A stretch of DNA of 64,000 nucleotides. It comes from Folioceros fuciformis (lineage: Eukaryota). Where the stretch lies: NCBI GenBank assembly GCA_049999805.1, contig JBNGIO010006030.1, forward strand, positions 1 to 64,000, given 5' to 3'. Of this stretch, positions 1 to 64,000 are shown piece after piece. Each line of letters begins with the position of its first letter. Position 1 is the first letter of the stretch. Both the position numbers and the translations under genes were made by a program. The notes under the pieces are model-generated. The model made no database searches. It worked only from the letters and a program-made list of their open reading frames with translations, and was not told the origin of the DNA.

Positions 1-891
1 GATCCTGCTGGAGGGACGTACTAGATTCTTCATGGCGCCTTGAGGATGTCCTGCAAGGTGAGGAATTGGGCTGGAAATCAGTGGAAAAACCAGAACGCCT
101 GAATCTTTCCTGCAATCTCCTGTTTTGTCGATTGTGGTGACTTGGAGATTGAGCGGGTCCAAATTCTCAATGATTATGGACCACATCAGGCTGGGGAGTT
201 CACCCACGGTTATCCAAAGCTTGGATTAAAGCATCTAGGAAGTTGTCGCCCAAGGATTGAAAGTGGCGAGGTGCAAACTACCATCCGAATCCACGTGAAT
301 TCCTTCGTTGAAGCGATCGCCCTTGAGAACGCTCCACTTCGTCACCATAGTGCCGAGAATAAGCAGCGATGCGACGATTTCTTGCCATGTTGGTGTGTCG
401 AAGCAAGTGTTGAAGTGGTTGCTTGATTAGGAGAAAAGCTTACAAAAGCAATGTGTAAGAAGGAGCAAGGCTGAATGCCTTCCCTTAAACACAAAGCCAT
501 GCTTTTAAACCTATGTAGAGAACCCTATCAAATCTCCTTTTCCCTTTTTTTTTGAAGATAAAAATAGAAAAATACTTTTCTATTTTTTTCATTTCTTCAA
601 AAAAGGAAAAATTGTAGGACACTAAGAATAATCCTATAAAGATAGTGAGACTAGATTTAGTGTATGGCTTGGGTGAGCCCAGCTACACTGTTGTATGAAA
701 GCGACAACAAAGATATTGTTGTGTCTTCCAGTGGTGGTCTTGTCATTCCAATGATTGCTAACGAGAACGACATATCTAATGCTTCTATCCATAAGCGAGC
801 AGATAGAGCTTCATGCGTCCATTGATCACCTAGATAGTGATACATACGTAATCTAGCTATTGGACCTAGAGACCATGGTAAGAGCCCTGTG

Positions 892-1068
892 GCTCTGATA
901 CCAAGTTAGAATTGAATGCGGAAGCGTCTTAAACAAAGATGCTATATTAACAAATTGAATTAAGTGTGTTCATAGGTGGGCTTTTATAGGTGGTCTTCCA
1001 AAGGGGTGTGTCCTTTTGCTAGCCTAGCTAACTACCTATATTAACTGCTAAGTCTAGCTGACTAACCA
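892..1068 (-). mobile_element. Primer-binding site (tRNA-iMet) and putative short LTR of an LTR retrotransposon running leftwards
   Basis: Minus strand TGGTATCAGAGC at 903-892 is the canonical iMet PBS. It is preceded by ~165 bp bounded by GTTAG...CTAAC inverted ends and containing TATAAAAG. LTR limits are approximate and the termini are not perfect TG..CA. Confidence 0.6.
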
Positions 1069-1475
1069 TATTGGTACAAAACCAACGTGGTTTGCTATTA
1101 TTTCTAACTGTTTTATCAATCCTTCCAGCTTGACCCAGCTGCTGCCTCCTTTTATGCACAGATCGTTGGAATCATTAGGAATGTGCAGAGGTTTCAAGCA
1201 GGAGAATACATGGGCTTCGAGAGCCTCTGCACAACATAGTAGCCATTGAACGATGTCGGAAGCTATTCGCACGTTGTATATTTCTTCATTGTTATTGCCT
1301 ACTGCAAATTTTTGGGAAGCCTGGAATAGTTTTCCTCTCACCCATCCTCCCAGGGTGCTATGCACCTTTCTGCCCTTGAGCTCATCCCGTCAGAGGGATC
1401 TCCAGAGTGGAAATCTACAACCATGAGATTGCATAATCCACTGATTTTGAACACTTGAGGAACAAAGGTGTTGAT

Positions 1476-2335
1476 CTAGCGACCATAGAGCTTTGCAGAG
1501 ACCGTAACAGATACAGTGGTCATAGGTCCACAATATACAGTGGGCATAGGTCCACAGACGTCATTGTGAACCAATTCAAGAGGTTTACTTTTGTGTTTAC
1601 CTCTTACTCCATGTGGTGACTTCGTTTGTTTCCCATACAAACAGCGGTCACACACACAGAAATCGGAGAAGTCAAAAGCAGGGACGTAACCGAAACGAGA
1701 TAGTATCTTCATTCCTTTTTGAGACATATGTCCTAACCAACTATGCCACAAGAAAACATTTGGCTATTCCGTTACACAAATCACATGATCCTTGACAGTG
1801 GTTACCTGAAGTGAGTACAAAGTGCCACACTTCGATCCACGAGCTAACACAAGAGAACCTTTGGAGATCTTCCAAGAACGATCTCCAAACCAACAGTGGT
1901 AGCCAACGTCATCCAACTGCCCTACGCTAATCATGCTTTTGGTCAACTTCAGAACATGCCTAACATCCTTCAGTACGAATGAAGATCCATTGTCGAACTT
2001 CAGCTGCACATCACCAACGCCTGCAATCTCGCATGCGTAGTTATTTCCAAGCCGAACACATCCTTTCCTAGTAGCATCATAAGTGCTAAACCACTCCCTA
2101 TGTAGAGTAACATGGAAAGATGCTCCAGAGTCAATTATCCAATTAGAGAATAAGTGACTCTCCATGGCTGTCAGTTGTGCAGAATTGAAGGAAGAAGAGG
2201 TAAGAACATCTCCATCATTAACAGAGTTCACCTCGTCATGCTTGACACTGGGACTTTCCTTGTTGTCGCTCTGCTTCTTCTCCTTGCCTTTGTCCTTCTT
2301 GAACTTCTCGCAGTCCCTTCTAATGTGACCCTTTT
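1476..2335 (-). mobile_element. Degenerate Ty1/copia gag-pol fragment (partial zinc knuckle, aspartic protease, GAG-pre-integrase, start of integrase)
   Basis: Motifs KGHIRRDC, WIIDSGASFHVT, LKDVRHV, LWHSWLGHMSQKGM, CDRCLYGKQ and LELVHNDVCGPM occur in copia order. In-frame TAG at 1764-1766. Integrase is truncated near 1530; no RT/RNaseH seen. Confidence 0.9.
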
Positions 2336-5197
2336 GAGGGGAGATGCTATGTCGGGGCTGCCATCGATCCACAATGTCACAATCGTCGTCTCCCATAGCC
2401 GGAGTGCCCCCCATGTGTGGGGAGGACACTACAGACCCCCCACTATGCGTGGTGTGGTCGACTAAGCCACACTCCATGGACCCTGTACGCTCGGAGTCGT
2501 CTTGCAAGCAATCACCACCCTCTGTGTTTGCCATACCCTCCACCAATCCAGCAACATCGACAACCCCTGCCTTTGCTCGATACACTCTGACCATGTGTTC
2601 CATCATCTGCACGGCTGGATCCCATACATAAAGCAGCATAGTCTGAGTCTGGTGAGAGCTCTGCGACGTTGTACTGCCCGGTGGGAAGATCAGTGGGTCG
2701 TCGGTGAGCAATGCCGTAGGCGAGCCCCACTGGAATCGCTCAACGAAGCACCCTGGCCCCAGGCTACTCCTATCCAGGTGAAAGAGATGGGCGACAACAT
2801 TCAATATCTCCGCGGCCATAATACGAGGCTCAAAGTCTGACCCATTGTACGTTGCACCTACACGCATCGATGACGGCACATGTAGCTCCACCACAGTGCA
2901 GTCGGAGGATGTTATTTTCCTGGCTTGCATGGGCACGCCCCCATCAAGTGGCTCAATCGAGAATTCTGGGAAGTCGGGGTTCAGAGGAACCATTATCTTC
3001 AGCTTCTTGATGTGCACGCGCACAAGCGGGCTTCTTGCAACCATCGCTCGTTGCCTCCTCCTAGGTGATGGGGTGCCAGTGATGTGATTTCGTCGCAGCG
3101 TCATGGGTATGTTGCCGGCCGCTGCTCTCATGGTGTCCTCCGATGGTGGACGCGGTGAAATCTGTGGAGTGTGTGCGGGCGAGCGGGGCACTCCCCGTGC
3201 TACCACCATGGATGCACTCCCAGTAGCTGGTAGGCGTCCTCGCGGTTTCAGCCAACTCTGACATATTGTGCTCACACTCGACACTTGGAGCACTACAGGT
3301 CCATCAAGAGTGTAGCAGACCGTGCTACGAGCAGATGGTGCCGGGGTCACGGGTTTTGCCGCCGGTGTGGTAAGCTGTGGCTTTCGGGATGCCTAACGTT
3401 CGCGATTGGTCAGTGGGTCACCCTGGAACACATTGTCCTCATCTTTCTCCTCCATTCTCCAATCAGCAAGGATGGAGTCACCATTGTCGACGACAACATT
3501 CAGACGCCGTTGGCGCTCTGGCCTCCCTTCCACGGACATTTTGATGTCGATAGCGGCTGCACTTCTCTCTCCCCGGGTGCCGTGTCGCAGAGGGAACACG
3601 ATTTGTTCGCAGATGTAGCGGTTTGTGGATATGGAGTGCGTTCAGTTGCTGGGCGGGAGGGTGTGAGCATGCCCCACCCTCTCTCCATACGCCCATCGCG
3701 TACGGAGAGCATGGGTTCACTACATGGGATATCTGCATGCGCCTACCAGCCGCGCTAAACAATATGGGGTTCAGCAACCCTTAATACTGCCATTAAGAAG
3801 TCGGCGCTAAACGCAGATGTTTAAATCCCCTCCCTCATCAACTAAGGATGCCAGCCATTCTGCCGCGACACTTCACACTGAAAGTTGCCTGTCACACCAA
3901 GCTCGGGGTTTAGTGCCAAATGATTACTTGTAGATGGTAGCATATAATATCACTGCCACCCATAAGAGAGTGTGTCCCCGTCCACCCGAAGGCACTCCCA
4001 ACCCCGATCATACGGGTACTTGGGTATAGGGTGTGGGTTTGTGTTCGGTACCCACGTTTGCTGGAAATATCGCGGCCGCCATTCTGGATTATCAGTATAC
4101 AACTATTTAAACACGTACCATGGCGCGGCAATGGGTGACATATATAGAGGTCAAATAGGACATAATATATGTTGTTCCTCAAAAGTAATTCCAAAAAACT
4201 ATGATATGACATTCATGCATTTTGTAGTGTGTTATCTTTCTCTTTTACAATTGTATACACCCAAAAACAAAACACCATCACTTCATGAATTCAAACAACC
4301 ATGAAATATAACCCTAAACCCTAAAAACCCTAGGAGTCTGCATAGAAGGTGATAGTTTGCGAGAGGCTTAGTCACGGCGATGGGGAACCATGTGCGCTTC
4401 CAGATAGAGAAAGCCTTAGAGCGAGCAATACGGGCGGCGTTGAACTATGAGGAGTCCAACACGAGTGGTAGAAAGAAGTCAGGAAAGGAGGAGAGGTGAA
4501 TTCGTGATGGGAAGAAGTAGGAACAGAGGAGAAATAAGATAAAAGCATTCCTCGACATCGGAGGATGACTCGACTAAACCCTAAACCCTAACCTGCTATG
4601 GAGTGCCGGAGGACTGTGCAGTTGGCATTTGTAGCAAGCAAACCAAACACATATGCTTGACAGGCCTCAATTCTCACCAGGGCTATGCCGGCAACCCCCG
4701 TCGTGCCTCGGCCCGCTCTTATGCACTCCCTCTGAACACCTATAGAAGACATATTCGCACATTTGTAGAAGAAGAGGGGCAGAAGGCAAGAGTCACGCAT
4801 AGCATGCCCAAGAGTGCCCCTTTGTAAGCCACATGTGAGCTAAATAGGTCAAGATCTGTGGAGGACTTGAATGCATATGCCGGATTATAGGTTGACGGCC
4901 AATTCACAGCGAATTTCGATCAGAAATTGGCCAACATACGAAATCGATCAGCAATACAAGCAGGCCATCGCCGCGCACCCCTTGAAATGAAGAGTGTGTC
5001 CTTGGTTTGGGACAACGACACAATCCATGTCCCATTTGGTGCAGGACCGATTTCATACGTTTGCCAATGGGGAAATGTAGAGCTTGGGGTTGAAAAGTGA
5101 GTTTTCTTCAAGATATCCCAAAAAAAAAAAAAACATAGTTGCAATTATAGAGTGTCTACTTTAGCATTGCATACATGAATGTAGTGCAATACCCTAA

Positions 5198-5956
5198 ACC
5201 AAAGTGGTCACTCTCTCACTATACATTTTTTCAGGGTTTCCCATGGGGTATTTAGCCAAAAATTCCCTTTTGATGCCTATATTTTTCATGTCCCTATTGG
5301 TAAACCAGCCAAACCGGCCGCTGCACCAAAGGGGACATCGCTCAACGATTACAGCCCGTTTTGGGCTGGATGCCAAGCGGCCTCAGGGCAGAAAGCCCAA
5401 TCACCCCCTGTAACCATAGGTGGGGGGCGTGCTCTTGCTTGGGCAAGACATGCTTGCGAAGTGCAAGCATGTCCGGTTTGGTTTTGGGTTTAGGGTTGCA
5501 GTTACACGCCAAAGCGAACGCATAACCTATGTGTTTGGAAAAAAACCTAGAGAGAGGGGGCGTGTCCCCTTTGGTATGCCATATGGATCTTCCCAAAATA
5601 TTCTCTTTTTATGGTTTACCACAGAGCGGCACGAAATTGGTATGCCATATCAAAGGGGACACGCTCCCTCTCTCTAGGTTTTTTTACAAACACACAGGCT
5701 ATGCGTCTGCATAACCCGCAAGAGCGCGCCCCCACCTATGGTTACAGGAAGTGTTTGGGCTTTTTGCCCTGAGGCCGCCCGGCATCCAGCCCAAAAGGGG
5801 TGTAACCGTTGAGCCATGTCCCCTTTGGTGCGGCGGCCAGTTTGGCTAGTTTACCAATAGGGATAGGAAAAATATAGGCATCTAAAGGGAATTTTCGGCT
5901 AGATACCCCATGGGAAACCCTGAAAAAATGAATAGTGAGAGAGTGTCCCCTTTGGT
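5198..5956. repeat. Long imperfect inverted repeat (foldback/MITE-like element)
   Basis: 5198-5441 is the reverse complement of ~5719-5956. Inner arms ~5515-5575 pair with ~5651-5712. Confidence 0.85.
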
Positions 5957-6339
5957 ATGCCATAAACTGGATCTATACAAGATATTCCCGTTTTGGAGGG
6001 CATTAGTATGGCACGGGGCTCAGGGTTTAGAGTTTACCGTTTAGGGGTTAGGGCTCAGGGTATAAGGGTTTTTTGTCGATCCGAGGAAACGTCTTTGAGG
6101 TGGCCTCCACACAATTTGTTGCAAATGCATTTGCTAATTGTCTAGTTTGGTGCTGGCCCTCAAACTCGCGTACGCGCTAAAGTGGATGCATAACCCGTGC
6201 GATGGTTAATGAACCTAGAGAGAGGGCACGCATCTCCTTTGGCGCATGATAAGGTAGGGAGCGGTGGTAAAGAAGCAAGATTTACATTCTGCAGATGCGC
6301 ATGTCGTCTCTCATTGAGGATGACTACAAATGTGAATGA

Positions 6340-8150
6340 GGTCACGAGTACTGCTCAACCTCAATTGTCCATGGCCAAGGACCATAGCTGATTAGAAGTT
6401 CTTGAGTGTGCATAAATTGTTGGAATGCAATGAGAGCGAGGGGGGCTGAAGGGAGGGTGATGGGCGGTGACAATGAGGCATGGCCATGTATCCACCGAAC
6501 ACACTACATAGTTTAGTAATTTAAGAATGAACTAGGTGATTCCATGCAAGGGGGTGAAGGGAATGTGTATTTATACGAGTTTTCATTTCATTCATAGGGT
6601 ACACGTGCATTGGAAAGACTAGGGTGCGACGTGGGAACTTGAAAATGGGCAATGGCCAATGCCTGCAAAGGATAACAAGATCGCGATGTTGGATGAATAA
6701 AAAACGGCAATGGCCAAGGACTACAATGTACTATGAGTTTGAGACCTAAACCCTAAAAAGGGGGGGAATGCCAATGTCCACAACAGACTACTCGGATACG
6801 AGTTCATATGATTAACACACGTCGATGGCCAAGGAATACATTTGTGTATGAGGTCGCGATTCTGGATCAATCAGACCCGTTGATGGGCATAGACAACAGG
6901 GTCCCACAAGTTCTGAAGATGAGATCCAACAAAATTGAAGATGACCAAGGACTAGAGATGACAACAATATGTTCACAAGTTTGGAGCACTGCAAATTGTT
7001 GATTGCCAAGGACAACAATGTGCTAAAAGTTCTGCAGGTTGGAATAATGAACATGGTCGATGGCCTATGGGTACAATGGGCAACAAGTTTGCATTGTCTT
7101 ATCAATCATGAACGTCGATGGCCAAGGCCTACAATTGTGTATAAGGTCACGAGTTTGGATCAATCTTAAGTTTCGATGGCCAAGGACTATAGTGAAATAT
7201 AAGTTCGCGAGTGTATTTCATTTGCTGCAATGCAATGAGAGTGAGTAGGGCTGAGGGGAGGGTGCTGGGCCAGGACAACAGGGCATAGCCATGAATCCAC
7301 CAGACAAACTATATAATTTAGTTGTTTGTGAATGAACTGGGGCACCCTAAACCCAAAGGGATCAAAGGAATGTGTAATGTGTTCAAGTTTTCGCTTCATT
7401 CCTAGTGTAAAGTGCATGCGATAGAGCAGGGTGTGACTAGAGGACCCGCAAAAGGGCGATGGCCATTGTATTCAAGGACGACCAAGTTTGCGCTGTTGGA
7501 TAAAGCAATTGCGTCAAAGGCCAACGACTCCAATGTACTGTGAGTTTGAGAGTTAGGACCATAAAAAAGGGGGTGATACTAAGCATCCACAACGGTGAAG
7601 AATGATGCAAATTGATATGAATATCAAACGTCAATGGCCAAGGACAACATTTGTGTATAAGGTCGCGAGTTTGGATCAATGAGAGGTGTCGATGGGCAAG
7701 GACTACAGTTCACTACAAGTTCTATAGACGGGATGAATGAAGGTTGAAGATGGCCAAGGACTACAGATGACAACATGTTCACGAGTGTGGAGCACTGCAA
7801 ATTGTTTATTGTGAATGACATCATTGGACGATAAGTTCAAGAGTTTGGATTAATGCACCTGGACGATGGCCTATAGGTACAATGGATCTGAAGTTCGCAC
7901 GGTCCTATTAATGAAGATCGTCGATGGCCAAGGACTACAGTTGTCTAGGTCACGAATGTGGATGAATCTCAATTGTCGATAGCAAAGGACTGTAGCTGAA
8001 TATAAGTTTGCGAGTGTATACCATTTGTTGGAAGCAACCCATTTGTATACACACTACACCAAGGCATTCTTGCAAGGACCACAGATAAAGCTATGCTATA
8101 TTGATGGCCCAGCAAGGACTATAGATGTCATGTCACATCCGAGAACACTT
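6340..8150. repeat. Degenerate tandem duplication (~808-bp period) built from ~60-bp subunits carrying GATGGCCAAGGACTACA
   Basis: Matching blocks at 6421/7226, 6820/7630 and 6960/7769. The motif recurs near 6370, 6710, 6824, 7117, 7175, 7634, 7749 and 7924. Confidence 0.8.
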
Positions 8151-8489
8151 GAAACAAGGAACCTATATATGGTGTTGTGCACATATGTATATATATTGGG
8201 AAATAAATGAGAATATTGTTTTAAGGGTGTAGTGGAGGTTGAGAAGGGCACAATTCACGGTGTTTTGAATCAGTAGTGTGTAGTGAAGAGATGTGATGGA
8301 CATGGGGCGGGGATGGGGGTTGGAGAGGTAGCAAGCCATGCATTTTACGCCACGTGAGGGTAGACGGAGCCGCCACCGAGGCGTGAAGGACAACTGTATG
8401 CCATTATTCAATGACATACTGTAGTATACAAAAAGTTAAGCCCCACCACAGGAGAAGGCGTGTGAAGCTGAAGGGTGTGGGTGGTCAAG

Positions 8490-8673
8490 AGCTGCGGGCA
8501 AGGACATGTTTCCACTCAACAGCTGCGGGCAAGGACATGTTTCCGCTCAACAGCTGCGGGCAAGAACATGTTTCCGCTCAACAGCTGCGGGCAAGGACAT
8601 GTTTCCGCTCAACAACTACGGGCAAGAACATGTTTCTGCTCAACAGTTGCGGGCAAGGACATGTTTCCGCTCA
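8490..8673. repeat. 31-bp minisatellite x6 (AGCTGCGGGCAAGGACATGTTTCCGCTCAAC)
   Basis: Head-to-tail units start at 8490, 8521, 8552, 8583, 8614 and 8645, with no spacers. Confidence 0.95.
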
Positions 8674-9214
8674 GTATCACGTCCTTCACCATGAATGCAG
8701 TGCGTGATGGAAACACAAGCACGTGGATAAACTTGAGAACGCAATCTACGTGCGGGGTAGAGGAGTGTCCGTGTCAATGAGGATGCCCCAAGGGGCAACT
8801 CTTTGGCAGTGGTCATGGTCGTTGTGCATGTTCGTCGTCGATGGTAGGGGACGATTTAGCTCTGCATGATTTTTCTGGTAGGATGATTGTTAGGAATTAA
8901 GCCTTACTCGCTTAGGGTTAATTATGGGATTATTTATATTTAGGTTTTATTATCTAAGGGTCATCTAGTGAAGAGGCACCTAGGCATATATAGACATACT
9001 TTAAACACTCTTTGTAATTATTCTTATCAATTGTCTTATGTTCTTTTCTCTCCTGCTCTTCTTTTCTGGCCATGTCATATTGTCATGTCCAATAATCATC
9101 AATGATACCGCTAAGCTTTCTCAACAATCTAATGCTCTAATGTTTTTTTTGTCTGGGGTGCAGCGGCAAGAAGCTCAGTTTTCCTCGGATTTGGTCATGC
9201 CTGGCAGCCCGCAG
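8673..9214 (+). repeat. Local duplication of 13858-14185 (intron plus first 17 codons of an exon), interrupted by a solo LTR
   Basis: Near-identical sequence from AGTATCAC to GCAGCCCGCAG in both places, including the acceptor GGGGTGCAG|CGGCAAG. Confidence 0.95.
8888..9101. mobile_element. Solo LTR (214 bp) with 5-bp target-site duplication ATGAT
   Basis: TGTTAG...ATCA termini, with ATGAT at 8883-8887 and 9102-9106. The paralogous segment has a single ATGAT at 14072-14076 (empty site). A TATA-like TATATA lies inside. Confidence 0.85.
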
Positions 9215-9892
9215 GAACATATGCAGCGACATATCGGCATGGATGAGGAGGGAGCCCAATGTATTGCAAATGCTCTTCCGCTCTGTGCCTCGCTCCGGAA
9301 GCTTGCCTTGGATGATGAATATCCAAGTGGGCGTAATGCAGTTAGGGGTTCCATACAGAGCAGCCTGGGGCCCATGAGCAATGTGTTGAAACTGGCTTTC
9401 ACTCGTGCTGATGCTAAGGCTGATGCCCCCATATCTGGGGTCACCAAGGTGACGTGGGGTATTGGGAACAGAGAGGAGCCAAGCCTGGCCGACGCGCTGG
9501 CTGGAATGTTGCACACCAACGATTGTATCACGGACCTTACGATCAGCTGTTTTGTTGTCAAGTTTGGCCTGGACGCCTGGCGCCACAACTCCACCCTCTC
9601 CACACTTAAGTTGTTCTACTATTACTTTGACGTGTCGTTAAGTAGATTTTCGATGTCGTTTCTGGAATGCAAATCATTACGCAAGCTGTTTTTGGAACGG
9701 ATTGAGTGGCCCTCTTTCATGGCAGTCTTTGGCGAAAAATACATCTTTGAATGCGTTGTACATTGGGTATTGCTGGGCACTTGACGATAAGCTGTTTAGA
9801 GAGTTGATGTAGTCCCTCCAAGTCAACACCACTTTACAGAAGACGAGACAAACTGTAGGAGAGAGGGAAAGCAGGCCATCATCAACGCGACG

Positions 9893-11314
9893 TTGGCACG
9901 CAATGTTAGTCACAACGCCTACTGGCCTTTGCTTTTGGAGGGGCAAAAGGCTGTGAAGCCTAGGGTCGGCCGCCTTTTCCTGTGCGGTGCACCTTACGCA
10001 GGGAAGACCACTCTTCGAAACACCATGATCACTGCATGGCGCGCATCGCAACCACACACATCACATTCTACAGGAGCCGCATCAGCCAACCAAGTCCAAT
10101 TGCGGGAAGAACTATCTCTCGCTTGGAGACGTCCCCGGTTCGGTAATGTTCCACGCACAGGAGCGGCACCACCTAGCCAGGTAAGTACTGTCCCCAGAAC
10201 GGAAGGCATAGAAATCGAGGTGCTACGCAACGACGACGAGATGGAAGTTACCATTTGGGATCTGGCTGGACAAGCTCACTACCGAGTTCTGCAAGACTAC
10301 TTGTTCCCCAGCTTCAACCAGACATGTGTCTTCTTGTTCACATTCAACCCATTTGATGCCGGCAAGCCTAGTGGACCCCTCCCGTCTACTGAAATGGTGT
10401 TGGAAAAGTTCACAAGCAGCTTCAAGTTCTGGCTGAGATTCATCCACTCTAATTCTCGCAATGTGGGTTCCTGTTGGCCTCAGGTATTTGTGGTTGTCAC
10501 TCATAAGGATCAGATGCAGGCTATGGACGTTGAAACACTAGTCAGACTGCTGCAACAAGTCGTGGACGAGTTGGCCAAGGCTTTTGAGGAGGTACTTCAT
10601 GTTACAACAACCCATCTATTCTTCATGGATGCTCGATCTACGTACACCACGCACCCGGTGCTGGAGGAACTATTCCAATCGTTTCGACAGCTATTTGCAC
10701 TTCCTCTGTTTTGGGTTCCGGAGCCATGCAACCGACTCAGTGTTGTTTTGACACAGTGGGTATCTCAAAATCTAGCTGAGCCTATTGTCACCAAGGAGCG
10801 ATGCAAAGAGTTGTTTCAACAAGATGATGAGCTACGCCTTCAAGCAATTCTTGCCCATCTCCACGATGCAGGCAGAGTCATCTGGTTCCAAGATGTAGAT
10901 GTTGTGGTGGTGAATCCACAATGGATTAGTCATTCATGTCTGGGCCGCCTCATTGAGCGCCTAGCCAGACATCATTCCTTGGGAATATTCAAGGATGGAT
11001 TTGTTGCTACAACTTTGCTGCATGGAACCTTGAACGACATCCTCGACCACACGCAAGTGCAAGGCATTCGTGCTAAATATCTGGTATTATTGATGAAGAG
11101 ACTAAACTTGTGCTACGAAGATCATGCCAATCGCAGGCCAGGATTCTTCGTTCCCTTCACCTTGGATGACGCTGAAGGTAAAGGTCTTCAAGGGAAACGA
11201 CAGTTGGATTGGAAGGGTGGTGCGGCGTCCAAGTACAGTTACGTAGGGAGGCGGCTACAATGCCGAGATGGAAGAAAAACGTTTCTTGGTCCAGGCTGCT
11301 TTGTAAGATTCCAG
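9893..11314 (+). CDS. Roc GTPase-COR exon of the TORNADO1-like gene (open frame)
   Basis: 484-aa ORF with all Roc G-boxes and COR-A/B motifs. It ends at the donor TTCCAG|GTACGT. Confidence 0.85.
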
Positions 11315-11704
11315 GTACGTTGCCTTCTGAGCTGTCTCTTTTGTTAGTCATTTAACCTCTCTTGTGTTTCATGACATGGCCAATGGCTGTGCATTGCAGG
11401 TCAAGTAGTAGATGTAGTTCGATGGGCTCTGCGGTATGCAGTCTCATCAGTATAGCATTGCGCGTAACTTGATCATATTTAACTACGATGGTATGGACGT
11501 GTTTTTGGAGAGCAGTGGGGATATTTGGGACGAGACCGGGGACATTGGGGATCGTGTTGACATTTTGATGAGGTCACTCAAGAGCAAAGAGAAACGATCC
11601 AGTTTCTCCAGCAGAGGGTTGTTGCGGAACTGAGAGCATTTTGTGCCTCTCCTGAAGGTAGTCCTGGAGTTGACCTAGTAGAAGGGATCATCCGGACTGA
11701 GTGT

Positions 11705-12943
11705 ATGGAGAAGCTCACACTCTGTATTCACCGACACATTCAATGGGTTGTCAACCAGCATTTGATGAAGTGCTTTCTACATCATCACAAAAGCCATGCA
11801 GGGCAGACTTCCTCCGGCTCGAAGTCGTCCGATTATCAATGGTGCTGGCCAGAAATGCCTGAAGCCGGTCTATCCCTTGTATACGAGAAAGCCAGGGATC
11901 TGTTAAGTCGCGAAGAGGTGCAGTCTGCTTTGCAGCAGTGTGGGCCCCGTCCATCCCTCGACGCAACGAGTGGCCCTTCAGCTGGAACAAGTCAGCCACA
12001 GGTGCCGCCTATACTGAAGTTAGGGAAGGAACCTTCATATCCAAACGAAAGGGCGAAAGCAGGTCACCGGAGAGGGCTTGCAATGATAGTCAGCATGGAA
12101 GACGACAGGGATGGAGGACAGGTAGACAGAGGGCGACTTGAAGCTCTCTTCCAGATGTTGAATTTTCATAGAGATATCGTGGTGAACGGTCCTAAGGAAG
12201 GGAAATCAAGGTTGAAAGCCATTCTCATGGTCCCTCGCCTAGCAGAAGACGACTGCTTTCTGTTTTGCGTGAACGCCCATGGTGGGACTGATGAAGACGG
12301 AAGACAGTATGTTTGCTCAGGTGAAGCAGACGAGGCGGAGAAGCTTTATGTTGAAGATATTTTGAATCCCATCGCTGAATGTACGTATTTGGCACACAAG
12401 CCGAAGGTGGTTGTCATAAATGCCTGTCGAGGCATTGGGCGTCTTGTCAAAAGCATGAAACCGCAGGAGTCAAGCACTGCCAACCCTGCCACTACCAGCA
12501 AAGCCAAGGTGTCAGAGGTTGAGGGAAGCCAAGCACAGGGGTCGGGCCCCGCCGACCTTGCCACTACCAGCAAAGCCGACGGGTCAGACGTTCAGGGAAG
12601 CCAAATTGTCAGAAACAGAGTTCGACTATTGTCTTCTGTGAAAGACTGCCTCACAGTTTTCTCCACCAGTCCTGGAGATGCATCTTTGAGAGATGTCGAC
12701 GAAGGCACAAACTTCATCATAGCTTTGATGCTTGCCATCGTGGAGGGCTCTGATACCGAAGATGTCTTGACCATTCTGAGAAGCGTGATTGGCAAGGCGA
12801 CGGACAAGGAGGTCCAATACAAAACCAAAGAAGGGGACTATAAGAAGAAATATCAGTGTCCTGAGTTGCGCAGCACACTTACCAAAAAGCTATACTGGTC
12901 TCGACCACCCCCGACTCCTGTCATGCCTGGCTGTAAGGAGTAG
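11705..12943 (+). CDS. COR C-terminal segment + linker + caspase p20/p10 domain (domain ~12038-12898)
   Basis: RRGLAMIVS, DRDGGQVD, DCFLFCVNAHG (His 12278), HKPKVVVINACRG (Cys 12425), DCLTVFSTSPGDASLR, GTNFI and QCPELRSTLTKKLYW are collinear with the caspase consensus. Confidence 0.88.
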   Translation: MEKLTLCIHRHIQWVVNQHLMKCFLHHHKSHAGQTSSGSKSSDYQWCWPEMPEAGLSLVYEKARDLLSREEVQSALQQCGPRPSLDATSGPSAGTSQPQVPPILKLGKEPSYPNERAKAGHRRGLAMIVSMEDDRDGGQVDRGRLEALFQMLNFHRDIVVNGPKEGKSRLKAILMVPRLAEDDCFLFCVNAHGGTDEDGRQYVCSGEADEAEKLYVEDILNPIAECTYLAHKPKVVVINACRGIGRLVKSMKPQESSTANPATTSKAKVSEVEGSQAQGSGPADLATTSKADGSDVQGSQIVRNRVRLLSSVKDCLTVFSTSPGDASLRDVDEGTNFIIALMLAIVEGSDTEDVLTILRSVIGKATDKEVQYKTKEGDYKKKYQCPELRSTLTKKLYWSRPPPTPVMPGCKE

Positions 12944-13721
12944 CATGTGGCCAAGGCCTGTAATTCCTTCAACATATAAGCACGAATTATTGTACTTCGT
13001 GGAATTTCACGTGAGCAGGTTCCCCTCCGCCTCCGAGCCAGGTTGCAGGACAGGATAAAATCGTACGGAACATACCTCCTGCATTCAATTCAGATGCACG
13101 AACGCACGAAACACAAGGCGACGACTACCAAGGACGGACATATTGGGGGTACAAATGGGAGAAAAAGAAATTTTTTTTTGAACTCCATTATGAAGGTCTC
13201 ATTCCGTCGGACCGTACTCTCACATACGTATGTATGTAGTTCGATGCAATGAATGTAGACCTTGGAAATCAAACAGTGTACGATGACAGATGTACATGTA
13301 TCTCAGAATAGGGCTTGGTACGTTCTGTTAGAGTTGTATTCACTGTTTTGTGACAATGTCATCTGTCTTCTCTGCTTTTTAAAGGGCTTAGGATCAAGCC
13401 AACGACGCCGGGCTTAGGGTTTAGACGGGAGGCTAGAGTCGGAGAGGTGATGGACCAATCCTTGAGTACGTAAACTTGTTCAAGTCCTTCATGGACCGAT
13501 CTCCGTCACGGCACAGGTATAGCTCCTGATTACGGACCTTGGTGCCTTGCGAGTAGCCTTCGAGTCTAAATCCAAAATTCAGACGTGTTGTACCCCCGCA
13601 TTTGAATGCCTGACCGCGTGGACGTCTCGAGGTTCCCGGAGCGATGACCGCCATGCACACTGGCCTAGCAGTAACCTTGCCCTGCTGCAACATCTTGCAG
13701 AACCGATTTTGAGCCTGGTCC

Positions 13722-13850
13722 AGAAGAGCTATCTGCCTGATTGAAATTCCAATTGATGCCGGGGCAAACGAAAGGAGGCTCGAAGAGAAGGGCTATCTGC
13801 CTGATTGAAATTCCAGTTGATGCCGGGGCAAACGATAGGAGGTTCGAAGA
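13722..13850. repeat. ~64-bp direct repeat x2
   Basis: AGAAG(A/G)GCTATCTGCCTGATTGAAATTCCA..TGATGCCGGGGCAAACGA.AGGAGG.TCGAAG occurs twice in tandem. Confidence 0.9.
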
Positions 13851-15784
13851 GGAGGTAAGTATCACATCCTTCACCATGAATGCAGTGCGTGATGGAAACA
13901 CAAGCACGTGGATAAACTTCAGAACGCTATCTACGTGCGAGGTAGAGGAGGGAGTGTCCGTGTCAATGAGGATGCCCCAAGGGGCAACTCTTTGGCAGTG
14001 GTCGTGGTCGTTGTGCATGTTCGTCGTCGATGGTAGGGGACGATTTAGCTCTGCACGATTTTTCTGGTCGGATGATACCGCTAAGCTTTCTCAACAATCT
14101 TGCGCCCTCATGGTTTTTTTTGTCTGGGGTGCAGCGGCAAGAGGCTCAGTTTTCCCCGGATTTGGTCATGCCTGGCAGCCCGCAGAATCACCACTGGTTT
14201 TTTTGGGACCCCTCCAGGCAGCAGACGCGTGAGGACATGTCCTCTATCTTGAGCTCCAGCTCTGGAGATGGCCAGTCCACGCCCTTGAGTATACAAGACT
14301 TGAATATACCAGACTTCACTGTTGCAAGTCCTTTCAGCGATGTGATGCTCATTAGTGCAACTCACGAGGAAAGGTTTGGATGCAAGTACAACCTGTCGCA
14401 AAGATCGCCTGTGCTCAACCGTATGTTTCACAGTAAGATGAAGGAATCGTTGCCAACTCAGGACATGGTTTCGATTCCGTTTCCGAACATGAGCACGGAA
14501 GCATTGAATTTCCTTCTTGAATATACCTTCACGGGGGAAATCTTGTTTCACAGGTATTATCAGAGTCCTGTGGAGGTGATTCATGTTTGCCGTTATTTTC
14601 AGCTGGATAAGGAACCTACGGAATTGCTACAAGACATAATGTATCACCTGCAGCTGGCCTATACGGATTCTCTCGTGACCTACGGTCAGATTAGTGACAG
14701 GGCTGCCGAAACTCTCTCCAAAGCTCTGGAATATCTGTCGATGGACGAAGACAAAGAGCTCTTTGACTATCTGCTGAAGGTTCTTTCGTCCAGATATCTT
14801 CAGTCCATCAGTCCTCAGCGTCTCACCGCTGACGCACTGCGTTTCTTGCTCTCACGCTCACTCAGGACTGATGCTGTTGAGATCACACCATTTGCTACTA
14901 CAGAGGTTGCCACCTGTTTGTACTTGATGTTGTGGGCAGCTCAGCAACTGTCTGGAACTGCACTGGACGAGATGCAGGAATTTGTCAACAAGGTGGAACT
15001 TGCTGCGCGGATGAAAACTAAGCTCAGAGCTAAGCTCAAGCCAGAGCTTTCAAACCAGATAGCTCCTATTGTTCTTCCATTTTTGTCTCTTATCGACTTG
15101 AGACTTGTAAGAGCTAGGGATGTTGCTCTCGTCATCGAACCTCTGAAGGTCATCCCGCAAAACATGATGTTTAAAGCTCTATGTTACCATGCGGCTCATC
15201 GAGGCAAGTCCACACAAATATTTTACAGGGGACCATTTGTGGTGCAGTGGGACTGTAATGCTCGATCCACAAGGCTGCACGTCTGTAACACGGATGATGG
15301 CAGGCAGTTGAGTTGCAGAGGTTTCGCAGGTGGTTACGCAAGAACAGTTTCCCCAGCGAGGGAAGCTGGGATTTATGAATGGGAGGTTCGGATCAAGCGT
15401 AAACGTCTGTGGTGTCAGATTGGAATTGGCCTTTGCACGGACCACGGAAGCTCAGATGCTTTCAGTTACGCAGTTTGGCTGGGGAACCAGCCCTATGGAT
15501 GGATCCTCGACAACAACAGCAGATTCTGGCACAATGCAAGTTGCGTGCCAGTCAATTCCAACGTCACCTTCACAGGGCACGGGCGTGAGGCAAGAGTAAT
15601 GGTACGCCTGGACATGAACGCACGGAAGTGTGAATTCACGTACGACAAATGTATAGTGGTTGCCCCTTGGACAAACATTCCGGATGAGGTCTATCCTGCG
15701 GTATCCTTCCACAAATCTGAGGGTAGCAGCAGAACCTGGGTGGAGATATTGCCCGCCACTGGCCATGGACGAAGGGTGGACTGA
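13756..15784 (+). CDS. BTB/POZ-BACK-like + C-terminal SPRY/B30.2 domain protein (exons 13756-13854, 14135-15784; alternative start Met at 14237)
   Basis: BTB: SDVMLIS...LSQRSPVLNRMFHSKMKES...EALNFLLEYTFTGEI. SPRY: GIYEWEVRI...IGIG...GWIL...VRLDMNARKCEF...VYPAVSF. Donor GAG|GTAAGT at 13855 and acceptor at 14134 join in phase 0. Confidence 0.82.
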
Positions 15785-16268
15785 GAGAAGCTATTCCTTG
15801 TAGATACGTTTCGAGGGCGTCCTTGCTTTCTCCTTAGGATATGAACACCAGGTTTGCACCGGTAGGCAAGTGTCCGTTCCGTCCTCTGACGACTCCCCTG
15901 ACGGTTCAAAAGTTGCTGGCTAAGAAATTATCTTGTTCCGATTAAGTTAAAGTTTTTCGCTTCGAATAACTTGCCCTGTAGACGCGAAGTTGCCGTCACA
16001 CCCTCATGTAGTAGATCTTCTGTTCCACAGGATCCTTTGACAAAGCTTGTTACGCGACTCCGTGCCCTGGTAGTTGTTGTTTATTACCTGTACATACTAG
16101 GCCACTCGTATCCTCTAGGAATGCATACAAAGAGACAGTCGATGGAAGTTGTCCGAAAGCGTGCAAAACTTGCTTCGCCAGTATGGTATCAAATGATTCG
16201 TGGAGGGTGACTGTCTGTTACCGACACACAGTGTGTTATTCTAATGGCCTGCACTGCATGGCATCTGT

Positions 16269-18006
16269 TCAGAAAGGCTCCCCAACATCTGCGGGTACGT
16301 CCTTGTAAGGAAGGCCCTGTTCCATAGCATCAAAGTGGCCGAAAAATGAAGAGCCTCCAGAAGCCCAGTTGTCATTCAACTCCCCCGGTTTAGAATGCTT
16401 TTGCCTGTAGACGTTTCTTCGACAGAAAATCAGAAGCTTGCCGTTGGCCTCACACACAGAGCCTCACAATTCACAAACTGTACTCACCATTCCTGATCCT
16501 CGATCATCTCATCGGTCATGCCCAATGCCTTCAACTCCGCGGGAGAGTGATGCACCAGCAGGCTGTATCTGTTCAGACAAGACGAGACTGCTCACTTGGC
16601 AGGACTTTGCATGGAGGGACATTCCTGCACGTCATAGCTCTGTCCGCCCCCAGATACTGACTGTCGTACTATACGTTTGGCAGGAAGGACCACGACAGCC
16701 GGGAAAACAAGCATGGCGTGAAACAACGAGCATACCTGCCACCAGGGCCCAACTCCATCACAACCATTCCGGTATTACCAAAATTGTACAGGCCCTCAAA
16801 CTCTTTCACTGTCCATTTGTACCATCTCATGAGAAAAACACGCAGAGTCAGCCCATGGGAAACTAGGACGAGGTTCATATCCTTTGTCCGGGCGCCCGGT
16901 TTGCCATGAAATCGACCGAAATCTATATCTGATCGAAGAGTTTCCCTGAACGCTGTCCACGGCAAGCGAACACGATGAGAGAGTGACCCTCTGCAGCATT
17001 GCTCGACTACTGAAGCAACAAATGTAGCAGGCAGGCAGGCAGTACCCTCAGTCACATTGCATGAGCACATTCATAGTCACCTGTAATTCTATCGTAGACA
17101 TCAGACGCTGATTCTCCATTTGGAAATCGGTAGAAGAAGCGCCCGTATCTGAGTCGTATCTCCTTCTCTACTCTCATTTTCTCCCTATCCTGAAAGTTTC
17201 CTGGCAACGTTGAAACACAATAGTGAGGAGGAATGTTGCAGTGGCTTCACCATGCCATACATGCCGGCAGCTCTGTAGCTTGGGGTGCTAGGGAGTTTAA
17301 CAACCAAAAAAGGACAAGAACAAGTCAGCTTACCAAAATCTTGCTCACGAAGGCGGGGCTCCTCTCTCACACCAGCTATGCGAGAGCGTTCAAAGGCCGT
17401 GCCAATGCCTCTCAGAGTTTGCAAAGTGCGCTTGTACGGTGAAACATAAAAATATGTCCTCCAATCATCGCACTCATCCCCCTCGATTAAGCGCCGAATT
17501 TTGCTCCCACACTCCACAGCCTGATACCATCCTTCCTTGGTGAGCGGAATCTTGGAGTCCGGAATGCGAGTGTAGTAACTCTCGTCAATGTTCCCCAGGC
17601 TCTGCCCATGCCGAACCAAGATAATCCTGCGCGGCCGCATTATTATACCTGTGCCTGCTGGCTGGTCAGCAGGTGCAGAGATGGGCAAAGTAATACTCCC
17701 GTTCACCGACTTCTCGTCGAACCACTTCGATCTCCACTTCTTGCGAAGGTGGTGATCTTCCTGAACCGGTGACCCATCCCGACACAGTACTTGGTGCCGC
17801 GGTTGACGCTTGCCCATCCTCTGCTGCCTCCGGAGCTGCAATCGCTTCCATTCCGTTAAATTCTGAGGAGTAGCCTCCTCCAGGACTGCGAGACTGCGAG
17901 GTGGAGCCGCCGCGGCTGTCCCACAGCATTTGGACCCAAGACAACTGCTGGGGCAATCAAAACGGGCCTTGGGAGAAATTTGATGCGGCAGCTGAAGCGT
18001 AGCCAT
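16269..18006 (-). CDS. Phosphoglycerate mutase-like histidine phosphatase (AT74/At3g05170-like), 5 exons, probable transit peptide
   Basis: RIILVRHGQSLGN, VSPYKRTLQT, EEPRLREQDFGNFQ, RFFYRFPNGESASDVYDR, LVSHGLTLRVFLMRWYKWTV, with GT-AG introns. Confidence 0.92.
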
Positions 18007-18894
18007 ATCTACTCTACGAGAGTACTGAAAAGCTTCATCTCAGCCGTGGAGGCGGCATACAATTCCCGGCCCTGGAGTGACTGACGGTCCTTGTCGACAC
18101 TGCCGCTCACATGGGCAACTTGGGCAAGGCGTGAGAAACCGGGTCAATACTGGCTGCAAGTGTCCACATCGCTTGGCAGTCTCCCAATGTGGACACTCTC
18201 CCTCCTGCCTCCATTGATTGACTCACTGCACGGACGGCACCCCTGAGTCGAGCCGAATCTGCTTCGCCCACTTCACTAGCAAGTGGGCTTCAATTATGTA
18301 TGGGAAAGCCAAGCAAGATTGAAAGGAGCAAGATTTTTTGGATGGATTGTTAGAATTGTTTTCCACAAGGAAAGACTGCTGACATTTTGGAAAAACCATA
18401 TACAAATATCAGATAAAATTTTCCGTTTTTGGAGTTAACAAAAAACCGTGACGTAGTATTTCCGAAACACTACCAGTTTGCAGCCTTATTTTCCAGTGAG
18501 CTAATTTACAAGCAAGGGTTGATAACAGTACCGTATCTAGCCGAGAAACAGCATTGGGACGTCACCTGGTCCCTAACACTACATGCCCTCATGCGTGCTG
18601 GTGTGCAACTTGCATTAAAAATCATTACAAATACATAGGGGCGTCGAGTTGATCGCTGACCCGGACTCCGTGAGAGTCACATAGATGATGCACCGAGGTT
18701 GCCAGCGAGAAAGGCTGCAGCCAGGGCGTCACAGACCCCACAGGAAGCCAACCGCCAACCGAAGTTGGGTAGAGTTTCTCTCATTCGCTACAAGCCAGTC
18801 TTTCTTCATGGTCATCGAAAAATTGAAATGCCGTGGGAGTATACAATCATTTTATATCCTCCAAACCACAGAACGAGCGTGCGAAAGCTTCACC

Positions 18895-21800
18895 TCAGGT
18901 CTCCTTTGGTGCCCGTTCATCCTGGATTTCATCCAAATCCTCCTCATCTGGCGGTTTCCCAGCCTGCTGTTTCCAATAAGCAACCTGCTTCTTTAACCGC
19001 AAGATTTCCTTCGATGCAGTGTTCTTGCTCGCGTCATTTATGATCGACCTTACTCGAGTCGCGTAGCTGATAGAAGTAAAAAGTTAGGAAGGAAACGGAT
19101 GAAACAAGGAAGCGTGAGACAGGCTCAGTAAGGAACTTCCACTCACCTAAGAGAGTTGTGTGTTTCATCCAGATTTGAATCCGATGGCGAGATATTTACA
19201 AACATGAGAGTCTTGGCATTGCCACCAAGTGAGTCGCTCATCAACATGGTCAGCTTATGATTCCGATATGGAATAAAGGACTCCTGCGTCGCCAGAGCAC
19301 TGATGACATCACCTAAAGCTGAGAGGGATTTATTTATACTTTGAGCCTCCTTCAGTTGCTCTCCAGATGAACCGGATTTCTTGACCCTTTCCGAGCCAGC
19401 AAGGTCAACAAAACTCAGCTGCAAAACAACGAATCAGCTCAGGCTCCTGCAAGGATGACGTAGTACAGACTGAGGTCTTGTTTCAGCATAGCACACCATT
19501 GGATGATCGAAACCATATGCACTACTAACCTTTCCTTTAACAAGAACCTGAGTTTGCAAGTTGGTACACTCTATGATTATAGACATGATCAGATGTGACC
19601 GAGAGCTCTCTGCGTTCATGTTAGTTCCTGAAATGTGCCGCCTTTCAAAGCCTTTAGCTACAATACTGTCCAACTCGTCAAGTCCTGAGATGGACAAGAC
19701 TGTTGCATTTTCCACCACGACCATACCCTGAAAGAGGTCCCCACAGGTTAGAGTGTTGCCACTGCCATCGTATCTCCGTACAGAAGTAGAAGGGGCTGCA
19801 ACTATTCTACCACTAACCTTGGAATCCTTTTTGATTTCCAGCTTCTTAGTCCTCGGCCCACCATTCCCATTATTACCATTCCCATTTCCAGCTCCAGTTT
19901 TCAACAGATCAACCAGCGTGTCTTGATAAAGCTCAAGCATATAGATCTAATTGCAAGACAAATTGATTAGCAACCACCGAGGAACAAGACTGCACGTTCG
20001 TAGCAAAACAACAAACCCACCTTCAACGCAAACGAAAATTTGTTTGAATCTCGTTTTATTATTCTGAAGAGCTCATTGGTGGCCCTGGGAGTGAGTCCAG
20101 GATTGCTCTCAGAACCGTAAATTGTGTATGTCTTTCCTGAACCAGTCTGCCCATACGCAAATATGCAGACATTGTACCCATCAACAGCCGATTGCACCAA
20201 ATACTGTAGAAGGAAATAAACGATTGTCAGACTTAATCATTAAGACAAAAAGTTCTCATAAATAACAAATGTCAAAACGACATGGCACGTTTTAAACAGA
20301 CTATACCTTGGTGTCCTCAAACACTTGCTCTTGCGTGGAAAAGTGATCAAACACATGATCGAATTGGAACTGCTTTGGAGCATCTTTCCAGGGATGCTCT
20401 AACGTGAACTCATCAGGTGCTTTGACGACCATTTGCTGGTTCTCATTCAACTCCTTCTCACTTAAGGGTCTCCATCGAGCAATCACTCGTATTTTTCCTT
20501 TCATATCTGCCAAATACAATCCCAAACTTGGCATCAGCATGAAAAGGATGACAAGCTCGTCAACTTGCCACCATGTTGTAACATGCGCCACAAATACGGA
20601 TGCACACCCAGTCCAGACGTACCTTCCATCATATTGAAGAATCGTTTCCTCAACACCTGCTCCTCCTTATACAGACTTTCAAGTTCAACTATCCTTTCGC
20701 CTTGGTTCTTGAGAATGGCATTAGTTTGTGCATCTTTCCTAGCAATGTCCTGGAAAAGGGGGAGCCCCAAAAGACATGAGAGCTGTGACATTGCACACCT
20801 TTCTGAGAGCTCTTGATCACCAAGATGATACTCACCTCTTTCATCTCACGCAGCTCTTCCAGCTCTTTCATGCCAGCTTGGAAGGCATCAAGTTCTGACG
20901 TCCGAAGGCCTAGGGCCGATTCCACCACACTTAACTCTTGTGTCCGGTCAACCAGCTTCTTCTCCAGATCAGCTACTCGAGCCCTTAGCTCATCTCGCTC
21001 ACCAGCAAAGCTCTCTTCAAGTTGCCTGGTCTGCAGCACAACTAACATAAAAACGTAGCCACAACGTAACGGAAGAGCACTTGAGCAAACGAGGATGAGT
21101 AACATGGATAAATACTTCATCTTCCTTTGCTCTCTCAATTCTCGCGATCTTTTGATCTAGTAAAATCTTCTCCTTGGTCAACTTTTTGAGATTCCCTTCT
21201 GACAAACGAAGCTCCTCTGCTTTCAGCTTCAATTCGTTCCGCAAATTGTTCACCTACGAGTCAAGACAAACAGTAGCTATATAAAACAGAACGAGAACAA
21301 AAGTACACACCAGTATGCTGCGGCTTTCACACCTCAACATACAAGTCAAGAGAGAAACCAAAAACAATTGTTTTGCAGACAAACTTGTGTGCATTAATAA
21401 GGCCGTGAATGTTATCACACCTGTGTCTCCAGATTCCGAATTTGAGCTGCTCTGTCCTTGTCGACAGGAGGTAGATCCCTGTCTCGCTTTGCCTGGCTGC
21501 GAGGTGATGGCCTTCTCATGCCAGAACCATCATCCACGATTTGATCATCCTCTACTCCCTGTCCACTAATGGCTGCCTACATGATTCCCAAATTGGCACA
21601 CTTAGAATGGGCCTGGACAAAACTGAACCGGATAGCAGGATCACAAGACGCGCCTCACCTGTAGGGCAGCATCCTTCTCTTCAGCAATCTTTCGCAACTT
21701 TTCCAACTCATCAGAGAGCTCTGCTCGAGTTTGTTCTTCAGATTTCAAAGCATCTTTCACACCGGCCATCTCCTCCAATATCTCTGTTTCCCGTCTCTCT

Positions 21801-24800
21801 TTCAACCTGCTCTCTTCACTTAACTGCAATAAAACAGGAGCACCTGCTCGCATTCACCGTTGGAAAGTGTGCCACAGACACCGAGAGCATATTCCAACAG
21901 TGACCAAGAACAGACTACATCCACAGTTTTGGCCAAAGCCAAGTACAAAAACTTAAAATTGTACTGTGACACCAAAGCAACATACCTGGTCGATCTTCTT
22001 CTGGGCTTCTTCAAGAAGCTTGGTCATCTCTTGAACATGCTTCTCATAGACCTCCATGCCAGGCGGTTTGACCGTTGGTAGACTACCGTCACCAGCAATT
22101 GCTCCATTGCTCACAGACCGGGTTCTTGCATAGCGCCTCAGCATCACATCATTAATGTGTGTTTGTAGAGCCACACAGATGTCCTCCCCCTGCAAGACAG
22201 TTCAGAGATAAATGCCTCTACAGAAGAAGGAAATGGAAATGCAACCAAGCAATGGATCATGGATCATACCTGCTTTGTCTCAAACTGAAAGATGTGCAAA
22301 ACGCCAGCCACCCTCATTTTGAAAAAGACCGCTGTATTGCTGCTTCCAAACTGCATGATGTCTCGGAGCTCAGCTGAGTGGAGATACTCCTTTGGTACTG
22401 GCCGGAAGAAGTGGACCTGCGGTGAACTAACAGAACTGTAAGGACTTACTCCCACACACAGAGACAACACAGATGATCGCTTATCCAGGACAACAAACGG
22501 GCATCACGAGCTACAGGGCTTGATTAACACACCCCACGTTTGTTTATTCCGAGAATGATTCGCCCTGGCAGCAAACCTATAGGATCTTCAATTTTACGCA
22601 CACTAAAAAACACAGAATTTCCATAAGGAAGTGATCTCAGGATTCGTAGCAGCTGCTGCCTAGCATCATCCTTTGACAGATGCGTCTGCACAGCAAACAT
22701 GGGAGCCACAGTGTGTTCAATGAGATACTCCGGACCACACCACAGGGGCTGTTGAGCTAGCCTACTCACATTCCAAAGAGACTCAGATAGAACTTACTCA
22801 CCAGCAGCCGGTAACGAGAAAGAATATCAGGCTCCCAATCACGTCTAGCTCGTGTGACTGCAACTTGTTTTGGCAGACACCTGTCCAGCAATGCTGGCCA
22901 GTCCCTGGAGGAAACAGCAAACTTTCAATCCATGCCACAGACTAATGTGACCGTGTGAAGGGAGACCTGCAAGACACAATTCATGGCCGTACGTGCTCAT
23001 CTCTGGGTTATTGACATTTCCAATTTCCGCCAAGATTTGCAGAGCTGCCAACTGAGCTGCGTCTTCTCTTCCAACAGGATAATTACCAAGCATGTAGTCA
23101 TGTTGTGACTGAAGCAGATAACACGATTAAAGAGTCCAGATAAGTCTCAGACCAAGTATCAAAAGAGCTTTTGGTGTGAATAAGGAAACGAACGGCACCA
23201 AAATTTTTAGATAAAAGTCACATTTACCTGGACATAGGAAAGCTGCACGAACATGGGCTCAGTGATTGCCTCATCAGACTCCCGGAATAAGCGCTTCTTA
23301 AATAAAAGTTTGCACTGCAAAATTTCACCCTTGTTCCTTTCTCTGGTTGCTTTAAACTCAGCAACAAGATCACCAATGTATTTGTTGTCATCCAAGCCCA
23401 AATGTTCCTCTGAGCAACACAAGAAGTTTCAGTGTCCAGTGCATCCAGCCAACAACGTGCAAAAATGTACAGAGAAAACAAGAGCTCCTGAACCATACCA
23501 TTTCCTGCATCAACTGCTTTAGAGCCAGTGAGTACTTTGCGGCATTCAAACAAGCTGAACGTGTTGTAGGAAGAAAGTTTGATGATACCAGCAAGCTCCT
23601 AAATCAGAACAACATGCCAAATGAAACCTCTTGAGGGACATGATGATTTAAGACTCTGGGGTGTGAGAAGAGCCTAGGAGTACCTCAACGGCATCAGAAA
23701 CTGTAGTTGTCATGTCATAAGTTATCTCCTCAAAAGTTTCATCGAGGAAAAATGCAATGGTTGTTAGCTTCCTCCCAGCAAGAAGACCCTCAATTTCTTC
23801 CTGAGCTGGTATGATGCGCCTTGGACCAGCTTTGACCGACCGTTTCAAAGCATGCCAGGTGTTCAAGGCTAGAGACTGTATTTCAGGATCGGTGTTTGGC
23901 GCATTGGAGACATCATGGACGTACTCTGATAAATAGGCTCCAAACTCCTTTCCAGGAGGCATGGCTGAAGCACAGAGATACATGAGCTCCCAAGCCTTCA
24001 GCAAGGACGGCCTGAATATTCCGGAGACACACAACCATTAGAATGACAAGTTGCCTGCGCTTAACAGGGAAACTACAATGGCACCGACACACACTTTAAA
24101 GCACCCGTGACAAGGAACGACAGTCGAAGTGAGGCAATGTACCTGTCAGGATTGTTGCGTGTTTGCTTCGAGAGTTGGGCAAACAGCTCATCTCGAAGTT
24201 CTGCTCTCTTAAGAGTATGCTTGTACAGCTTCATAAGAAGGTCAATCTGTTCCTGTCCACTGAGCGGACTTGAGCCAACCATTACATCTGCGCCGATGTA
24301 CCTCAAAATGACTTGGAAGAGCTTGACAGCCCGGCTCATCAACTCACTGTTCATTCTCAGTAGTGATGTTGGAATAGGCTCCTGCACCCAAATTGCAAGT
24401 GGAAACCCATTTCAGGTGGGGAAAACATGCATCAGGACTGGATGATGAACTCCCATGCTTCACCACGACCTAACTACGTAGATGCAGAGAAGACATTTCC
24501 AGTCATTCTGAAGCTTACCCGTTGGAAACAGAGCATATCTTCCAGCGTGTACTTTTCTCGGCCCTGTGGGGCAACCGACCTCTTGCCGAAAAACCCACGC
24601 TTCCCACCTGTCTGCAATTGCTTTTGCATAGCCCTTAGGAAAGTCTCAGCCTGTGACAAAACAAAACGAAACAGAAATGAATGTTAGAGGACACTGTGAT
24701 GGAGAAGGAAAGCGATGAAGGTTGAGACGAGGACTGAGAAATTACCTGATACTTTTCCAGCACTGGTATTGTCCCAACCAGCTCAGGCACCAACGAGAAG

Positions 24801-25589
24801 CTTGGAGTCCTGTGTGAGACCGGGCAGCAGCGATGCGTTAGCATCAAGTTTGATATTGCACTCAGTTCAGCAAACCTGGGGTGCCACAGGTCAACCTAAA
24901 CAGGCAAGCCATACCGTGCATCTCCATTGAGTATGCTACTCCCCATGTTCTCTTTCGCAGCCGACACACCCTCAAGGCCATTTCCATCTTGCATCATTAA
25001 TTCCCCATTGTAGGGCCCCTGCAAAGACTTGGACCGCCTGTGATAGCACCCGAAAATCTGGTGAGAAACACTGCAGCAAAACCAGCTGCGACAACTCATC
25101 GGCGACTTCCCCTGCAGTTATGACGTGTCGTGCACAGCGAAAATTGAGGAAAGACAGGAGACTTGAATTCGCAAGAAACACGACCCAATCTAAGACTTGG
25201 CTCCTTCCAAGCGCAACAAAGAACTAACCACACTCTCCTACACATTCCCTCTTCTTCGTTAAGACAACGCTACTCTGAACATCTGTCGCAAAGACCGGCT
25301 TTCCCATAATTTGTGCTGCCAGCTATAGGGCAACAACTTAGACATCCCGACATCTAAGCTCACGTTCTTACTTGAACATCCCGAACTGCAGTTCTTTCAC
25401 TAAGTCTGCGAATCCTAACCCTCAAAGAAACCGAACTTACACAGAGTCCGACCCGTCGCTGTCATAACCATCGCCATTCATGGAAGGGCCGCCATTGTCT
25501 GCTCTGGGATGAAGAGGTGTGCCATCATTGGACGACATTGAAGCCCTCCGACTGCCGTTCCTCATGTACGACAACTGATACTCTGCCAT
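18895..25589 (-). CDS. KCBP: Kinesin-like calmodulin-binding protein (kinesin-14; MyTH4-FERM-coiled coil-motor-CaM-binding), ~20 exons
   Basis: MyTH4 ([13 protein letters not shown]), FERM ([26 protein letters not shown]), motor ([24 protein letters not shown]) and C-terminal [22 protein letters not shown] 25589, TGA 18895-18897. Confidence 0.97.
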
Positions 25590-26816
25590 GGTTGGATCCC
25601 TGAAAAGCCGAAGTTGCCTAACTAGAGCTGCGTCAGCGTCTCATATCACCTACTGGTCCCACGCACGCATTCCAGGCTCCTGTTGCAAACTGCCGTTCAC
25701 GGTATCTTTCCAGCATAGGAAGATGGTCGGAATAGGCTGAGAGGGTTCTGTGCGGAGAGGAGAGGGAGATCAGGCCCTTGGAATCAAGCTATAAGGTACG
25801 GCTGAAAGGGGAAGCTTGCAAGCCCGGGGAATCAGGAGAGGCCAGACATGCAGCGAGCTCGGAAATTGCTGTTGAGTGAGAGCTCGAAAGAGTGTGAGAG
25901 CTGACACAGGCTTGAGCAGCCTTGGGGGCGAGGCAGGCAAAGAGCAGGCTCAGAGCGACAAGGCCTCGCTACAAGAACGCCTCAAACTGAAGAGGGATCT
26001 GAACCATCACCAGTCTATGATACCGGGAGGTGCCCCAGTTGCAGAATATGGTATCTTTTACTCTCGAGCGAGGGGCGCACGCAGAGAATTACCATCCTCG
26101 ATTCGTAAGAAATGCTGCACCATGGCCGGCATGATCCTACACCCGCAGCATTGCCCCCGAGGCAACGCCAATTGCTACAGCACCCCAGCCACAAGCAGCG
26201 GCCAAAGACAGAGCGGCACCAGGCCCAGGAGGGGGCAGCATTTCCCCGCCGAAACAATCCCTCCGTCCCTCTCTCCCAGAAGCGCCAAATCCTGCGTCAG
26301 CGAATCACCGGAGGCACACAAATCCCCGGCCCTCCGCACTCCCAACCTGCGCCGATCACCCCAACTCAGCCAGATCCAGGCTGCAGCAGGAGCGGCAGGC
26401 AGCGAGCGCTCCGCTCCCTGAGAGCCTGTGGCCCGAGGGGCAAGTGCGGCAGGAATCCGTGCGGCTCAGGGCGACCTAGCAGGCCCCGCCAGACGCTCCG
26501 GGAGGCAGGAGGCCCTCCAGGCTCCCGCGCCGCAAAGGGAGGCGCTGGACCAGGCCAGGTGCGGAGCAGCGAGATCGCGGAGGAGACGCCTGGAGCGCGC
26601 TGGGTTGCAGCGCAAGGCAGGGCGGCAATCAGGAGCCGGCGACGTGCAGAATCGGGAGCAGGACAGCAGGCCGGAGAGGCGGGAGCGGCTCCAGGAGCAC
26701 GATTCGCGGGAACATTTGGAATGCGGTAGCGGAAAGAGCAGGCGCCAGGCGCAGCAGAGCCGGACGCAGGCCCAGACCAAAGGAGAAGGAGACGGAGAAG
26801 GCGCAAAGCAAGCAAG

Positions 26817-26844
26817 AGGAGGAGGAGGAGGAGGAGGAGGAGGA
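26817..26844. repeat. (GGA)n microsatellite upstream of KCBP
   Basis: About 9 GGA units. Confidence 0.85.
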
Positions 26845-28278
26845 AGAGGCACACACACATGCGCAGCGATGCGCAAGGTGAGAGAAAGCGAGAGGAGCCG
26901 AGACGAGGCGATACGCGACGAGACGAGCCGATACGTGCCGAGACGGACGAACTCTAAAACTAATGTCGGTCGAACCTTGTCAGGTGGATGCAGTACATGG
27001 CAGCACCACCCACCCAAGCGCTTCTCTCACCTCGCACCAATCTCCCTGCATCCTTGAAGCCCGTTTAGACCTGGGTGCCGCATCCTGCGACCCTGCAGCC
27101 TCGGCCGCAATTTTTCAAAAATTTCCTGCCTTCCGAACCTCCAGGCTCGGTTTCCAAGGCTCCTCGGTGCACCGTCCAACGGGTTTATTATTTCTTCCGC
27201 TTGGACTTGGACTTTAGCTGCTTGTATGCCCTTTTACCCACCACATCCGCCCACCTCAACAACCAACTTCGGATCCTGGACTGGACTGCCTAGCCTATCC
27301 ACCATTATCTTCCTCGGTAGAACGGAGCCCATTTTTTTTCATTTTATTTTATAATAAAAAAAGAGCACATAAATGTACATTGTTACTTAACAACCTAGCT
27401 TGGCTTAACTTAAGACAAATGCACAGCCTACGAGAAGATTTCCGATGTGGGAAAGCAAGTGCAGTTCAGTATGCTCCTTCAGTTAGAATTAGTGACTGAA
27501 GTTGGAGCAACTTAAAAGCAACTTGTATTGGTGATGATTCTTGTCCAAGTTGTGTGGAGAAGGTTTAGAGAGTTAATTTTACTAGCCTAGTTGTATTGCT
27601 AGATTAACGTTAAGTCTGGTTTCACGTCGTGAAGTTGCGGGTCAAGCAAGGGAAAGGGAATAATGGGTGCCTGCAAAGTGCCACGTGGATGCGGTAAGGA
27701 GTTGGCCCGGCGGGCCCCGGGGCGTGGAGGGCAGGGAGCTTGTTAAGTTAGGGTTTGAGGTCTCCACTTGGCAGGAGAGCAGAAGAGGTGGGGTGATCGA
27801 TTCCCACTTCTTCTCTCTGCGGCCACCACCGACTCTGTAGCTACGTGACGCCGTGACTGCTTTCCAACCCTAAAATAGGCTCAAGCCAGCCGGGCCACGT
27901 CACCCGGAATCTGAAAATGTGTACATAGTAGTACGAGGTATTCGTATGAATGGCATGTATGTACATAGAAATATCCAGCTGTGTACGGCACAGTGAGTGT
28001 GCCCGGCCCGCCCCGCCTCCAGGCTCCGTCCTCCTCACCAAAAACGCCTTACCCTCTTGCCCGTCCCGTCGGCAGCGATCTTGCCGCGTAACGATTGCGC
28101 ATGCCTGATTGCCTGAGTGCTTACGCCATTACGTACGTGCTTCATCGTTCTCGTGCTGCCTGGCCGGGAGCAAGCGGGCAGGCCGTTTGGATGCAACTGA
28201 CTCCAACGTTTCTGTGCAATTGCAGTGCTCCATATGAGCGCAAATTCGTTACGGTTTTAGGGAAGGACCACGAGTGCC

Positions 28279-29483
28279 ATGGCACCGAAGAAGGAGGCTA
28301 ATCCGGATGCTAAAGGGAAAGGTGACAAAGGCTCCGGAGCTAAGTCTCCTGGTATGGATCGCGCGCCCTTGATGCCGAGGGTTTCCTTCCGTGACTTTGT
28401 GTGAGTGGAAGCTGCTGCTGACGGGAGGAACTGGATTTGGATTTGTAGAACCTGAGACACTTCATGACATTGGGAAGTTTTACTATCCCAATGGTGCTGT
28501 TTATGGTATGTATGGAATGCAAAGCAAGGGTGTTTTGAGTGCAAAGAAGCTACTCCATTGCAGCTGACAAGTATCAAAACTCATCAGAAGGGGAGTGGAC
28601 TATAGAGTTGGAAGCTGAAGGAGGATCTGGAAAAGCTAAGCCAGGTTCAGCAGGGAAGGATAAGGGCAAGAAGGATGCAGCCAAGGAGAAAGATAAACCT
28701 AGTCCTGCAAAGGAGAAGGAAAAAGCAGGCAAGGACAAAGGGGGTAAGGGAACCAAGGATGATGGCAAGGATGCAAAGAAAGCAGGAGCAAGAAAGTCTA
28801 AGGATTTGAGTGCACCAACATTGCTTGAGCTTGAAGAGGAGATAATAATCCCTCCAGGTATAGGGTATAGCGATGTTGTCTAGGTTTCATGTTCTTTTGT
28901 ACTCTTTTTTTTAATGTTTATTTCTATTTATTTTATTTTTTATCTATGTTTGTAGAAGTACTTAAGGGCAATAGATATAGACATGGACAAGGTACATACA
29001 TTGATTCTGATTATAGCTACACAGGCACATGGAAAAATGACATGATGGATGGAGTAGGTATGCATCACTTTCAACTCTGAACTATTCAGAAAGCCTTTAG
29101 CAATTTTGTTCATAACACGCCAACTTATTTCATATTGCACATTGCAGGTACATTCAAGTATGCAAGTGGTGCTACATATGAAGGAGAGTGGATAGCTAAC
29201 GCCTATAATGGAAAAGGAACTTATAAGGTGAATGACTTGTTTCTATACACTTATGCATGTGCTGAAAACATTGAATACAACCTTAATTTCTAGACTTCCA
29301 AGACAAGCTCAAACACTTGGAACTAATTTTCACCATTGGTAGTGGATAGATGGTCGATCTTACAATGGTGAATGGAAAGACAATAAGATGCATGGAGAAG
29401 GAGTGTACACAGACGCAGGGGGACATATTTGGAGAGGAAAATTTTGTGATGGCTATGGACCTGGTTTGGTATGCGATGTATGA
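28279..29483 (+). CDS. MORN-repeat protein (MORN2-like) with Lys-rich N-terminus, 5 exons
   Basis: RHGQGTY..YTGTWKNDMMDG, GTFKYASGATYEGEW, GRSYNGEWKDNKMHGEGVYTD..W.GKF..G.GPGL, with GT-AG junctions. Confidence 0.82.
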
Positions 29484-30674
29484 TTTATTCACACTATTCT
29501 GGTCAACATTGCATGTGAGGTTGTGGGCAAGTACATCATTCTTTATATATAATACAAGTATTAAAAATATAGTATTTTATAATATAAAGTAAAATAACTA
29601 CTTATGCTGCACTACCCAATAAGAACTGAATACTGATATAAATTATTGCGTAGAATAGTAGTACTTATCACAATAACAAAAGATGGACAAAAGAAAGCTG
29701 CACAAAATATTTTTTAGTCACCGGGAAAGGCAGGTAGTGTATGTGGTAATACAAGTTGGACACAACACCGGGTCGAACGGTGTGGAGACAAGCGATCATA
29801 AGGGATCATGGCAATTGTGGTGCACAGTGCACCACGCACAGCATGCTACTGGCCTTTTGGTGAACATTCCTTTTATGCAGTTGGAGGAAGTACTGGTCTA
29901 TTTTAAATGCACCATGTGTGCGGCACGAGCACAAAACGAACGGCTCACGGCATATTTATCAAGCTTTACTGCTGGGGTCTTTGATTGAGCAGCATGAAGA
30001 GATCAAAAGGAGAGAATGTAGATTGTTGTTGTGCGCTGCGTTGGGTTTTCCTTTCATTCGCTTCCCTACGGCTTCTGTGCTTGCCTCCCATGCTCCTCAC
30101 TTGGTTTAGGTTTTTGCTTTCATCGTCTTCCCTGCAGATTGGGTACATGCTTCCGATGCTTCTTACTCGGTATACGGCAGGCTACTGTCCTGCTGCGGTG
30201 CGTAGAGGATTTAGTATGGCATACACCAAACTCTGCGAAAGAAGATCTCTTGGCTGCGCATCAAACACGGCAGTCTTGTTTCAAGACTTCCAAAGGTGTT
30301 TGGAGTGAGGATGGAGGTGCTGCCGCTATCTCTCCCTCGAGGCACAGCAAAGGTGGGAGGTTTTGTCCTCTCAGAGCATCGAGGTTATGTTGCTCTGAAG
30401 GAGCAGAGCTTTGTGCTTTACCCACCCAACGTCGGAAACAAGGGAACAATTTATGGTCGAAACAGGTGTAGACAGGTTTTTGATCCTGTCCAAAGCTACA
30501 ACAGTAGCCAAAACTGTCACCAACCTTCCCAATGAGGAAGTCTCTTAGTCTCGCCTAGCGCTACGACAACAGGCACAAGTGTCTCATCAACCTTCCAAAC
30601 GAGAAAATGTTTTCCAGCCTCAATAAATGCACTGCCGACAGCAAAATTGTGTTCAAATGTGTCTGCTGTGATAG

Positions 30675-32269
30675 CTACAGCTCATCCTTGTCCCAGTCTT
30701 CGTCGCTCTCGACAAAACTGTGGCACACGAGCGCAAACAGCATTCAAGAATTGGCAGACGCGTGCGAGGGGAAAACACTCATATCATCGTATTTAACAGA
30801 AAACTCCTGCGGCTTTTAACAACATATGTACCTTGAAGTTGCGCAGTGTTTAGTAAGAGTTGAGCACAAGATTTTCTCCACTTGACCTCTTGCTACTTCC
30901 CCTTCCATTAGTCGTTTGGTCAGCTGCACGTGGAACAACGATTCACAAGGAGGTGAGAAGGAGAGGCCCATGTGCCAGAGTTAAACACGGAATATGAAGT
31001 AAACTTGACCAGCTCTGCACGAAACAGTACCTCGTCATCTGTGGTCTCTACCAACCTGTAACATTCAAAAGAGTACCTTGTTAGGTAATCCAGACATATG
31101 CCAGTTGCAAGGCACACCGATAAGACAAGAAAAACACCAGCCAGGGACTGCACCTGCCACAGAAATTCAAGATCGCCTTGGAATGAGCTTCAGCTGCTTG
31201 TCTGTCTGCACATGCCACGCACAGATTGAGAACCGGCATGAGAACTCTAATGATCAGGGACACACGGTAATTGTTCTCGGACTTGGCATGGTTGAGCTCC
31301 AAAGTTAATTACCAAAATCAGGGAGATGCTCTACATCTTCTTTTCTCACCCATTTCTCAGTTCCTGATGTCTGCAATTAGTTTGCATACACATGCGTGAT
31401 TACCAAACATTAGCATGTAGCCACATCGTATCCAGCCCCGAAGTAGCTGGACAGGGTTCAGGCATGTCATTTTCTACCGAATCATATGTGAAAGACTCTT
31501 TCATTCGCTTCCAAGTCAAATGACGGTTTTCCATGACATCTGATTCCACAACTTGACCAACCTATAACCAACAAAACACGCTGGTCAGCATGGCTTACTG
31601 TCTGCAACGTGTACGTCTTCATCCCTTCGCACAGCCCATCCAGTAGCTCAACAGTCCTCAGCTCACTAAATCTGCAGCCAGCCACATGCGAAGCTGAGCC
31701 GCTTTATGAGACGCCTAAAGCTCCGAAGACCAGATCTCCAAGCCAAGCGGCAAAACCACTTCAAACAAAGGGCCAGGAACTAGGGGTACCTACTTATACT
31801 CAATCACTTTCCCTTCACGCTTCCCCTCAGGACCAAGCCGTGATCTCATGTCTAAGTGGTTTCTTGGCCTTTCCTACACACCAGATCCCATCGTGAGCTA
31901 CACCACATACCGCCACCAGCGCCACCTGAGTTGGATTCACATCACTCCAATGTCAAATTGTGAACATGAAAAAATTGTTCAGTTGCGCACTCACGTTGGC
32001 CAGTTTCCCTTCAAGTTCAGCCTGCAACAGACACGACGTCTAAGCGGAGCTGCAACAGGTGAAAATGCATATGCGCACTCAAAACTGATCGAGCAAGGGT
32101 TCAGTATTACCGCCACGGCCTGGCAGGCCGCGCACTTGTCTGCAACAGCGTAGGGAGAACATGCCACCATCTGAAAGTACTGATGCACGTGGACGAACAG
32201 CAGCACCGAGACGAACACCAACCTGCGTACCGAATTCCCTACAAGCTTCTCAACCTGCCTGCTTGCCAT
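30675..32269 (-). CDS. Canopy/MSAP (saposin-B-like) ER protein, multi-exon
   Basis: Signal peptide, DKCAACQAVA, SELRTVELLDGLC, C-terminal DKDEL ER-retention signal, then TAG. Confidence 0.9.
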
Positions 32270-32454
32270 CCCTTCCCTCAACGTAAAATGTAGAGGGATT
32301 CCCGGATGCCTCGTGAATTTCGTTTAGCCACAGCAACTTGCGAGAGAGAGCGGGGAGGAGAGGTTTATAAACCATCGTTACTCAGAAGGCGAAGGCAAAC
32401 TGTGAAACACGAAACACTTTTGTGAGTTTGAAGCGACCAGCCTAGAGACGATCG

Positions 32455-34616
32455 ATGGCTGTCGCGGGCCTGTACCGGCGTCGGCTGCCTTCTCCTCCTG
32501 CCATCGAATTTGCTTCTCCTGACGGCAAGGTGCTGTGAATTAATTGCCTTGCTGTCTTGATGCGTGTGATTTGGCCTAATTGCGCTCACGATGTGAGATG
32601 CAGGCCATATTTCGAGAAGCACTGGAGCATGGAACGATGGAAGGATTTTTTCACCTCATAGCGCACTTCCAGACTCAGGCCGAGCCAGCTTTTTGTGGGC
32701 TGGCCTCATTGGCTGTAATTCTGAATGCCTTGGCCATCGACCCTGGTCGGACGTGGAAAGGTAATTTGCTTCTCCCTCCTTCCTTTGGAGATCGCTTGGA
32801 TCTCGTTTCCCGGCTGACTTCGTTCTTTCTAAAGGACCGTGGCGTTGGTTCGATGAGTCCATGCTGGAATGTTGTGAATCGTTGGAGAAGGTGAAGGAAG
32901 AGGGCATCACTTTCGCCAAAGTGGCATGCGCCGGACAATGTGCTGGAGCCAATGTGCAAGGCATTCGTGCCAGCACCAGCTCGTTGGAGGACTTCCGTCA
33001 GCATGTACTTGAATGCAGTACTGGAGGGGATCGCCACATGATTGTATCGTATGACAGGAGGATTCTGGGGCAGGTGCCGTGGTTGCTCTCTGTCACTGGA
33101 TTTAGTCTCGATTGATTTGCTTTCCAGCGTTGTTAGAAAGTGTTCTTGTTGGCATGCATCTTGTAGGCAGACGGGTAGTGGTCATTTCTCACCTTTGGGA
33201 GGCTACAACCAAGACAGGGACTTGGCACTCATCTTGGACGTGGCAAGGTTTAAGTATCCCCCTCATTGGGTCCCCTTAACCATTCTCTGGGACGCTGTCA
33301 ACACCATTGACCCTGCAACAGGGAATAGTCGAGGGTAAGCACCGAGTGGATTTTGTGAGCAGTGGATGCACGCCGTTTCTAGGGTCTGATTCGGAATTCA
33401 TGGCCAAGTGCATTTTGTCTCTTGTGTGCCAGGTTCTTGTTAGCATCCAAGCCTGAACGACCTGCATCGGTTCTGTTCACTCTGGTATGGTAGGAGTAAG
33501 TTTATGCTTGTAAGCAAGATTAGCTGGATTTGAGGCTTACGTCAGAGGATATTTTCTGCAGTCCTGCAAGGATGAAAGGTGGAGGCCCATTGCAAACCAC
33601 CTGATCGAAGACGTACCCCAGCTGTTGAGGTGCGGAGATTGGAGCATTATAGGAGACGTCCTATCGGTTGCCTTGGGCTTGATGCCTGCAGATGTTTCAT
33701 GTTTCTTGAAGTGGGTAGCTGAGGTGAAACGCGCAGAAACCATACCAGGAAATATTGGAAGTGAAGCTGCCGGTGCTCTTCATGCAAAAGTGAGTTTATA
33801 CCGGCAACCGTTCCTTCCTTCTCCGCCTGCTAGCCCATGCCAAGGCCCGTATGACTTGACACTCGTCCCGGGTGGTTTCCAGGCTGAGGTGCTGTCACAG
33901 CTTCGAGTGACTACTCTGTACAAGATGGTTTGGGACTGGGCAAATGGTCTCTGCAGTAGCTGCCCTGCACCTTGTCCGTTGCCATCTCTTGCGGGGGAAG
34001 ATCTGCCTGAGGCCGTGAAAAATGCTTGTTGCCAGGGTGCAGCTGCACTTTCTGGAATGCTGGGTTTGTCAGCCAGGGGGTGCAAGGGTGCTTCTGTGAC
34101 AACTCGCTTTATTGACAGCACTGAGGCAACTATGGTTGTTGGGAATGTCTCATTGCCTGATGGAACTCATGACAGTGTGGACATACTTGTTCCCACAATT
34201 CCATCAGAGAAACTTCAGCTTCAGCCTGGGACGACTTGTACGTGTTTGCATCCCGCTTCTGCAGATCTGCTAACAATGCTGGTGTTTGCACTTCCCACAA
34301 CTACGTGGAACCAGATACAGAATGCGACGGTGCAAAAAGAACTAGCTGATGCTGTCTCGACAGTCAATCTCCCAACGAGGTTGAAAGTGGAGGTAAAACC
34401 TGGTTGCTCTCTCCCTTGTCTGCACGTTCTGCCCGTCCTTTCTGCTGCGCTTTAATAATCTCCTCTACTTGCCAGGTTGAGAATCTGCGGGAACAACTTT
34501 ATGTAGTCTACAGATGGTGCAATGACGGCGATATTGAGGGAGATTTTAAAATCCCTCCGGTCCTAACCTCTCAGACGCTCAGATCCATGGCGGAAGTCGT
34601 TGTCGGCCACGATTAG
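32455..34616 (+). CDS. PCS: Phytochelatin synthase (glutathione gamma-glutamylcysteinyltransferase), multi-exon
   Basis: [21 protein letters not shown], catalytic triad EPAFCG / GHFSP / [14 protein letters not shown], and a Cys-rich C-terminal domain. Confidence 0.95.
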
Positions 34617-34984
34617 TTACCTTCCGTTGCCAAAAGCAACAGGTTCCTACAAGAGGGAATCGCTAGCTGTCGATCCACTATGTGCCAGTTAGGCTCTGCC
34701 AATGGCCACCGATTGCAGAATGTGATCTGGACCGTGAGGGCCAGTGTTTGTGTTCAGCTATGAAGACTGAAGTGTTGTAACTGAAGCCCATCCATCACTG
34801 GCATGCGAGTGGGAATGCTAGTTGATCGTATCGCCCGACCTATTCCGGGTCTTCATTTACACCAGAGCTTAGCACGGCAGGACAGCTGACATGCACTGTC
34901 CGTCTGCCAAGGCCAGGCGCCTTGTTCGCATGCCACCACACCAAGTACACGATATGAGTCCTGCTGGGAAAGATTCCATCCACT

Positions 34985-35158
34985 AAAGACTTTAACCACC
35001 ACCTCGTGATAAAAACTTCAACCACCACATCATACCAGAGACTTTAACCACCCGCCTCATAGCAAATCCTTCCACAACCAACTCACAGCAAAGACTTCGA
35101 CGACCAACTCATAGCCAAGACTTCAACTACCACCTGATAGCCAACACTTCAACCATCA
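34985..35158. repeat. Degenerate 26-bp minisatellite x~7 (AAAGACTTCAACCACCACCTCATAGC)
   Basis: Consecutive 26-27 bp units are visible. Confidence 0.8.
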
Positions 35159-36319
35159 CAGGCTGCCATGAAGAAGAAGGTGTCCAGGCCAGCGACGGCA
35201 GACTCACATGCCTCGCGCTTCAGTTGGCGAGAGCCTCTGAGCTCAAACATACTGTCAGCTCACTTACCTACGCTCAGACCATCTGATTTTTCAGCTACAC
35301 AGTGTCCCTGGAGGACTTGTTATCCGCAGGCCGCTTGAAACGAAGAGGATTCCTCGGTGCTCCGCCAAAATGGTAAGCAAACTCATCGAAAGCCGTGTCC
35401 GGCGGAAGCCTGACAGTGGCTCGGGTTCTCTGACACTGCTTTCAAAAGGAGACAATTCTCCTTTTACAGCTGAGGCAGTGGCCGGAGCATTCCGTGACAA
35501 TAGATTCGGATTGCGAAAAATCCTAACGTCGTCATCATCGCCGGAACCCGAGTCTCTTGCCCGGTCACGTAGGGGACCGAGGGCCGAGCTAGAGGTTGCG
35601 TGCACAGCATTTCCACATTTCAACATGCAACATCCCTCCCAAGAGACACCAGCATCGAAGACATGAAATTCAAGGATGTACCATCTCCAGGACTGTGCAA
35701 CTTCGCACCTGGGAAGGCAACGTCATGCACACATCCATGGCCAAGCCTCAGGTTCCAAGCTGAGGTAGCTGTGCCTGGATAAGCCATGATTGATGCGTCG
35801 CCGGAATCAATGAGTGCTACCTTGCTCCTAGCCAAATCCTTCGTCCCAAGACATAGGACAAACGTGGCAGGTACGGTCTCCCATAGTTGCTTTTCTCTAT
35901 GTGTGTTGCTCTCATTGGGAGAGAAGACCGGGCGAGGATGGAGCTTGCCAACTAGACAAACAAGGCAGGCGAGCATTCGTTCGGCAGGTAGATGGACAGA
36001 GAGTCCTGAGCTGAAGAACCCAGATCGCAGGACCGCAATGCAGTTCGATCTTGAAGGATGCGTTCGAACTTGCCAGGCTACCATGGTCCACGTTTGTTCG
36101 CCTCCAGATCTTTCCAACTTTTCTAACCATACTTCATGCTTCACTTTATCTCAAAGCCCCGCATGGCAGTAAATATACGGGATTCGGGATCACGCGTAGG
36201 TAGAGGCCTCGGAGGCGGGCATGGAAGGGTAATGAAGTTTAAGAGGTTTTTTTAGACCTCGAGCTGATGTTCCTGCCATCTCACAAAGCTTCACTTTGTC
36301 TGCTGCGAGACAAGTACTC

Positions 36320-38436
36320 TTAGAAGAAACCGGAGAGCGCCTCCACCACCTTCTCGGGCCTACATATGTGCGACAACACGACCGTGGGTAACGTGGAAAG
36401 GGGCAAGAAGCAAACAATAACAGGGTGGTGAGAGTTGGCAGACAAGACTCCAGTTTTGTAGGTGACCTAGCCTATCAAACGACTCACCAGTCTTCCTGAG
36501 GCAGATGGCCGGCCGCCTCCAAGAGCTTCACCTTGATGCACTCGGAGTTCTTGGAGGCGAAGTTTTCAGCTTCCGAGACCGGCAAATACTTGTCGGCTAC
36601 GCCCCATGGTACAATCACGGGCACACTCCAGCTGCGTCACGGAGGAGAACCTTGACAGTCAGAGGCACAAAACAAATACGAACAAGGAGTCTTGGGGAAA
36701 GAAGTTGGTTTGAACGCACTTTTTAGCGAATCCCTCACTAATTCGTTTCGTCAAGTCCTTCAGAGGAGCTTTTCGTGAGGATTCCAGAAGAGCTGAACCA
36801 TACTAACGATGTTAAACGCCGTCCTACATCAACTTGCGCACAACGACAAGGGAAGCATTTCGAGTGCGTTCTCACCGAATCCTGGATCACTACTGTCCAA
36901 GTATGGCAACCTGTAAACATCTGCGTCGTCTAGCTCCAAGACGTACCTGCAGCATGTAGAACTGGATGAGGAAAAACGAGGGGGAGATAGGAGATGACAC
37001 AATCCAATGTGGGTGAGAACATACGGGCTGCCCCCTTCAACAAACCGCTCCGGTAGGACGGCATTTTGGCATGTGAACTCCCCCAGAAATGGGATTCTGA
37101 CACGGAAGTTGCAAAAAAATTGTTCGTAAGGAGTCGGATTCTGGAAGAGATCGTCTGTTAAAAAGCACAATTCACCACTTGGGTCAGATTGTCTACCTCA
37201 GCTGCTGAAAGATACTTGGCAGTGGAGCCGACGGGGTGAGAGGAGAATTTAGGATCCCAATCTTGGAAACCCTGGAAGGATGTTTCAAGGCCCAAGTAAG
37301 TCCGTACGAGCCAACGATGAATCCCTGCAATTCTGACGAGAAGCATTCAGAAACCCAGGGTTGAACCTAAAGAAGGATGGCAGCAAGGGGACAATCAGAA
37401 TGCCTAAAGCGATACCTGAACGACAAGAAAGAAGGGCGATGTCACTTTCAACCTCGCCAGCAGTTTATCGAATTCCTCATGGTAAGCTTCCTCTGCAGCA
37501 CTTGATCATGAGAATACCTAGCAAAATCAGAATACGAATCGGAGTCTTTCATCAATGGACATGGTCACAACTGCAGCACAAAAGCAATCTACTGGGCACT
37601 CTTTACTGGAACGAAAAGAGGGCATCGTGACAAACCAGTGTAAGCAAAATCATAGCCTGGTTGCGGTCTCTCACTGAACCCGAAGCCAATCCAGTCAGGA
37701 GCATAGCAATGGTATCCCCTTTCAGATAGCTGATTCAAGGCAATTATTGGCACATGAGATACAGAGCAAAAGGCACACGCAGTACAGGAATGAGGTACAT
37801 GTACGGACAGCAGACCTGACTCATCACCACTCGGAAACTGTACGATTGGGTTGGTGAGCCATGCAGAAACACCACAGTCCCCTTACTCCCCGTCCCAGAT
37901 CCTTCAAGAACCCAACATACTGGACCAGATTAGCAACACGAGGCGCCAAAGCTAACCATCCGCACTGCGCACTCCCACATTTTCCAGTGGAGTTACCAGT
38001 TTCTCGCACGAACCACTTGAACTCCCCAGCACGCACGTAGTACCCAAAATCCCTCCCCTTGTTCTCTATCGCCTACGTGCAAGGCGAAGGATGAAAACGA
38101 GAAGCAGGAATCAACCAGCGTCCAAATGGCATTAATCCGGATCATGGTTCAATCCAACAAATGCATGCTCACGGTGATCATTTGTCCCAAGTTGCCATCC
38201 TGGGCAGGTGTGTTAGGCAGCTGAATGGCTGTCCTGCTGGACTCGTTGTCCGTGACAAAGTTGAAGAGGCCTTTGCTCTCTTGCGCGTCATTATCCGCTG
38301 CAGCGACGACGCTGGGCTTCCTCTTTCCAACCCGGCTCCATCCACCACCTCGGATGCTGCCGGAGCTGTGCGTCGTCAATGTGGAGCTGCGGCTGAGTGG
38401 AGCAACCGCGAGCCACGATGGGAGCTGAGCCGCCAT
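36320..38436 (-). CDS. Plastid alpha/beta hydrolase (haloalkane dehalogenase-like, At1g52510-like), multi-exon
   Basis: KWFVRETG, YHCYAPDWIGFG, RIPFLGEFTCQNA, DVYRLPYL, WGVADKYLP, AGHLPQEDWPEKVVEALSGFF*. Confidence 0.9.
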
Positions 38437-38949
38437 TGCCGAATCCAGGCGGCTGTCTCTCCTGCTCGCGTTCGACAGCAGAATTCGAAGATCCTCTCAG
38501 CCACACGAAACAGGATATCCCCGGGGATTGAAATATGGGAAAGACCGACACGTGAATGAGGAGAATCATCTGTGACGTAAAAAGTGGAAACTGGTCGGTG
38601 ACTCGTTCTCGATGGGTTGCAAATGTACACGAAAAAATACTTTAAGAGGAGGATCGTTTACCAATCTTGTGATTCGTATGATGAATTTTGAAACCCGTTC
38701 AAGCTTCGCGTTTCTAATCCCTGCTCATAACGCTGGGTTGGAACGCGAAGCGCAACTCCTCTTACACCCTTCTATCCCAGTCAATCCCGCAAAAAATGAA
38801 TTGAGACACCTCACAACAGACTTCGCATCAACACTCCGAACACCCTAAAGAACCGGTTACATGACCACAACACTCCTTGAGTAAAAGGGCTGCCCGGACC
38901 ACAGAAGCAAAGGTTTGAGTAACTCAAAACTTGGAGGTTCAGAGCTGCA

Positions 38950-40452
38950 TCATCTGTGCCCTGCAGGGTACGGTCTGTAGTCTGGTGATCTGCTACGATA
39001 TCGCCTTGCTGGTGACCGACTGCGCAAACGGAACAATCCCAAAGGTGAGAACTAAACAAAACAAGCCAAAAATAAGCATTAAGGCGCGGAGAAAAGCAAG
39101 TGCATGGGCAGCACAGGCCAACCTTCGGTGTCGAGCATAGGAAGGACTCTTAGCGCGCCCGTAGTCGGGGCTGCCACGGGTTCGGCCACCGTTGCGAGGA
39201 CTAGGGGATCTTGGAGAACGTCTGTCACCACCGTAGCCACCCAAAGGTGGATCACCGTCTTCACGGGCGGCATATTCCACAGTGATTACTCGGTCCATCA
39301 CCTTGCTGCAACACACAAAGAGGGGAAAGAGTGAGGCACCCTGCTATCCCTACGTTGACAAAAGGGGAAGACGGTGATGCAACTCTACCTGAGATTAGTA
39401 CAGTCTAGAGCCTTGGTTGCCTCATCTTGGGTTTCGTACTGTACAAATGCGAAGTTCTTTCGAATCTGCACACGCACCAGTTTCCCATACGGCTCGAAGT
39501 GCCTCTCTAAGTCCCGTACTCGTGTGTTGATAGGATCAAAGTTGACAACAAACAACGTCTTCGTAGGCCTTTGCTTGGTGATACTCCGTCTGGCATCCTC
39601 TCGACGTCTGATTGCACCGTCACCTTGCTGCAGCGCATTCACTCTCCCTTAAATTACCTACAGCGGAATCAGGAACGATGACTGTTGACCTATCAGAAGG
39701 AGGTGGCAGACCTTAGCCCACTCCACACGCAGCCGACGCCGTTGTCGACCGAACTCCGTATTGTCCAAAGCTTGGATAGCATCTTCAGCGTCCCGTTCAT
39801 CATCCATGTAAACGAACGCGAAACCTGCTTTTCCAAACACCAGCTAATACCCACTGAATCAAATCCAAGCTCAAGACCTAGTAACAAATCACTCCGTTAG
39901 CAGGCATCTTCACAAGAGGCGTGGCAACACCAGCTGACAAGGGAGTAGTTAACACTACACCTGGCATGTTGATTGCTGCAAAAAAGTATGATGTCAGGAA
40001 GCACGTTGCATGATACACGACAGGATGAAAGGTCTGTGGATGCATTGTATGACAAGTGACTCTCTTAACGAAGAAAATGTTGGCATCATGTAGGATGGGC
40101 ACACACAGGAGTCCAGCAACCAGCAAGAGCACTTATGCTCAAAGCATACGCCTGCACCACACCGATTCTTGAGTATGCCGGATACACACCCGCAGAAACA
40201 ACCATGTAATCAGCTAAAAACCACTCAAGCATCTCAACTACTCCTCGGGGCCGTCTCCACAACAACCTGCCGCGGGATCCTAAACCTCGCCCGACCACGA
40301 CCTAGCCACAAACGCAACATCCACCTTCAACGGAAAGGAATCAGACCTGTCTTCATGTCCACCCGATCAACTTTTCCAAACTTGCAAAACATGTGCTCGA
40401 TCTCGGAATGTCGAGCATCATACTCAAAGTTGCCACAAAACACGGGCCTCAT
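38950..40452 (-). CDS. Plant RS-subfamily serine/arginine-rich splicing factor (RS31/RS40/RS41-like; two RRMs + short RS tail)
   Basis: [52 protein letters not shown], and an RSP tail. Confidence 0.93.
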
Positions 40453-41242
40453 CTTCGCCAGCTTGACGGACTTTCTAAAACCCTGCTTAGCAACGCCCAG
40501 CCCTTCACACCCCGGGCAGTCGGGCTGCCCTCGACAGCCACAAACCCCAACCCTGATCCGCTTCGAACGAATCTAGCCTTCCACAGCCCTCAGCTCCGCG
40601 CTCTCCCTCCGCAGAGACCACGCCAGGTCACAGCCTTGCCTGCAGGAATCCCGTTTCCAGCTCCAGACGTCTCAAGCCCTTCTCACACAACCAGATTCTC
40701 CCACGCTTGTGCGCAATCAGATTATATACATGCGCGATGTTCCACGCTGCGAGGCAAGCCGCCAAGATGCTCCCGTGAAACTGCTTTGGAAACCCTGTCG
40801 CAAAATATGTCTGCCTTACACTCCCCCCTTACGCCACGTACCGACCGATGCACATCCGCTTATGGACAACAGGTAACACATTGAAAGTTTTCATATTACT
40901 AAACCTAAACATCGTAGCCACCAACCTAATTGAAAGTTGGAATAGTGGCGTACCGCATTGGCCTGCTAAACATAAGCAGCTTTGCGTTGAGGTGAGGGTA
41001 CAGTATGTACTTAAGTTGATGCAGTTGAATGAGTGAAGCGTGGATTTTTCGTTGAAGCTGGCGATGGAGGTTTCTAGAATGCAAGGTAGCTCAACGGAAA
41101 GGGGGACTTGTGACTGGAACTCTGGACCAGTCTGGTTCTGGATTTATGCAGGGTTCTGTTCTGGCCAAGAAACACGAGCAGTGCAAACTGCAAAGGCTCG
41201 TCGAGGATCAAGAAACTGGTGTCCCACGGCGAGCTGGCAGCC

Positions 41243-43654
41243 ATGTCTCTGCGAGTCGTGCTGTCTCGGCCGCTCTCGCCTCTGGCTGCGTCGGTGTGCG
41301 CGCGGTCCTATCACTGTCGGGTCGCGTCCGAACTCACCGCTTCCACCTCCTGCTCCAGCTCCCAGTGGCTTTCGCAGCACCGGGCCCTGCATTTCCATGC
41401 TTCACGAGTGGGGCGGCTGGGGTTCGGGAATCACAGCCCTCGCGAGCCCGGGGTCAGGGCCATGGCTTCTGTGGCAGGGGCGTCGGCTGAGGTGGGCACT
41501 GTTGCTGCGCAATTGGGTTGTTGTGGTGACAGTGGATGCATGCGCGCGTAAGCGAGGGAGAAGGGAGGAGGGGAGCAGAACTGGGAGGAGGATTTGTTGG
41601 GCGTGTGGTGTTCACGAGGTCTTTTCTGCCGTGCAGGCTGCTGCGGTGGAGACGGAGGAGGAAGAGCTCGCGTTCTGGGAGCGAATTGTAGAGCATCAGG
41701 TGATTTGNNNNNNNNNNNNNNNNNNNNNNNNNNNNNNNNNNNNNNNNNNNNNNNNNNNNNNNNNNNNNNNNNNNNNNNNNNNNNNNNNNNNNNNNNNNNN
41801 NNNNNNNGTAGAGCATCAGGTGATTTGCGGGGGGAGTGGGTTTTTGTGGGCCTGTGGGTCCTTTATTGCCGCTGGAATTGCGCTTACCGGGCATTTGGGC
41901 ACAGAGAACTGCTGCAAGGCTTCCCCACCTGGAGGAAGCTCGCCTGGTTGTGGGCACCAGCGTCAGCGGGATCCTTTCTACTAACTCGCAGGTTGGGATC
42001 CGTGATGTGATGCTTTCCTTTCGTGGGCTTTTACGTAGCCTTGTGCCTTGCAAGCTCAGCTTTGTTCATCTCTGCACTGGTGCAGAAATATGAAGGTTAT
42101 CCAACTGGATCGCTGATTGATTTTGCAGCTGATGACGAAGGGCGACCCATTCTAGCAATCAGCACACTTTCACAGCACACTAGGGTATCGATGATTCGCT
42201 AGATTTCTGCTCTTGTCTCGATGGTCATCGGCTTCCAAAATCTGTGTCTTTTGGAGCCTGACGATGCATTCTATTAGGATCTGGAAGCAAATCCAAGGTG
42301 CTCGCTGCTTGTTCCGCGAGATCCACTCGACAAAAGTGATACGACCATAACTCTGATTGGTGACGCCATCAAAGTGAGTTAGAAAGGTTTGGAATGCACG
42401 GCGGGGTCGTCTCTGTTTGTTGTGGTGGGACTGAGTACTAACACCTACCTGAAACAGGTGTCTGCAGAGGAGGAAGCAGGAGTTCGGGCCGCCTATCTCA
42501 AGAAACTTCCCAAGGCATTTTGGGTATGGTGGCATGACTATGTGATGTTGTGTCATTGGTATGAAGCTCAATCTCATGCGTTGCGGATGAACTTGAGACT
42601 GAGACCGAAGGCAGTTTGTATTTTCTTAGTCTTTGGCTCCGAAAAGTGAGTCCGACCATGTCTTCCCCGCCCGTCCAGGTTGACTTCGGTGATTTCCGGC
42701 TGTTGAGGCTTGAACCGAAGGGGGTTCGTTACGTCACTGGCATTGCTACTGGTGCAGCAGCAGTAGGAAGTAAGCGTTGAACCTGTCAGTCTTGAAAATC
42801 GGTTTCATGAGAAATTGTGTGGTTCGATCTGCATCCAGCGCGTGTGCTGCATTGAAGAAGACTGACCTGATGACCCCTTCGTTTTACCCCATTTGCTGTG
42901 GAACAGACTATTCAGGGGAGGACTACAAAGCTGCCACTCTGGATCGAATAGCTGCATTCAGTGCCCCTGTGGCGGTATGTCGATTTTGTTCTGAAGAGGA
43001 GTATCAATATCTCTCGTCGATTGCGTATTTGTTCAAGTCATGACGTGTTGGTCCTCAGGGACACATGAACAAAGATCATGCCGACGACACCAAGCTCATC
43101 GTGGAGACTGCTGTTGGAATTAAAGTATGGTGTCAGAACTTTCTTGGAAGAGCCTGCGACAAAGGTTCCTGTACCACTGAGTGAAAATCTGTTTGTGCAG
43201 GTTGATCGTGCTGAGATCCTCTCCCTCGACAGACTCGGTCTAACCGTGGAGGTAAACACGCGTTCTGTTATTCCTTCCTGCATGCATGTTCATCGCTCTC
43301 GGAGCTCTCTGCTCGTACTCACTTTGTAAACCGCACCTTGCTGCATGTGCATGTGCATGTCCTTCAAATTACAGGTTTCGAGAAAGGGAGGACTGCACAA
43401 ATTACGAGTGCCGTTTCCCAGGCCAGCAGTCGACCGCAAGTGAGTCGTTCACATCCAGCACCTTTACGGTTTTACATCTGTGCCTGGCTGGGAGAGGAAC
43501 AAGAAGTCCTGGGGACTCCCCAGGAAGAAAATTTGCTTAGAAACAGTGGTCTTGCAGGGATCTCAAGACTGTGATTGTGGAGATGTTGAAAGACGGAACC
43601 CCTGGTGTCAAAGCTCCTGAAGACGGCAAGTCTGAGACCGGGCAGCCACCATGA
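41243..43654 (+). CDS. HOZ: Plastid HugZ-like heme-degrading / PNPOx-family split-barrel protein (At3g03890-like), multi-exon
   Basis: Spliced exons give KYEGYPTGSLIDFA, DLEANPRCSLLV, FWVDFGDF, GHMNKDHADD, LDRLG and LRVPFPRPA..RKDLKTVIVEML. Confidence 0.85.
41708..41807. other. 100-N scaffold gap inside a HOZ intron with duplicated 20-bp flanks
   Basis: GTAGAGCATCAGGTGATTTG lies on both sides (41688-41707 and 41808-41827). Confidence 0.95.
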
Positions 43655-46600
43655 AACTACTCTCCCATTTAAATAAATCGGATGGTCCAGCTTGACCAAC
43701 CTTCAAGTACTGAGTGCAGTTTCCTGCATTTATAGATCTTGAACAGCATGCGTGTCCTGAGAAGGTGTCGAACGCACTCCTGCAGCACCTGTCGCTGACA
43801 GTTGTCTTCGCAATCTGAAAATGAAGGCCTGCTCCCATGAGCACGCAGCATTCGTTGCACAGTATTCCCTGACCCTTGGTTTGTTGTATAGTTAGAAGGC
43901 GGCCTACCGAGGGCGGCACAGCTGTGCCTGGTCCCGGGCCGTGCGTTGAAGACTGGACAGGGTAATTAGCTAGCCGTGCCTCCTGCAGGAAACTTGTGAC
44001 AGCTTCACCGCTCCCGAGGAGCCACCTCCTTGAGATGCTCACACCTTCCAGAACCAGGGTCACAGTATGGCACGGTCGCTTGGGTACGCCATTGCGGTAC
44101 GTCATAGGTTTTGTACCAATCCGCCAGGGACTGCGCTTAATTTTCTCCAAGGCAACAACTAGCGAAAGCGCAAACCTCCAGACTAGTGTCGGATTCGGAT
44201 TCAGGGCGGTCGGGAGGTGGACTGATGTCTCGCTTTATCCAAAACTGGCTCCACCTCGTGCCCGATGCCCGATTATAAAAACATGCCGTCCTCTTGCAAA
44301 CAAAGGTAAGCATTGTGCTGGCAGTGGGAAGGGCAGCATGTCCGTAAGGGCATCCACTGGGGTGAGTCCAGGTGCTCGAGTGCCAGCCTGTGTGCCAGAC
44401 TGCTAATGCGGATTTGAATGCCGGCAACAGGCACCGCATGCTCCACCTTGGCCTCATGTCGTCTGTAAACTGTACCAGTCCAGAGGTATAGTACATGCAT
44501 TTTATTTTCCATCCGGGCCTCCGTCCTTTTTATCTACTGCAGATGGCAAATCAAATCATAGGAAGGGCAAGAGAAACAAGAAACGGGCCAAACCATACCA
44601 GACCGGACCGGACCAGACCTGAACTGACCTGCAAGAGGACCTCGGGCAGTTGGAAGGAAAGCGCAACCTGTTTCGTCATCAGTGTTTGGTTGCTTGGGAC
44701 AAGCTTCCATGGACCAAATGAGTACCATAATAGCATATGGTGCCAAAACCGGGTAGTCTACCTCGACCCTAGAGGATATGCTACAAAAATGTGAGTCCGT
44801 TTGAGAAAGAGTTTTGTCAGCAAGATGCTCGGTCCCGCATGATTAGGCTTCTCTCCAGACATTCCCTCGCTCTATGTTGTCAACAGTGGTGGTCGTATCT
44901 ACGGCAAATCCTTGCGTTTTCTTGTGGCCATCACGGGGGCCCAAGGTGACGTATTAGCGTCCACAGATTCCTAACGGCAAGTGGGAGTTGAGTTGATGCA
45001 AGGCAGGCCGGAGCATGAACACCTGGGATTAAGCTGGCGGAAGCCATACTGCACTTCCTGATGTCCGAGATCTTCCATGTGACGAAAGCCAAAGTGTTTA
45101 GTGCTGGCCTATTCATCTCCACAGCGCACCAGTACGGGCACGCCAGAAGGAGCCTGGACTCCTGCACATATGTATATATGGTATGAATTTTTCTACAAGC
45201 CTTTCGTTTGCAACTACTGGATGCCACCGTGAGTGAAGCGGCAGAATCGCTCTCGGACAGGACAGCCGGGCAGCCCTTCGGAGTTGTTTACGGACTCCAG
45301 CAAGCTGCATGTCAGAGGGACAGTACGAAGGCTGCATTGAATGGTACACCGGTTACAGCAAATCGGGATTATGATATGTAAACGGGTCGCAGAGTAAAGG
45401 AGCAGTTTGATGGACTGTGGCAGGTATGCCACAGGTTCGTACAGTACTAGCACTGCCGCATATGCGGAACCACTTGGCCTTGAAAGTAGGTGCCCTTGGC
45501 CAGCATAAACTGTGATCCGAAGTCATGGAACGGAGGCCACGGAGTGGAGGTTTTGGTAGGCTACATATCCAGTTGGTGGGAGCCGTTCGTTGTGGCGAGA
45601 CGCTATGCCCGCCAGGACACTGATTAATCATCCGCCTTGATGATGGCAAGGAGAAGGATACAGGACCATACAGGAGTTCTGTGCTGCATCCCCAACGATG
45701 TCTTCGTGATGCAGGAGGCCGTGAATTGTCATCACTAGCGAAGTGCAGGAGCAATAGTGATGAGGAGCTAGGGCTAGGGCAACGGCAGAGTCACACTAAA
45801 GACTGCAGATTCGGGTAAGAGCCACCGCCATTGCATTGCATGTACACTGTACAGTCCCGTCCATGATCGTTCCGGACCTGGTGCGTTGTTGCTGCCCGTC
45901 CTGGCTCTGGACCTGGACCTGGTCCTGGTACACCCCACCTCCATTTCGACAGGCAGGCGGTTGCAAGGGCCAGGCAGGGACAGGGCCAGGCAAAGGGGCC
46001 AGGCAAAGGGGCCCCTAGGGACAGGAGCAGCGGCAGAGGCAGGGCCCCATAGGAGGTGGCGTGCCCGAGTTCAGTGGGGCCCCCGCTGTCCTGGGGAGCA
46101 TGGGAAAACTGACCGCGTGAGGAGTCCGGCCTCCGGCCTCTGGTGGGAAGCTCGCGGGAAGTGTGTTGTGGGTTCCGGTAATCCGCACGCGTATGGTTCG
46201 CATTTCCTCCTTTGCGGGAGGAGATTAATCAAAAGAAATAAAAATTGGCCCGCAGCTCCGGGATTGTAATGGAGTGAGGAGTCCTGGACGGAAATGGCGG
46301 CAGTTACCAGGTCCAATCAGGGTTGTGCGCTGTCTGCAGCCCGTGCCCCGGGGCCTGCGACAGATAGAGCAGTGCAAGCTTTCAAAGGTGTGGGTGTGAG
46401 ATGAGAGAAGTGTGTCTCGCAGAGAGAGGTGGAGCGTCACCGTGGAGCCGGAGCAACAGCTGCCGGGCTGCCATCACGATTCACGGCCGATGCTGGATTC
46501 AGGCGGTATTAATGGCAGTTGATGACATGTTTGGCGGGCATCACGAGAGACTGCGAGAAGCTACGGCCAAAGCAATCCTAATGGGGACTCTGAACTCGGG

Positions 46601-47858
46601 ATGCGAGTAATAATAAAACTTGCGCAGGCCTGCGCCTGCGGCATGGATTCTATTCTACCCGGGGTTTTTGCTCTGGCTCTGGCTCTGGCTCTGCGCTTGT
46701 CCCATTCTCCAAAACGACAGGAGCGCGTCTGCCATCGTCTGACGCTGCTGCATCTCCACACTGTGGGATACAGGAATACAGCTTACATACTACAGTGTGG
46801 ATGGGAGAGAAAAGGAGGAGAAAAGCTGTGGTGAGGGGAAAGGTAAAGAATTGCGCGGAGTCAGGCATGGCGATGTGCAGTGAGGTGGAATAGCATGGAA
46901 TGGACTGGATGTCACTGTTTCATCATTCGTACCCCCCGGAAGAGGAAGAGGAAAGGTTGGGTGATGGGTCATGGAGGCTCATGCCCCATGGCTGAACTTG
47001 CTTACAGGCGCAAAACGCGAGGAGGCCAAAAGGGGGCTCAACTCTCTAATCATGGCGCAGGGCTGGAGGGTGAGGCCATGTGGAGGGCCCAGCCCTCCTG
47101 CTGCCCCCTCTTCTCGGGCACCACAGTGTCCAGAGGCCAGGAATAAAAAGGAGGTACATACATCAAGCACGCCTGTAATACAGTGCTCTCCACTGCACAG
47201 TGCAGGAGCAGCAGCAGCAACAGTAGCAGACTCTCTCTCCCACCAAGCAGAGCCGGGAAGCGCTCCACAAGTCCAGATGGACCTGGCAATGGCGGCAGGC
47301 CCTCCTTGTTGGCACGGAAAAGGGGAGGGAGGGCAACTTCTGATATCTACATAAAGCTCATGGTGGGGCAGTCCTCGGCGTCCAAAAGAGGTCTGGAAGA
47401 GAAGTCGAAGAGGAGAGTCTTCCAAGAGGAAGGGAAGGGGAAGAGGAAGAGGAAGAGAGATCCTGGTCCAAGAAGACAGAAAGACAGACAGGAGGAGAGA
47501 CAAGAGGACGCGAGGCAAGAGTCATTGCGGTGGCCACCCCAGTTCCCACTGCACTCCACTCCACTCCCGGCCTGGGGAGAGAGAGAAGCGGGGCAATCGG
47601 CACTGGGAGGTGGTTATTCCCGCCCGTGCAGGCTCACATTCAGCCACCGGGCCATGAATGGAGGTGGAGCCAGCGGGGGCATGAAGGATGGGGGAATGCA
47701 GCCGCACCCGCAGCTGCACCGGAGGAGAAGGCGAGGTGGGGCTGCCAGGGCGTGAAGGTGGAAGCTTGTCCTGGCTCCTCCTCCTCCTCATCCATCTGCC
47801 TTTCCTGCAGCCCTACCTTGGATTGCAGAACTAGGCCAGGGCCAGGCCATATCCGCTC

Positions 47859-50192
47859 ATGGCAGTGGAGCCTCCCGCGCCTGCAGCCGCAGCGCCATCC
47901 TCCCCGCCCTACACTGCCCGTCCACAGTCTGCCTGGCGCGTCGGCGTCGACGACGACCACGTGGTTCTGAAGCCCGCCCCCGCCGCCGGGGTTTACGGCA
48001 GCGGCAAGGACTCAACCTCCACCTCCCTGCTGCACCGCCGCGGCGGCAGCAGCAGCAGCAGCGGCCGCATCACGCTGCGCAAGGAGGTGGTGGAAGCGGA
48101 GCCCTCCTGGTGCTGCATCTCCCGCCCGCTCTCCGCCTCCTCCCCGCCCGATCCACAGCAGAGAGAGGTGCACAAGGAGAAAGAGCAGCAGCAGCATCCG
48201 CAAGGGCCAGGCCACCGGCGCATGCGATCCCGCTCGTACTCCGGCGAGCTCGTGGTGGCCACTTACAAGAAGTCCGGCGAGCTGGTGGCGTACAACAAGA
48301 AATCCGGCGAGCTGCAGGTCACGTACAACAAGAAGAGCGGGGAGCTGGCCATCGTCCCGCTCAAGAGCAGCAAGAGCAAGTCCGGGGAGCAGCAGCAGGG
48401 ATCGTCTGGTTCGCCCTTCCGCCGCCTTTCACTGTCCCCAGGGAAGGTGTCGCCGTTGGTGGAGCAGGCCATGCCGCCGGGGTATTCCGCCCGGGCTGGC
48501 AGCACCGTCGCCTCCTCCCCGCCCGTGGACAAGATCAAGTCCTCCCCCACGCTCTTCGAGATGATGTCCCACGAGCACGAGATGCAGGCGAAGCCGGCTG
48601 CCTCCACCGCCTCCCCACAGCAAGTAGCGGCTCCGCAGGCTGCCGTAGCCGCGCCGATCCCCACATTGCAGCCCGGCGGCGCAGCCGGCGCTGGCGCCGC
48701 AGCAGGGGCCACCATGGCCATGGTGTCCCACGGCACCCGCCAGTCCTCCTTCCAGGAGAAGATGGCCTCCCTGCTCGCAGGCGGCAGCCCCGGGAGCCAG
48801 TTTAACGACGCCGACTCCAGCGACGTCAAGCTCACCCTCAGCAGCAAGGAGGGGTACAGCGTCTCGGTCAACGTGCACCGCCATATCCTCGTCACGCACA
48901 GCAGGTTCTTCGCGGCCAAGCTCTCAGACCGCTGGTCTAAGCAGCAGCGCTCCCTCCCTCACCTGGTCGAGATCTCCGACTGCGAGGATGTGGAGCTCTA
49001 CCTCGAGACGCTCCGCCTCATGTACTGCCAGGACGTGAAGCGCCGGCTCATGAAGGAGAACGTCCCCCGCGTCCTCGGCATCCTCAAGGTGTGTGTTTTG
49101 TGAATCGTCTTGAAATCGTGTTCGAGTCGCCTTTTCAATCTTTTTGAGACGCGGGAGGGTCATGCGTGCTGAAGCGGCTGGAGATGGAGCCTGACACAAG
49201 CTGGTTTTTTCCTCCCGGGGCTGGGATGGAACTTGGACTGGATGTTGCAGGTGTCGGCAGCGATCGTGTTCGAGGCCGGGGTCATATCTTGCCTGGAGTA
49301 TCTGGAGGCTGTGCCATGGCAAGAGGACGAGGAGGAGAAGGTGACGACGCTGCTGTCGCAGCTGCAGCTGGACAGGGTGGGGGCGGCGGAGGTTTTGAAG
49401 AGGTGCTACCCCGCAGACGCGGGGACCGACAACGAGGATGTGCTGGTGAAGTTGCTGCAGTCGGTGACGAATAGTACGGATGAGAAGGCGAGGAGGGAGA
49501 TGAAGTCGCTGGTGGCCAGGATGCTGCGGGAGAATTCCAACAACCTGAAGGAGCCAGCGGATGTGAGCAAGGAGAGCCTGTACCGGGCGTGCCACGGCTG
49601 CCTCGACTCGCTGCTGCATCTCTTCATGCAGGCCACCACCCCGGACTTACTGACCAAGAACGGGGGGGATAGAGGGACTATGGTTTCGCAGATAGGGCGG
49701 CAGGCGGATAACTTGCACTGGCTTGTGGACATCCTGATCGACAGGAGAATTGCGGATGATTTTATCAGAATGTGGGCGCACCAGTCGGAGCTGGCTACTC
49801 TGCACACGCAGATCCCCACCATGTTCCGGTACGAAGTGAGTCGCCTCACTGCCCGCCTTTGCGTGGCTATTGGGAAAGGACAAGTGCTGTGCCCGAAGGA
49901 AGTGAGGTTTTGTCTCCTGCAAACTTGGTTGCAACCGCTGGTTGACGACTTCGGGTGGATGCAACGAGGGTGCAAGGGTCTGGACAAAAAGGTTGTGGAA
50001 GAGGGTATCAGTCAGACCATTTTGACACTGCCGTTGAAGCAGCAGCAGAACATCCTGATGGCCTGGTTCGATCGGTTTTCTAACAACGGTGACGACTGCC
50101 CAAACCTCCAAAAGGCTTTTGAAGTTTGGTGGAGGCGAACCTTCATGCGGCCGAACGTGGAGGAAGAGTCATCATTGCAGGCGGAGTTCTAG
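47859..50192 (+). CDS. BTB/POZ domain protein At1g63850/At3g50780-like (exons 47859-49088, 49251-50192)
   Basis: [74 protein letters not shown]. Confidence 0.93.
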
Positions 50193-50894
50193 TCTTTCTT
50201 CAGGACTTCCGAGGAAGGCAGGGCAGATGTCGGGCCAGGGGCCATGCTGTGCCCGATGATGAGGACTTTCGGCCACCAGAAATACGTTCGACGGCCCCCA
50301 CTGTTGAGGTATGGTCGAGCAAACTTCTTCCTGGTGCAGTGCAGGCAACGTCCGGTGGCAACTCGTCCTGGCCCAAAGCAGCATGTGACTCGCTGTTTGT
50401 AGTCAGCATGCGCTGCAAAGATGGGCAGGTTGCAAACAACCCTGCCCACACTGCTGATCCAGTCTGAAACTATAAAATTTCTGCATCGTTCTCCGATGCC
50501 GATGCATTGGGGTGGAGCCAGACGAAGGTCGTGGCCGCTTTACCGTCTGTCTCCAGTGTCCTCTCGGATATCAAATTTGTGCAGCGAGGACCTTGTCTCG
50601 CAAGTTTGATTCACGACTGTCTATACCTGTCAAAGTTGTTAGAAAATAAGTGTGGAAGGAATGTGTTTTGAACGAGAAGGAATGTGTTTTGAACGAAACA
50701 AGAGGACAGGGACGTTTCCTGCCTGCCCCTCCACTACCCGAGAGGTGTTTACTTGAAGCTCATGCCTATGAAAAATGGCTTGTTTATTTCAATCTCGTAT
50801 GTATGTAAAACGGCTACCTTGTCTCAGCTGTTAACCTCATGGTACTTAGAACAATTAATCATCATGTAGGATGTTTATAACTATACTAATATGG

Positions 50895-51043
50895 ATTTAT
50901 GATTTGGAGTATGGGATTCATGATTTGGAGTATGGGATTTGTGGTTTGGGGTATGGGATTAGTGATTTGTCACATGGGATTGGTGGTTTGGGATATGGGA
51001 TTCGTGTCTTGGGGTATGGGATACTTGTTTTGGGGTATGGGAG
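50895..51043. repeat. 21-bp degenerate tandem repeat x~7 (GATTTGGAGTATGGGATTCAT)
   Basis: TATGGGAT recurs every 21 bp. Confidence 0.85.
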
Positions 51044-51199
51044 AATTCAAGTGCCTTAGGCCCTTCGAGCTATGAACTCTTTTTGATCCTTGCCTATAGT
51101 GCTTGAAGAGGCATAGTTCTTATGTTGTGATATGGAACAAATTTTAAAAGGGGGATAGGAGGTGAGTAGGAGGAGAGAGGGTGTTGGAGGCAGGAGAAG

Positions 51200-51485
51200 G
51201 AAGACACCCAGCGGCAAGTTTTCAAGAGAAGACAACAAGTGAAGAAACCCAGTGGCAAGTTTTCAAGAGAAGACAACAAGTGAAGAAACCCAGCTTTCAA
51301 GAGAAGACAACAAGTGAAGAAACCCAGCGACAAGTTTTCAAGAGAAGACAACAAGTGAAGAAACCTAGCGGCAAGTTTTCAAGAGAAGACAACAAGTGAA
51401 GAAACCCAGCGGCAAGTTTTCAAGAGAAGACAACAAGTGAAGAAATCCAGTGGCAAGTTTTCAAGCGAAGACAACAAGTGAAGAA
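51200..51485. repeat. 41-bp tandem repeat x~7 (GAAGAAACCCAGCGGCAAGTTTTCAAGAGAAGACAACAAGT)
   Basis: Head-to-tail copies, one carrying an internal deletion. Confidence 0.93.
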
Positions 51486-51789
51486 TTCCACCACATTGAT
51501 AAGCCCATGTAATATCTTTGAAAGCTAGAGGAAGTAAGTGGGAAACCATAGAGAACTTGGAAGCTAGTCAACAACATTGAACCATGTTTGGCCATATTGC
51601 AACATAGGGGAAATCTCTCTTAAGGATGAGGAGAAGGAGGAAAAGGTGATGGATTTTGTGGACAATTTCATTGCAAAGGATGTACAAAGCAAAGATGATG
51701 AGACTTAGCAGTTTTGTTTCACAATGTGTCCAATCAGGCCAATGTGTCCAATCAGGCCATTGAAGGATTTAGCAGATGTATTTGATAGT

Positions 51790-52060
51790 ATGTCCAATTA
51801 GGTCATTGAAGGACTGTAGAAAGTTGAGCAGCAAATGAAGCCTATGTCCAATTAGGCCATAGAAGGATTGTAGAAAGTTGAGCAGCAAATGAAGCCTATG
51901 TCCAATTAGGCCATTGAAGGATTGTAGAAAGTTGAGCAGCAAATGAAGCCTATGTCCNNNNNNNNNNCCATTGAAGGATTGTAGAAAGTTGAGCAGCAAA
52001 TGAAGCCTATGTCCAATTAGACCATTGAAGGATTGTAGAAAGTTGAGCAGCAAATGAAGC
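51790..52060. repeat. 54-bp tandem repeat x~5 with a 10-N gap
   Basis: Unit ATGTCCAATTAGGCCATTGAAGGATTGTAGAAAGTTGAGCAGCAAATGAAGCCT; Ns at 51958-51967. Confidence 0.92.
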
Positions 52061-52497
52061 AATTCACTTACTGGGACTTAGAAAAGATTGAGTTGGGCTC
52101 TTTGAAAGAGAACAAAACAACAAACATGTTTCCTTCAAACCACAATCCACTAACGAGACTTAATAATGAAGGGTTGCCTAAGGAAGGCAAATGCTCGACC
52201 GAGTAATCTTAGGGTTTGATGTGCCATGGACAGGTCCGGGTGCTTCATGGGACATTGATCGTCCCGGCTCGGAAAGGTTTGTACCTGCGGTTCGGGAAGT
52301 TAAACAAGTCACACAGTGTGGGTGGGCCGGCGTCCGGCGTGGTTCACACTGGCGGAAATTGACCATCTTGTATTTGGAGCTTTATTTGCTCATTTAAAAC
52401 TGGCGCAATCGCAAAAGGCGAAAAAAGGTATGGTTTTGGCCCATTATTCCAGGTCTCCTCCTCCTGCCTTTGCGTGCTGGTCTCGCCGTTTCTTCTT

Positions 52498-53403
52498 TCA
52501 CACAGCGGAGGCAAAAAAGAAGGATTTGCTCGTCCAGGGATAGCTGTTGTTTGGGCCCGCTTTCTGCCGGTCCCCTCCACTGTCCGGCTCCGGCTCCTCC
52601 ACAAGGAAGTCGCCGAATGTTTCCTTCAAGAGCTTCACCAGACGAAGGGCTTTTCCTGGGTCTTGTACCATCACGCCGTCAATTTTGGCCTGAAAACGTT
52701 TCACCATCTCAACACTGAGCGTTTCCTGGTACGCAGTTGTCTTGGATCTGAGCTCGTGGTATTCGTCGCGAACTTTGTTGTAGTCCAGGAGCCAGGCGTG
52801 GCTTTTCTGCGTTCTATACTGCATCGTCTCCAATTCCAGTTGGATTTCTTCCAACCTGTCCTCCAATTCTGCGACGGCCTCGGCGGAGTTGGCAGCCTCT
52901 TCTCTCAGCTTGTCCGTGAAGGTCTTCTTCATCCAGAGCTGCCGGTTGTACTGTCGCTCGGTTTCCTGGAGCTCTTCCTGGGCCGTCTCCATTGCCACCC
53001 TCATTTTCTGTAGAGCTTCAGCCATGTCTCTAATTCTGTCCTTCTGCTGCTCTTGCTCGTTCTTGTTGGCCCACAAGCCCTCGCTGATGGAGGCAACATC
53101 TTTCTTGAGCGCCAGGATCTTCCAAAATGCGGTGACGGTGGTTTTGGCTCCCAAGTCCATTGCGCCTTGGAGGGTCTTCAAACTCGCATTTGCGTTTTGC
53201 AGGCTTTCAATCATTGTTGCCGCTTTCCACTTGAAGCCGCTCGGGTACGAACCTTGCGGATCAACCTTCCACTGAGTGTTAAACAACTGATCTAATGCTG
53301 CACGTTCACTCGCTGGCATCGGCTGTACCTCGCCTCCTGGGTGCTCCGACGAAGCGTTTGGTGCGGCCCGTTGGTCCACCTTTTTGTCTCCCAATGCCTC
53401 CAT
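52498..53403 (-). CDS. Uncharacterised coiled-coil protein, possibly transposon-borne
   Basis: ~300-aa intronless ORF rich in E/Q/K/L heptads; no recognised domain. Confidence 0.45.
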   Translation of the reverse strand: MEALGDKKVDQRAAPNASSEHPGGEVQPMPASERAALDQLFNTQWKVDPQGSYPSGFKWKAATMIESLQNANASLKTLQGAMDLGAKTTVTAFWKILALKKDVASISEGLWANKNEQEQQKDRIRDMAEALQKMRVAMETAQEELQETERQYNRQLWMKKTFTDKLREEAANSAEAVAELEDRLEEIQLELETMQYRTQKSHAWLLDYNKVRDEYHELRSKTTAYQETLSVEMVKRFQAKIDGVMVQDPGKALRLVKLLKETFGDFLVEEPEPDSGGDRQKAGPNNSYPWTSKSFFFASAV

Positions 53404-54198
53404 CTCAGCGTGTGTAAGAATTGCGGAAATGTAAAAACACAATGCAGCGGAGAAAGTGAAAACACGGGGCAGAAGAGTGTTCGCCGATATCGCTCTCTTA
53501 CAGCAATCGGAAACAAGAGCAAAAGCAAGAATCAGGCTGAAAGTGGTCGGCAGGACAGGAAAAGGGGAAGGGTATTTGTATTCGGAGGTGGGAGAGGGGA
53601 GGACGCTTTAATGGAGTTTTCAAGATTATTCTACCTTAATCTGTCCATCTTCCCATTCCCAGCTCGCGTAATTGCAGCGAGCTGGAACGATTGAGATGCC
53701 AACCTCGTCCGAGTTTTTGTGGGATAGGATTCTGCTCAAACGAATGGAGCATGCATCCTCCTTATTGATTGATTTGATAGTTGGGGTGGTTCAACTTCCA
53801 TCCCACTCAATCCAATAAAGAAGCAACTTCTTCTTGGATTGTACTACACAAGGTAGTCCACACATGTGCATACAATGCACGAATTAGAGACACACGTACA
53901 TGACGATCATACTCGCTGTGCAAAGAACGACGTTGCCGGGTCATCGACAACCGTCGACTCAAGAGACCATAATGGCGGAGAGAGCAGGAAGGGTGGCGAT
54001 CAACGTGCAGCTTGGCAGCCATCCAGTTCTGTTATTTCTCGAGATTCAAAGGGCTTCTCTTGTGCGAGAGCGACGATGTGGAAGGAAGGTGGGCTGCTAG
54101 GCACGAATCACGATTTCCTTCGTGTTTGCCTGCCTTCACGGAATCCAATTGCCTTCAGGTTTTTGGGCTGGGCTGGCTTGGAGTAGCGGTACCGAGGT

Positions 54199-55488
54199 CT
54201 AGTTTATGGCGGAGCAGTCCCTCCGTATCTCCCCCTGAGAACCCGTGAGCACTCCGATGGCCCCCATCTTGGTGATGGCGGCAACGAAAGCGTCGAAAAA
54301 TTTGGGGGTTCTTTTGGAGAAGGCGCGGACCAAGGCCCTGGTTCTGTCGTCCGTGAAGAGCACCTGGTCCGAGAAGAGCAGGCCCTTTCCTCCCACCAGA
54401 TTGGCGTAGTAAGCCTTGTCGAACTTGAAGTTGGTGGTCACGTCCAGGGGCACCACTTGCCCGGGATCACCCGCCTTGGGGCAGACCTGCTTCAGGTCGT
54501 TGGCGAAGGCGGTGTTCATGCTGGGATCGGTGGCTGCGCTCGAGCTGAAGCTGTACAGCCGCGTGGAGAAGGAATCGCAATGCGAGAACCCGATGGTGTG
54601 CGCACCTGCGACATCGACATCGCATTTCTCCGTTCACGCCAGCTTCCTACGACGGTCTACAACACAAGTGCGAGTGCTTGATTACGATAACCCGGACGTT
54701 AAGTCACCTGAGAGAGCAACCATGTCGTCCTGCGAGAGGCCTTTGGAGGCGAAGCTGGCCACCAGCTTGTCCACGTCGAAGTCCGCCCCCGGGAGATTGG
54801 CAACAGCCTCAGACGCCAGGGACACCCTCCCGTCCCTCCGCCCCTTCTGTACCTGCCAGGTCGGCCCACCCACCTGAAGAACCAACCACGGAGACGATCG
54901 ATGTCACGAACCAGCGCGATTCGCCACCACCCACTTCCTACAACAGCCGGGAAATCCGATTCCTCACCAAGCCCACGAAATCTCTTGCCGCAATTGCCAG
55001 CAGGTCCGCACACGACACCACTCCGGGGCACTTGGCCTCCACCGCCTTCTTGGCCTGCACGACGGAGTCGAACGCGTCCCCGGCCAGTGACAGATTGGGC
55101 TGCGCATCCCTCTCCGCCACGTTGCTTCCGCGCGACGATATGAGCACGGAGCCATCACACCCCTGCCAACCCAACACTAGGACGTAAATTCATTCAGTTC
55201 ACGTCACACTTCCCCACAAAACACCGCACGCCAGACGTCGTCACGCTCACGCACTCGCACGAAGCAGTCGTGAAAGAAGAGGCGCAGCGTCGCCGGGGGC
55301 GCAATCTGCGATGCCGCGAACTTGTCCTTCACCACTCCCAGAACGATGGCCTCCACATCGGGGCACGTCTTGGCGTAGAAATCCACCGACAGCTGCCCTG
55401 CCACGCCCCAAATTCCCCCCGATCCTCCGCCCGGAAGAAGCGTTCCCCACACCAGCAGCACCAGCAGCGTCGCAAACCGGGCCGCCAT
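54199..55488 (-). CDS. Class III secretory peroxidase, 4 exons
   Basis: Signal peptide, [63 protein letters not shown]. Confidence 0.96.
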
Positions 55489-58399
55489 CCCACCACACTC
55501 CGTCTCCTCGTTCGCTCTCTGCGTCTCCGACCCTGGTCGCATTCCGTGAACCCAAGGTCCCTGAAAAGCACCGGGCCCGGATCCCGAGGAGAAGCGGGCC
55601 AACACGAGAATAATCACAACGAGCAGCCGCCACCAGCAGCAGGCTACATACCCGGGCCCCGCTCCCGAGGTAGGCCTGTCCTTACGCCCCCCTGTAGACA
55701 GTGACACGCAAGGCGGCAGTTGCTACGCCCCCAGGAACGCCGACACGGAGGTGCTGATCTCACCACACGACAGTGTGGAAAGAAGAATTGTATCAACAAT
55801 CCGGACAATTTGGATGTGCATGGCTGTCCGGCAGCGGCAACAGAATATGGCCATGCCACAAGTGCCGCGCCGCCGCGCGCTGCACTCCCATTGCACTAGG
55901 CGGGAAACCGGCATTACACTCCCTGGCTATCTCCATCTCCTCCGAGCTCTCAGCTGGACAGGACTGCGACAATTTCGTCTGCTCGTGGAGATAGGCAGAG
56001 GCCGGTGGAGAGTGACCTCAGACTGGGAGACGTCTCTTGACCGTCACGCTCTCTCCTGTATTGCGGCACTTGTTCTGTACTGTTTGCCGCTAGAGGCCAA
56101 ATGGGGTTGGCGGTCCAGATGGCTAAAATATTCACGGCAATTACTGGCTTGCGCGTGTGCTGGTAGATGACGTCGCCTTCGTTTCTTCTTCCATCCGTTC
56201 CCGAGGTGGCCCCGCTTGAAGACGGGTTCTTCCTCTTGGAGGGAGGCCATGGCTTTGGTGTCGCTCTTATCGCGCTCCTCTCCTCGTCAGCTGCGATGTT
56301 TATCTGTTCTCCAGCTGGGGAAAGAGATGGTGCATGCGGGCGGGGCTACCGGGAGGCGTGCTTGGTTTCTCGCCTGATCCCGCGGAGCAGCTTCTTCGTC
56401 GCGGCTTGCTCCCAGTGCAGATCGTAGTCCCTGCCTGCAACGAAAGTGTAGCAAAACAGAGCAATGGCGTCAGGAGATACGTTGTCCACGTGGGGAAAGA
56501 GGAGTGGAGTTGATGCTACGTATGTACGTTAACCCTGCAAAAATTGGATGGAACCTTTCGATCGGCACGGGTACTTTGGCTTGAAGCTGTGGTGGCGGCC
56601 GGAGGGGCTCCTACAATTTGAACCTTCGTTTCCGTGGTCTGACGGATTTCCGTGGGGGTGCAGCGTACGTGTCTGGAATCTCCTTCCGTTCTGCTGGCTC
56701 TGCGACGGCCAAGGAGTCGAGGATGTCTGGAAGGAGCGCAGCCCCGTGGATGTTTGTGAAGCCATTTAAAGTGTCGAGAATGTCATAAAGTATTCCCGCC
56801 CCTGCCGGAGACACACACTCAGGGTAATGGACTTCGTCGGAAGAAGACAACTTACCTACAAGGAGAAGGTACCAAAAGTGTCCGACGAGAATATGCCCGT
56901 CGTTTCCTCTGACCACAGGAGACTGACAACATCCTAAGGCGCAGGAGCAACACGCTCTCGGAAGAGCGTGTTTCTCATGCGTCTATCAAGGTTCTCAACT
57001 TCTGGCTGTGCCGTAGCAAGGAATAGCCAGGGCTTTGATGCAACAAGCTGCGAGATGAACGTTGGACACCGGCAAATCGGCTAGACGACCGTCTCAATCG
57101 CCTAGCTCACGTGGTCCTTGGACCTTCGATCTATGAGCTTCCTTCCCTCCTTCTGATTTGCCAGAAGCCTGAGAGTGGAAGTGACAGCACGGATGCCAGC
57201 AACTTATTCCATCTACGCAAACCATTTCTCCAAAGTAGGACATGGCCATTCTCAAAGTGAATGCACTAATGCCAGCAACTTGTTCCATCCAAGCCAGCCA
57301 CAAAACCAGACAGGAGATTGTCTTTCTTGAAGTTCGAGAAACGTCAGATTATAACAGGGATAGGATGAACCAATCAGACCATGTCCCGGGTGACTTTGAA
57401 CAATCAAGGGACAGTTGAAAATTTGAATGTGCTCACACCAAGTTAAATGTATGATTGTGCTGGCCCGACTCCACAGGGCACCAGTAAAGACAAAGTACAT
57501 ACGCTTCTTGCGATTCTCTGCAGCCACGCGGATGATGAGAGACGTTCGAAGGCCATGAACGGCAACCAGAAGCTCCTCATCCGACTCCTCACCAGAAGCT
57601 CCACAAGGGCCCTAAAATTCCTACAGACTTCGAGAGGCTTTGACGTGACCTTCTGACCCAGAGGTCTGTTCTCCAAACATTCGATTAGCGTCCATCTCCT
57701 GTATACCCCAAAACAACATTCGTGCACTTTGTAGACACACTAACATGACTGTCTAACAATACCAGTAAAGGGAAGGGAGAGAGAACCCCGTGGCACACCC
57801 CACTAACCTCCATCTCCTCCAAGCGAGACTTTTCTTCTTTGGCAAGCTGCTCGAGAGTTTCCAGCCTGTCAGAAGCACGGGCCCTCATGGCTAACACCAT
57901 TTCCTTCACTGTTTCTGATCACCATGACTGCAAGCGGAATTTTCAGTAAAACTACATGACGGGTCATTTCAGACATTTTGACAACCACAATAATAAGTCC
58001 GTGATGTTTCCTTCTCACCTTGAAGCGAGTCAGTAGCTCCCTTGCTTGGTTGCAACAACGGATAATAGCACCTAGCTTTGAGCCAAAGCAGCAACGTCCT
58101 CGTCCAATTTCTCTTTCAGATCCTGGTCTTCCTCGTTCTCCCTGGCTCTTTGTGTCTGCATGCAGCTCGTCTGTGACTTCAGAGACAGACCACTTTTCCT
58201 CTGATTCGAGATGCCAACGCAACAAGTACTTCCTCAAAGCCATTTTCTCTCCCTGTACCAAAGGCAGAAAGGAAAAATTGGGAGAAAGCAAATGACAGGC
58301 CATCCATCATGCAACTGAAAGACTACGTGACGAACGAACTTTTATCTCACCCGATACCCACTTAGCGGCTTCCTCCTGAATCTCTCTCTTAAGTATGAA

Positions 58400-59038
58400 C
58401 TACATTCCATCAGATGAGAGGGTAACTGCTTTTCCTCGCTCATCCAATCGTGAATCCGTTAAGGCTTCCGCTGAAATGGGAATGTGCTCAGATTTGTCCT
58501 CCTGCGCACTCTCCCGAACTCCTTCCCTTCCACTGTCTATCACAACTCCAGGCCGAGCCCGAAGCATTCCAAATACGTCAGACACTATAATCGCATCTGA
58601 ACCATTGTCATGCAGATTAGTCAAGGACGCCATCATCCCAGTTCCAAGTGTTCCATTATAAGCAACCTGGAGAACAGTAAGTGTAAGAGAATCCACCACC
58701 ACAACAATGCCCTTAGATGAGATCTTGTTTCCTGTTCTTCCAAAAGGCATTGCAGATCGACAGCTGAGAAGTTTGCGCTCCAGATCAGGAACATCAGAGG
58801 CCAGTCCTCCTGACCCTGAAGTGGGCCCATTGGAAGAAATGCAGAAATACCGGCGAGCATTAGGAAAGGATGCCACTGTCCCAGGATGCCCTACACATGG
58901 TGGCAGAATCCTCCTTCTACGACAATGTCCAGTGCAGCCATCCCATATGCAAATGAAACCTTCCTCACAGACAACTACAGCGGAGTCATGAGCATCCCCA
59001 GATTCCTGTCTGCTACTCACTGCCCCGTGACAAGAGAA
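58400..59038 (-). pseudogene. Fragment of a WDR7-like WD40 protein (At4g11270-like) lacking its N-terminus
   Basis: GFICIWDGCTGHCRRRRILPPCVGHP...RYFCI...VVVVDSLTLTVLQ...G.L..G match the plant WDR7-like N-terminal region. There is no own ATG context, and downstream exons are not traceable. Confidence 0.65.
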
Positions 59039-62000
59039 TCAGTGTGCTCTCGCTCTCCCCGGCGTACCACATGTCTTCGGAACGTATCCCGCCTTTTGAA
59101 GTTGTGTGCTAAGGTTGTTGAGCAACCCATATAAGGCAGGCGTCTGCCCATGTCTGAGATCATCGACAAGAAAGGTATGCACCTCCTCTTCATGCTGGAT
59201 CCAACTCAGGCCGGGCTTCTTCCAGGCGAAGGCATGCTGCCTCAACTCATGTATCTCGGATGCACGCTCCCACATGGCGACGTCGGCGTAGATATTTGAC
59301 ATAAGAACGTACGCTGCCGCATGTTTGGGTTCAACAGTGATTGCCCCGTGGAAGGCTCGCCTTCCAAGCTGCACGTTGCCGTGCTTCTGGCAGGCACCGA
59401 GCAGAGACAACCAAATGGCCAGGTCAGGCTGCATTGGCATCTGGGAGAGCAGCTCCTCTGCCCTGCTGAACATGCCGGCACGGCCCACCAAGTCCATCGC
59501 ACAGCCGTAGTGCTCTAGCTCTGCCGAGATGCCATGGACTGAGGCCATGCTGTCGAATAAGCGCAGTCCTTCGTCGACCATGCCAGCATGGCTGCAGGCA
59601 GATAAGAGTGCCAGAAACGTGACGCCGTCGGGTTTCAAACCTGCCGCACACATCCGCTCGTAGAATGGGATGGTGGCAGAGTATCCGCCCAGTCGAGCGT
59701 GGCCAGTAATAAGGGCATTCCATGCCATGAGGCCAGGCTGAGGTAAGGAGTCGAACACCTTCTGCGCATCCACCATGCTGCCACATTTGCTGTACGCGTG
59801 AATCAGCCTTGTTGTCACTGAAGGACTGGTTTCCAGTCCGTTCTCCACAATGCTCTGATGTGTGCGCACACAGATGTCCAAGGCGCCTGTATTGCTGCAA
59901 GCCTCCAGGACAGAGAGGAATGTCGCTTCATGTGACTTCACACCTGCTGCTTGCATCTCGACATACAGTTGCAAAGCCCTGTCTCCTCCTCGCTCCTGCT
60001 GAGCATAAGCAGCTATCATGGCGGTCCAGGACACTGCATCCCGGTTAGACAAGGTTTTGAACACCTGTTCTGCGTCTGTCATGCTTCCACATTTAGCATA
60101 CATGGTTACGAGAGTGTTACCGACAAAGATATCCGACCCGAAACCCATGATGACAGCATCGGCATGAACTTCCTTCCCCAGCTTAAGAGAGTCTACCCTC
60201 ACAACTTGCCCATCCACAAGTTCTGAGTGCTTTCCAGCAATCCTGCCACATGCTTGGAGAGCACTGACAAACGTCCGAGCAACAGGTCTCAGACCATGCC
60301 TTTGCATTTGCCAAAATACCTGCAAAGCCTTTTCCCCATCATCCTGCTCAGCATATGCGGCAACCATGGAATTCCACGCTGCTAGGTCGCGCTCGGCCAG
60401 TCCATCAAACACCTCTTCGGCATCCGTCGTGCTTCCGCACTTTGCATACATGCTGACCAATGCACTACCGACAAAGGCGTCTGAATCGCAACCCTTCCTG
60501 ATCGCTGCAGCATGGATTTTCCTTCCTCTTTCAAGAGACTGGATCTTTAGTTTCTGTCCATGTATAAAACCACAGTCTTCCTTTTCACCGAGGCAGCTGC
60601 ATGCTTGAAGTGCACTCACAAAGGTCCATGTGTTTGCTTCCACCCCTTCTTCCTGCATCTGCTCGTATATCTTCAACGCCCTGTCTCCTTGCTCTTGCTG
60701 GGCATATGCTGTGATCAAGGCAGTCCATGATACTACATTGTGCTGTGACAGACCATCAAAGACTTCCTGCGCATCTTTGATGCTCCCACACTTGGCATAC
60801 ATGCTGACCAAAGTGCTACCAACAAAGACGTCTGACTCGAAACCCCTTTCCCTGGCCCGACCATGAATTCTCCTGCCAATTCGCAATGACTCTACTTTCA
60901 CGTTTTCTCCGGCCACACCAGTGATTGCCTCCTTTTCAGCAAGGCTGCCGCAGGCTTGGAGGGCACTGACAAAGGTCCTAACATTTGGCTGGAACCCTTC
61001 ATCACACATTTGCCAAAAAATATGCAAAGCTTTTGCTCCTTCGCCCTGCTGAGCATAGGCAGCAAGCATCGCATTCCAGGAGACAACGTTCCTCTGGTGC
61101 AATCCCTCAAACACCTGATGGGCATTTGTGATGCTCCCACATTTCGAATACATACTCACCAAAGCATTACCAACGTAGATGTTTGACAAAAACCCACTCC
61201 TTCTAGCTTCTGCATGTAACTTTCTCCCGATTTGCAGGGATTCCACTTTCACCCCTTCACCGTCCACAAAGACACTCCCCTCTTGGTCTGCAACGCTGCC
61301 ACAAGCCTGGAGAGCACTGACGAAAGTACGAGCATCTGTTTTCACTCCTTCCTTTTGCATCTGCTGATAAATTTTCAAGGCCTCTTGTCCTTGCTCTTGC
61401 TGTGCATAGGCTGCAAGCATTGCATTCCATGACACAAGGTCACGCTGGGACAACAACCTGTCAAACGCGAGCCGAGCAGCATTCAGACTCCTGCACTGTG
61501 CATACATGCTAACCAACGCATTGCCCACATAGACGTCTGAGCCGAACCCATGTCTCACTGCATCGACATGCATCTGCTGGCCCTCTTGCAGGTCCCGTAA
61601 TCTGCTGCACGCTTTCAGCAAGGCAACAAAAGTATAGTTGTTTGGCCTTACACCCTCACTCTGCATCTGCCGGTACCACGTGAGAGCCTGCCGACTATGC
61701 CCAGCATTGCTGCACCCTGAAATGATGGCTGTCCAGGAGAAAACGGTTCTGCTGGGCAATCTTTGGAATACATCAAGTCCCTCTACAATGCCGCCACAAT
61801 TGACCAGTGTCCTGACCAGAAGCTCTCCCAGAAACCTGTTACATTCCAGCCCATGCTTTGCCAAGTGAGCGTGTACCCACTTGGCATCGGCAAGAGCCTG
61901 CTTCTTCATGCATGCCTGCAGCAGCTTCTCATACGTCCGGACGGCAGGCACAACTCCCTGCTGGTCCATGCACATTAGAGCAGCCTGCACCCCATTGGGC

Positions 62001-62116
62001 TGTCCCTCCAAGCAGACAGTCTCCACGCTTGTCACATCCGCTGTGGCAGTGGGAGTGCTGCAACGAGGCCCGGGTCTGCTGCACAGAATCAACCGTGGCA
62101 TGACCATTGCAGTCAT
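59039..62116 (-). CDS. PLS-class pentatricopeptide repeat protein with E1/E2, PG box and truncated DYW (E+ type)
   Basis: Intronless 1025 aa with P-L-S triplets (VSWNAMLAAYAQ, TFVSALQAC, ALVSMYAKCGS), EHYGCAMDLVGRAG, KKPGLSWI, and termination after GYVPKT. Confidence 0.96.
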   Translation of the reverse strand: MTAMVMPRLILCSRPGPRCSTPTATADVTSVETVCLEGQPNGVQAALMCMDQQGVVPAVRTYEKLLQACMKKQALADAKWVHAHLAKHGLECNRFLGELLVRTLVNCGGIVEGLDVFQRLPSRTVFSWTAIISGCSNAGHSRQALTWYRQMQSEGVRPNNYTFVALLKACSRLRDLQEGQQMHVDAVRHGFGSDVYVGNALVSMYAQCRSLNAARLAFDRLLSQRDLVSWNAMLAAYAQQEQGQEALKIYQQMQKEGVKTDARTFVSALQACGSVADQEGSVFVDGEGVKVESLQIGRKLHAEARRSGFLSNIYVGNALVSMYSKCGSITNAHQVFEGLHQRNVVSWNAMLAAYAQQGEGAKALHIFWQMCDEGFQPNVRTFVSALQACGSLAEKEAITGVAGENVKVESLRIGRRIHGRARERGFESDVFVGSTLVSMYAKCGSIKDAQEVFDGLSQHNVVSWTALITAYAQQEQGDRALKIYEQMQEEGVEANTWTFVSALQACSCLGEKEDCGFIHGQKLKIQSLERGRKIHAAAIRKGCDSDAFVGSALVSMYAKCGSTTDAEEVFDGLAERDLAAWNSMVAAYAEQDDGEKALQVFWQMQRHGLRPVARTFVSALQACGRIAGKHSELVDGQVVRVDSLKLGKEVHADAVIMGFGSDIFVGNTLVTMYAKCGSMTDAEQVFKTLSNRDAVSWTAMIAAYAQQERGGDRALQLYVEMQAAGVKSHEATFLSVLEACSNTGALDICVRTHQSIVENGLETSPSVTTRLIHAYSKCGSMVDAQKVFDSLPQPGLMAWNALITGHARLGGYSATIPFYERMCAAGLKPDGVTFLALLSACSHAGMVDEGLRLFDSMASVHGISAELEHYGCAMDLVGRAGMFSRAEELLSQMPMQPDLAIWLSLLGACQKHGNVQLGRRAFHGAITVEPKHAAAYVLMSNIYADVAMWERASEIHELRQHAFAWKKPGLSWIQHEEEVHTFLVDDLRHGQTPALYGLLNNLSTQLQKAGYVPKTCGTPGRARAH

Positions 62117-64000
62117 GCCGCAGCGTCAACAACTTACTCCACTGGTGCTGCAAGCACCAGAAATCACACTCACCCCAATCCGTGCATCGATCTAGCCTGG
62201 CCTATTGGTCTCCGACCCAAGCAGCCCTGTACATTTCTAGTAACAGGTGCTCCTTGCGGGCCTGGAATCAGGGTGCCAGAGACCCTCTGCAACACCGAGT
62301 GAAGACACATTGCCAGCTTAACCAAGAAACAGCTGTGCTGCTTCTTGCAGATCGAACTCAATTGGCGGCTTACCGCCTCAGTAAAACGTAAGACATGGTC
62401 CCAATGTATTGCGCGACAAAGATCCCAAATTATCGCCGCTAGGCATGTCAAATTCATCCGCCGGCCCCACCACTTCCAAATTCTCCACACTAGGATGGGC
62501 CATCGCACAACCAGTCAATTTTCAGCATAAAACACCTCGGCTGCCTCTTTTCCCGCGAGACGTCTCGCAGCAAGCAAAACGTTCTCAACATGTTCCAACC
62601 TGAATCCCCGCCAACGCACCGAATGCGTCGACACCGCTCACACCCTCGCAACCCTCTCCAGCCCGGAGCCTCGTACCCTGTGGCGTGCAAGGATTCCCGC
62701 CACAATCGCCCCTAACCTCACATGGTGACCCCGTGTCACATCCAGGCAGCAATAAGCCTGCCCGATCCGCACACCGACGGTGACCACCCACACAGCACTA
62801 AAACACATTCCAGCTCGATGAAAACGCACGCCCCTCGCATCCAGCAACAACCCTGCACCCAAATCCCCAGGATCCCAACCCAGAATTCCACCTCCCAATC
62901 CTCCTGGACGGAGAAGCTATGCCATCACCCTTCCACATCATTCGCTCCCAAGTCACTTTCCCCTCCTGCATCCCAACTTCGGTGGGCGGGAAGACCAGGC
63001 CCTCATGCCCCACCACAATACGGACTAAAATCACAAGGCCCACAGCCCTCCACTCCCATACGGCGTAGTCCCAAGACGCGGCTGCTCCAGCATGCACGCA
63101 GTAGTGGGTCTCAAGGACGAAGCCCCGGCACCCGGAAGTTGGTACCACCTTGCTGGCACGGCAGCCTACTCATACACGAGTCCAAGTGGGAAGAAGGACA
63201 TGTGCTGGTAGCCGCACATACAAGATAGCCGTGGATTGGGGAATCGATGCCACTCCCTATCCCACCCAAATACACACATACACATCCATTCACGAGAGGC
63301 AGAGGAATCCTGAGGAATTCCGAATCCCCCAATCCTGGGGCCTGGTCAGGAGCGTCGGGCCTTGAAAGCCGGGCCTTCGTATGTACAGTACACACATACT
63401 TGCAAGACCAGTTCAAGTGTGCGCCGTGTGCGTACGTACAACACATGCATGGCGCAAGAGGACAGGCGCTCCAGTCTGCCACAGCTCCAGATGCTGATGC
63501 AGGGCGCAGAATGTGGGGCCAGGCCCCGCTCCCCAGCAGCGGCCAGTGCAAAGTGGGCCCTGGCCCTCCCTACCGACAGCTCTTGCCCAGCAGCGCTTGC
63601 CTCGCGGTCCGACCCAGAACTCCATCGCTTCCCCTCCCTGCCCCTGCTAAGCCGAGCTTCCAGCTCTCGGCTCGCCTTCCAAAGCCAGCCAGCCGCAGTC
63701 TACGGCCCCTGCTTCCCTGCATTTCGCCGGCTTCCTCTCAGTCCACCGGGCCCGCCTATGCGGCCTTGCACGAGCCGCTCCGCCTCCTACAGGGCCACCG
63801 CTGCGGGGCCACATCACCCACCTCGTCTAGAGACGTTTCCTCCTTCAGGCAGCGTCGGGGGCGGCCATCTCCATGGCGGAAGCAGCTCTGCCTCCCGTAT
63901 GGAGAGCGAGGTAACGAAGACACGGGTAGTCTCGGACCTGGACTTGCAAGCTGTATCAGACCCAGCTCGGCCAAGAAGTGCACAATGCAGGCTCTCAATG

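What the first reader, a model, noticed from the sequence alone, without database searches (positions are those of the whole stretch)
9164..12943. LRR-Roc-COR-caspase architecture: candidate Roco-type immune receptor/cell-death executioner
Seen: TORNADO1-like LRR, Roc GTPase and COR motifs run into the caspase. The frame from ~11592 (ETIQFLQQRVVAELRAFCASPEGSPG..., COR-type) to 12943 is continuous, so the COR-caspase junction lies within one exon. Established: COR mediates nucleotide-dependent dimerisation of Roco proteins, and initiator caspases are activated by induced dimerisation. Inference: this is a single-chain sensor(LRR)-switch(Roc-COR)-protease module analogous to an NLR/inflammasome. 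TRN1-like genes in this lineage may form an expanded family with swappable C-terminal effectors.
Basis: partly seen in the sequence, partly recalled or inferred. Interest (0 to 1): 0.92.

Follow-up and report, generated by a model that had tools for sequence, protein, structure and literature searches.

The report
Broken plant Roco-GTPase gene with caspase tail
A land-plant locus joins a TORNADO1-type repeat sensor and GTPase switch to an animal-type caspase protease; this copy is damaged, but it belongs to a multi-copy, transcribed family, and hornwort transcripts show the same switch-to-caspase junction, which is striking because plants are usually said to lack caspases.

Summary
Window 9197-12943 (+) carries, in order, an RNI-type LRR remnant, a Roc GTPase, COR-A, COR-B and a caspase domain (Pfam Peptidase_C14 1.4e-20). 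The caspase is animal-type by sequence, fold and Atlas neighbours. It keeps His (NAHGG), Cys (NACRG) and two residues aligned with caspase S1 arginines.

The Roc-COR part is closest to bryophyte TORNADO1-like Roco proteins (Marchantia, 7e-76).

This copy is probably a pseudogene. It has two frame shifts plus a TAG at the LRR-Roc junction, TAG codons just after an 85-nt intron, and a 1-base deletion after 11590 that all RNA contigs lack.

It is not a one-off. Summed contig depth is about 15-fold that of the flanks in two DNA runs, an RNA run covers the whole body, and hornwort transcripts plus two unnamed contigs carry the same COR-B-to-caspase junction.

LRR-Roc-COR-caspase is already catalogued in bacteria (PMC8195603), so this is a new plant variant of a known kind. 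Immune or cell-death function is inferred, not shown.

The parts
8673..9219 (+). 5' copy of a two-copy direct repeat (8673-8887 and 9102-9219, split by a 214-nt AT-rich insert at 8888-9101). It corresponds to intron 2 and the first 58 nt of exon 3 of the neighbouring BTB gene.
   Evidence: the repeat finder families D6, D7, D8, D11, 88-98% identity to 13858-14190. BTB exon borders come from the RNA contig joints.
9162..9219 (+). Shared exon start with an ATG at 9197-9199. The acceptor ..tgcag|CGG at 9161/9162 is equivalent to the BTB acceptor 14132/14133.
   Evidence: Sequence. The joint 13852>14133 is used in the X2 contig. Use of 9162 itself was not observed.
9197..9854 (+). RNI-type LRR remnant of about seven degenerate repeats. 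It is broken by a frame change 2>0 near 9660-9715, a TAG at 9810-9812, and a frame change 0>2 near 9840-9857.
   Evidence: Three-frame translation. tblastn to Marchantia P0026 368-430 and P0016 532-556. Pfam finds no LRR.
9857..10640 (+). Roc GTPase domain: P-loop GAPYAGKT 9986-10009, DLAGQ 10259-10273, THKD 10499-10510. A roughly 85-residue insert lies between G1 and G3.
   Evidence: Pfam Roc 24.5 bits, below the cut-off of 27. tblastn to P0026 440-1130, 29% identity, E 7e-76. Motif coordinates.
10781..11155 (+). COR-A domain
   Evidence: Pfam PF16095, 3.1e-10, 40.5 bits, above the cut-off of 35.3; residues 328-452 of ORF 9800-11344.
11250..11765 (+). COR-B domain, interrupted by the intron and by the lesions listed below.
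   Evidence: tblastn to Nothoceros P0011 (8-121 on 10994-11320; 134-196 on 11436-11645, frame 0; 179-293 on 11591-11929). P0011 residues 98-237 match Pfam COR-B at 2.4e-4, 21.4 bits, below the cut-off.
11315..11399 (+). 85-nt GT..AG intron
   Evidence: The joint 11311>11397 (cut +3) is seen in the RNA run X2 only: 1 contig, depth 23.2, shorter side 25 letters. It is absent from DNA runs X1 and X3. Splicing restores length agreement with P0011 and P0026.
11406..11417 (+). TAG TAG ATG TAG directly after the observed acceptor: three in-frame stops in frame 0. An unobserved acceptor at 11417/11418 would bypass them in frame.
   Evidence: Sequence. One contig each in X1 and X3 carries extra letters at 11405-11409. 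X2 shows no indel there.
11590..11591 (+). 1-nt deletion relative to the other copies. It shifts the frame 0>2 inside COR-B.
   Evidence: An extra C behind 11590 is present in 313.5 of 313.5 depth in X2, 95.8 of 95.8 in X3 and 83.7 of 262.8 in X1. The frames are shown.
11766..12037 (+). Post-COR stretch still homologous to TRN1-like proteins (to about 11938), then a low-confidence linker.
   Evidence: tblastn to P0011 up to residue 293 and P0016 up to residue 1055. pLDDT below 50 for residues 62-154 of the model.
12038..12898 (+). Caspase domain (p20 + linker + p10). S1-type Arg codon 12107-12109 (DRDGG), His 12278-12280 (NAHGG), Cys 12425-12427 (NACRG), second Arg 12689-12691 (SLRD). Predicted dimer strand at residues 433-443 of ORF3.
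   Evidence: Pfam Peptidase_C14 1.4e-20 at 12071-12895. PDB phmmer best hit 6wi4 caspase-3, 6.9e-9. Foldseek best hit 6wi4_A, 1.2e-15, TMt 0.79. Coordinates. Alignment.
12459..12602 (+). 72-nt tandem duplication (81% identity) inside the inter-subunit linker. It is Ser/Thr/Ala-rich and contains Asp residues.
   Evidence: the repeat finder family D9. pLDDT below 50 for residues 291-354.
12941..12943 (+). Stop codon. The high-depth (multi-copy) zone ends near 13111.
   Evidence: Depth bins.
13858..14190 (+). 3' copy of the direct repeat, inside intron 2 and the start of exon 3 of the expressed BTB gene (exons ..13513 | 13698-13852 | 14133-16405).
   Evidence: X2 contig record 15 (3861 nt) has GT..AG joints with sides of 92 and 155 letters, and DNA contigs run through both introns.

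Best explanation
The locus is a decayed member of a recently amplified, transcribed gene family in a land plant. The neighbouring genes are embryophyte genes, and the nearest relatives of both halves are hornwort and liverwort sequences.

In this family the tail after COR-B of a TORNADO1-type Roco protein (RNI-type LRR, Roc GTPase, COR-A, COR-B) has been replaced by an animal-type caspase domain.

Shown:
- the domain order
- the intact catalytic His/Cys and two Arg positions aligned with caspase S1 arginines
- the caspase fold
- multiple copies in DNA
- RNA cover
- the same COR-B-to-caspase junction in hornwort transcripts

Inferred: in intact members the LRR senses a ligand and the Roc nucleotide state controls the COR dimer. 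COR-B then brings two caspase domains, which sit about 90-110 residues downstream, into the canonical back-to-back dimer. This switches on an Asp-directed protease that cleaves downstream targets or itself. The multi-copy, birth-and-death pattern and the bacterial analogues suggest this happens in immunity or cell death.

The window's own copy cannot make this protein. It has a shortened LRR and its frame is broken at the LRR-Roc junction and inside COR-B.
For: Domains: Pfam COR-A, Roc and Peptidase_C14; TRN1-like homology E 7e-76 over 768 aligned residues to Marchantia P0026.

The caspase is animal-type:
- All 60 PDB sequences shown (of 147 at E<=0.01) are caspases.
- All Foldseek rows shown are caspases, TMt 0.65-0.80.
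- Atlas neighbours are metazoan caspase clusters, scores 0.92-0.94.
- The dyad and both Arg columns are kept in most of the bryophyte-type clade.

Family and expression:
- Summed word depth over 9136-13111 averages 119 against 7.7 on the flank in X1, and 177 against 12.3 in X3. There are 362 and 419 pieces laid at 90-99+% identity.
- X2 behaves as RNA. It has a spliced 3861-nt BTB contig, zero depth over 8000-9135, and about 0.3 over 13112-13395.
- X2 covers all 14 bins of the gene body.
- Every X2 contig at 11590 carries the frame-keeping base (313.5 of 313.5).

Same junction elsewhere: 3 of 3 tested fragments (Nothoceros P0151, unnamed P0001 and P0002) have N-termini matching COR-B of plant Roco proteins, E 1.7e-18 to 2e-8 for each fragment's best match. 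These are followed by Peptidase_C14.

Tree: the window sits in a 16-row clade (SH-aLRT 93, quick method) with all 4 named bryophyte rows. All 5 named animal rows fall outside it.

Homodimer model: score 0.53, best of 3 controls 0.13.
- The mark was reached by 21 of 30 proteins solved as pairs of one chain and 0 of 23 solved as single chains (microbes).
- On eukaryotes it was reached by 17 of 29, but by only 1 of 7 with no older solved relative.
- The runs agree in at least 36% of contacts, and partner pLDDT is at least 65.
- The interface is residues 433-443, symmetric about 437. Caspase dimers are solved, so this pass shows likeness and may come from memory.

Precedent for the logic: bacterial LRR-Roc-COR-caspase and Roc-COR-CHAT proteins.
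Against: - No full-length intact member was seen. Three word-index searches found nothing. Among 33 long caspase hits only 1 (amphioxus) has a COR-B, and no Roc or COR-A appears among the 25 of 34 families shown.
- No single RNA contig listed spans COR-B to caspase in this species.
- The intron joint has a shorter side of only 25 letters.
- The abundant RNA contig over 11397-11677 has no indel at 11405-11409. The expressed form may therefore share the TAG-rich stretch.
- Whether the LRR-end lesions are private to this copy is unknown.
- Among the 40 listed differences between copies, 14 are synonymous against 10.5 expected (P 0.13). This gives no clear sign of purifying selection.
- Summed contig depth is not a copy number (tool note).
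- Nothing bears directly on ligand, substrate, GTP control or cell death.
- One relative (P0001) has lost the catalytic Cys.
Confidence: 0.6

Rival explanations
1. The whole family is non-functional cargo. A dead Roco-caspase fusion was amplified by segmental duplication or a mobile element and is transcribed passively. The domain conservation seen in other species belongs to different, functional genes.
For: - The window copy is broken in several places and is bracketed by a direct repeat.
- Copies are 90-99% alike over the gene body only.
- The synonymous excess is not significant: 14 of 40 against 10.5 expected.
- The abundant RNA contig may share the TAG-rich stretch at 11406-11417.
Against: - RNA contigs all carry the frame-keeping base at 11590.
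- The 460-codon COR-B-caspase frame is open.
- The dyad, both Arg positions and the C-terminal dimer strand are intact.
- The intron is retained in DNA, so these are not processed retrocopies.
- The same junction is kept at 30-39% identity in a hornwort and in two unnamed sources.
Confidence: 0.2
2. The window copy is actually intact, and its breaks are assembly errors or unrecognised introns.
For: - Single-base indels are typical assembly errors.
- A downstream acceptor at 11417/11418 would bypass the TAG codons in frame.
Against: - The version without the extra C at 11590 is present in DNA run X1 (about 179 of 262.8 depth). X1 may be the assembly's own sample.
- The TAG at 9810-9812 sits inside a stretch that is 60% identical to Marchantia P0016.
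- The candidate GT..AG intervals around 9766-9812 are only about 33-55 nt long.
- Two further frame changes would be needed.
Confidence: 0.07
3. Intact members are developmental or housekeeping signalling proteins, like TORNADO1 in leaf patterning. The caspase domain would act as a limited-proteolysis module, not as an immune or death executioner.
For: - The Roc-COR part is nearest to TRN1-like proteins.
- TRN1 has a patterning role (Cnops 2006, as cited in PMC4104024; passage read).
- Some animal caspases have non-death roles (recalled).
Against: - The multi-copy pattern, with diverged and decaying copies, is unusual for a developmental regulator.
- Bacterial and brown-algal LRR-Roco families with effector tails are read as immune candidates.
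Confidence: 0.12
4. One-off dead fusion, or foreign (animal) DNA in the assembly.
For: Nearest non-bryophyte relatives of the caspase part are metazoan: 7 of the 30 proteins looked up by name.
Against: - The same open frame holds plant-type COR-B and the caspase.
- The locus lies among plant genes (PLS-PPR with E motif, phytochelatin synthase C-domain).
- It is multi-copy and covered by RNA contigs.
- There is a bryophyte-type caspase clade with Marchantia, Riccia and Nothoceros members.
Confidence: 0.02

Closest known systems
Prokaryotic AP-GTPase (Roc)-COR conflict proteins with N-terminal LRR and variable C-terminal effectors, caspase among them (Kaur, Iyer, Burroughs, Aravind 2021, PMC8195603; passages of section 15 read)
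   Same: Same order of modules: fast-evolving LRR, Roc-type GTPase, COR, then an effector slot that can hold a caspase. Same proposed sensor-switch-effector logic.
   Different: Those are bacterial and were predicted by computation only. Here the Roc-COR is nearest to plant TRN1-like proteins, and the caspase is nearest to bryophyte and then metazoan caspases. This looks like an independent fusion inside plants, not an imported bacterial gene. The paper's source-data files could not be seen (supplements closed).
Runella Roc-COR-CHAT protease of a bacterial gasdermin system (Johnson et al., bioRxiv 10.1101/2021.06.07.447441; passages read)
   Same: A Roc-COR GTPase fused to a clan-CD caspase-like protease that triggers cell death by cleaving a substrate.
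   Different: That protease is CHAT, not Peptidase_C14, and it cleaves after Leu247 (figure legend read). It is bacterial with a gasdermin neighbour. No gasdermin was seen here; the neighbour is a BTB gene.
Plant TORNADO1-type Roco proteins (e.g. Marchantia Mp5g17320, P0026, 1413 aa; Nothoceros P0011)
   Same: RNI-type LRR end, Roc, COR-A, COR-B and about 85 residues beyond COR-B are homologous (29% identity over 768 aligned residues to P0026; 40-44% to P0011).
   Different: TRN1-like proteins continue into a non-caspase C-terminal region (P0011 residues 300-605 have no significant Pfam match). Here that region is replaced by a caspase. The LRR is about half as long, and the gene is multi-copy.
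Animal caspases and their induced-proximity platforms (apoptosome, inflammasome)
   Same: - Caspase fold, with best PDB matches to caspase-3, -7, -8, -9, Dronc and CED-3.
- His/Cys dyad, xACRG motif, Arg positions aligned with the S1 arginines, and the C-terminal dimer strand.
   Different: - There is no CARD, DED or PYRIN prodomain.
- The oligomeriser is in the same chain and is a Roco GTPase, not a STAND ATPase.
- The motif is NACRG, not QACxG.
- The inter-subunit linker is long and repetitive.
Liverwort alpha/beta-hydrolase-caspase proteins (Marchantia polymorpha Mp6g00900/PTQ31690.1, 807 aa; M. paleacea KAG6554914.1, 1113 aa)
   Same: The same bryophyte-type caspase clade sits at the C-terminus of a larger protein.
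   Different: The N-terminal partner is a SERAC1-like hydrolase, not LRR-Roc-COR. The Cys motif is NSCRE/NACR. I found no published study of them.
Branchiostoma belcheri KAI8482183.1 (P0040): COR-B + caspase + GT4-conflict
   Same: A COR-B domain (Pfam 4.3e-10) lies directly upstream of a caspase in a eukaryote.
   Different: It is an animal protein, with no Roc or COR-A in the model and an extra glycosyltransferase. Its caspase lies outside the bryophyte-type clade.
Brown-algal and SAR LRR-ROCO genes, group 3, with a C-terminal peptidase (PMC11378527; passages read)
   Same: Expanded eukaryotic LRR-Roc-COR families proposed as immune receptors, some with a protease tail.
   Different: The peptidase there is IPR009003, not a caspase, and the lineage is unrelated.

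Membership tests
Roco proteins | Roc GTPase with G1, G3 and G4 motifs | tested here: met
   GAPYAGKT, DLAGQ and THKD are present. Pfam Roc scores only 24.5 bits, below the cut-off of 27. Homology to Marchantia Roco P0026 gives E 7e-76. In this copy the P-loop frame has no start codon of its own.
Roco proteins | COR domain directly C-terminal of Roc (COR-A and COR-B) | tested here: met
   COR-A scores 40.5 bits, above the cut-off of 35.3. COR-B is assigned only by homology to P0011, P0026 and P0018. P0011's own COR-B match is sub-threshold at 21.4 bits.
TORNADO1-type plant Roco | N-terminal RNI-type LRR followed by Roc-COR, with best similarity to plant TRN1-like proteins | tested here: met
   tblastn to P0026 and P0016 includes the last LRRs. 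Pfam detects no LRR here or in P0026. No Arabidopsis TRN1 sequence was available for direct comparison.
TORNADO1-type plant Roco | TRN1-type C-terminal region after COR | tested here: not met
   Homology to P0011, P0016 and P0026 ends near 11938. A caspase domain follows instead.
Caspases (MEROPS C14A; name recalled) | Caspase/hemoglobinase fold with p20 and p10 parts | tested here: met
   AlphaFold2 model: domain blocks mostly at pLDDT 72-93. Foldseek: all rows shown are caspases, best hit 6wi4_A at 1.2e-15, TMt 0.79.
Caspases (MEROPS C14A; name recalled) | Catalytic His-Cys dyad in the HG and QACxG contexts | tested here: met
   NAHGG and NACRG align with THG and QACQG of 6wi4. Gln is replaced by Asn.
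Caspases (MEROPS C14A; name recalled) | Basic S1 pocket (two Arg) giving Asp specificity | tested here: inconclusive
   The Arg of DRDGG and the Arg of SLRD align with PRNG and SWRN of the coral caspase. Both are kept in most of the clade. Their identity with caspase-3 Arg64 and Arg207 is recalled. Cleavage specificity was not tested.
Caspases (MEROPS C14A; name recalled) | Dimer through the last beta-strand | tested here: inconclusive
   Homodimer model: score 0.53 against a best control of 0.13, interface at residues 433-443. The pass may come from memory of solved caspase dimers.
Metacaspases and orthocaspases | Closest similarity to metacaspase-type domains, with Arg/Lys specificity | tested here: not met
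   This is indirect. No metacaspase appears among the 60 PDB sequences shown, the Foldseek rows shown or the Atlas sets shown. No direct alignment to a metacaspase was made.
NLR / STAND receptors (inflammasome, apoptosome, plant NLR) | Central STAND NTPase (NACHT or NB-ARC) | tested here: not met
   Pfam finds only a Ras-like Roc GTPase and COR. Any resemblance is functional analogy only.
Prokaryotic AP-GTPase-COR conflict systems (Kaur et al. 2021) | LRR + Roc + COR + variable C-terminal effector in one chain | tested here: met
   The domain order is met. The host is a plant and the nearest Roc-COR relatives are plant proteins. It works like these systems but is not filed as a member.

The most novel reading that the evidence does not exclude
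Hornworts and liverworts possess true Asp-directed caspases, contrary to the textbook view that plants have only metacaspases. They deploy these as built-in executioner domains of innate immune receptors. In this lineage a TORNADO1-derived Roco GTPase acts as a single-chain 'inflammasome': its COR dimeriser switches the caspase on. The family has expanded and turns over like an NLR cluster.
Probability: 0.3. Interest if true: 0.9.

Novelty: new variant of a known kind. Interest (0 to 1): 0.7.

Why it matters
Papers on plant cell death routinely state that plants lack caspases. One example is the abstract of PMC12521494, seen in the search listing.

Here an animal-type caspase domain sits in a plant genome in frame with a plant Roco GTPase. 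It has an intact dyad, Arg positions aligned with the caspase S1 pocket, and the canonical dimer strand. Relatives occur in Nothoceros, Marchantia and Riccia.

Six full-text searches and one targeted read found no paper describing plant caspase-domain proteins or a plant Roco-caspase. The Marchantia proteins are in public databases under automatic names.

If intact members are active, this has three consequences:
- It offers a genetically tractable test, in bryophyte models, of whether caspase-type proteolysis operates in plant immunity or death.
- It gives a eukaryotic counterpart to the bacterial LRR-Roc-COR-caspase and Roc-COR-CHAT systems.
- It provides a natural experiment on GTPase-controlled caspase dimerisation that bears on how COR domains (as in LRRK2) transmit nucleotide state.

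It also raises the question of where bryophytes obtained this domain.

Tried and rejected
- No whole genome is held for this window, so paralogues could not be fetched or counted directly.
- The search for homologous proteins gave nothing three times: ORF3 with 'longer', ORF3 with 'near', and alignment A1 with 'longer'. This is weak evidence, because relatives at 30-39% identity do exist.
- Two metagenome scans (A1, then P0004) confirmed nothing.
- The look-up of sequencing runs listed no RNA holder on record. X2 is only marked 'RNA?'; I treat it as RNA because of its spliced BTB contig.
- Run X8: nothing laid. X2 has no cover over 8000-9135.
- Earlier findings by place and by sequence: nothing.
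- Pfam LRR models: no hit at E<=1 in the window pieces or in Marchantia P0026.
- The Roc-COR ORF against PDB sequences: 0 hits.
- Codon-position count of the 40 listed variants was 14/9/17 (1st/2nd/3rd, by hand). The synonymous test gave 14 against 10.5 expected, P 0.13. Both are inconclusive, and only 40 of 323 variant places were visible.
- I considered an LTR retrotransposon or processed retrocopy to explain the flanking repeat and the copy number. I set it aside because the repeat is BTB intron/exon sequence present about twice, DNA copies keep the 85-nt intron, and I saw no poly(A) tract at the 3' border. This is not a rigorous exclusion.
- I considered short introns at 9766-9812 to remove the stops. 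The candidates are only about 33-55 nt, and the stretch is homologous coding sequence.
- The origin of the caspase domain (old inheritance or transfer) is unresolved. The tree is unrooted, built by the quick method, and most rows are unnamed.

Full report
**What is there**

On the + strand three long frames, all starting at positions that are 2 mod 3, cover 9005-9784, 9800-11347 and 11561-12943. Pfam results:
- COR-A in the second frame: 3.1e-10, 40.5 bits, above its cut-off.
- Roc in the second frame: 24.5 bits, just under its cut-off of 27.
- Peptidase_C14 in the third frame: 1.4e-20, at 12071-12895.
- No family in the first frame.

The GTPase motifs are GAPYAGKT, DLAGQ and THKD, at 9986-10009, 10259-10273 and 10499-10510. 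The window is from a land plant. It also holds a PLS-type PPR gene with an E motif, a phytochelatin-synthase C-domain, BTB genes and a copia Pol.

**The Roco half**

tblastn with relatives finds one locus only, 9666-12928.
- The best match is Marchantia polymorpha Mp5g17320 (P0026, 1413 aa, named a COR-domain protein). It aligns at 29% identity over 768 residues, E 7e-76, from the end of its LRR region through Roc, COR-A and COR-B.
- A Nothoceros (hornwort) transcript product, P0011, is 40-44% identical over COR-A/COR-B and about 85 residues beyond.
No Arabidopsis TRN1 sequence was available for comparison.
- Pfam sees no LRR here or in P0026. The LRR call rests on about seven RNI-like repeats and on matches to the last repeats of P0026 and P0016.

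**The caspase half**

- phmmer against PDB sequences gives 147 hits at E<=0.01. All 60 shown are caspases. The best is a coral caspase-3 (6wi4, 6.9e-9), then Dronc and caspase-8.
- An AlphaFold2 model built on 11 sequences has mean pLDDT 64. The domain blocks are mostly at 72-93 and the two linkers are below 50.
- In Foldseek all rows shown are caspases, TMt 0.65-0.80.
- The ESM Atlas neighbours are metazoan caspase clusters.
- The alignment places NAHGG on THG and NACRG on QACQG. It places the Arg of DRDGG and the Arg of SLRD on PRNG and SWRN. From memory, these are the caspase-3 Arg64 and Arg207 positions of the Asp-binding S1 pocket.
- This predicts Asp specificity but does not show it.

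**State of this copy**

The gene is not one open frame.
- Near 9660-9715 the frame goes from 2 to 0.
- The frame-0 stretch is 60% identical to Marchantia P0016 over 25 residues and holds a TAG at 9810-9812.
- Near 9840-9857 the frame returns to 2.
- An 85-nt GT..AG intron lies at 11315-11399. It is spliced in run X2 only: one contig, shorter side 25 letters, absent from both DNA runs. Removing it brings the length into line with P0011 and P0026.
- Directly after that acceptor come TAG TAG ATG TAG (11406-11417).
  - One DNA contig each in X1 and X3 carries extra letters there.
  - X2 shows no indel there.
  - So I cannot say whether expressed copies avoid these stops.
  - An unobserved acceptor at 11417/11418 would bypass them in frame.
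- After 11590 the window lacks one base. That base is present in all X2 depth (313.5 of 313.5), all X3 depth (95.8 of 95.8) and 83.7 of 262.8 in X1. With it, frame 0 runs into the caspase frame.
- The Roc frame has no Met before the P-loop.
- Only about 210 residues of LRR precede Roc, against about 430 in P0026.

I rate 'pseudogene' at about 0.8.

**The family**

- Contigs of two DNA runs of the same species label lie on 9136-13111 with summed word depth averaging 119 (X1) and 177 (X3). The single-copy-like flank 13112-16500 averages 7.7 and 12.3. There are 362 and 419 pieces, spread over 99+, 95-99 and 90-95% identity. The tool warns that this is not a copy number. It does show many diverged copies of the gene body.
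- X2 is only guessed to be RNA by the tool. Its behaviour supports that guess:
  - Its 3861-nt contig over the neighbouring BTB gene skips two GT..AG introns (sides 92 and 155 letters) that DNA contigs run through.
  - It has no depth over 8000-9135.
  - It has about 0.3 depth over 13112-13395.
- X2 covers all 14 bins of the Roco-caspase body (depth 178-1463).
- No listed X2 contig spans COR-B to caspase. The pieces are short, as expected for a repeated family.

**The same junction elsewhere**

An exhaustive phmmer search of 1.84 billion representatives with ORF 11561-12940 gave 394 hits at E<=1e-3. Of the best 150, 129 match the caspase part and 21 match only the COR part.

Thirty were looked up by name:
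- 11 are hornwort or liverwort proteins.
- 7 are metazoan.
- 12 are unnamed.

Three fragments carry a COR-B-like N-terminus followed by Peptidase_C14: Nothoceros P0151 (with its shorter form P0008) and the unnamed P0001 and P0002. For each fragment the best match to a plant Roco COR-B has E 1.7e-18 to 2e-8; 3 of 3 tested. The Nothoceros ones are assembled transcripts.

Liverworts carry the same caspase type behind alpha/beta-hydrolase domains (Marchantia P0009 and P0013; Riccia P0024).

For the quick ML tree I kept 120 of the 129 caspase hits, plus the window. I dropped 9 that lacked a p20 start or fell outside the 150-420 residue limits. The window falls in a 16-row clade (SH-aLRT 93) with all 4 named bryophyte rows. 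All 5 named animal rows fall outside it.

Among the 33 hits of 450 aa or more:
- CARD occurs in 6.
- DED occurs in 4.
- COR-B occurs in 1, the amphioxus protein P0040 (COR-B + caspase + GT4).
- No Roc or COR-A appears among the 25 of 34 families shown.

So the window, although broken, is the only contiguous record I saw of the full LRR-Roc-COR-A-COR-B-caspase order.

**How it most likely works (inference)**

COR-B is the Roco dimer interface, and nucleotide state controls the monomer-dimer cycle (recalled from work on the C. tepidum protein). Initiator caspases are activated by proximity-induced dimerisation (recalled). Here the caspase follows COR-B after about 90-110 poorly ordered residues.

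A homodimer model of residues 156-460 scored 0.53 against a best control of 0.13.
- The mark was reached by 21 of 30 solved homomers and 0 of 23 single chains.
- On eukaryotes it was reached by 17 of 29, but by only 1 of 7 without an older solved relative.
- The runs agree in at least 36% of contacts, and pLDDT is at least 65.
- The symmetric interface on the last strand (433-443) is the classical caspase interface. The pass shows likeness and may come from memory.

The inter-subunit linker is long, carries a 72-nt tandem duplication (12459-12602) and contains Asp residues that could be self-cleavage sites. This last point is speculation.

**Surroundings**

The copy is bracketed by a direct repeat: 8673-8887 plus 9102-9219 against 13858-14190, 88-98% identity by segment. 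The repeat is intron 2 and the start of exon 3 of the expressed BTB gene. Both frames share the ATG context at 9197 and 14168. How this arose is unexplained.

**Comparison with what is known**

- Kaur et al. 2021 (PMC8195603, passages read) describe bacterial proteins with fast-evolving LRRs, AP-GTPase (Roc), COR, and at least 24 alternative C-terminal effectors including caspase.
- Johnson et al. (bioRxiv 10.1101/2021.06.07.447441, passage read) name the Runella gasdermin protease Roc-COR-CHAT.
- Brown-algal ROCO families, some with a C-terminal peptidase, are proposed immune receptors (PMC11378527, passages read).
- A 2014 review states that among photosynthetic eukaryotes only flowering plants have ROCO genes (PMC4104024, passage read). 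The bryophyte hits here show that this is outdated.
- Earlier notes of this scan on bacterial LRR-Roc-COR-caspase-like genes reached the same 'known kind' verdict.
- I found no paper on plant caspase-domain or plant Roco-caspase proteins (searches; read). Subscription journals and supplements were not searchable.

**Verdict**

This is a new plant variant of a known sensor-GTPase-caspase design, carried here by a decayed family member. Interest is 0.7.

Noticed in passing
window 13422-16405 (+): An expressed BTB-domain gene (Pfam BTB 8.2e-9; 604-codon frame 13970-15784) has two 5' GT..AG introns (13514-13697 and 13853-14132), seen in a 3861-nt X2 contig. Its ATG context is duplicated in front of the Roco-caspase copy.
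   Followed up: partly
window 10589-10755 and 11181-11245: Two further GT..AG joints are seen in the RNA run X2 only. They skip 165 and 63 nt (both multiples of three) inside the Roc-COR coding region, with sides of 28 and 24 letters. They could be exitrons or paralogue deletions.
   Followed up: no
window 11576-11966: One contig in each of X2, X1 and X3 jumps from 11576 to 11966 (389 nt, intervening letters unknown). Some copies therefore differ or lack the post-COR stretch just upstream of the caspase.
   Followed up: no
window 6324-7947 and 8454-8701: A satellite-like array with a 58-nt period (12 copies found), and a 31-nt tandem array directly upstream of the 5' repeat copy.
   Followed up: no
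window 8888-9101: A 214-nt AT-rich insert is present only in the 5' copy of the direct repeat. Its DNA depth is 38-73, so it is repeated elsewhere. It may be a small mobile element.
   Followed up: no
window 47835-50189 (+): A BTB frame and a BTB-POZ_ANK-like frame (6.9e-86) lie in a 59-63% GC block, well above the window average.
   Followed up: no
window 59042-62125 (-), 33514-34452 (+), 1767-3392 (-): A PLS-class PPR gene with an E motif, a phytochelatin-synthase C-domain exon, and a copia-type Pol fragment. These mark the window as land-plant DNA.
   Followed up: partly
proteins P0009, P0013, P0021, P0024 (Marchantia, Riccia): Liverworts encode animal-type caspase domains. Several are fused to SERAC1-like alpha/beta-hydrolase domains. 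They are annotated only automatically ('Caspase family p20 domain-containing protein').
   Followed up: partly
protein P0040 (Branchiostoma belcheri KAI8482183.1): An amphioxus protein combines COR-B, a caspase and a conflict-system GT4 glycosyltransferase.
   Followed up: no
protein P0001 (unnamed Logan contig): A COR-B-caspase relative has His retained but the catalytic Cys motif replaced (VISGHG where others have NACRG). It is possibly an inactive decoy-type member.
   Followed up: no

What the first reader, a model, noticed from the sequence alone, without database searches (positions are those of the whole stretch)
12038..12898. Animal-type (C14A) caspase domain in a plant nuclear genome, with Asp-specificity residues
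Seen: the ORF aligns by eye with the caspase p20/p10 consensus along its whole length. RRGLAMIV ~ PRGLALII; DRDGGQVD ~ RxGTxxD; NAHG ~ SHG; KPKVVVINACRG ~ KPKLFFIQACRG; FSTSPGDASLR ~ YSTxPGYxSWR; GTNFI ~ GSWFI; STLTKKLYW ~ STLxKKLYF. The catalytic His (12278) and Cys (12425) are present. So are the two arginines that form the caspase S1 pocket (12107, equivalent to caspase-1 R179; 12689, equivalent to R341). Established: plants are considered to have only metacaspases (C14B; D-x-C-H-S-G motif, acidic S1, Arg/Lys-specific) and no true caspases. Inference: this may be a genuine aspartate-specific caspase, possibly acquired by horizontal transfer.
Basis: partly seen in the sequence, partly recalled or inferred. 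Interest (0 to 1): 0.93.

Follow-up and report, generated by a model that had tools for sequence, protein, structure and literature searches.

The report
Caspase-type protease domain in a bryophyte gene
A land-plant genome carries a protease domain of the animal caspase type, fused to a plant GTPase-switch gene; relatives occur in liverworts and hornworts, against the textbook view that plants lack caspases, although this particular copy looks broken.

Summary
ORF 11561-12943(+) contains a full-length Peptidase_C14 domain (Pfam E=1.4e-20). The catalytic His and Cys and both S1 arginines lie at the coordinates given.

Its closest relatives by sequence and by predicted fold are animal caspases, not metacaspases or MALT1.

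It is not contamination. The same ORF continues upstream into a COR-B segment of a plant TORNADO1-like Roc-COR (ROCO) gene. The window also holds a PLS-class PPR gene and a phytochelatin synthase gene.

The domain belongs to a well-supported clade (SH-aLRT 99) with proteins of Marchantia polymorpha, M. paleacea and Riccia fluitans, and with hornwort (Nothoceros) transcripts. The clade replaces the caspase QACRG motif with NACRG.

No evidence points to a recent transfer from animals. The tree could not be rooted.

The gene is one member of a multi-copy family. This copy carries in-frame stops and frameshifts upstream of the caspase domain, which similar contigs from the same organism lack in part, so it is probably a pseudogene.

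Likely mechanism for intact copies (inferred): ROCO-driven dimerisation activates a protease that cuts after acidic residues.

Eight literature searches found no description of such plant caspases.

The parts
8673..9219 (+). 5' leader module of the gene. It is duplicated 5.2 kb downstream in front of a BTB gene and is interrupted here by a 214-nt insertion (8888-9101).
   Evidence: the repeat finder (96-98% and 95% copies). blastn: 8673-8887 matches 13858-14076 at 95%, and 9102-9214 matches 14072-14185 at 93%.
9220..9862 (+). Degenerate leucine-rich-repeat region. The reading passes from frame 2 to frame 0 near 9720, meets an in-frame TAG at 9810-9812, and returns to frame 2 between 9840 and 9863.
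   Evidence: Three-frame translation. In tblastn with the Marchantia paleacea ROCO protein P0212, its residues 641-697 align in frame 0 across the stop and residues 690 onward align in frame 2. An X1 contig at single-copy depth (12) covers 9654-9840 with 0 differences.
9863..11314 (+). Roc GTPase (P-loop GAPYAGKT at 9986-10009) plus COR-A and the start of COR-B, in one open exon.
   Evidence: Pfam COR-A E=3.1e-10 (40.5 bits, cut-off 35.3). Pfam Roc E=3.5e-5 (24.5 bits, below the cut-off of 27). 34% identity over 94% of the query to the M. paleacea ROCO protein, E=2.1e-63.
11315..11399 (+). 85-nt GT..AG intron between the Roc-COR exon and the exon that holds the caspase domain.
   Evidence: A joint 11311>11397 (GT..AG with the cut moved by 3) was seen only in run X2: 1 contig, depth 23.2, side 25. 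The donor follows the last sense codon of ORF 9800-11347.
11400..11417 (+). Start of the second exon, with three in-frame TAG codons (11406, 11409, 11415).
   Evidence: Sequence. Homologues have 12 sense codons here (P0246). Some X1 and X3 contigs carry three extra bases here. The X2 contigs match the window (table 4).
11418..11590 (+). COR-B segment, read in frame 0.
   Evidence: tblastn of Marchantia polymorpha P0246 residues 979-1006 in frame +3. Alignment to P0003 and P0007.
11590..11591 (+). Site of a one-base deletion that shifts the reading from frame 0 to frame 2.
   Evidence: Predicted from homology. Similar contigs carry one extra base exactly here: X2 313.5 of 313.5 depth, X3 95.8 of 95.8, X1 83.7 of 262.8 (table 4).
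11591..12070 (+). COR-B tail (FCASPEGSPG... motif region) and the linker to the protease domain, in the same ORF as the caspase domain.
   Evidence: tblastn of plant ROCO proteins P0212 and P0246 up to 11920. BLASTP to the Nothoceros transcript product P0248, E=8e-31, from residue 6 to 290.
12071..12442 (+). Large-subunit (p20-like) part of the caspase domain: Arg 12107-12109, His 12278-12280, Asn 12419-12421 and Cys 12425-12427 (motif INACRG).
   Evidence: The AlphaFold2 model has pLDDT above 90 over most of it.
12443..12586 (+). Disordered intersubunit linker. It holds a 72-nt tandem duplication (12459-12530 and 12531-12602, 81% alike) and several Asp residues.
   Evidence: pLDDT below 50 for residues 136-183. 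The repeat finder family D5.
12587..12895 (+). Small-subunit (p10-like) part: Ser-x-Arg with Arg at 12689-12691, and the last strand (residues 276-279, 12863-12874) that forms the predicted dimer interface.
12941..12943 (+). Stop codon (TAG) of the ORF.
   Evidence: Multi-copy depth ends near 12968 (table 2).

Best explanation
The segment is the C-terminal protease domain of a plant LRR-Roc-COR (TORNADO1-like ROCO) gene. The domain is of the caspase type (MEROPS C14A-like), not a metacaspase. It belongs to a bryophyte clade of caspase-type domains found in liverworts (Marchantia, Riccia) and in a hornwort (Nothoceros).

In this genome the gene is one of many similar copies. The copy in the window has lost its reading frame upstream of the protease domain and is most likely a recently decayed pseudogene. 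Its 460-codon caspase ORF and all its catalytic residues are still intact.

For intact members I infer the following mechanism. The Roc-COR GTPase switch, which dimerises through COR in other ROCO proteins, brings two protease domains together. They pair through their last beta-strand as animal caspases do. The active dimer cuts after acidic residues, Asp and perhaps Glu because of the Gln-to-Asn change. The probable setting is a cell-death or immune response.

Shown here: homology, residues, predicted fold, plant context, family and lesions. Inferred: activation route, specificity and biological role.
For: Domain identity:
- PF00656 matches full-length at E=1.4e-20.
- All 60 listed of 167 PDB sequence matches are caspases, the best being coral caspase-3 at 6.9e-9.
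- A profile of 12 clade sequences, none from a named animal, finds caspase-3, -6, -7 and -8 at 1e-34 over its full length. All 60 listed of 243 matches are caspases.

Predicted fold:
- The AlphaFold2 model has mean pLDDT 83.8 and pTM 0.80, with six main strands.
- VIA-align Z-scores: caspases 23.0-28.2 (best rmsd 1.6 A over 205 residues, 22-28% identity), c-FLIP 22.6, MALT1 21.5 and 18.8, metacaspases 18.7, 18.1, 15.1 and 13.0 at 8-13% identity.

Residues:
- The equivalents of Arg179, His237, Cys285 and Arg341 are present.
- Across the 14-row clade they are kept in 13 of 13, 12 of 14, 13 of 14 and 12 of 14 rows.

Plant context:
- The window holds a PPR gene with an E motif, a phytochelatin synthase C domain and a copia Pol domain.
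- G+C at the locus (0.495) matches its neighbours.
- The Roc-COR exon is 34% identical to a Marchantia paleacea ROCO protein (E=2.1e-63), and TORNADO 1 proteins are among the 35 hits.
- Plant ROCO proteins align up to 11920, inside the same ORF as the caspase domain.
- A hornwort transcript product has the same COR-B tail plus caspase layout.

Clade: 14 rows with SH-aLRT 99 and a stem of 0.82. Every named row among the other 41 is an animal (names).

Multi-copy family: 335 contigs of run X1 at 90-99% likeness lie on the gene. Word depth is 39-256 in the gene against about 11 in the 3' flank.

Lesions.

Dimer: ipSAE 0.57 against 0.00 for the best of 3 controls. The mark was reached by 21 of 30 proteins solved as pairs of one chain and by 0 of 23 solved as single chains. 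On eukaryotes it was 17 of 29, but only 1 of 7 with no older solved relative. The runs agree in at least 43% of contacts, and partner pLDDT is at least 66. The interface is residues 274-284 and 242-256, the canonical caspase interface. Caspase dimers are solved, so this pass may come from memory and shows likeness only.
Against: - The copy in the window cannot be translated as a full-length ROCO-caspase as assembled. It has a TAG at 9810-9812, frame changes near 9720 and 9850, three TAGs at 11406-11417, and one base missing at 11590.
- At 11405-11409 the contigs of the putative RNA run match the window, stops included. It is therefore unclear how, or whether, the protease part is translated even in expressed copies.
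- The S1 Gln is Asn in 12 of 14 clade rows, whereas 12 of 12 animal rows have Gln. Specificity may differ from Asp.
- The tree has no outgroup, so the data do not separate 'sister to all animal caspases' from 'nested among them'.
- 9 of the 14 clade rows come from unnamed assemblies, so their organisms are unknown.
- The structure model used an alignment made mostly of animal caspases. The dimer prediction may reflect memory of solved caspase dimers.
- No enzymatic or genetic data exist.
Confidence: 0.68

Rival explanations
1. The copy in the window is an intact, functional ROCO-caspase gene. On this reading the apparent stops and frameshifts are assembly errors, or are removed by splicing I did not model. 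One example is an acceptor at 11441|11442, which would skip the three TAGs.
For: The 460-codon caspase ORF is open and keeps every catalytic residue. In run X3 all contig depth at 11590 carries the extra base, 95.8 of 95.8. An AG at 11440-11441 followed by an open frame 0 would bypass the TAGs at 11406-11417.
Against: X1 contigs without the extra base exist at 11590; 83.7 of 262.8 depth carries it. A single-copy-depth X1 contig reproduces 9654-9840, including the TAG at 9810 and the frame change near 9720, with 0 differences. Homology runs straight through the stop at 9810 and through the frame change at 9840-9863. The candidate introns there would be only about 30 nt long.
Confidence: 0.15
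2. An ancestor of this plant lineage acquired the domain by horizontal transfer from an animal, and the domain was then fused to a resident ROCO gene.
For: Every named relative outside the plant clade is an animal caspase. No relative was found in one genome of each of 185,579 prokaryote species with the pattern used; 0 of 24 pattern matches were confirmed. No named vascular plant, moss or alga appeared among the proteins whose names I looked up.
Against: The clade includes liverworts and a hornwort and has a long stem (0.82). It is not nested in any sampled animal subfamily, whether effector, initiator or inflammatory. It has its own NACRG signature. Base composition at the locus is like its neighbours. 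A transfer, if any, would therefore be ancient. Only 150 of 415 hits were visible, and only 30 of them were looked up by name.
Confidence: 0.2
3. It is functionally a metacaspase- or paracaspase-like enzyme that cuts after Arg or Lys, and it only looks like a caspase.
For: All plant C14 proteases studied so far are metacaspases. This is stated in the abstracts of PMC10896300, PMC12521494 and PMC5756287, seen in the search listings. MALT1 scores fairly high in the fold comparison (Z 21.5).
Against: The S1 positions hold Arg and Arg, not the acidic residues of metacaspases and MALT1 (that those families have acidic S1 residues is recalled knowledge). The motifs are NAHG and INACRG, not the metacaspase motifs. 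Identity to metacaspases is 8-13% with Z 13-18.7, against 22-28% and Z 23-28 for caspases. No metacaspase or MALT1 appears among the 60 best PDB sequence matches.
Confidence: 0.05
4. The segment is animal DNA in the assembly, through contamination or a chimeric join.
For: The nearest named relatives outside bryophytes are animals.
Against: The caspase domain shares one ORF with a COR-B segment homologous to plant TORNADO1-like ROCO proteins. Homologues lie in the assemblies of three liverwort species and in a hornwort transcriptome. Contigs of three runs labelled with the same organism cover the gene and continue into its 3' flank. There is no compositional break.
Confidence: 0.02

Closest known systems
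Animal caspases (MEROPS C14A; caspase-3, -6, -7, -8, -9, CED-3, Dronc)
   Same: Full-length Peptidase_C14 match. His/Cys dyad in xHG and xACRG contexts. Both S1 arginines, and the Ser-x-Arg and K-Q-x-P...S-x-L-x-K-x-L-Y-(F/W) motifs. A disordered intersubunit linker. A predicted six-stranded fold (Z 23-28) and a predicted beta6-beta6 dimer.
   Different: It occurs in a plant. It has Asn in place of the Gln of QACRG. It has no CARD, DED or short prodomain, and instead sits at the C-terminus of an LRR-Roc-COR protein. It forms a separate clade with a long stem. Its activity is untested.
Marchantia polymorpha Mp6g00860/Mp6g00900 (PTQ31690.1, BBN13107.1 and others), M. paleacea KAG6554914.1, Riccia fluitans KAL2622267.1: 'Caspase family p20 domain-containing protein'
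   Same: Same clade of caspase-type domains (SH-aLRT 99), with the NxCR motif and both S1 arginines. They are land-plant nuclear genes.
   Different: In the two Marchantia species the domain follows alpha/beta-hydrolase (SERAC1-like) repeats instead of Roc-COR; Pfam Abhydrolase_6 in P0011 (names). Identity to the window domain is only about 30-39%.
Nothoceros aenigmaticus (hornwort) transcripts, EukProt EP00246 P016448-51 and P009469
   Same: A COR-B tail followed by a caspase domain in one ORF, as in the window: E=8e-31, 31% identity over 307 columns. Nearest named row to the window in the tree.
   Different: These are partial transcript models, so their N-terminal architecture is unknown.
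Plant ROCO protein TORNADO1 (TRN1) and its bryophyte relatives
   Same: LRR, Roc GTPase, COR-A and COR-B backbone. 26-34% identity over about 90% of the Roc-COR exon.
   Different: None of the 35 listed relatives has a Peptidase_C14 domain on record. TRN1 is known for developmental patterning (title of Cnops et al. 2006, seen only in a reference list).
Plant metacaspases (AtMC4, AtMC9; C14B) and the paracaspase MALT1
   Same: Same caspase-hemoglobinase fold and the same His/Cys dyad.
   Different: Lower structural and sequence similarity: Z 13-18.7 and 8-13% identity for metacaspases, Z 21.5 and 18% for MALT1. The window has basic rather than acidic S1 residues (the acidic pockets of these families are recalled knowledge).
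NTPase-switch plus caspase systems: apoptosome and inflammasome, DAPK1 (a ROCO protein with a death domain), and prokaryotic NTPase conflict systems with caspase-like effectors (PMC7159879)
   Same: The same logic of a nucleotide-dependent switch or oligomeriser coupled to a caspase-fold effector. Passages of PMC7159879 were read.
   Different: Here the switch (a ROCO GTPase) and the caspase domain are in one polypeptide, and the host is a plant. No adaptor domains are present.

Membership tests
Caspases (MEROPS C14A) | Significant full-length match to the caspase domain profile (Pfam PF00656) | tested here: met
   E=1.4e-20, 74.5 bits against a cut-off of 21.4, profile positions 1-233 of 233. 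PF00656 also covers metacaspases, so this alone does not separate C14A from C14B.
Caspases (MEROPS C14A) | Catalytic His and Cys in (S/A)HG and QACxG contexts | tested here: met
   NAHG (His 12278-12280) and INACRG (Cys 12425-12427). The pentapeptide begins with Asn, not Gln.
Caspases (MEROPS C14A) | Basic S1 pocket: the two arginines (caspase-1 Arg179 and Arg341) | tested here: met
   Arg at 12107-12109 and at 12689-12691 align with the conserved arginines of 12 of 12 animal caspases. They are nearly invariant in a 118-row alignment.
Caspases (MEROPS C14A) | S1 Gln (caspase-1 Gln283, the Q of QACRG) | tested here: not met
   Asn at 12419-12421. Asn in 12 of 14 clade rows, Gln in 12 of 12 animal rows.
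Caspases (MEROPS C14A) | Closer to caspases than to metacaspases, paracaspases or legumains | tested here: met
   Sequence: the best 60 PDB matches are all caspases. Predicted fold: Z 23-28 for caspases, 21.5 for MALT1, 13-18.7 for metacaspases, 17.7 for legumain.
Caspases (MEROPS C14A) | Position inside the caspase clade in a rooted phylogeny | tested here: inconclusive
   In the unrooted IQ-TREE tree the plant clade (14 rows, SH-aLRT 99) lies opposite 41 rows, and every named one of those is an animal. No metacaspase, paracaspase or orthocaspase sequences could be brought in.
Caspases (MEROPS C14A) | Homodimer through the last beta-strand | tested here: inconclusive
   Prediction only: ipSAE 0.57 against 0.00 for the best of 3 controls, with an interface at 274-284 and 242-256. 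The pass may come from memory of solved caspase dimers.
Caspases (MEROPS C14A) | Cleavage after Asp | not testable with these tools
   Needs recombinant enzyme and peptide substrates.
   The S1 positions hold Arg and Arg. The motifs are NAHG and INACRG.
Metacaspases (MEROPS C14B) | Closest structural relatives are metacaspases | tested here: not met
   AtMC4 Z 18.7 (8% identity), AtMC9 18.1, Yca1 15.1 and 4af8 13.0, against caspases at 23-28.
ROCO proteins (Roc-COR) | Roc GTPase followed by COR | tested here: met
   COR-A 40.5 bits, above the cut-off of 35.3. Roc 24.5 bits, below its cut-off of 27. The P-loop GAPYAGKT and a DLAGQ motif are visible. E=2.1e-63 to a Marchantia paleacea protein that carries Roc and COR-A.
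ROCO proteins (Roc-COR) | One continuous coding sequence from the N-terminal repeats to the C-terminal output domain | tested here: not met
   This copy has in-frame stops and frame changes at 9720-9863, 11406-11417 and 11590.

The most novel reading that the evidence does not exclude
Caspases are not an animal invention. On this reading, bryophytes keep an old, separate lineage of true, acid-specific caspases with an NACRG signature. Liverworts and hornworts have wired these directly onto immune-type switch modules: ROCO GTPases in this genome and in hornworts, alpha/beta-hydrolase modules in the two Marchantia species. The result would be single-chain 'apoptosome-like' cell-death executors, later lost in vascular plants.
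Probability: 0.3. Interest if true: 0.9.

Novelty: new variant of a known kind. Interest (0 to 1): 0.74.

Why it matters
Reviews and recent papers state that caspases are restricted to animals and that plants have only metacaspases. I saw this in the abstracts of PMC10896300, PMC12521494 and PMC5756287 (search listings).

A conserved bryophyte clade of caspase-type domains with a basic S1 pocket would qualify that statement. It would give a testable candidate for caspase-like (Asp-directed) proteolysis in land plants. It would also bear on where caspases came from.

The fusion to a ROCO GTPase, and in Marchantia to hydrolase modules of the kind found on bryophyte NLRs (PMC11218826, passages read), suggests a previously unnoticed class of plant cell-death or immune effectors.

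Marchantia is genetically tractable, so the question can be tested directly.

The copy in the window is probably dead. The value lies in the family, not in this locus.

Tried and rejected
- **Word-indexed protein search with the domain alone.** 3392 candidates, none at E<=0.001. The exhaustive HMMER search was needed instead.
- **No whole genome is held for the window.** I therefore could not make a genome-wide copy count, search for the plant's own metacaspases, or obtain prokaryotic outgroups.
- **Scan of one genome per prokaryote species** with the motif KPK[VIL][FV][FIL][IV][NIQ][ACS]C. 24 pattern matches, 0 confirmed. This tests one motif only.
- **Expression.** No RNA holder is listed. 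X2 is only guessed to be RNA. It has zero depth on both flanks, which the DNA runs cover, and it alone shows GT..AG joints. Those joints have short sides (24-28 letters) at 90% likeness, so I treat them as hints. Two further X2-only joints inside the Roc-COR exon (10589>10755 and 11181>11245) remove in-frame coding sequence, and I did not adopt them as introns.
- **FastTree** placed a flatworm (Macrostomum) protein with the plant clade. It moved away under the mixture model, so I regard that placement as long-branch attraction.
- **The profile search** used an alignment that included three sequences lying among animals in the trees. Its animal-only hit list is therefore biased. One search repeats the test with clade members only.
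- **Earlier findings of this scan:** nothing.
- **Literature.** Searches found no paper describing caspase-type C14A proteins in bryophytes. Subscription journals and supplementary files were not searchable, and the HGT tables of PMC12513842 could list this family.
- **Organism.** I did not determine the species. The E-motif PPR gene, about 50% G+C and the closeness to Nothoceros suggest a hornwort or another non-marchantiid bryophyte. This is inference only.
Full report
**1. The observation**

The window has an ORF at 11561-12943 on the + strand, 460 codons from stop to stop. Its residues 171-445 (window 12071-12895) match Pfam Peptidase_C14 over the whole profile (1-233 of 233), with E=1.4e-20 and 74.5 bits against a curated cut-off of 21.4.

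- Arg AGG at 12107-12109
- His CAT at 12278-12280
- Cys TGT at 12425-12427
- Arg AGA at 12689-12691

phmmer against all PDB sequences gives 167 matches at E<=1. The 60 listed are all caspases.

One point was missed. The residue equivalent to Gln283 of caspase-1, the Q of QACRG, is Asn here, giving INACRG.

**2. Which branch of the C14 family**

Four lines of evidence agree that the domain is of the caspase type, not a metacaspase or paracaspase.

(a) An exhaustive HMMER scan of 1.84 billion representative proteins gave 415 hits at E<=1e-3, with 24 at E<=1e-10 and the best at 2.5e-28 and 41% identity. I looked up the names of 30 of the 150 listed proteins, and supplied names for 37 further hits. 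Every named protein is either an animal caspase or caspase-like protein, or a bryophyte protein.

(b) I built a profile from 12 members of the plant clade only, with no sequence from a named animal. It finds caspase-3, -6, -7 and -8 in the PDB at about 1e-34 over the full length. All 60 listed of 243 matches are caspases.

(c) An AlphaFold2 model has mean pLDDT 83.8 and pTM 0.80 and is disordered only in residues 136-183. It has six main strands. Against 48,161 PDB representatives, VIA-align gave these Z-scores:

| Group | Z | Notes |
|---|---|---|
| Caspases | 23.0-28.2 | best rmsd 1.6 A over 205 residues; 22-28% identity |
| c-FLIP | 22.6 | |
| MALT1 | 21.5 and 18.8 | |
| Metacaspases | 18.7, 18.1, 15.1, 13.0 | 8-13% identity |
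| Legumain | 17.7 | |

Foldseek's top rows are also all caspases. One caveat applies: the alignment given to AlphaFold2 consisted mostly of animal caspases.

(d) The two S1 arginines, the dyad, the Ser-x-Arg motif and the C-terminal Q...S-x-L-x-K-x-L-Y-W motif align with those of 12 of 12 animal caspases.

**3. It is a plant gene, not contamination**

The window carries several typical land-plant genes:
- an intronless 1,028-codon PPR gene with an E motif (59039-62125, minus strand)
- a phytochelatin synthase C-terminal domain (33514-34455)
- a copia-type Pol domain (1764-3392, minus strand)

G+C at the locus (0.495) matches its neighbours.

The ORF immediately upstream (9800-11347) is a Roc GTPase plus COR-A. 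Its best relatives are bryophyte and angiosperm TORNADO1-like ROCO proteins. The best is from Marchantia paleacea at E=2.1e-63, 34% identity and 94% coverage, and proteins named TORNADO 1 are among the 35 hits.

The most telling point is that plant ROCO proteins align up to 11920, inside the very ORF that then runs into the caspase domain. A hornwort (Nothoceros) transcript product shows the same layout, a COR-B tail followed by a caspase domain (E=8e-31).

Contigs of three public runs labelled with the same organism cover the gene and continue into its 3' flank.

**4. Gene anatomy**

The parts run in this order:
- a 5' leader (8673-9219)
- a degenerate LRR region (to about 9862)
- the Roc-COR exon (to 11314)
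- an 85-nt GT..AG intron (11315-11399), seen as a joint only in run X2
- a second exon holding the rest of COR-B, a linker and the caspase domain, ending at the stop at 12941-12943

The intersubunit linker of the caspase domain contains a 72-nt tandem duplication (12459-12602). This explains why the linker is longer than in relatives.

**5. This copy looks broken**

Read against its homologues, the coding path has these lesions:
- a frame change near 9720
- an in-frame TAG at 9810-9812, where the M. paleacea protein has Ala
- a frame change between 9840 and 9863
- three in-frame TAGs at 11406-11417, just after the intron, where homologues have 12 sense codons
- one base missing at 11590

I predicted the missing base from homology, and the read data then bore it out. 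Similar contigs carry exactly one extra base behind 11590. The depth carrying it is 313.5 of 313.5 in X2, 95.8 of 95.8 in X3 and 83.7 of 262.8 in X1.

Some X1 and X3 contigs also carry three extra bases at 11405-11409. The X2 contigs match the window there.

An X1 contig at single-copy depth reproduces 9654-9840 with no difference. The lesions in that stretch are therefore not assembly noise.

I conclude that the copy in the window is probably a pseudogene as a full-length ROCO-caspase. Because the 460-codon ORF is still open and its catalytic residues are intact, the decay is either recent or the C-terminal part is used in some other way.

**6. A multi-copy family**

335 contigs of X1 lie on 9000-13400. 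Of these, 63 are at 99% likeness or more, 117 at 95-99% and 155 at 90-95%. Word depth is 39-256 over the gene and about 11 in the three 3' flank bins.

The window itself holds only one copy.

X2 is only guessed to be RNA. It covers 9147 to about 13000 and has zero depth on both flanks. This is a hint, not proof, that family members are transcribed. Independent support for expression of the family comes from the Nothoceros Trinity transcripts.

**7. The clade**

I built an IQ-TREE tree (LG+C20, quick search) of 55 chosen domain sequences. It unites the window with Marchantia polymorpha, M. paleacea, Riccia fluitans, Nothoceros and nine sequences from unnamed assemblies, with SH-aLRT 99 and a stem of 0.82. 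The other 41 rows form the other side, and every named one of them is an animal: sponge, cnidarian, insects, molluscs, echinoderm, hemichordate, amphioxus and vertebrate caspase-1, -4, -6, -7 and -8.

A FastTree of 151 rows gave the same set plus a long-branched flatworm protein, which left the set under the mixture model.

Within the clade the key residues are kept as follows:

| Position (caspase-1 numbering) | Clade rows that keep it |
|---|---|
| Arg179 | 13 of 13 |
| His237 | 12 of 14 |
| Cys285 | 13 of 14 |
| Arg341 | 12 of 14 |
| Gln283 | replaced by Asn in 12 of 14 |

Three members have lost a catalytic residue and are likely pseudo-proteases.

I could not obtain any outgroup, so the root is unknown. 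The data are compatible with an ancient lineage sister to animal caspases, or with a very old transfer. They give no support to a recent transfer.

**8. Mechanism (inferred)**

ROCO proteins act as GTP-dependent switches that dimerise through COR. This is established knowledge of LRRK2 and bacterial Roco proteins, which I recall rather than tested. Caspases are activated by induced proximity and dimerisation, which is also established knowledge.

A two-copy prediction of the window domain passed its controls. The score was ipSAE 0.57 against 0.00 for the best of 3 controls. The mark was reached by 21 of 30 proteins solved as pairs of one chain and by 0 of 23 solved as single chains. On eukaryotes it was reached by 17 of 29, but by only 1 of 7 with no older solved relative. 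The runs agree in at least 43% of contacts, and partner pLDDT is at least 66.

The interface is the last strand (residues 274-284) plus helix 242-256, which is the canonical caspase dimer. Caspase dimers are solved, so this shows likeness and may come from memory.

With Arg/Asn/Arg in S1, I expect cleavage after acidic residues. The shorter Asn may widen the pocket towards Glu. The linker has several Asp residues that could serve as autoprocessing sites.

I infer a role in cell death or immunity from three things: the switch-plus-executioner architecture, the multi-copy and fast-decaying nature of the family, and the Marchantia members. In those, the same domain follows alpha/beta-hydrolase modules of the kind found on bryophyte NLRs that trigger cell death (PMC11218826, passages read).

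**9. Comparison with what is known, and novelty**

The domain passes most membership tests for C14A but fails the Gln283 test. Its rooted position and its activity are untested. I therefore file it as a caspase-type (C14A-like) domain and a new variant, not as a proven caspase.

The Marchantia and Riccia members already carry an automatic UniProt name, 'Caspase family p20 domain-containing protein', so the sequences are not new to databases.

Eight full-text searches found no paper that describes them. Current abstracts still state that plants lack caspases (PMC10896300, PMC12521494, PMC5756287, seen in search listings only).

None of the 35 plant ROCO relatives lists a Peptidase_C14 domain, so the ROCO-caspase fusion appears undescribed as well. 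Subscription journals and supplementary tables could not be searched.

**10. Verdict**

Interest is high for the family and lower for this probably dead copy.

Noticed in passing
window 8673-9219 and 13858-14185: A leader of about 330 bp is shared at 93-98% identity by the ROCO-caspase gene and the next gene downstream, the BTB-domain ORF 13970-15784. In the BTB gene the leader is in frame with the coding sequence. In the upstream copy it is interrupted by a 214-nt insertion (8888-9101) and a stop. This looks like a duplicated promoter and first exon joined to two unrelated genes.
   Followed up: partly
window 8454-8701: A tandem array of a 31-nt unit (about 7 copies, 91-96% alike) lies directly upstream of the shared leader. 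A 64-nt tandem pair at 13711-13838 occupies the matching place before the second leader copy.
   Followed up: no
window 5500-8100: A long stretch of degenerate short repeats built around a recurring '...cgatggccaaggac...' unit, seen by eye. It has a strong positive GC skew (0.23 at 6001-8000).
   Followed up: no
window 12459-12602: A 72-nt (24-codon) in-frame tandem duplication, 81% alike, inside the caspase intersubunit linker. Some similar contigs differ here by 3-nt insertions (table 4).
   Followed up: partly
window 59039-62125 (-): An intronless 1,028-codon PLS-class pentatricopeptide-repeat ORF with an E motif, a family linked to organellar RNA editing. From recalled knowledge, this argues against a marchantiid liverwort as the source.
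   Followed up: no
window 46000-50200: A G+C-rich block (0.59-0.63) with overlapping long ORFs. It includes a BTB domain (47835-49103) and a strong BTB/POZ-ankyrin-like match (49173-50192, E=6.9e-86).
   Followed up: no
proteins P0013, P0030, P0007 (plant-clade members from unnamed assemblies): Two members have Tyr in place of the catalytic His and have lost the second S1 Arg. One has Gly in place of the catalytic Cys. These are likely pseudo-caspases within the clade.
   Followed up: partly
protein P0217 (Riccia fluitans R1flu_028436): A 1,916-residue protein with NB-ARC and alpha/beta-hydrolase domains on record also matches the window's Roc-COR exon (E=9.6e-43, 29% identity over 88% of the query). 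It may be an NLR-ROCO hybrid.
   Followed up: no
proteins P0010 (Anabrus simplex) and P0016, P0019 (Medioppia subpectinata): Arthropod proteins with two or three tandem caspase domains in one chain are among the better hits to the window domain.
   Followed up: no
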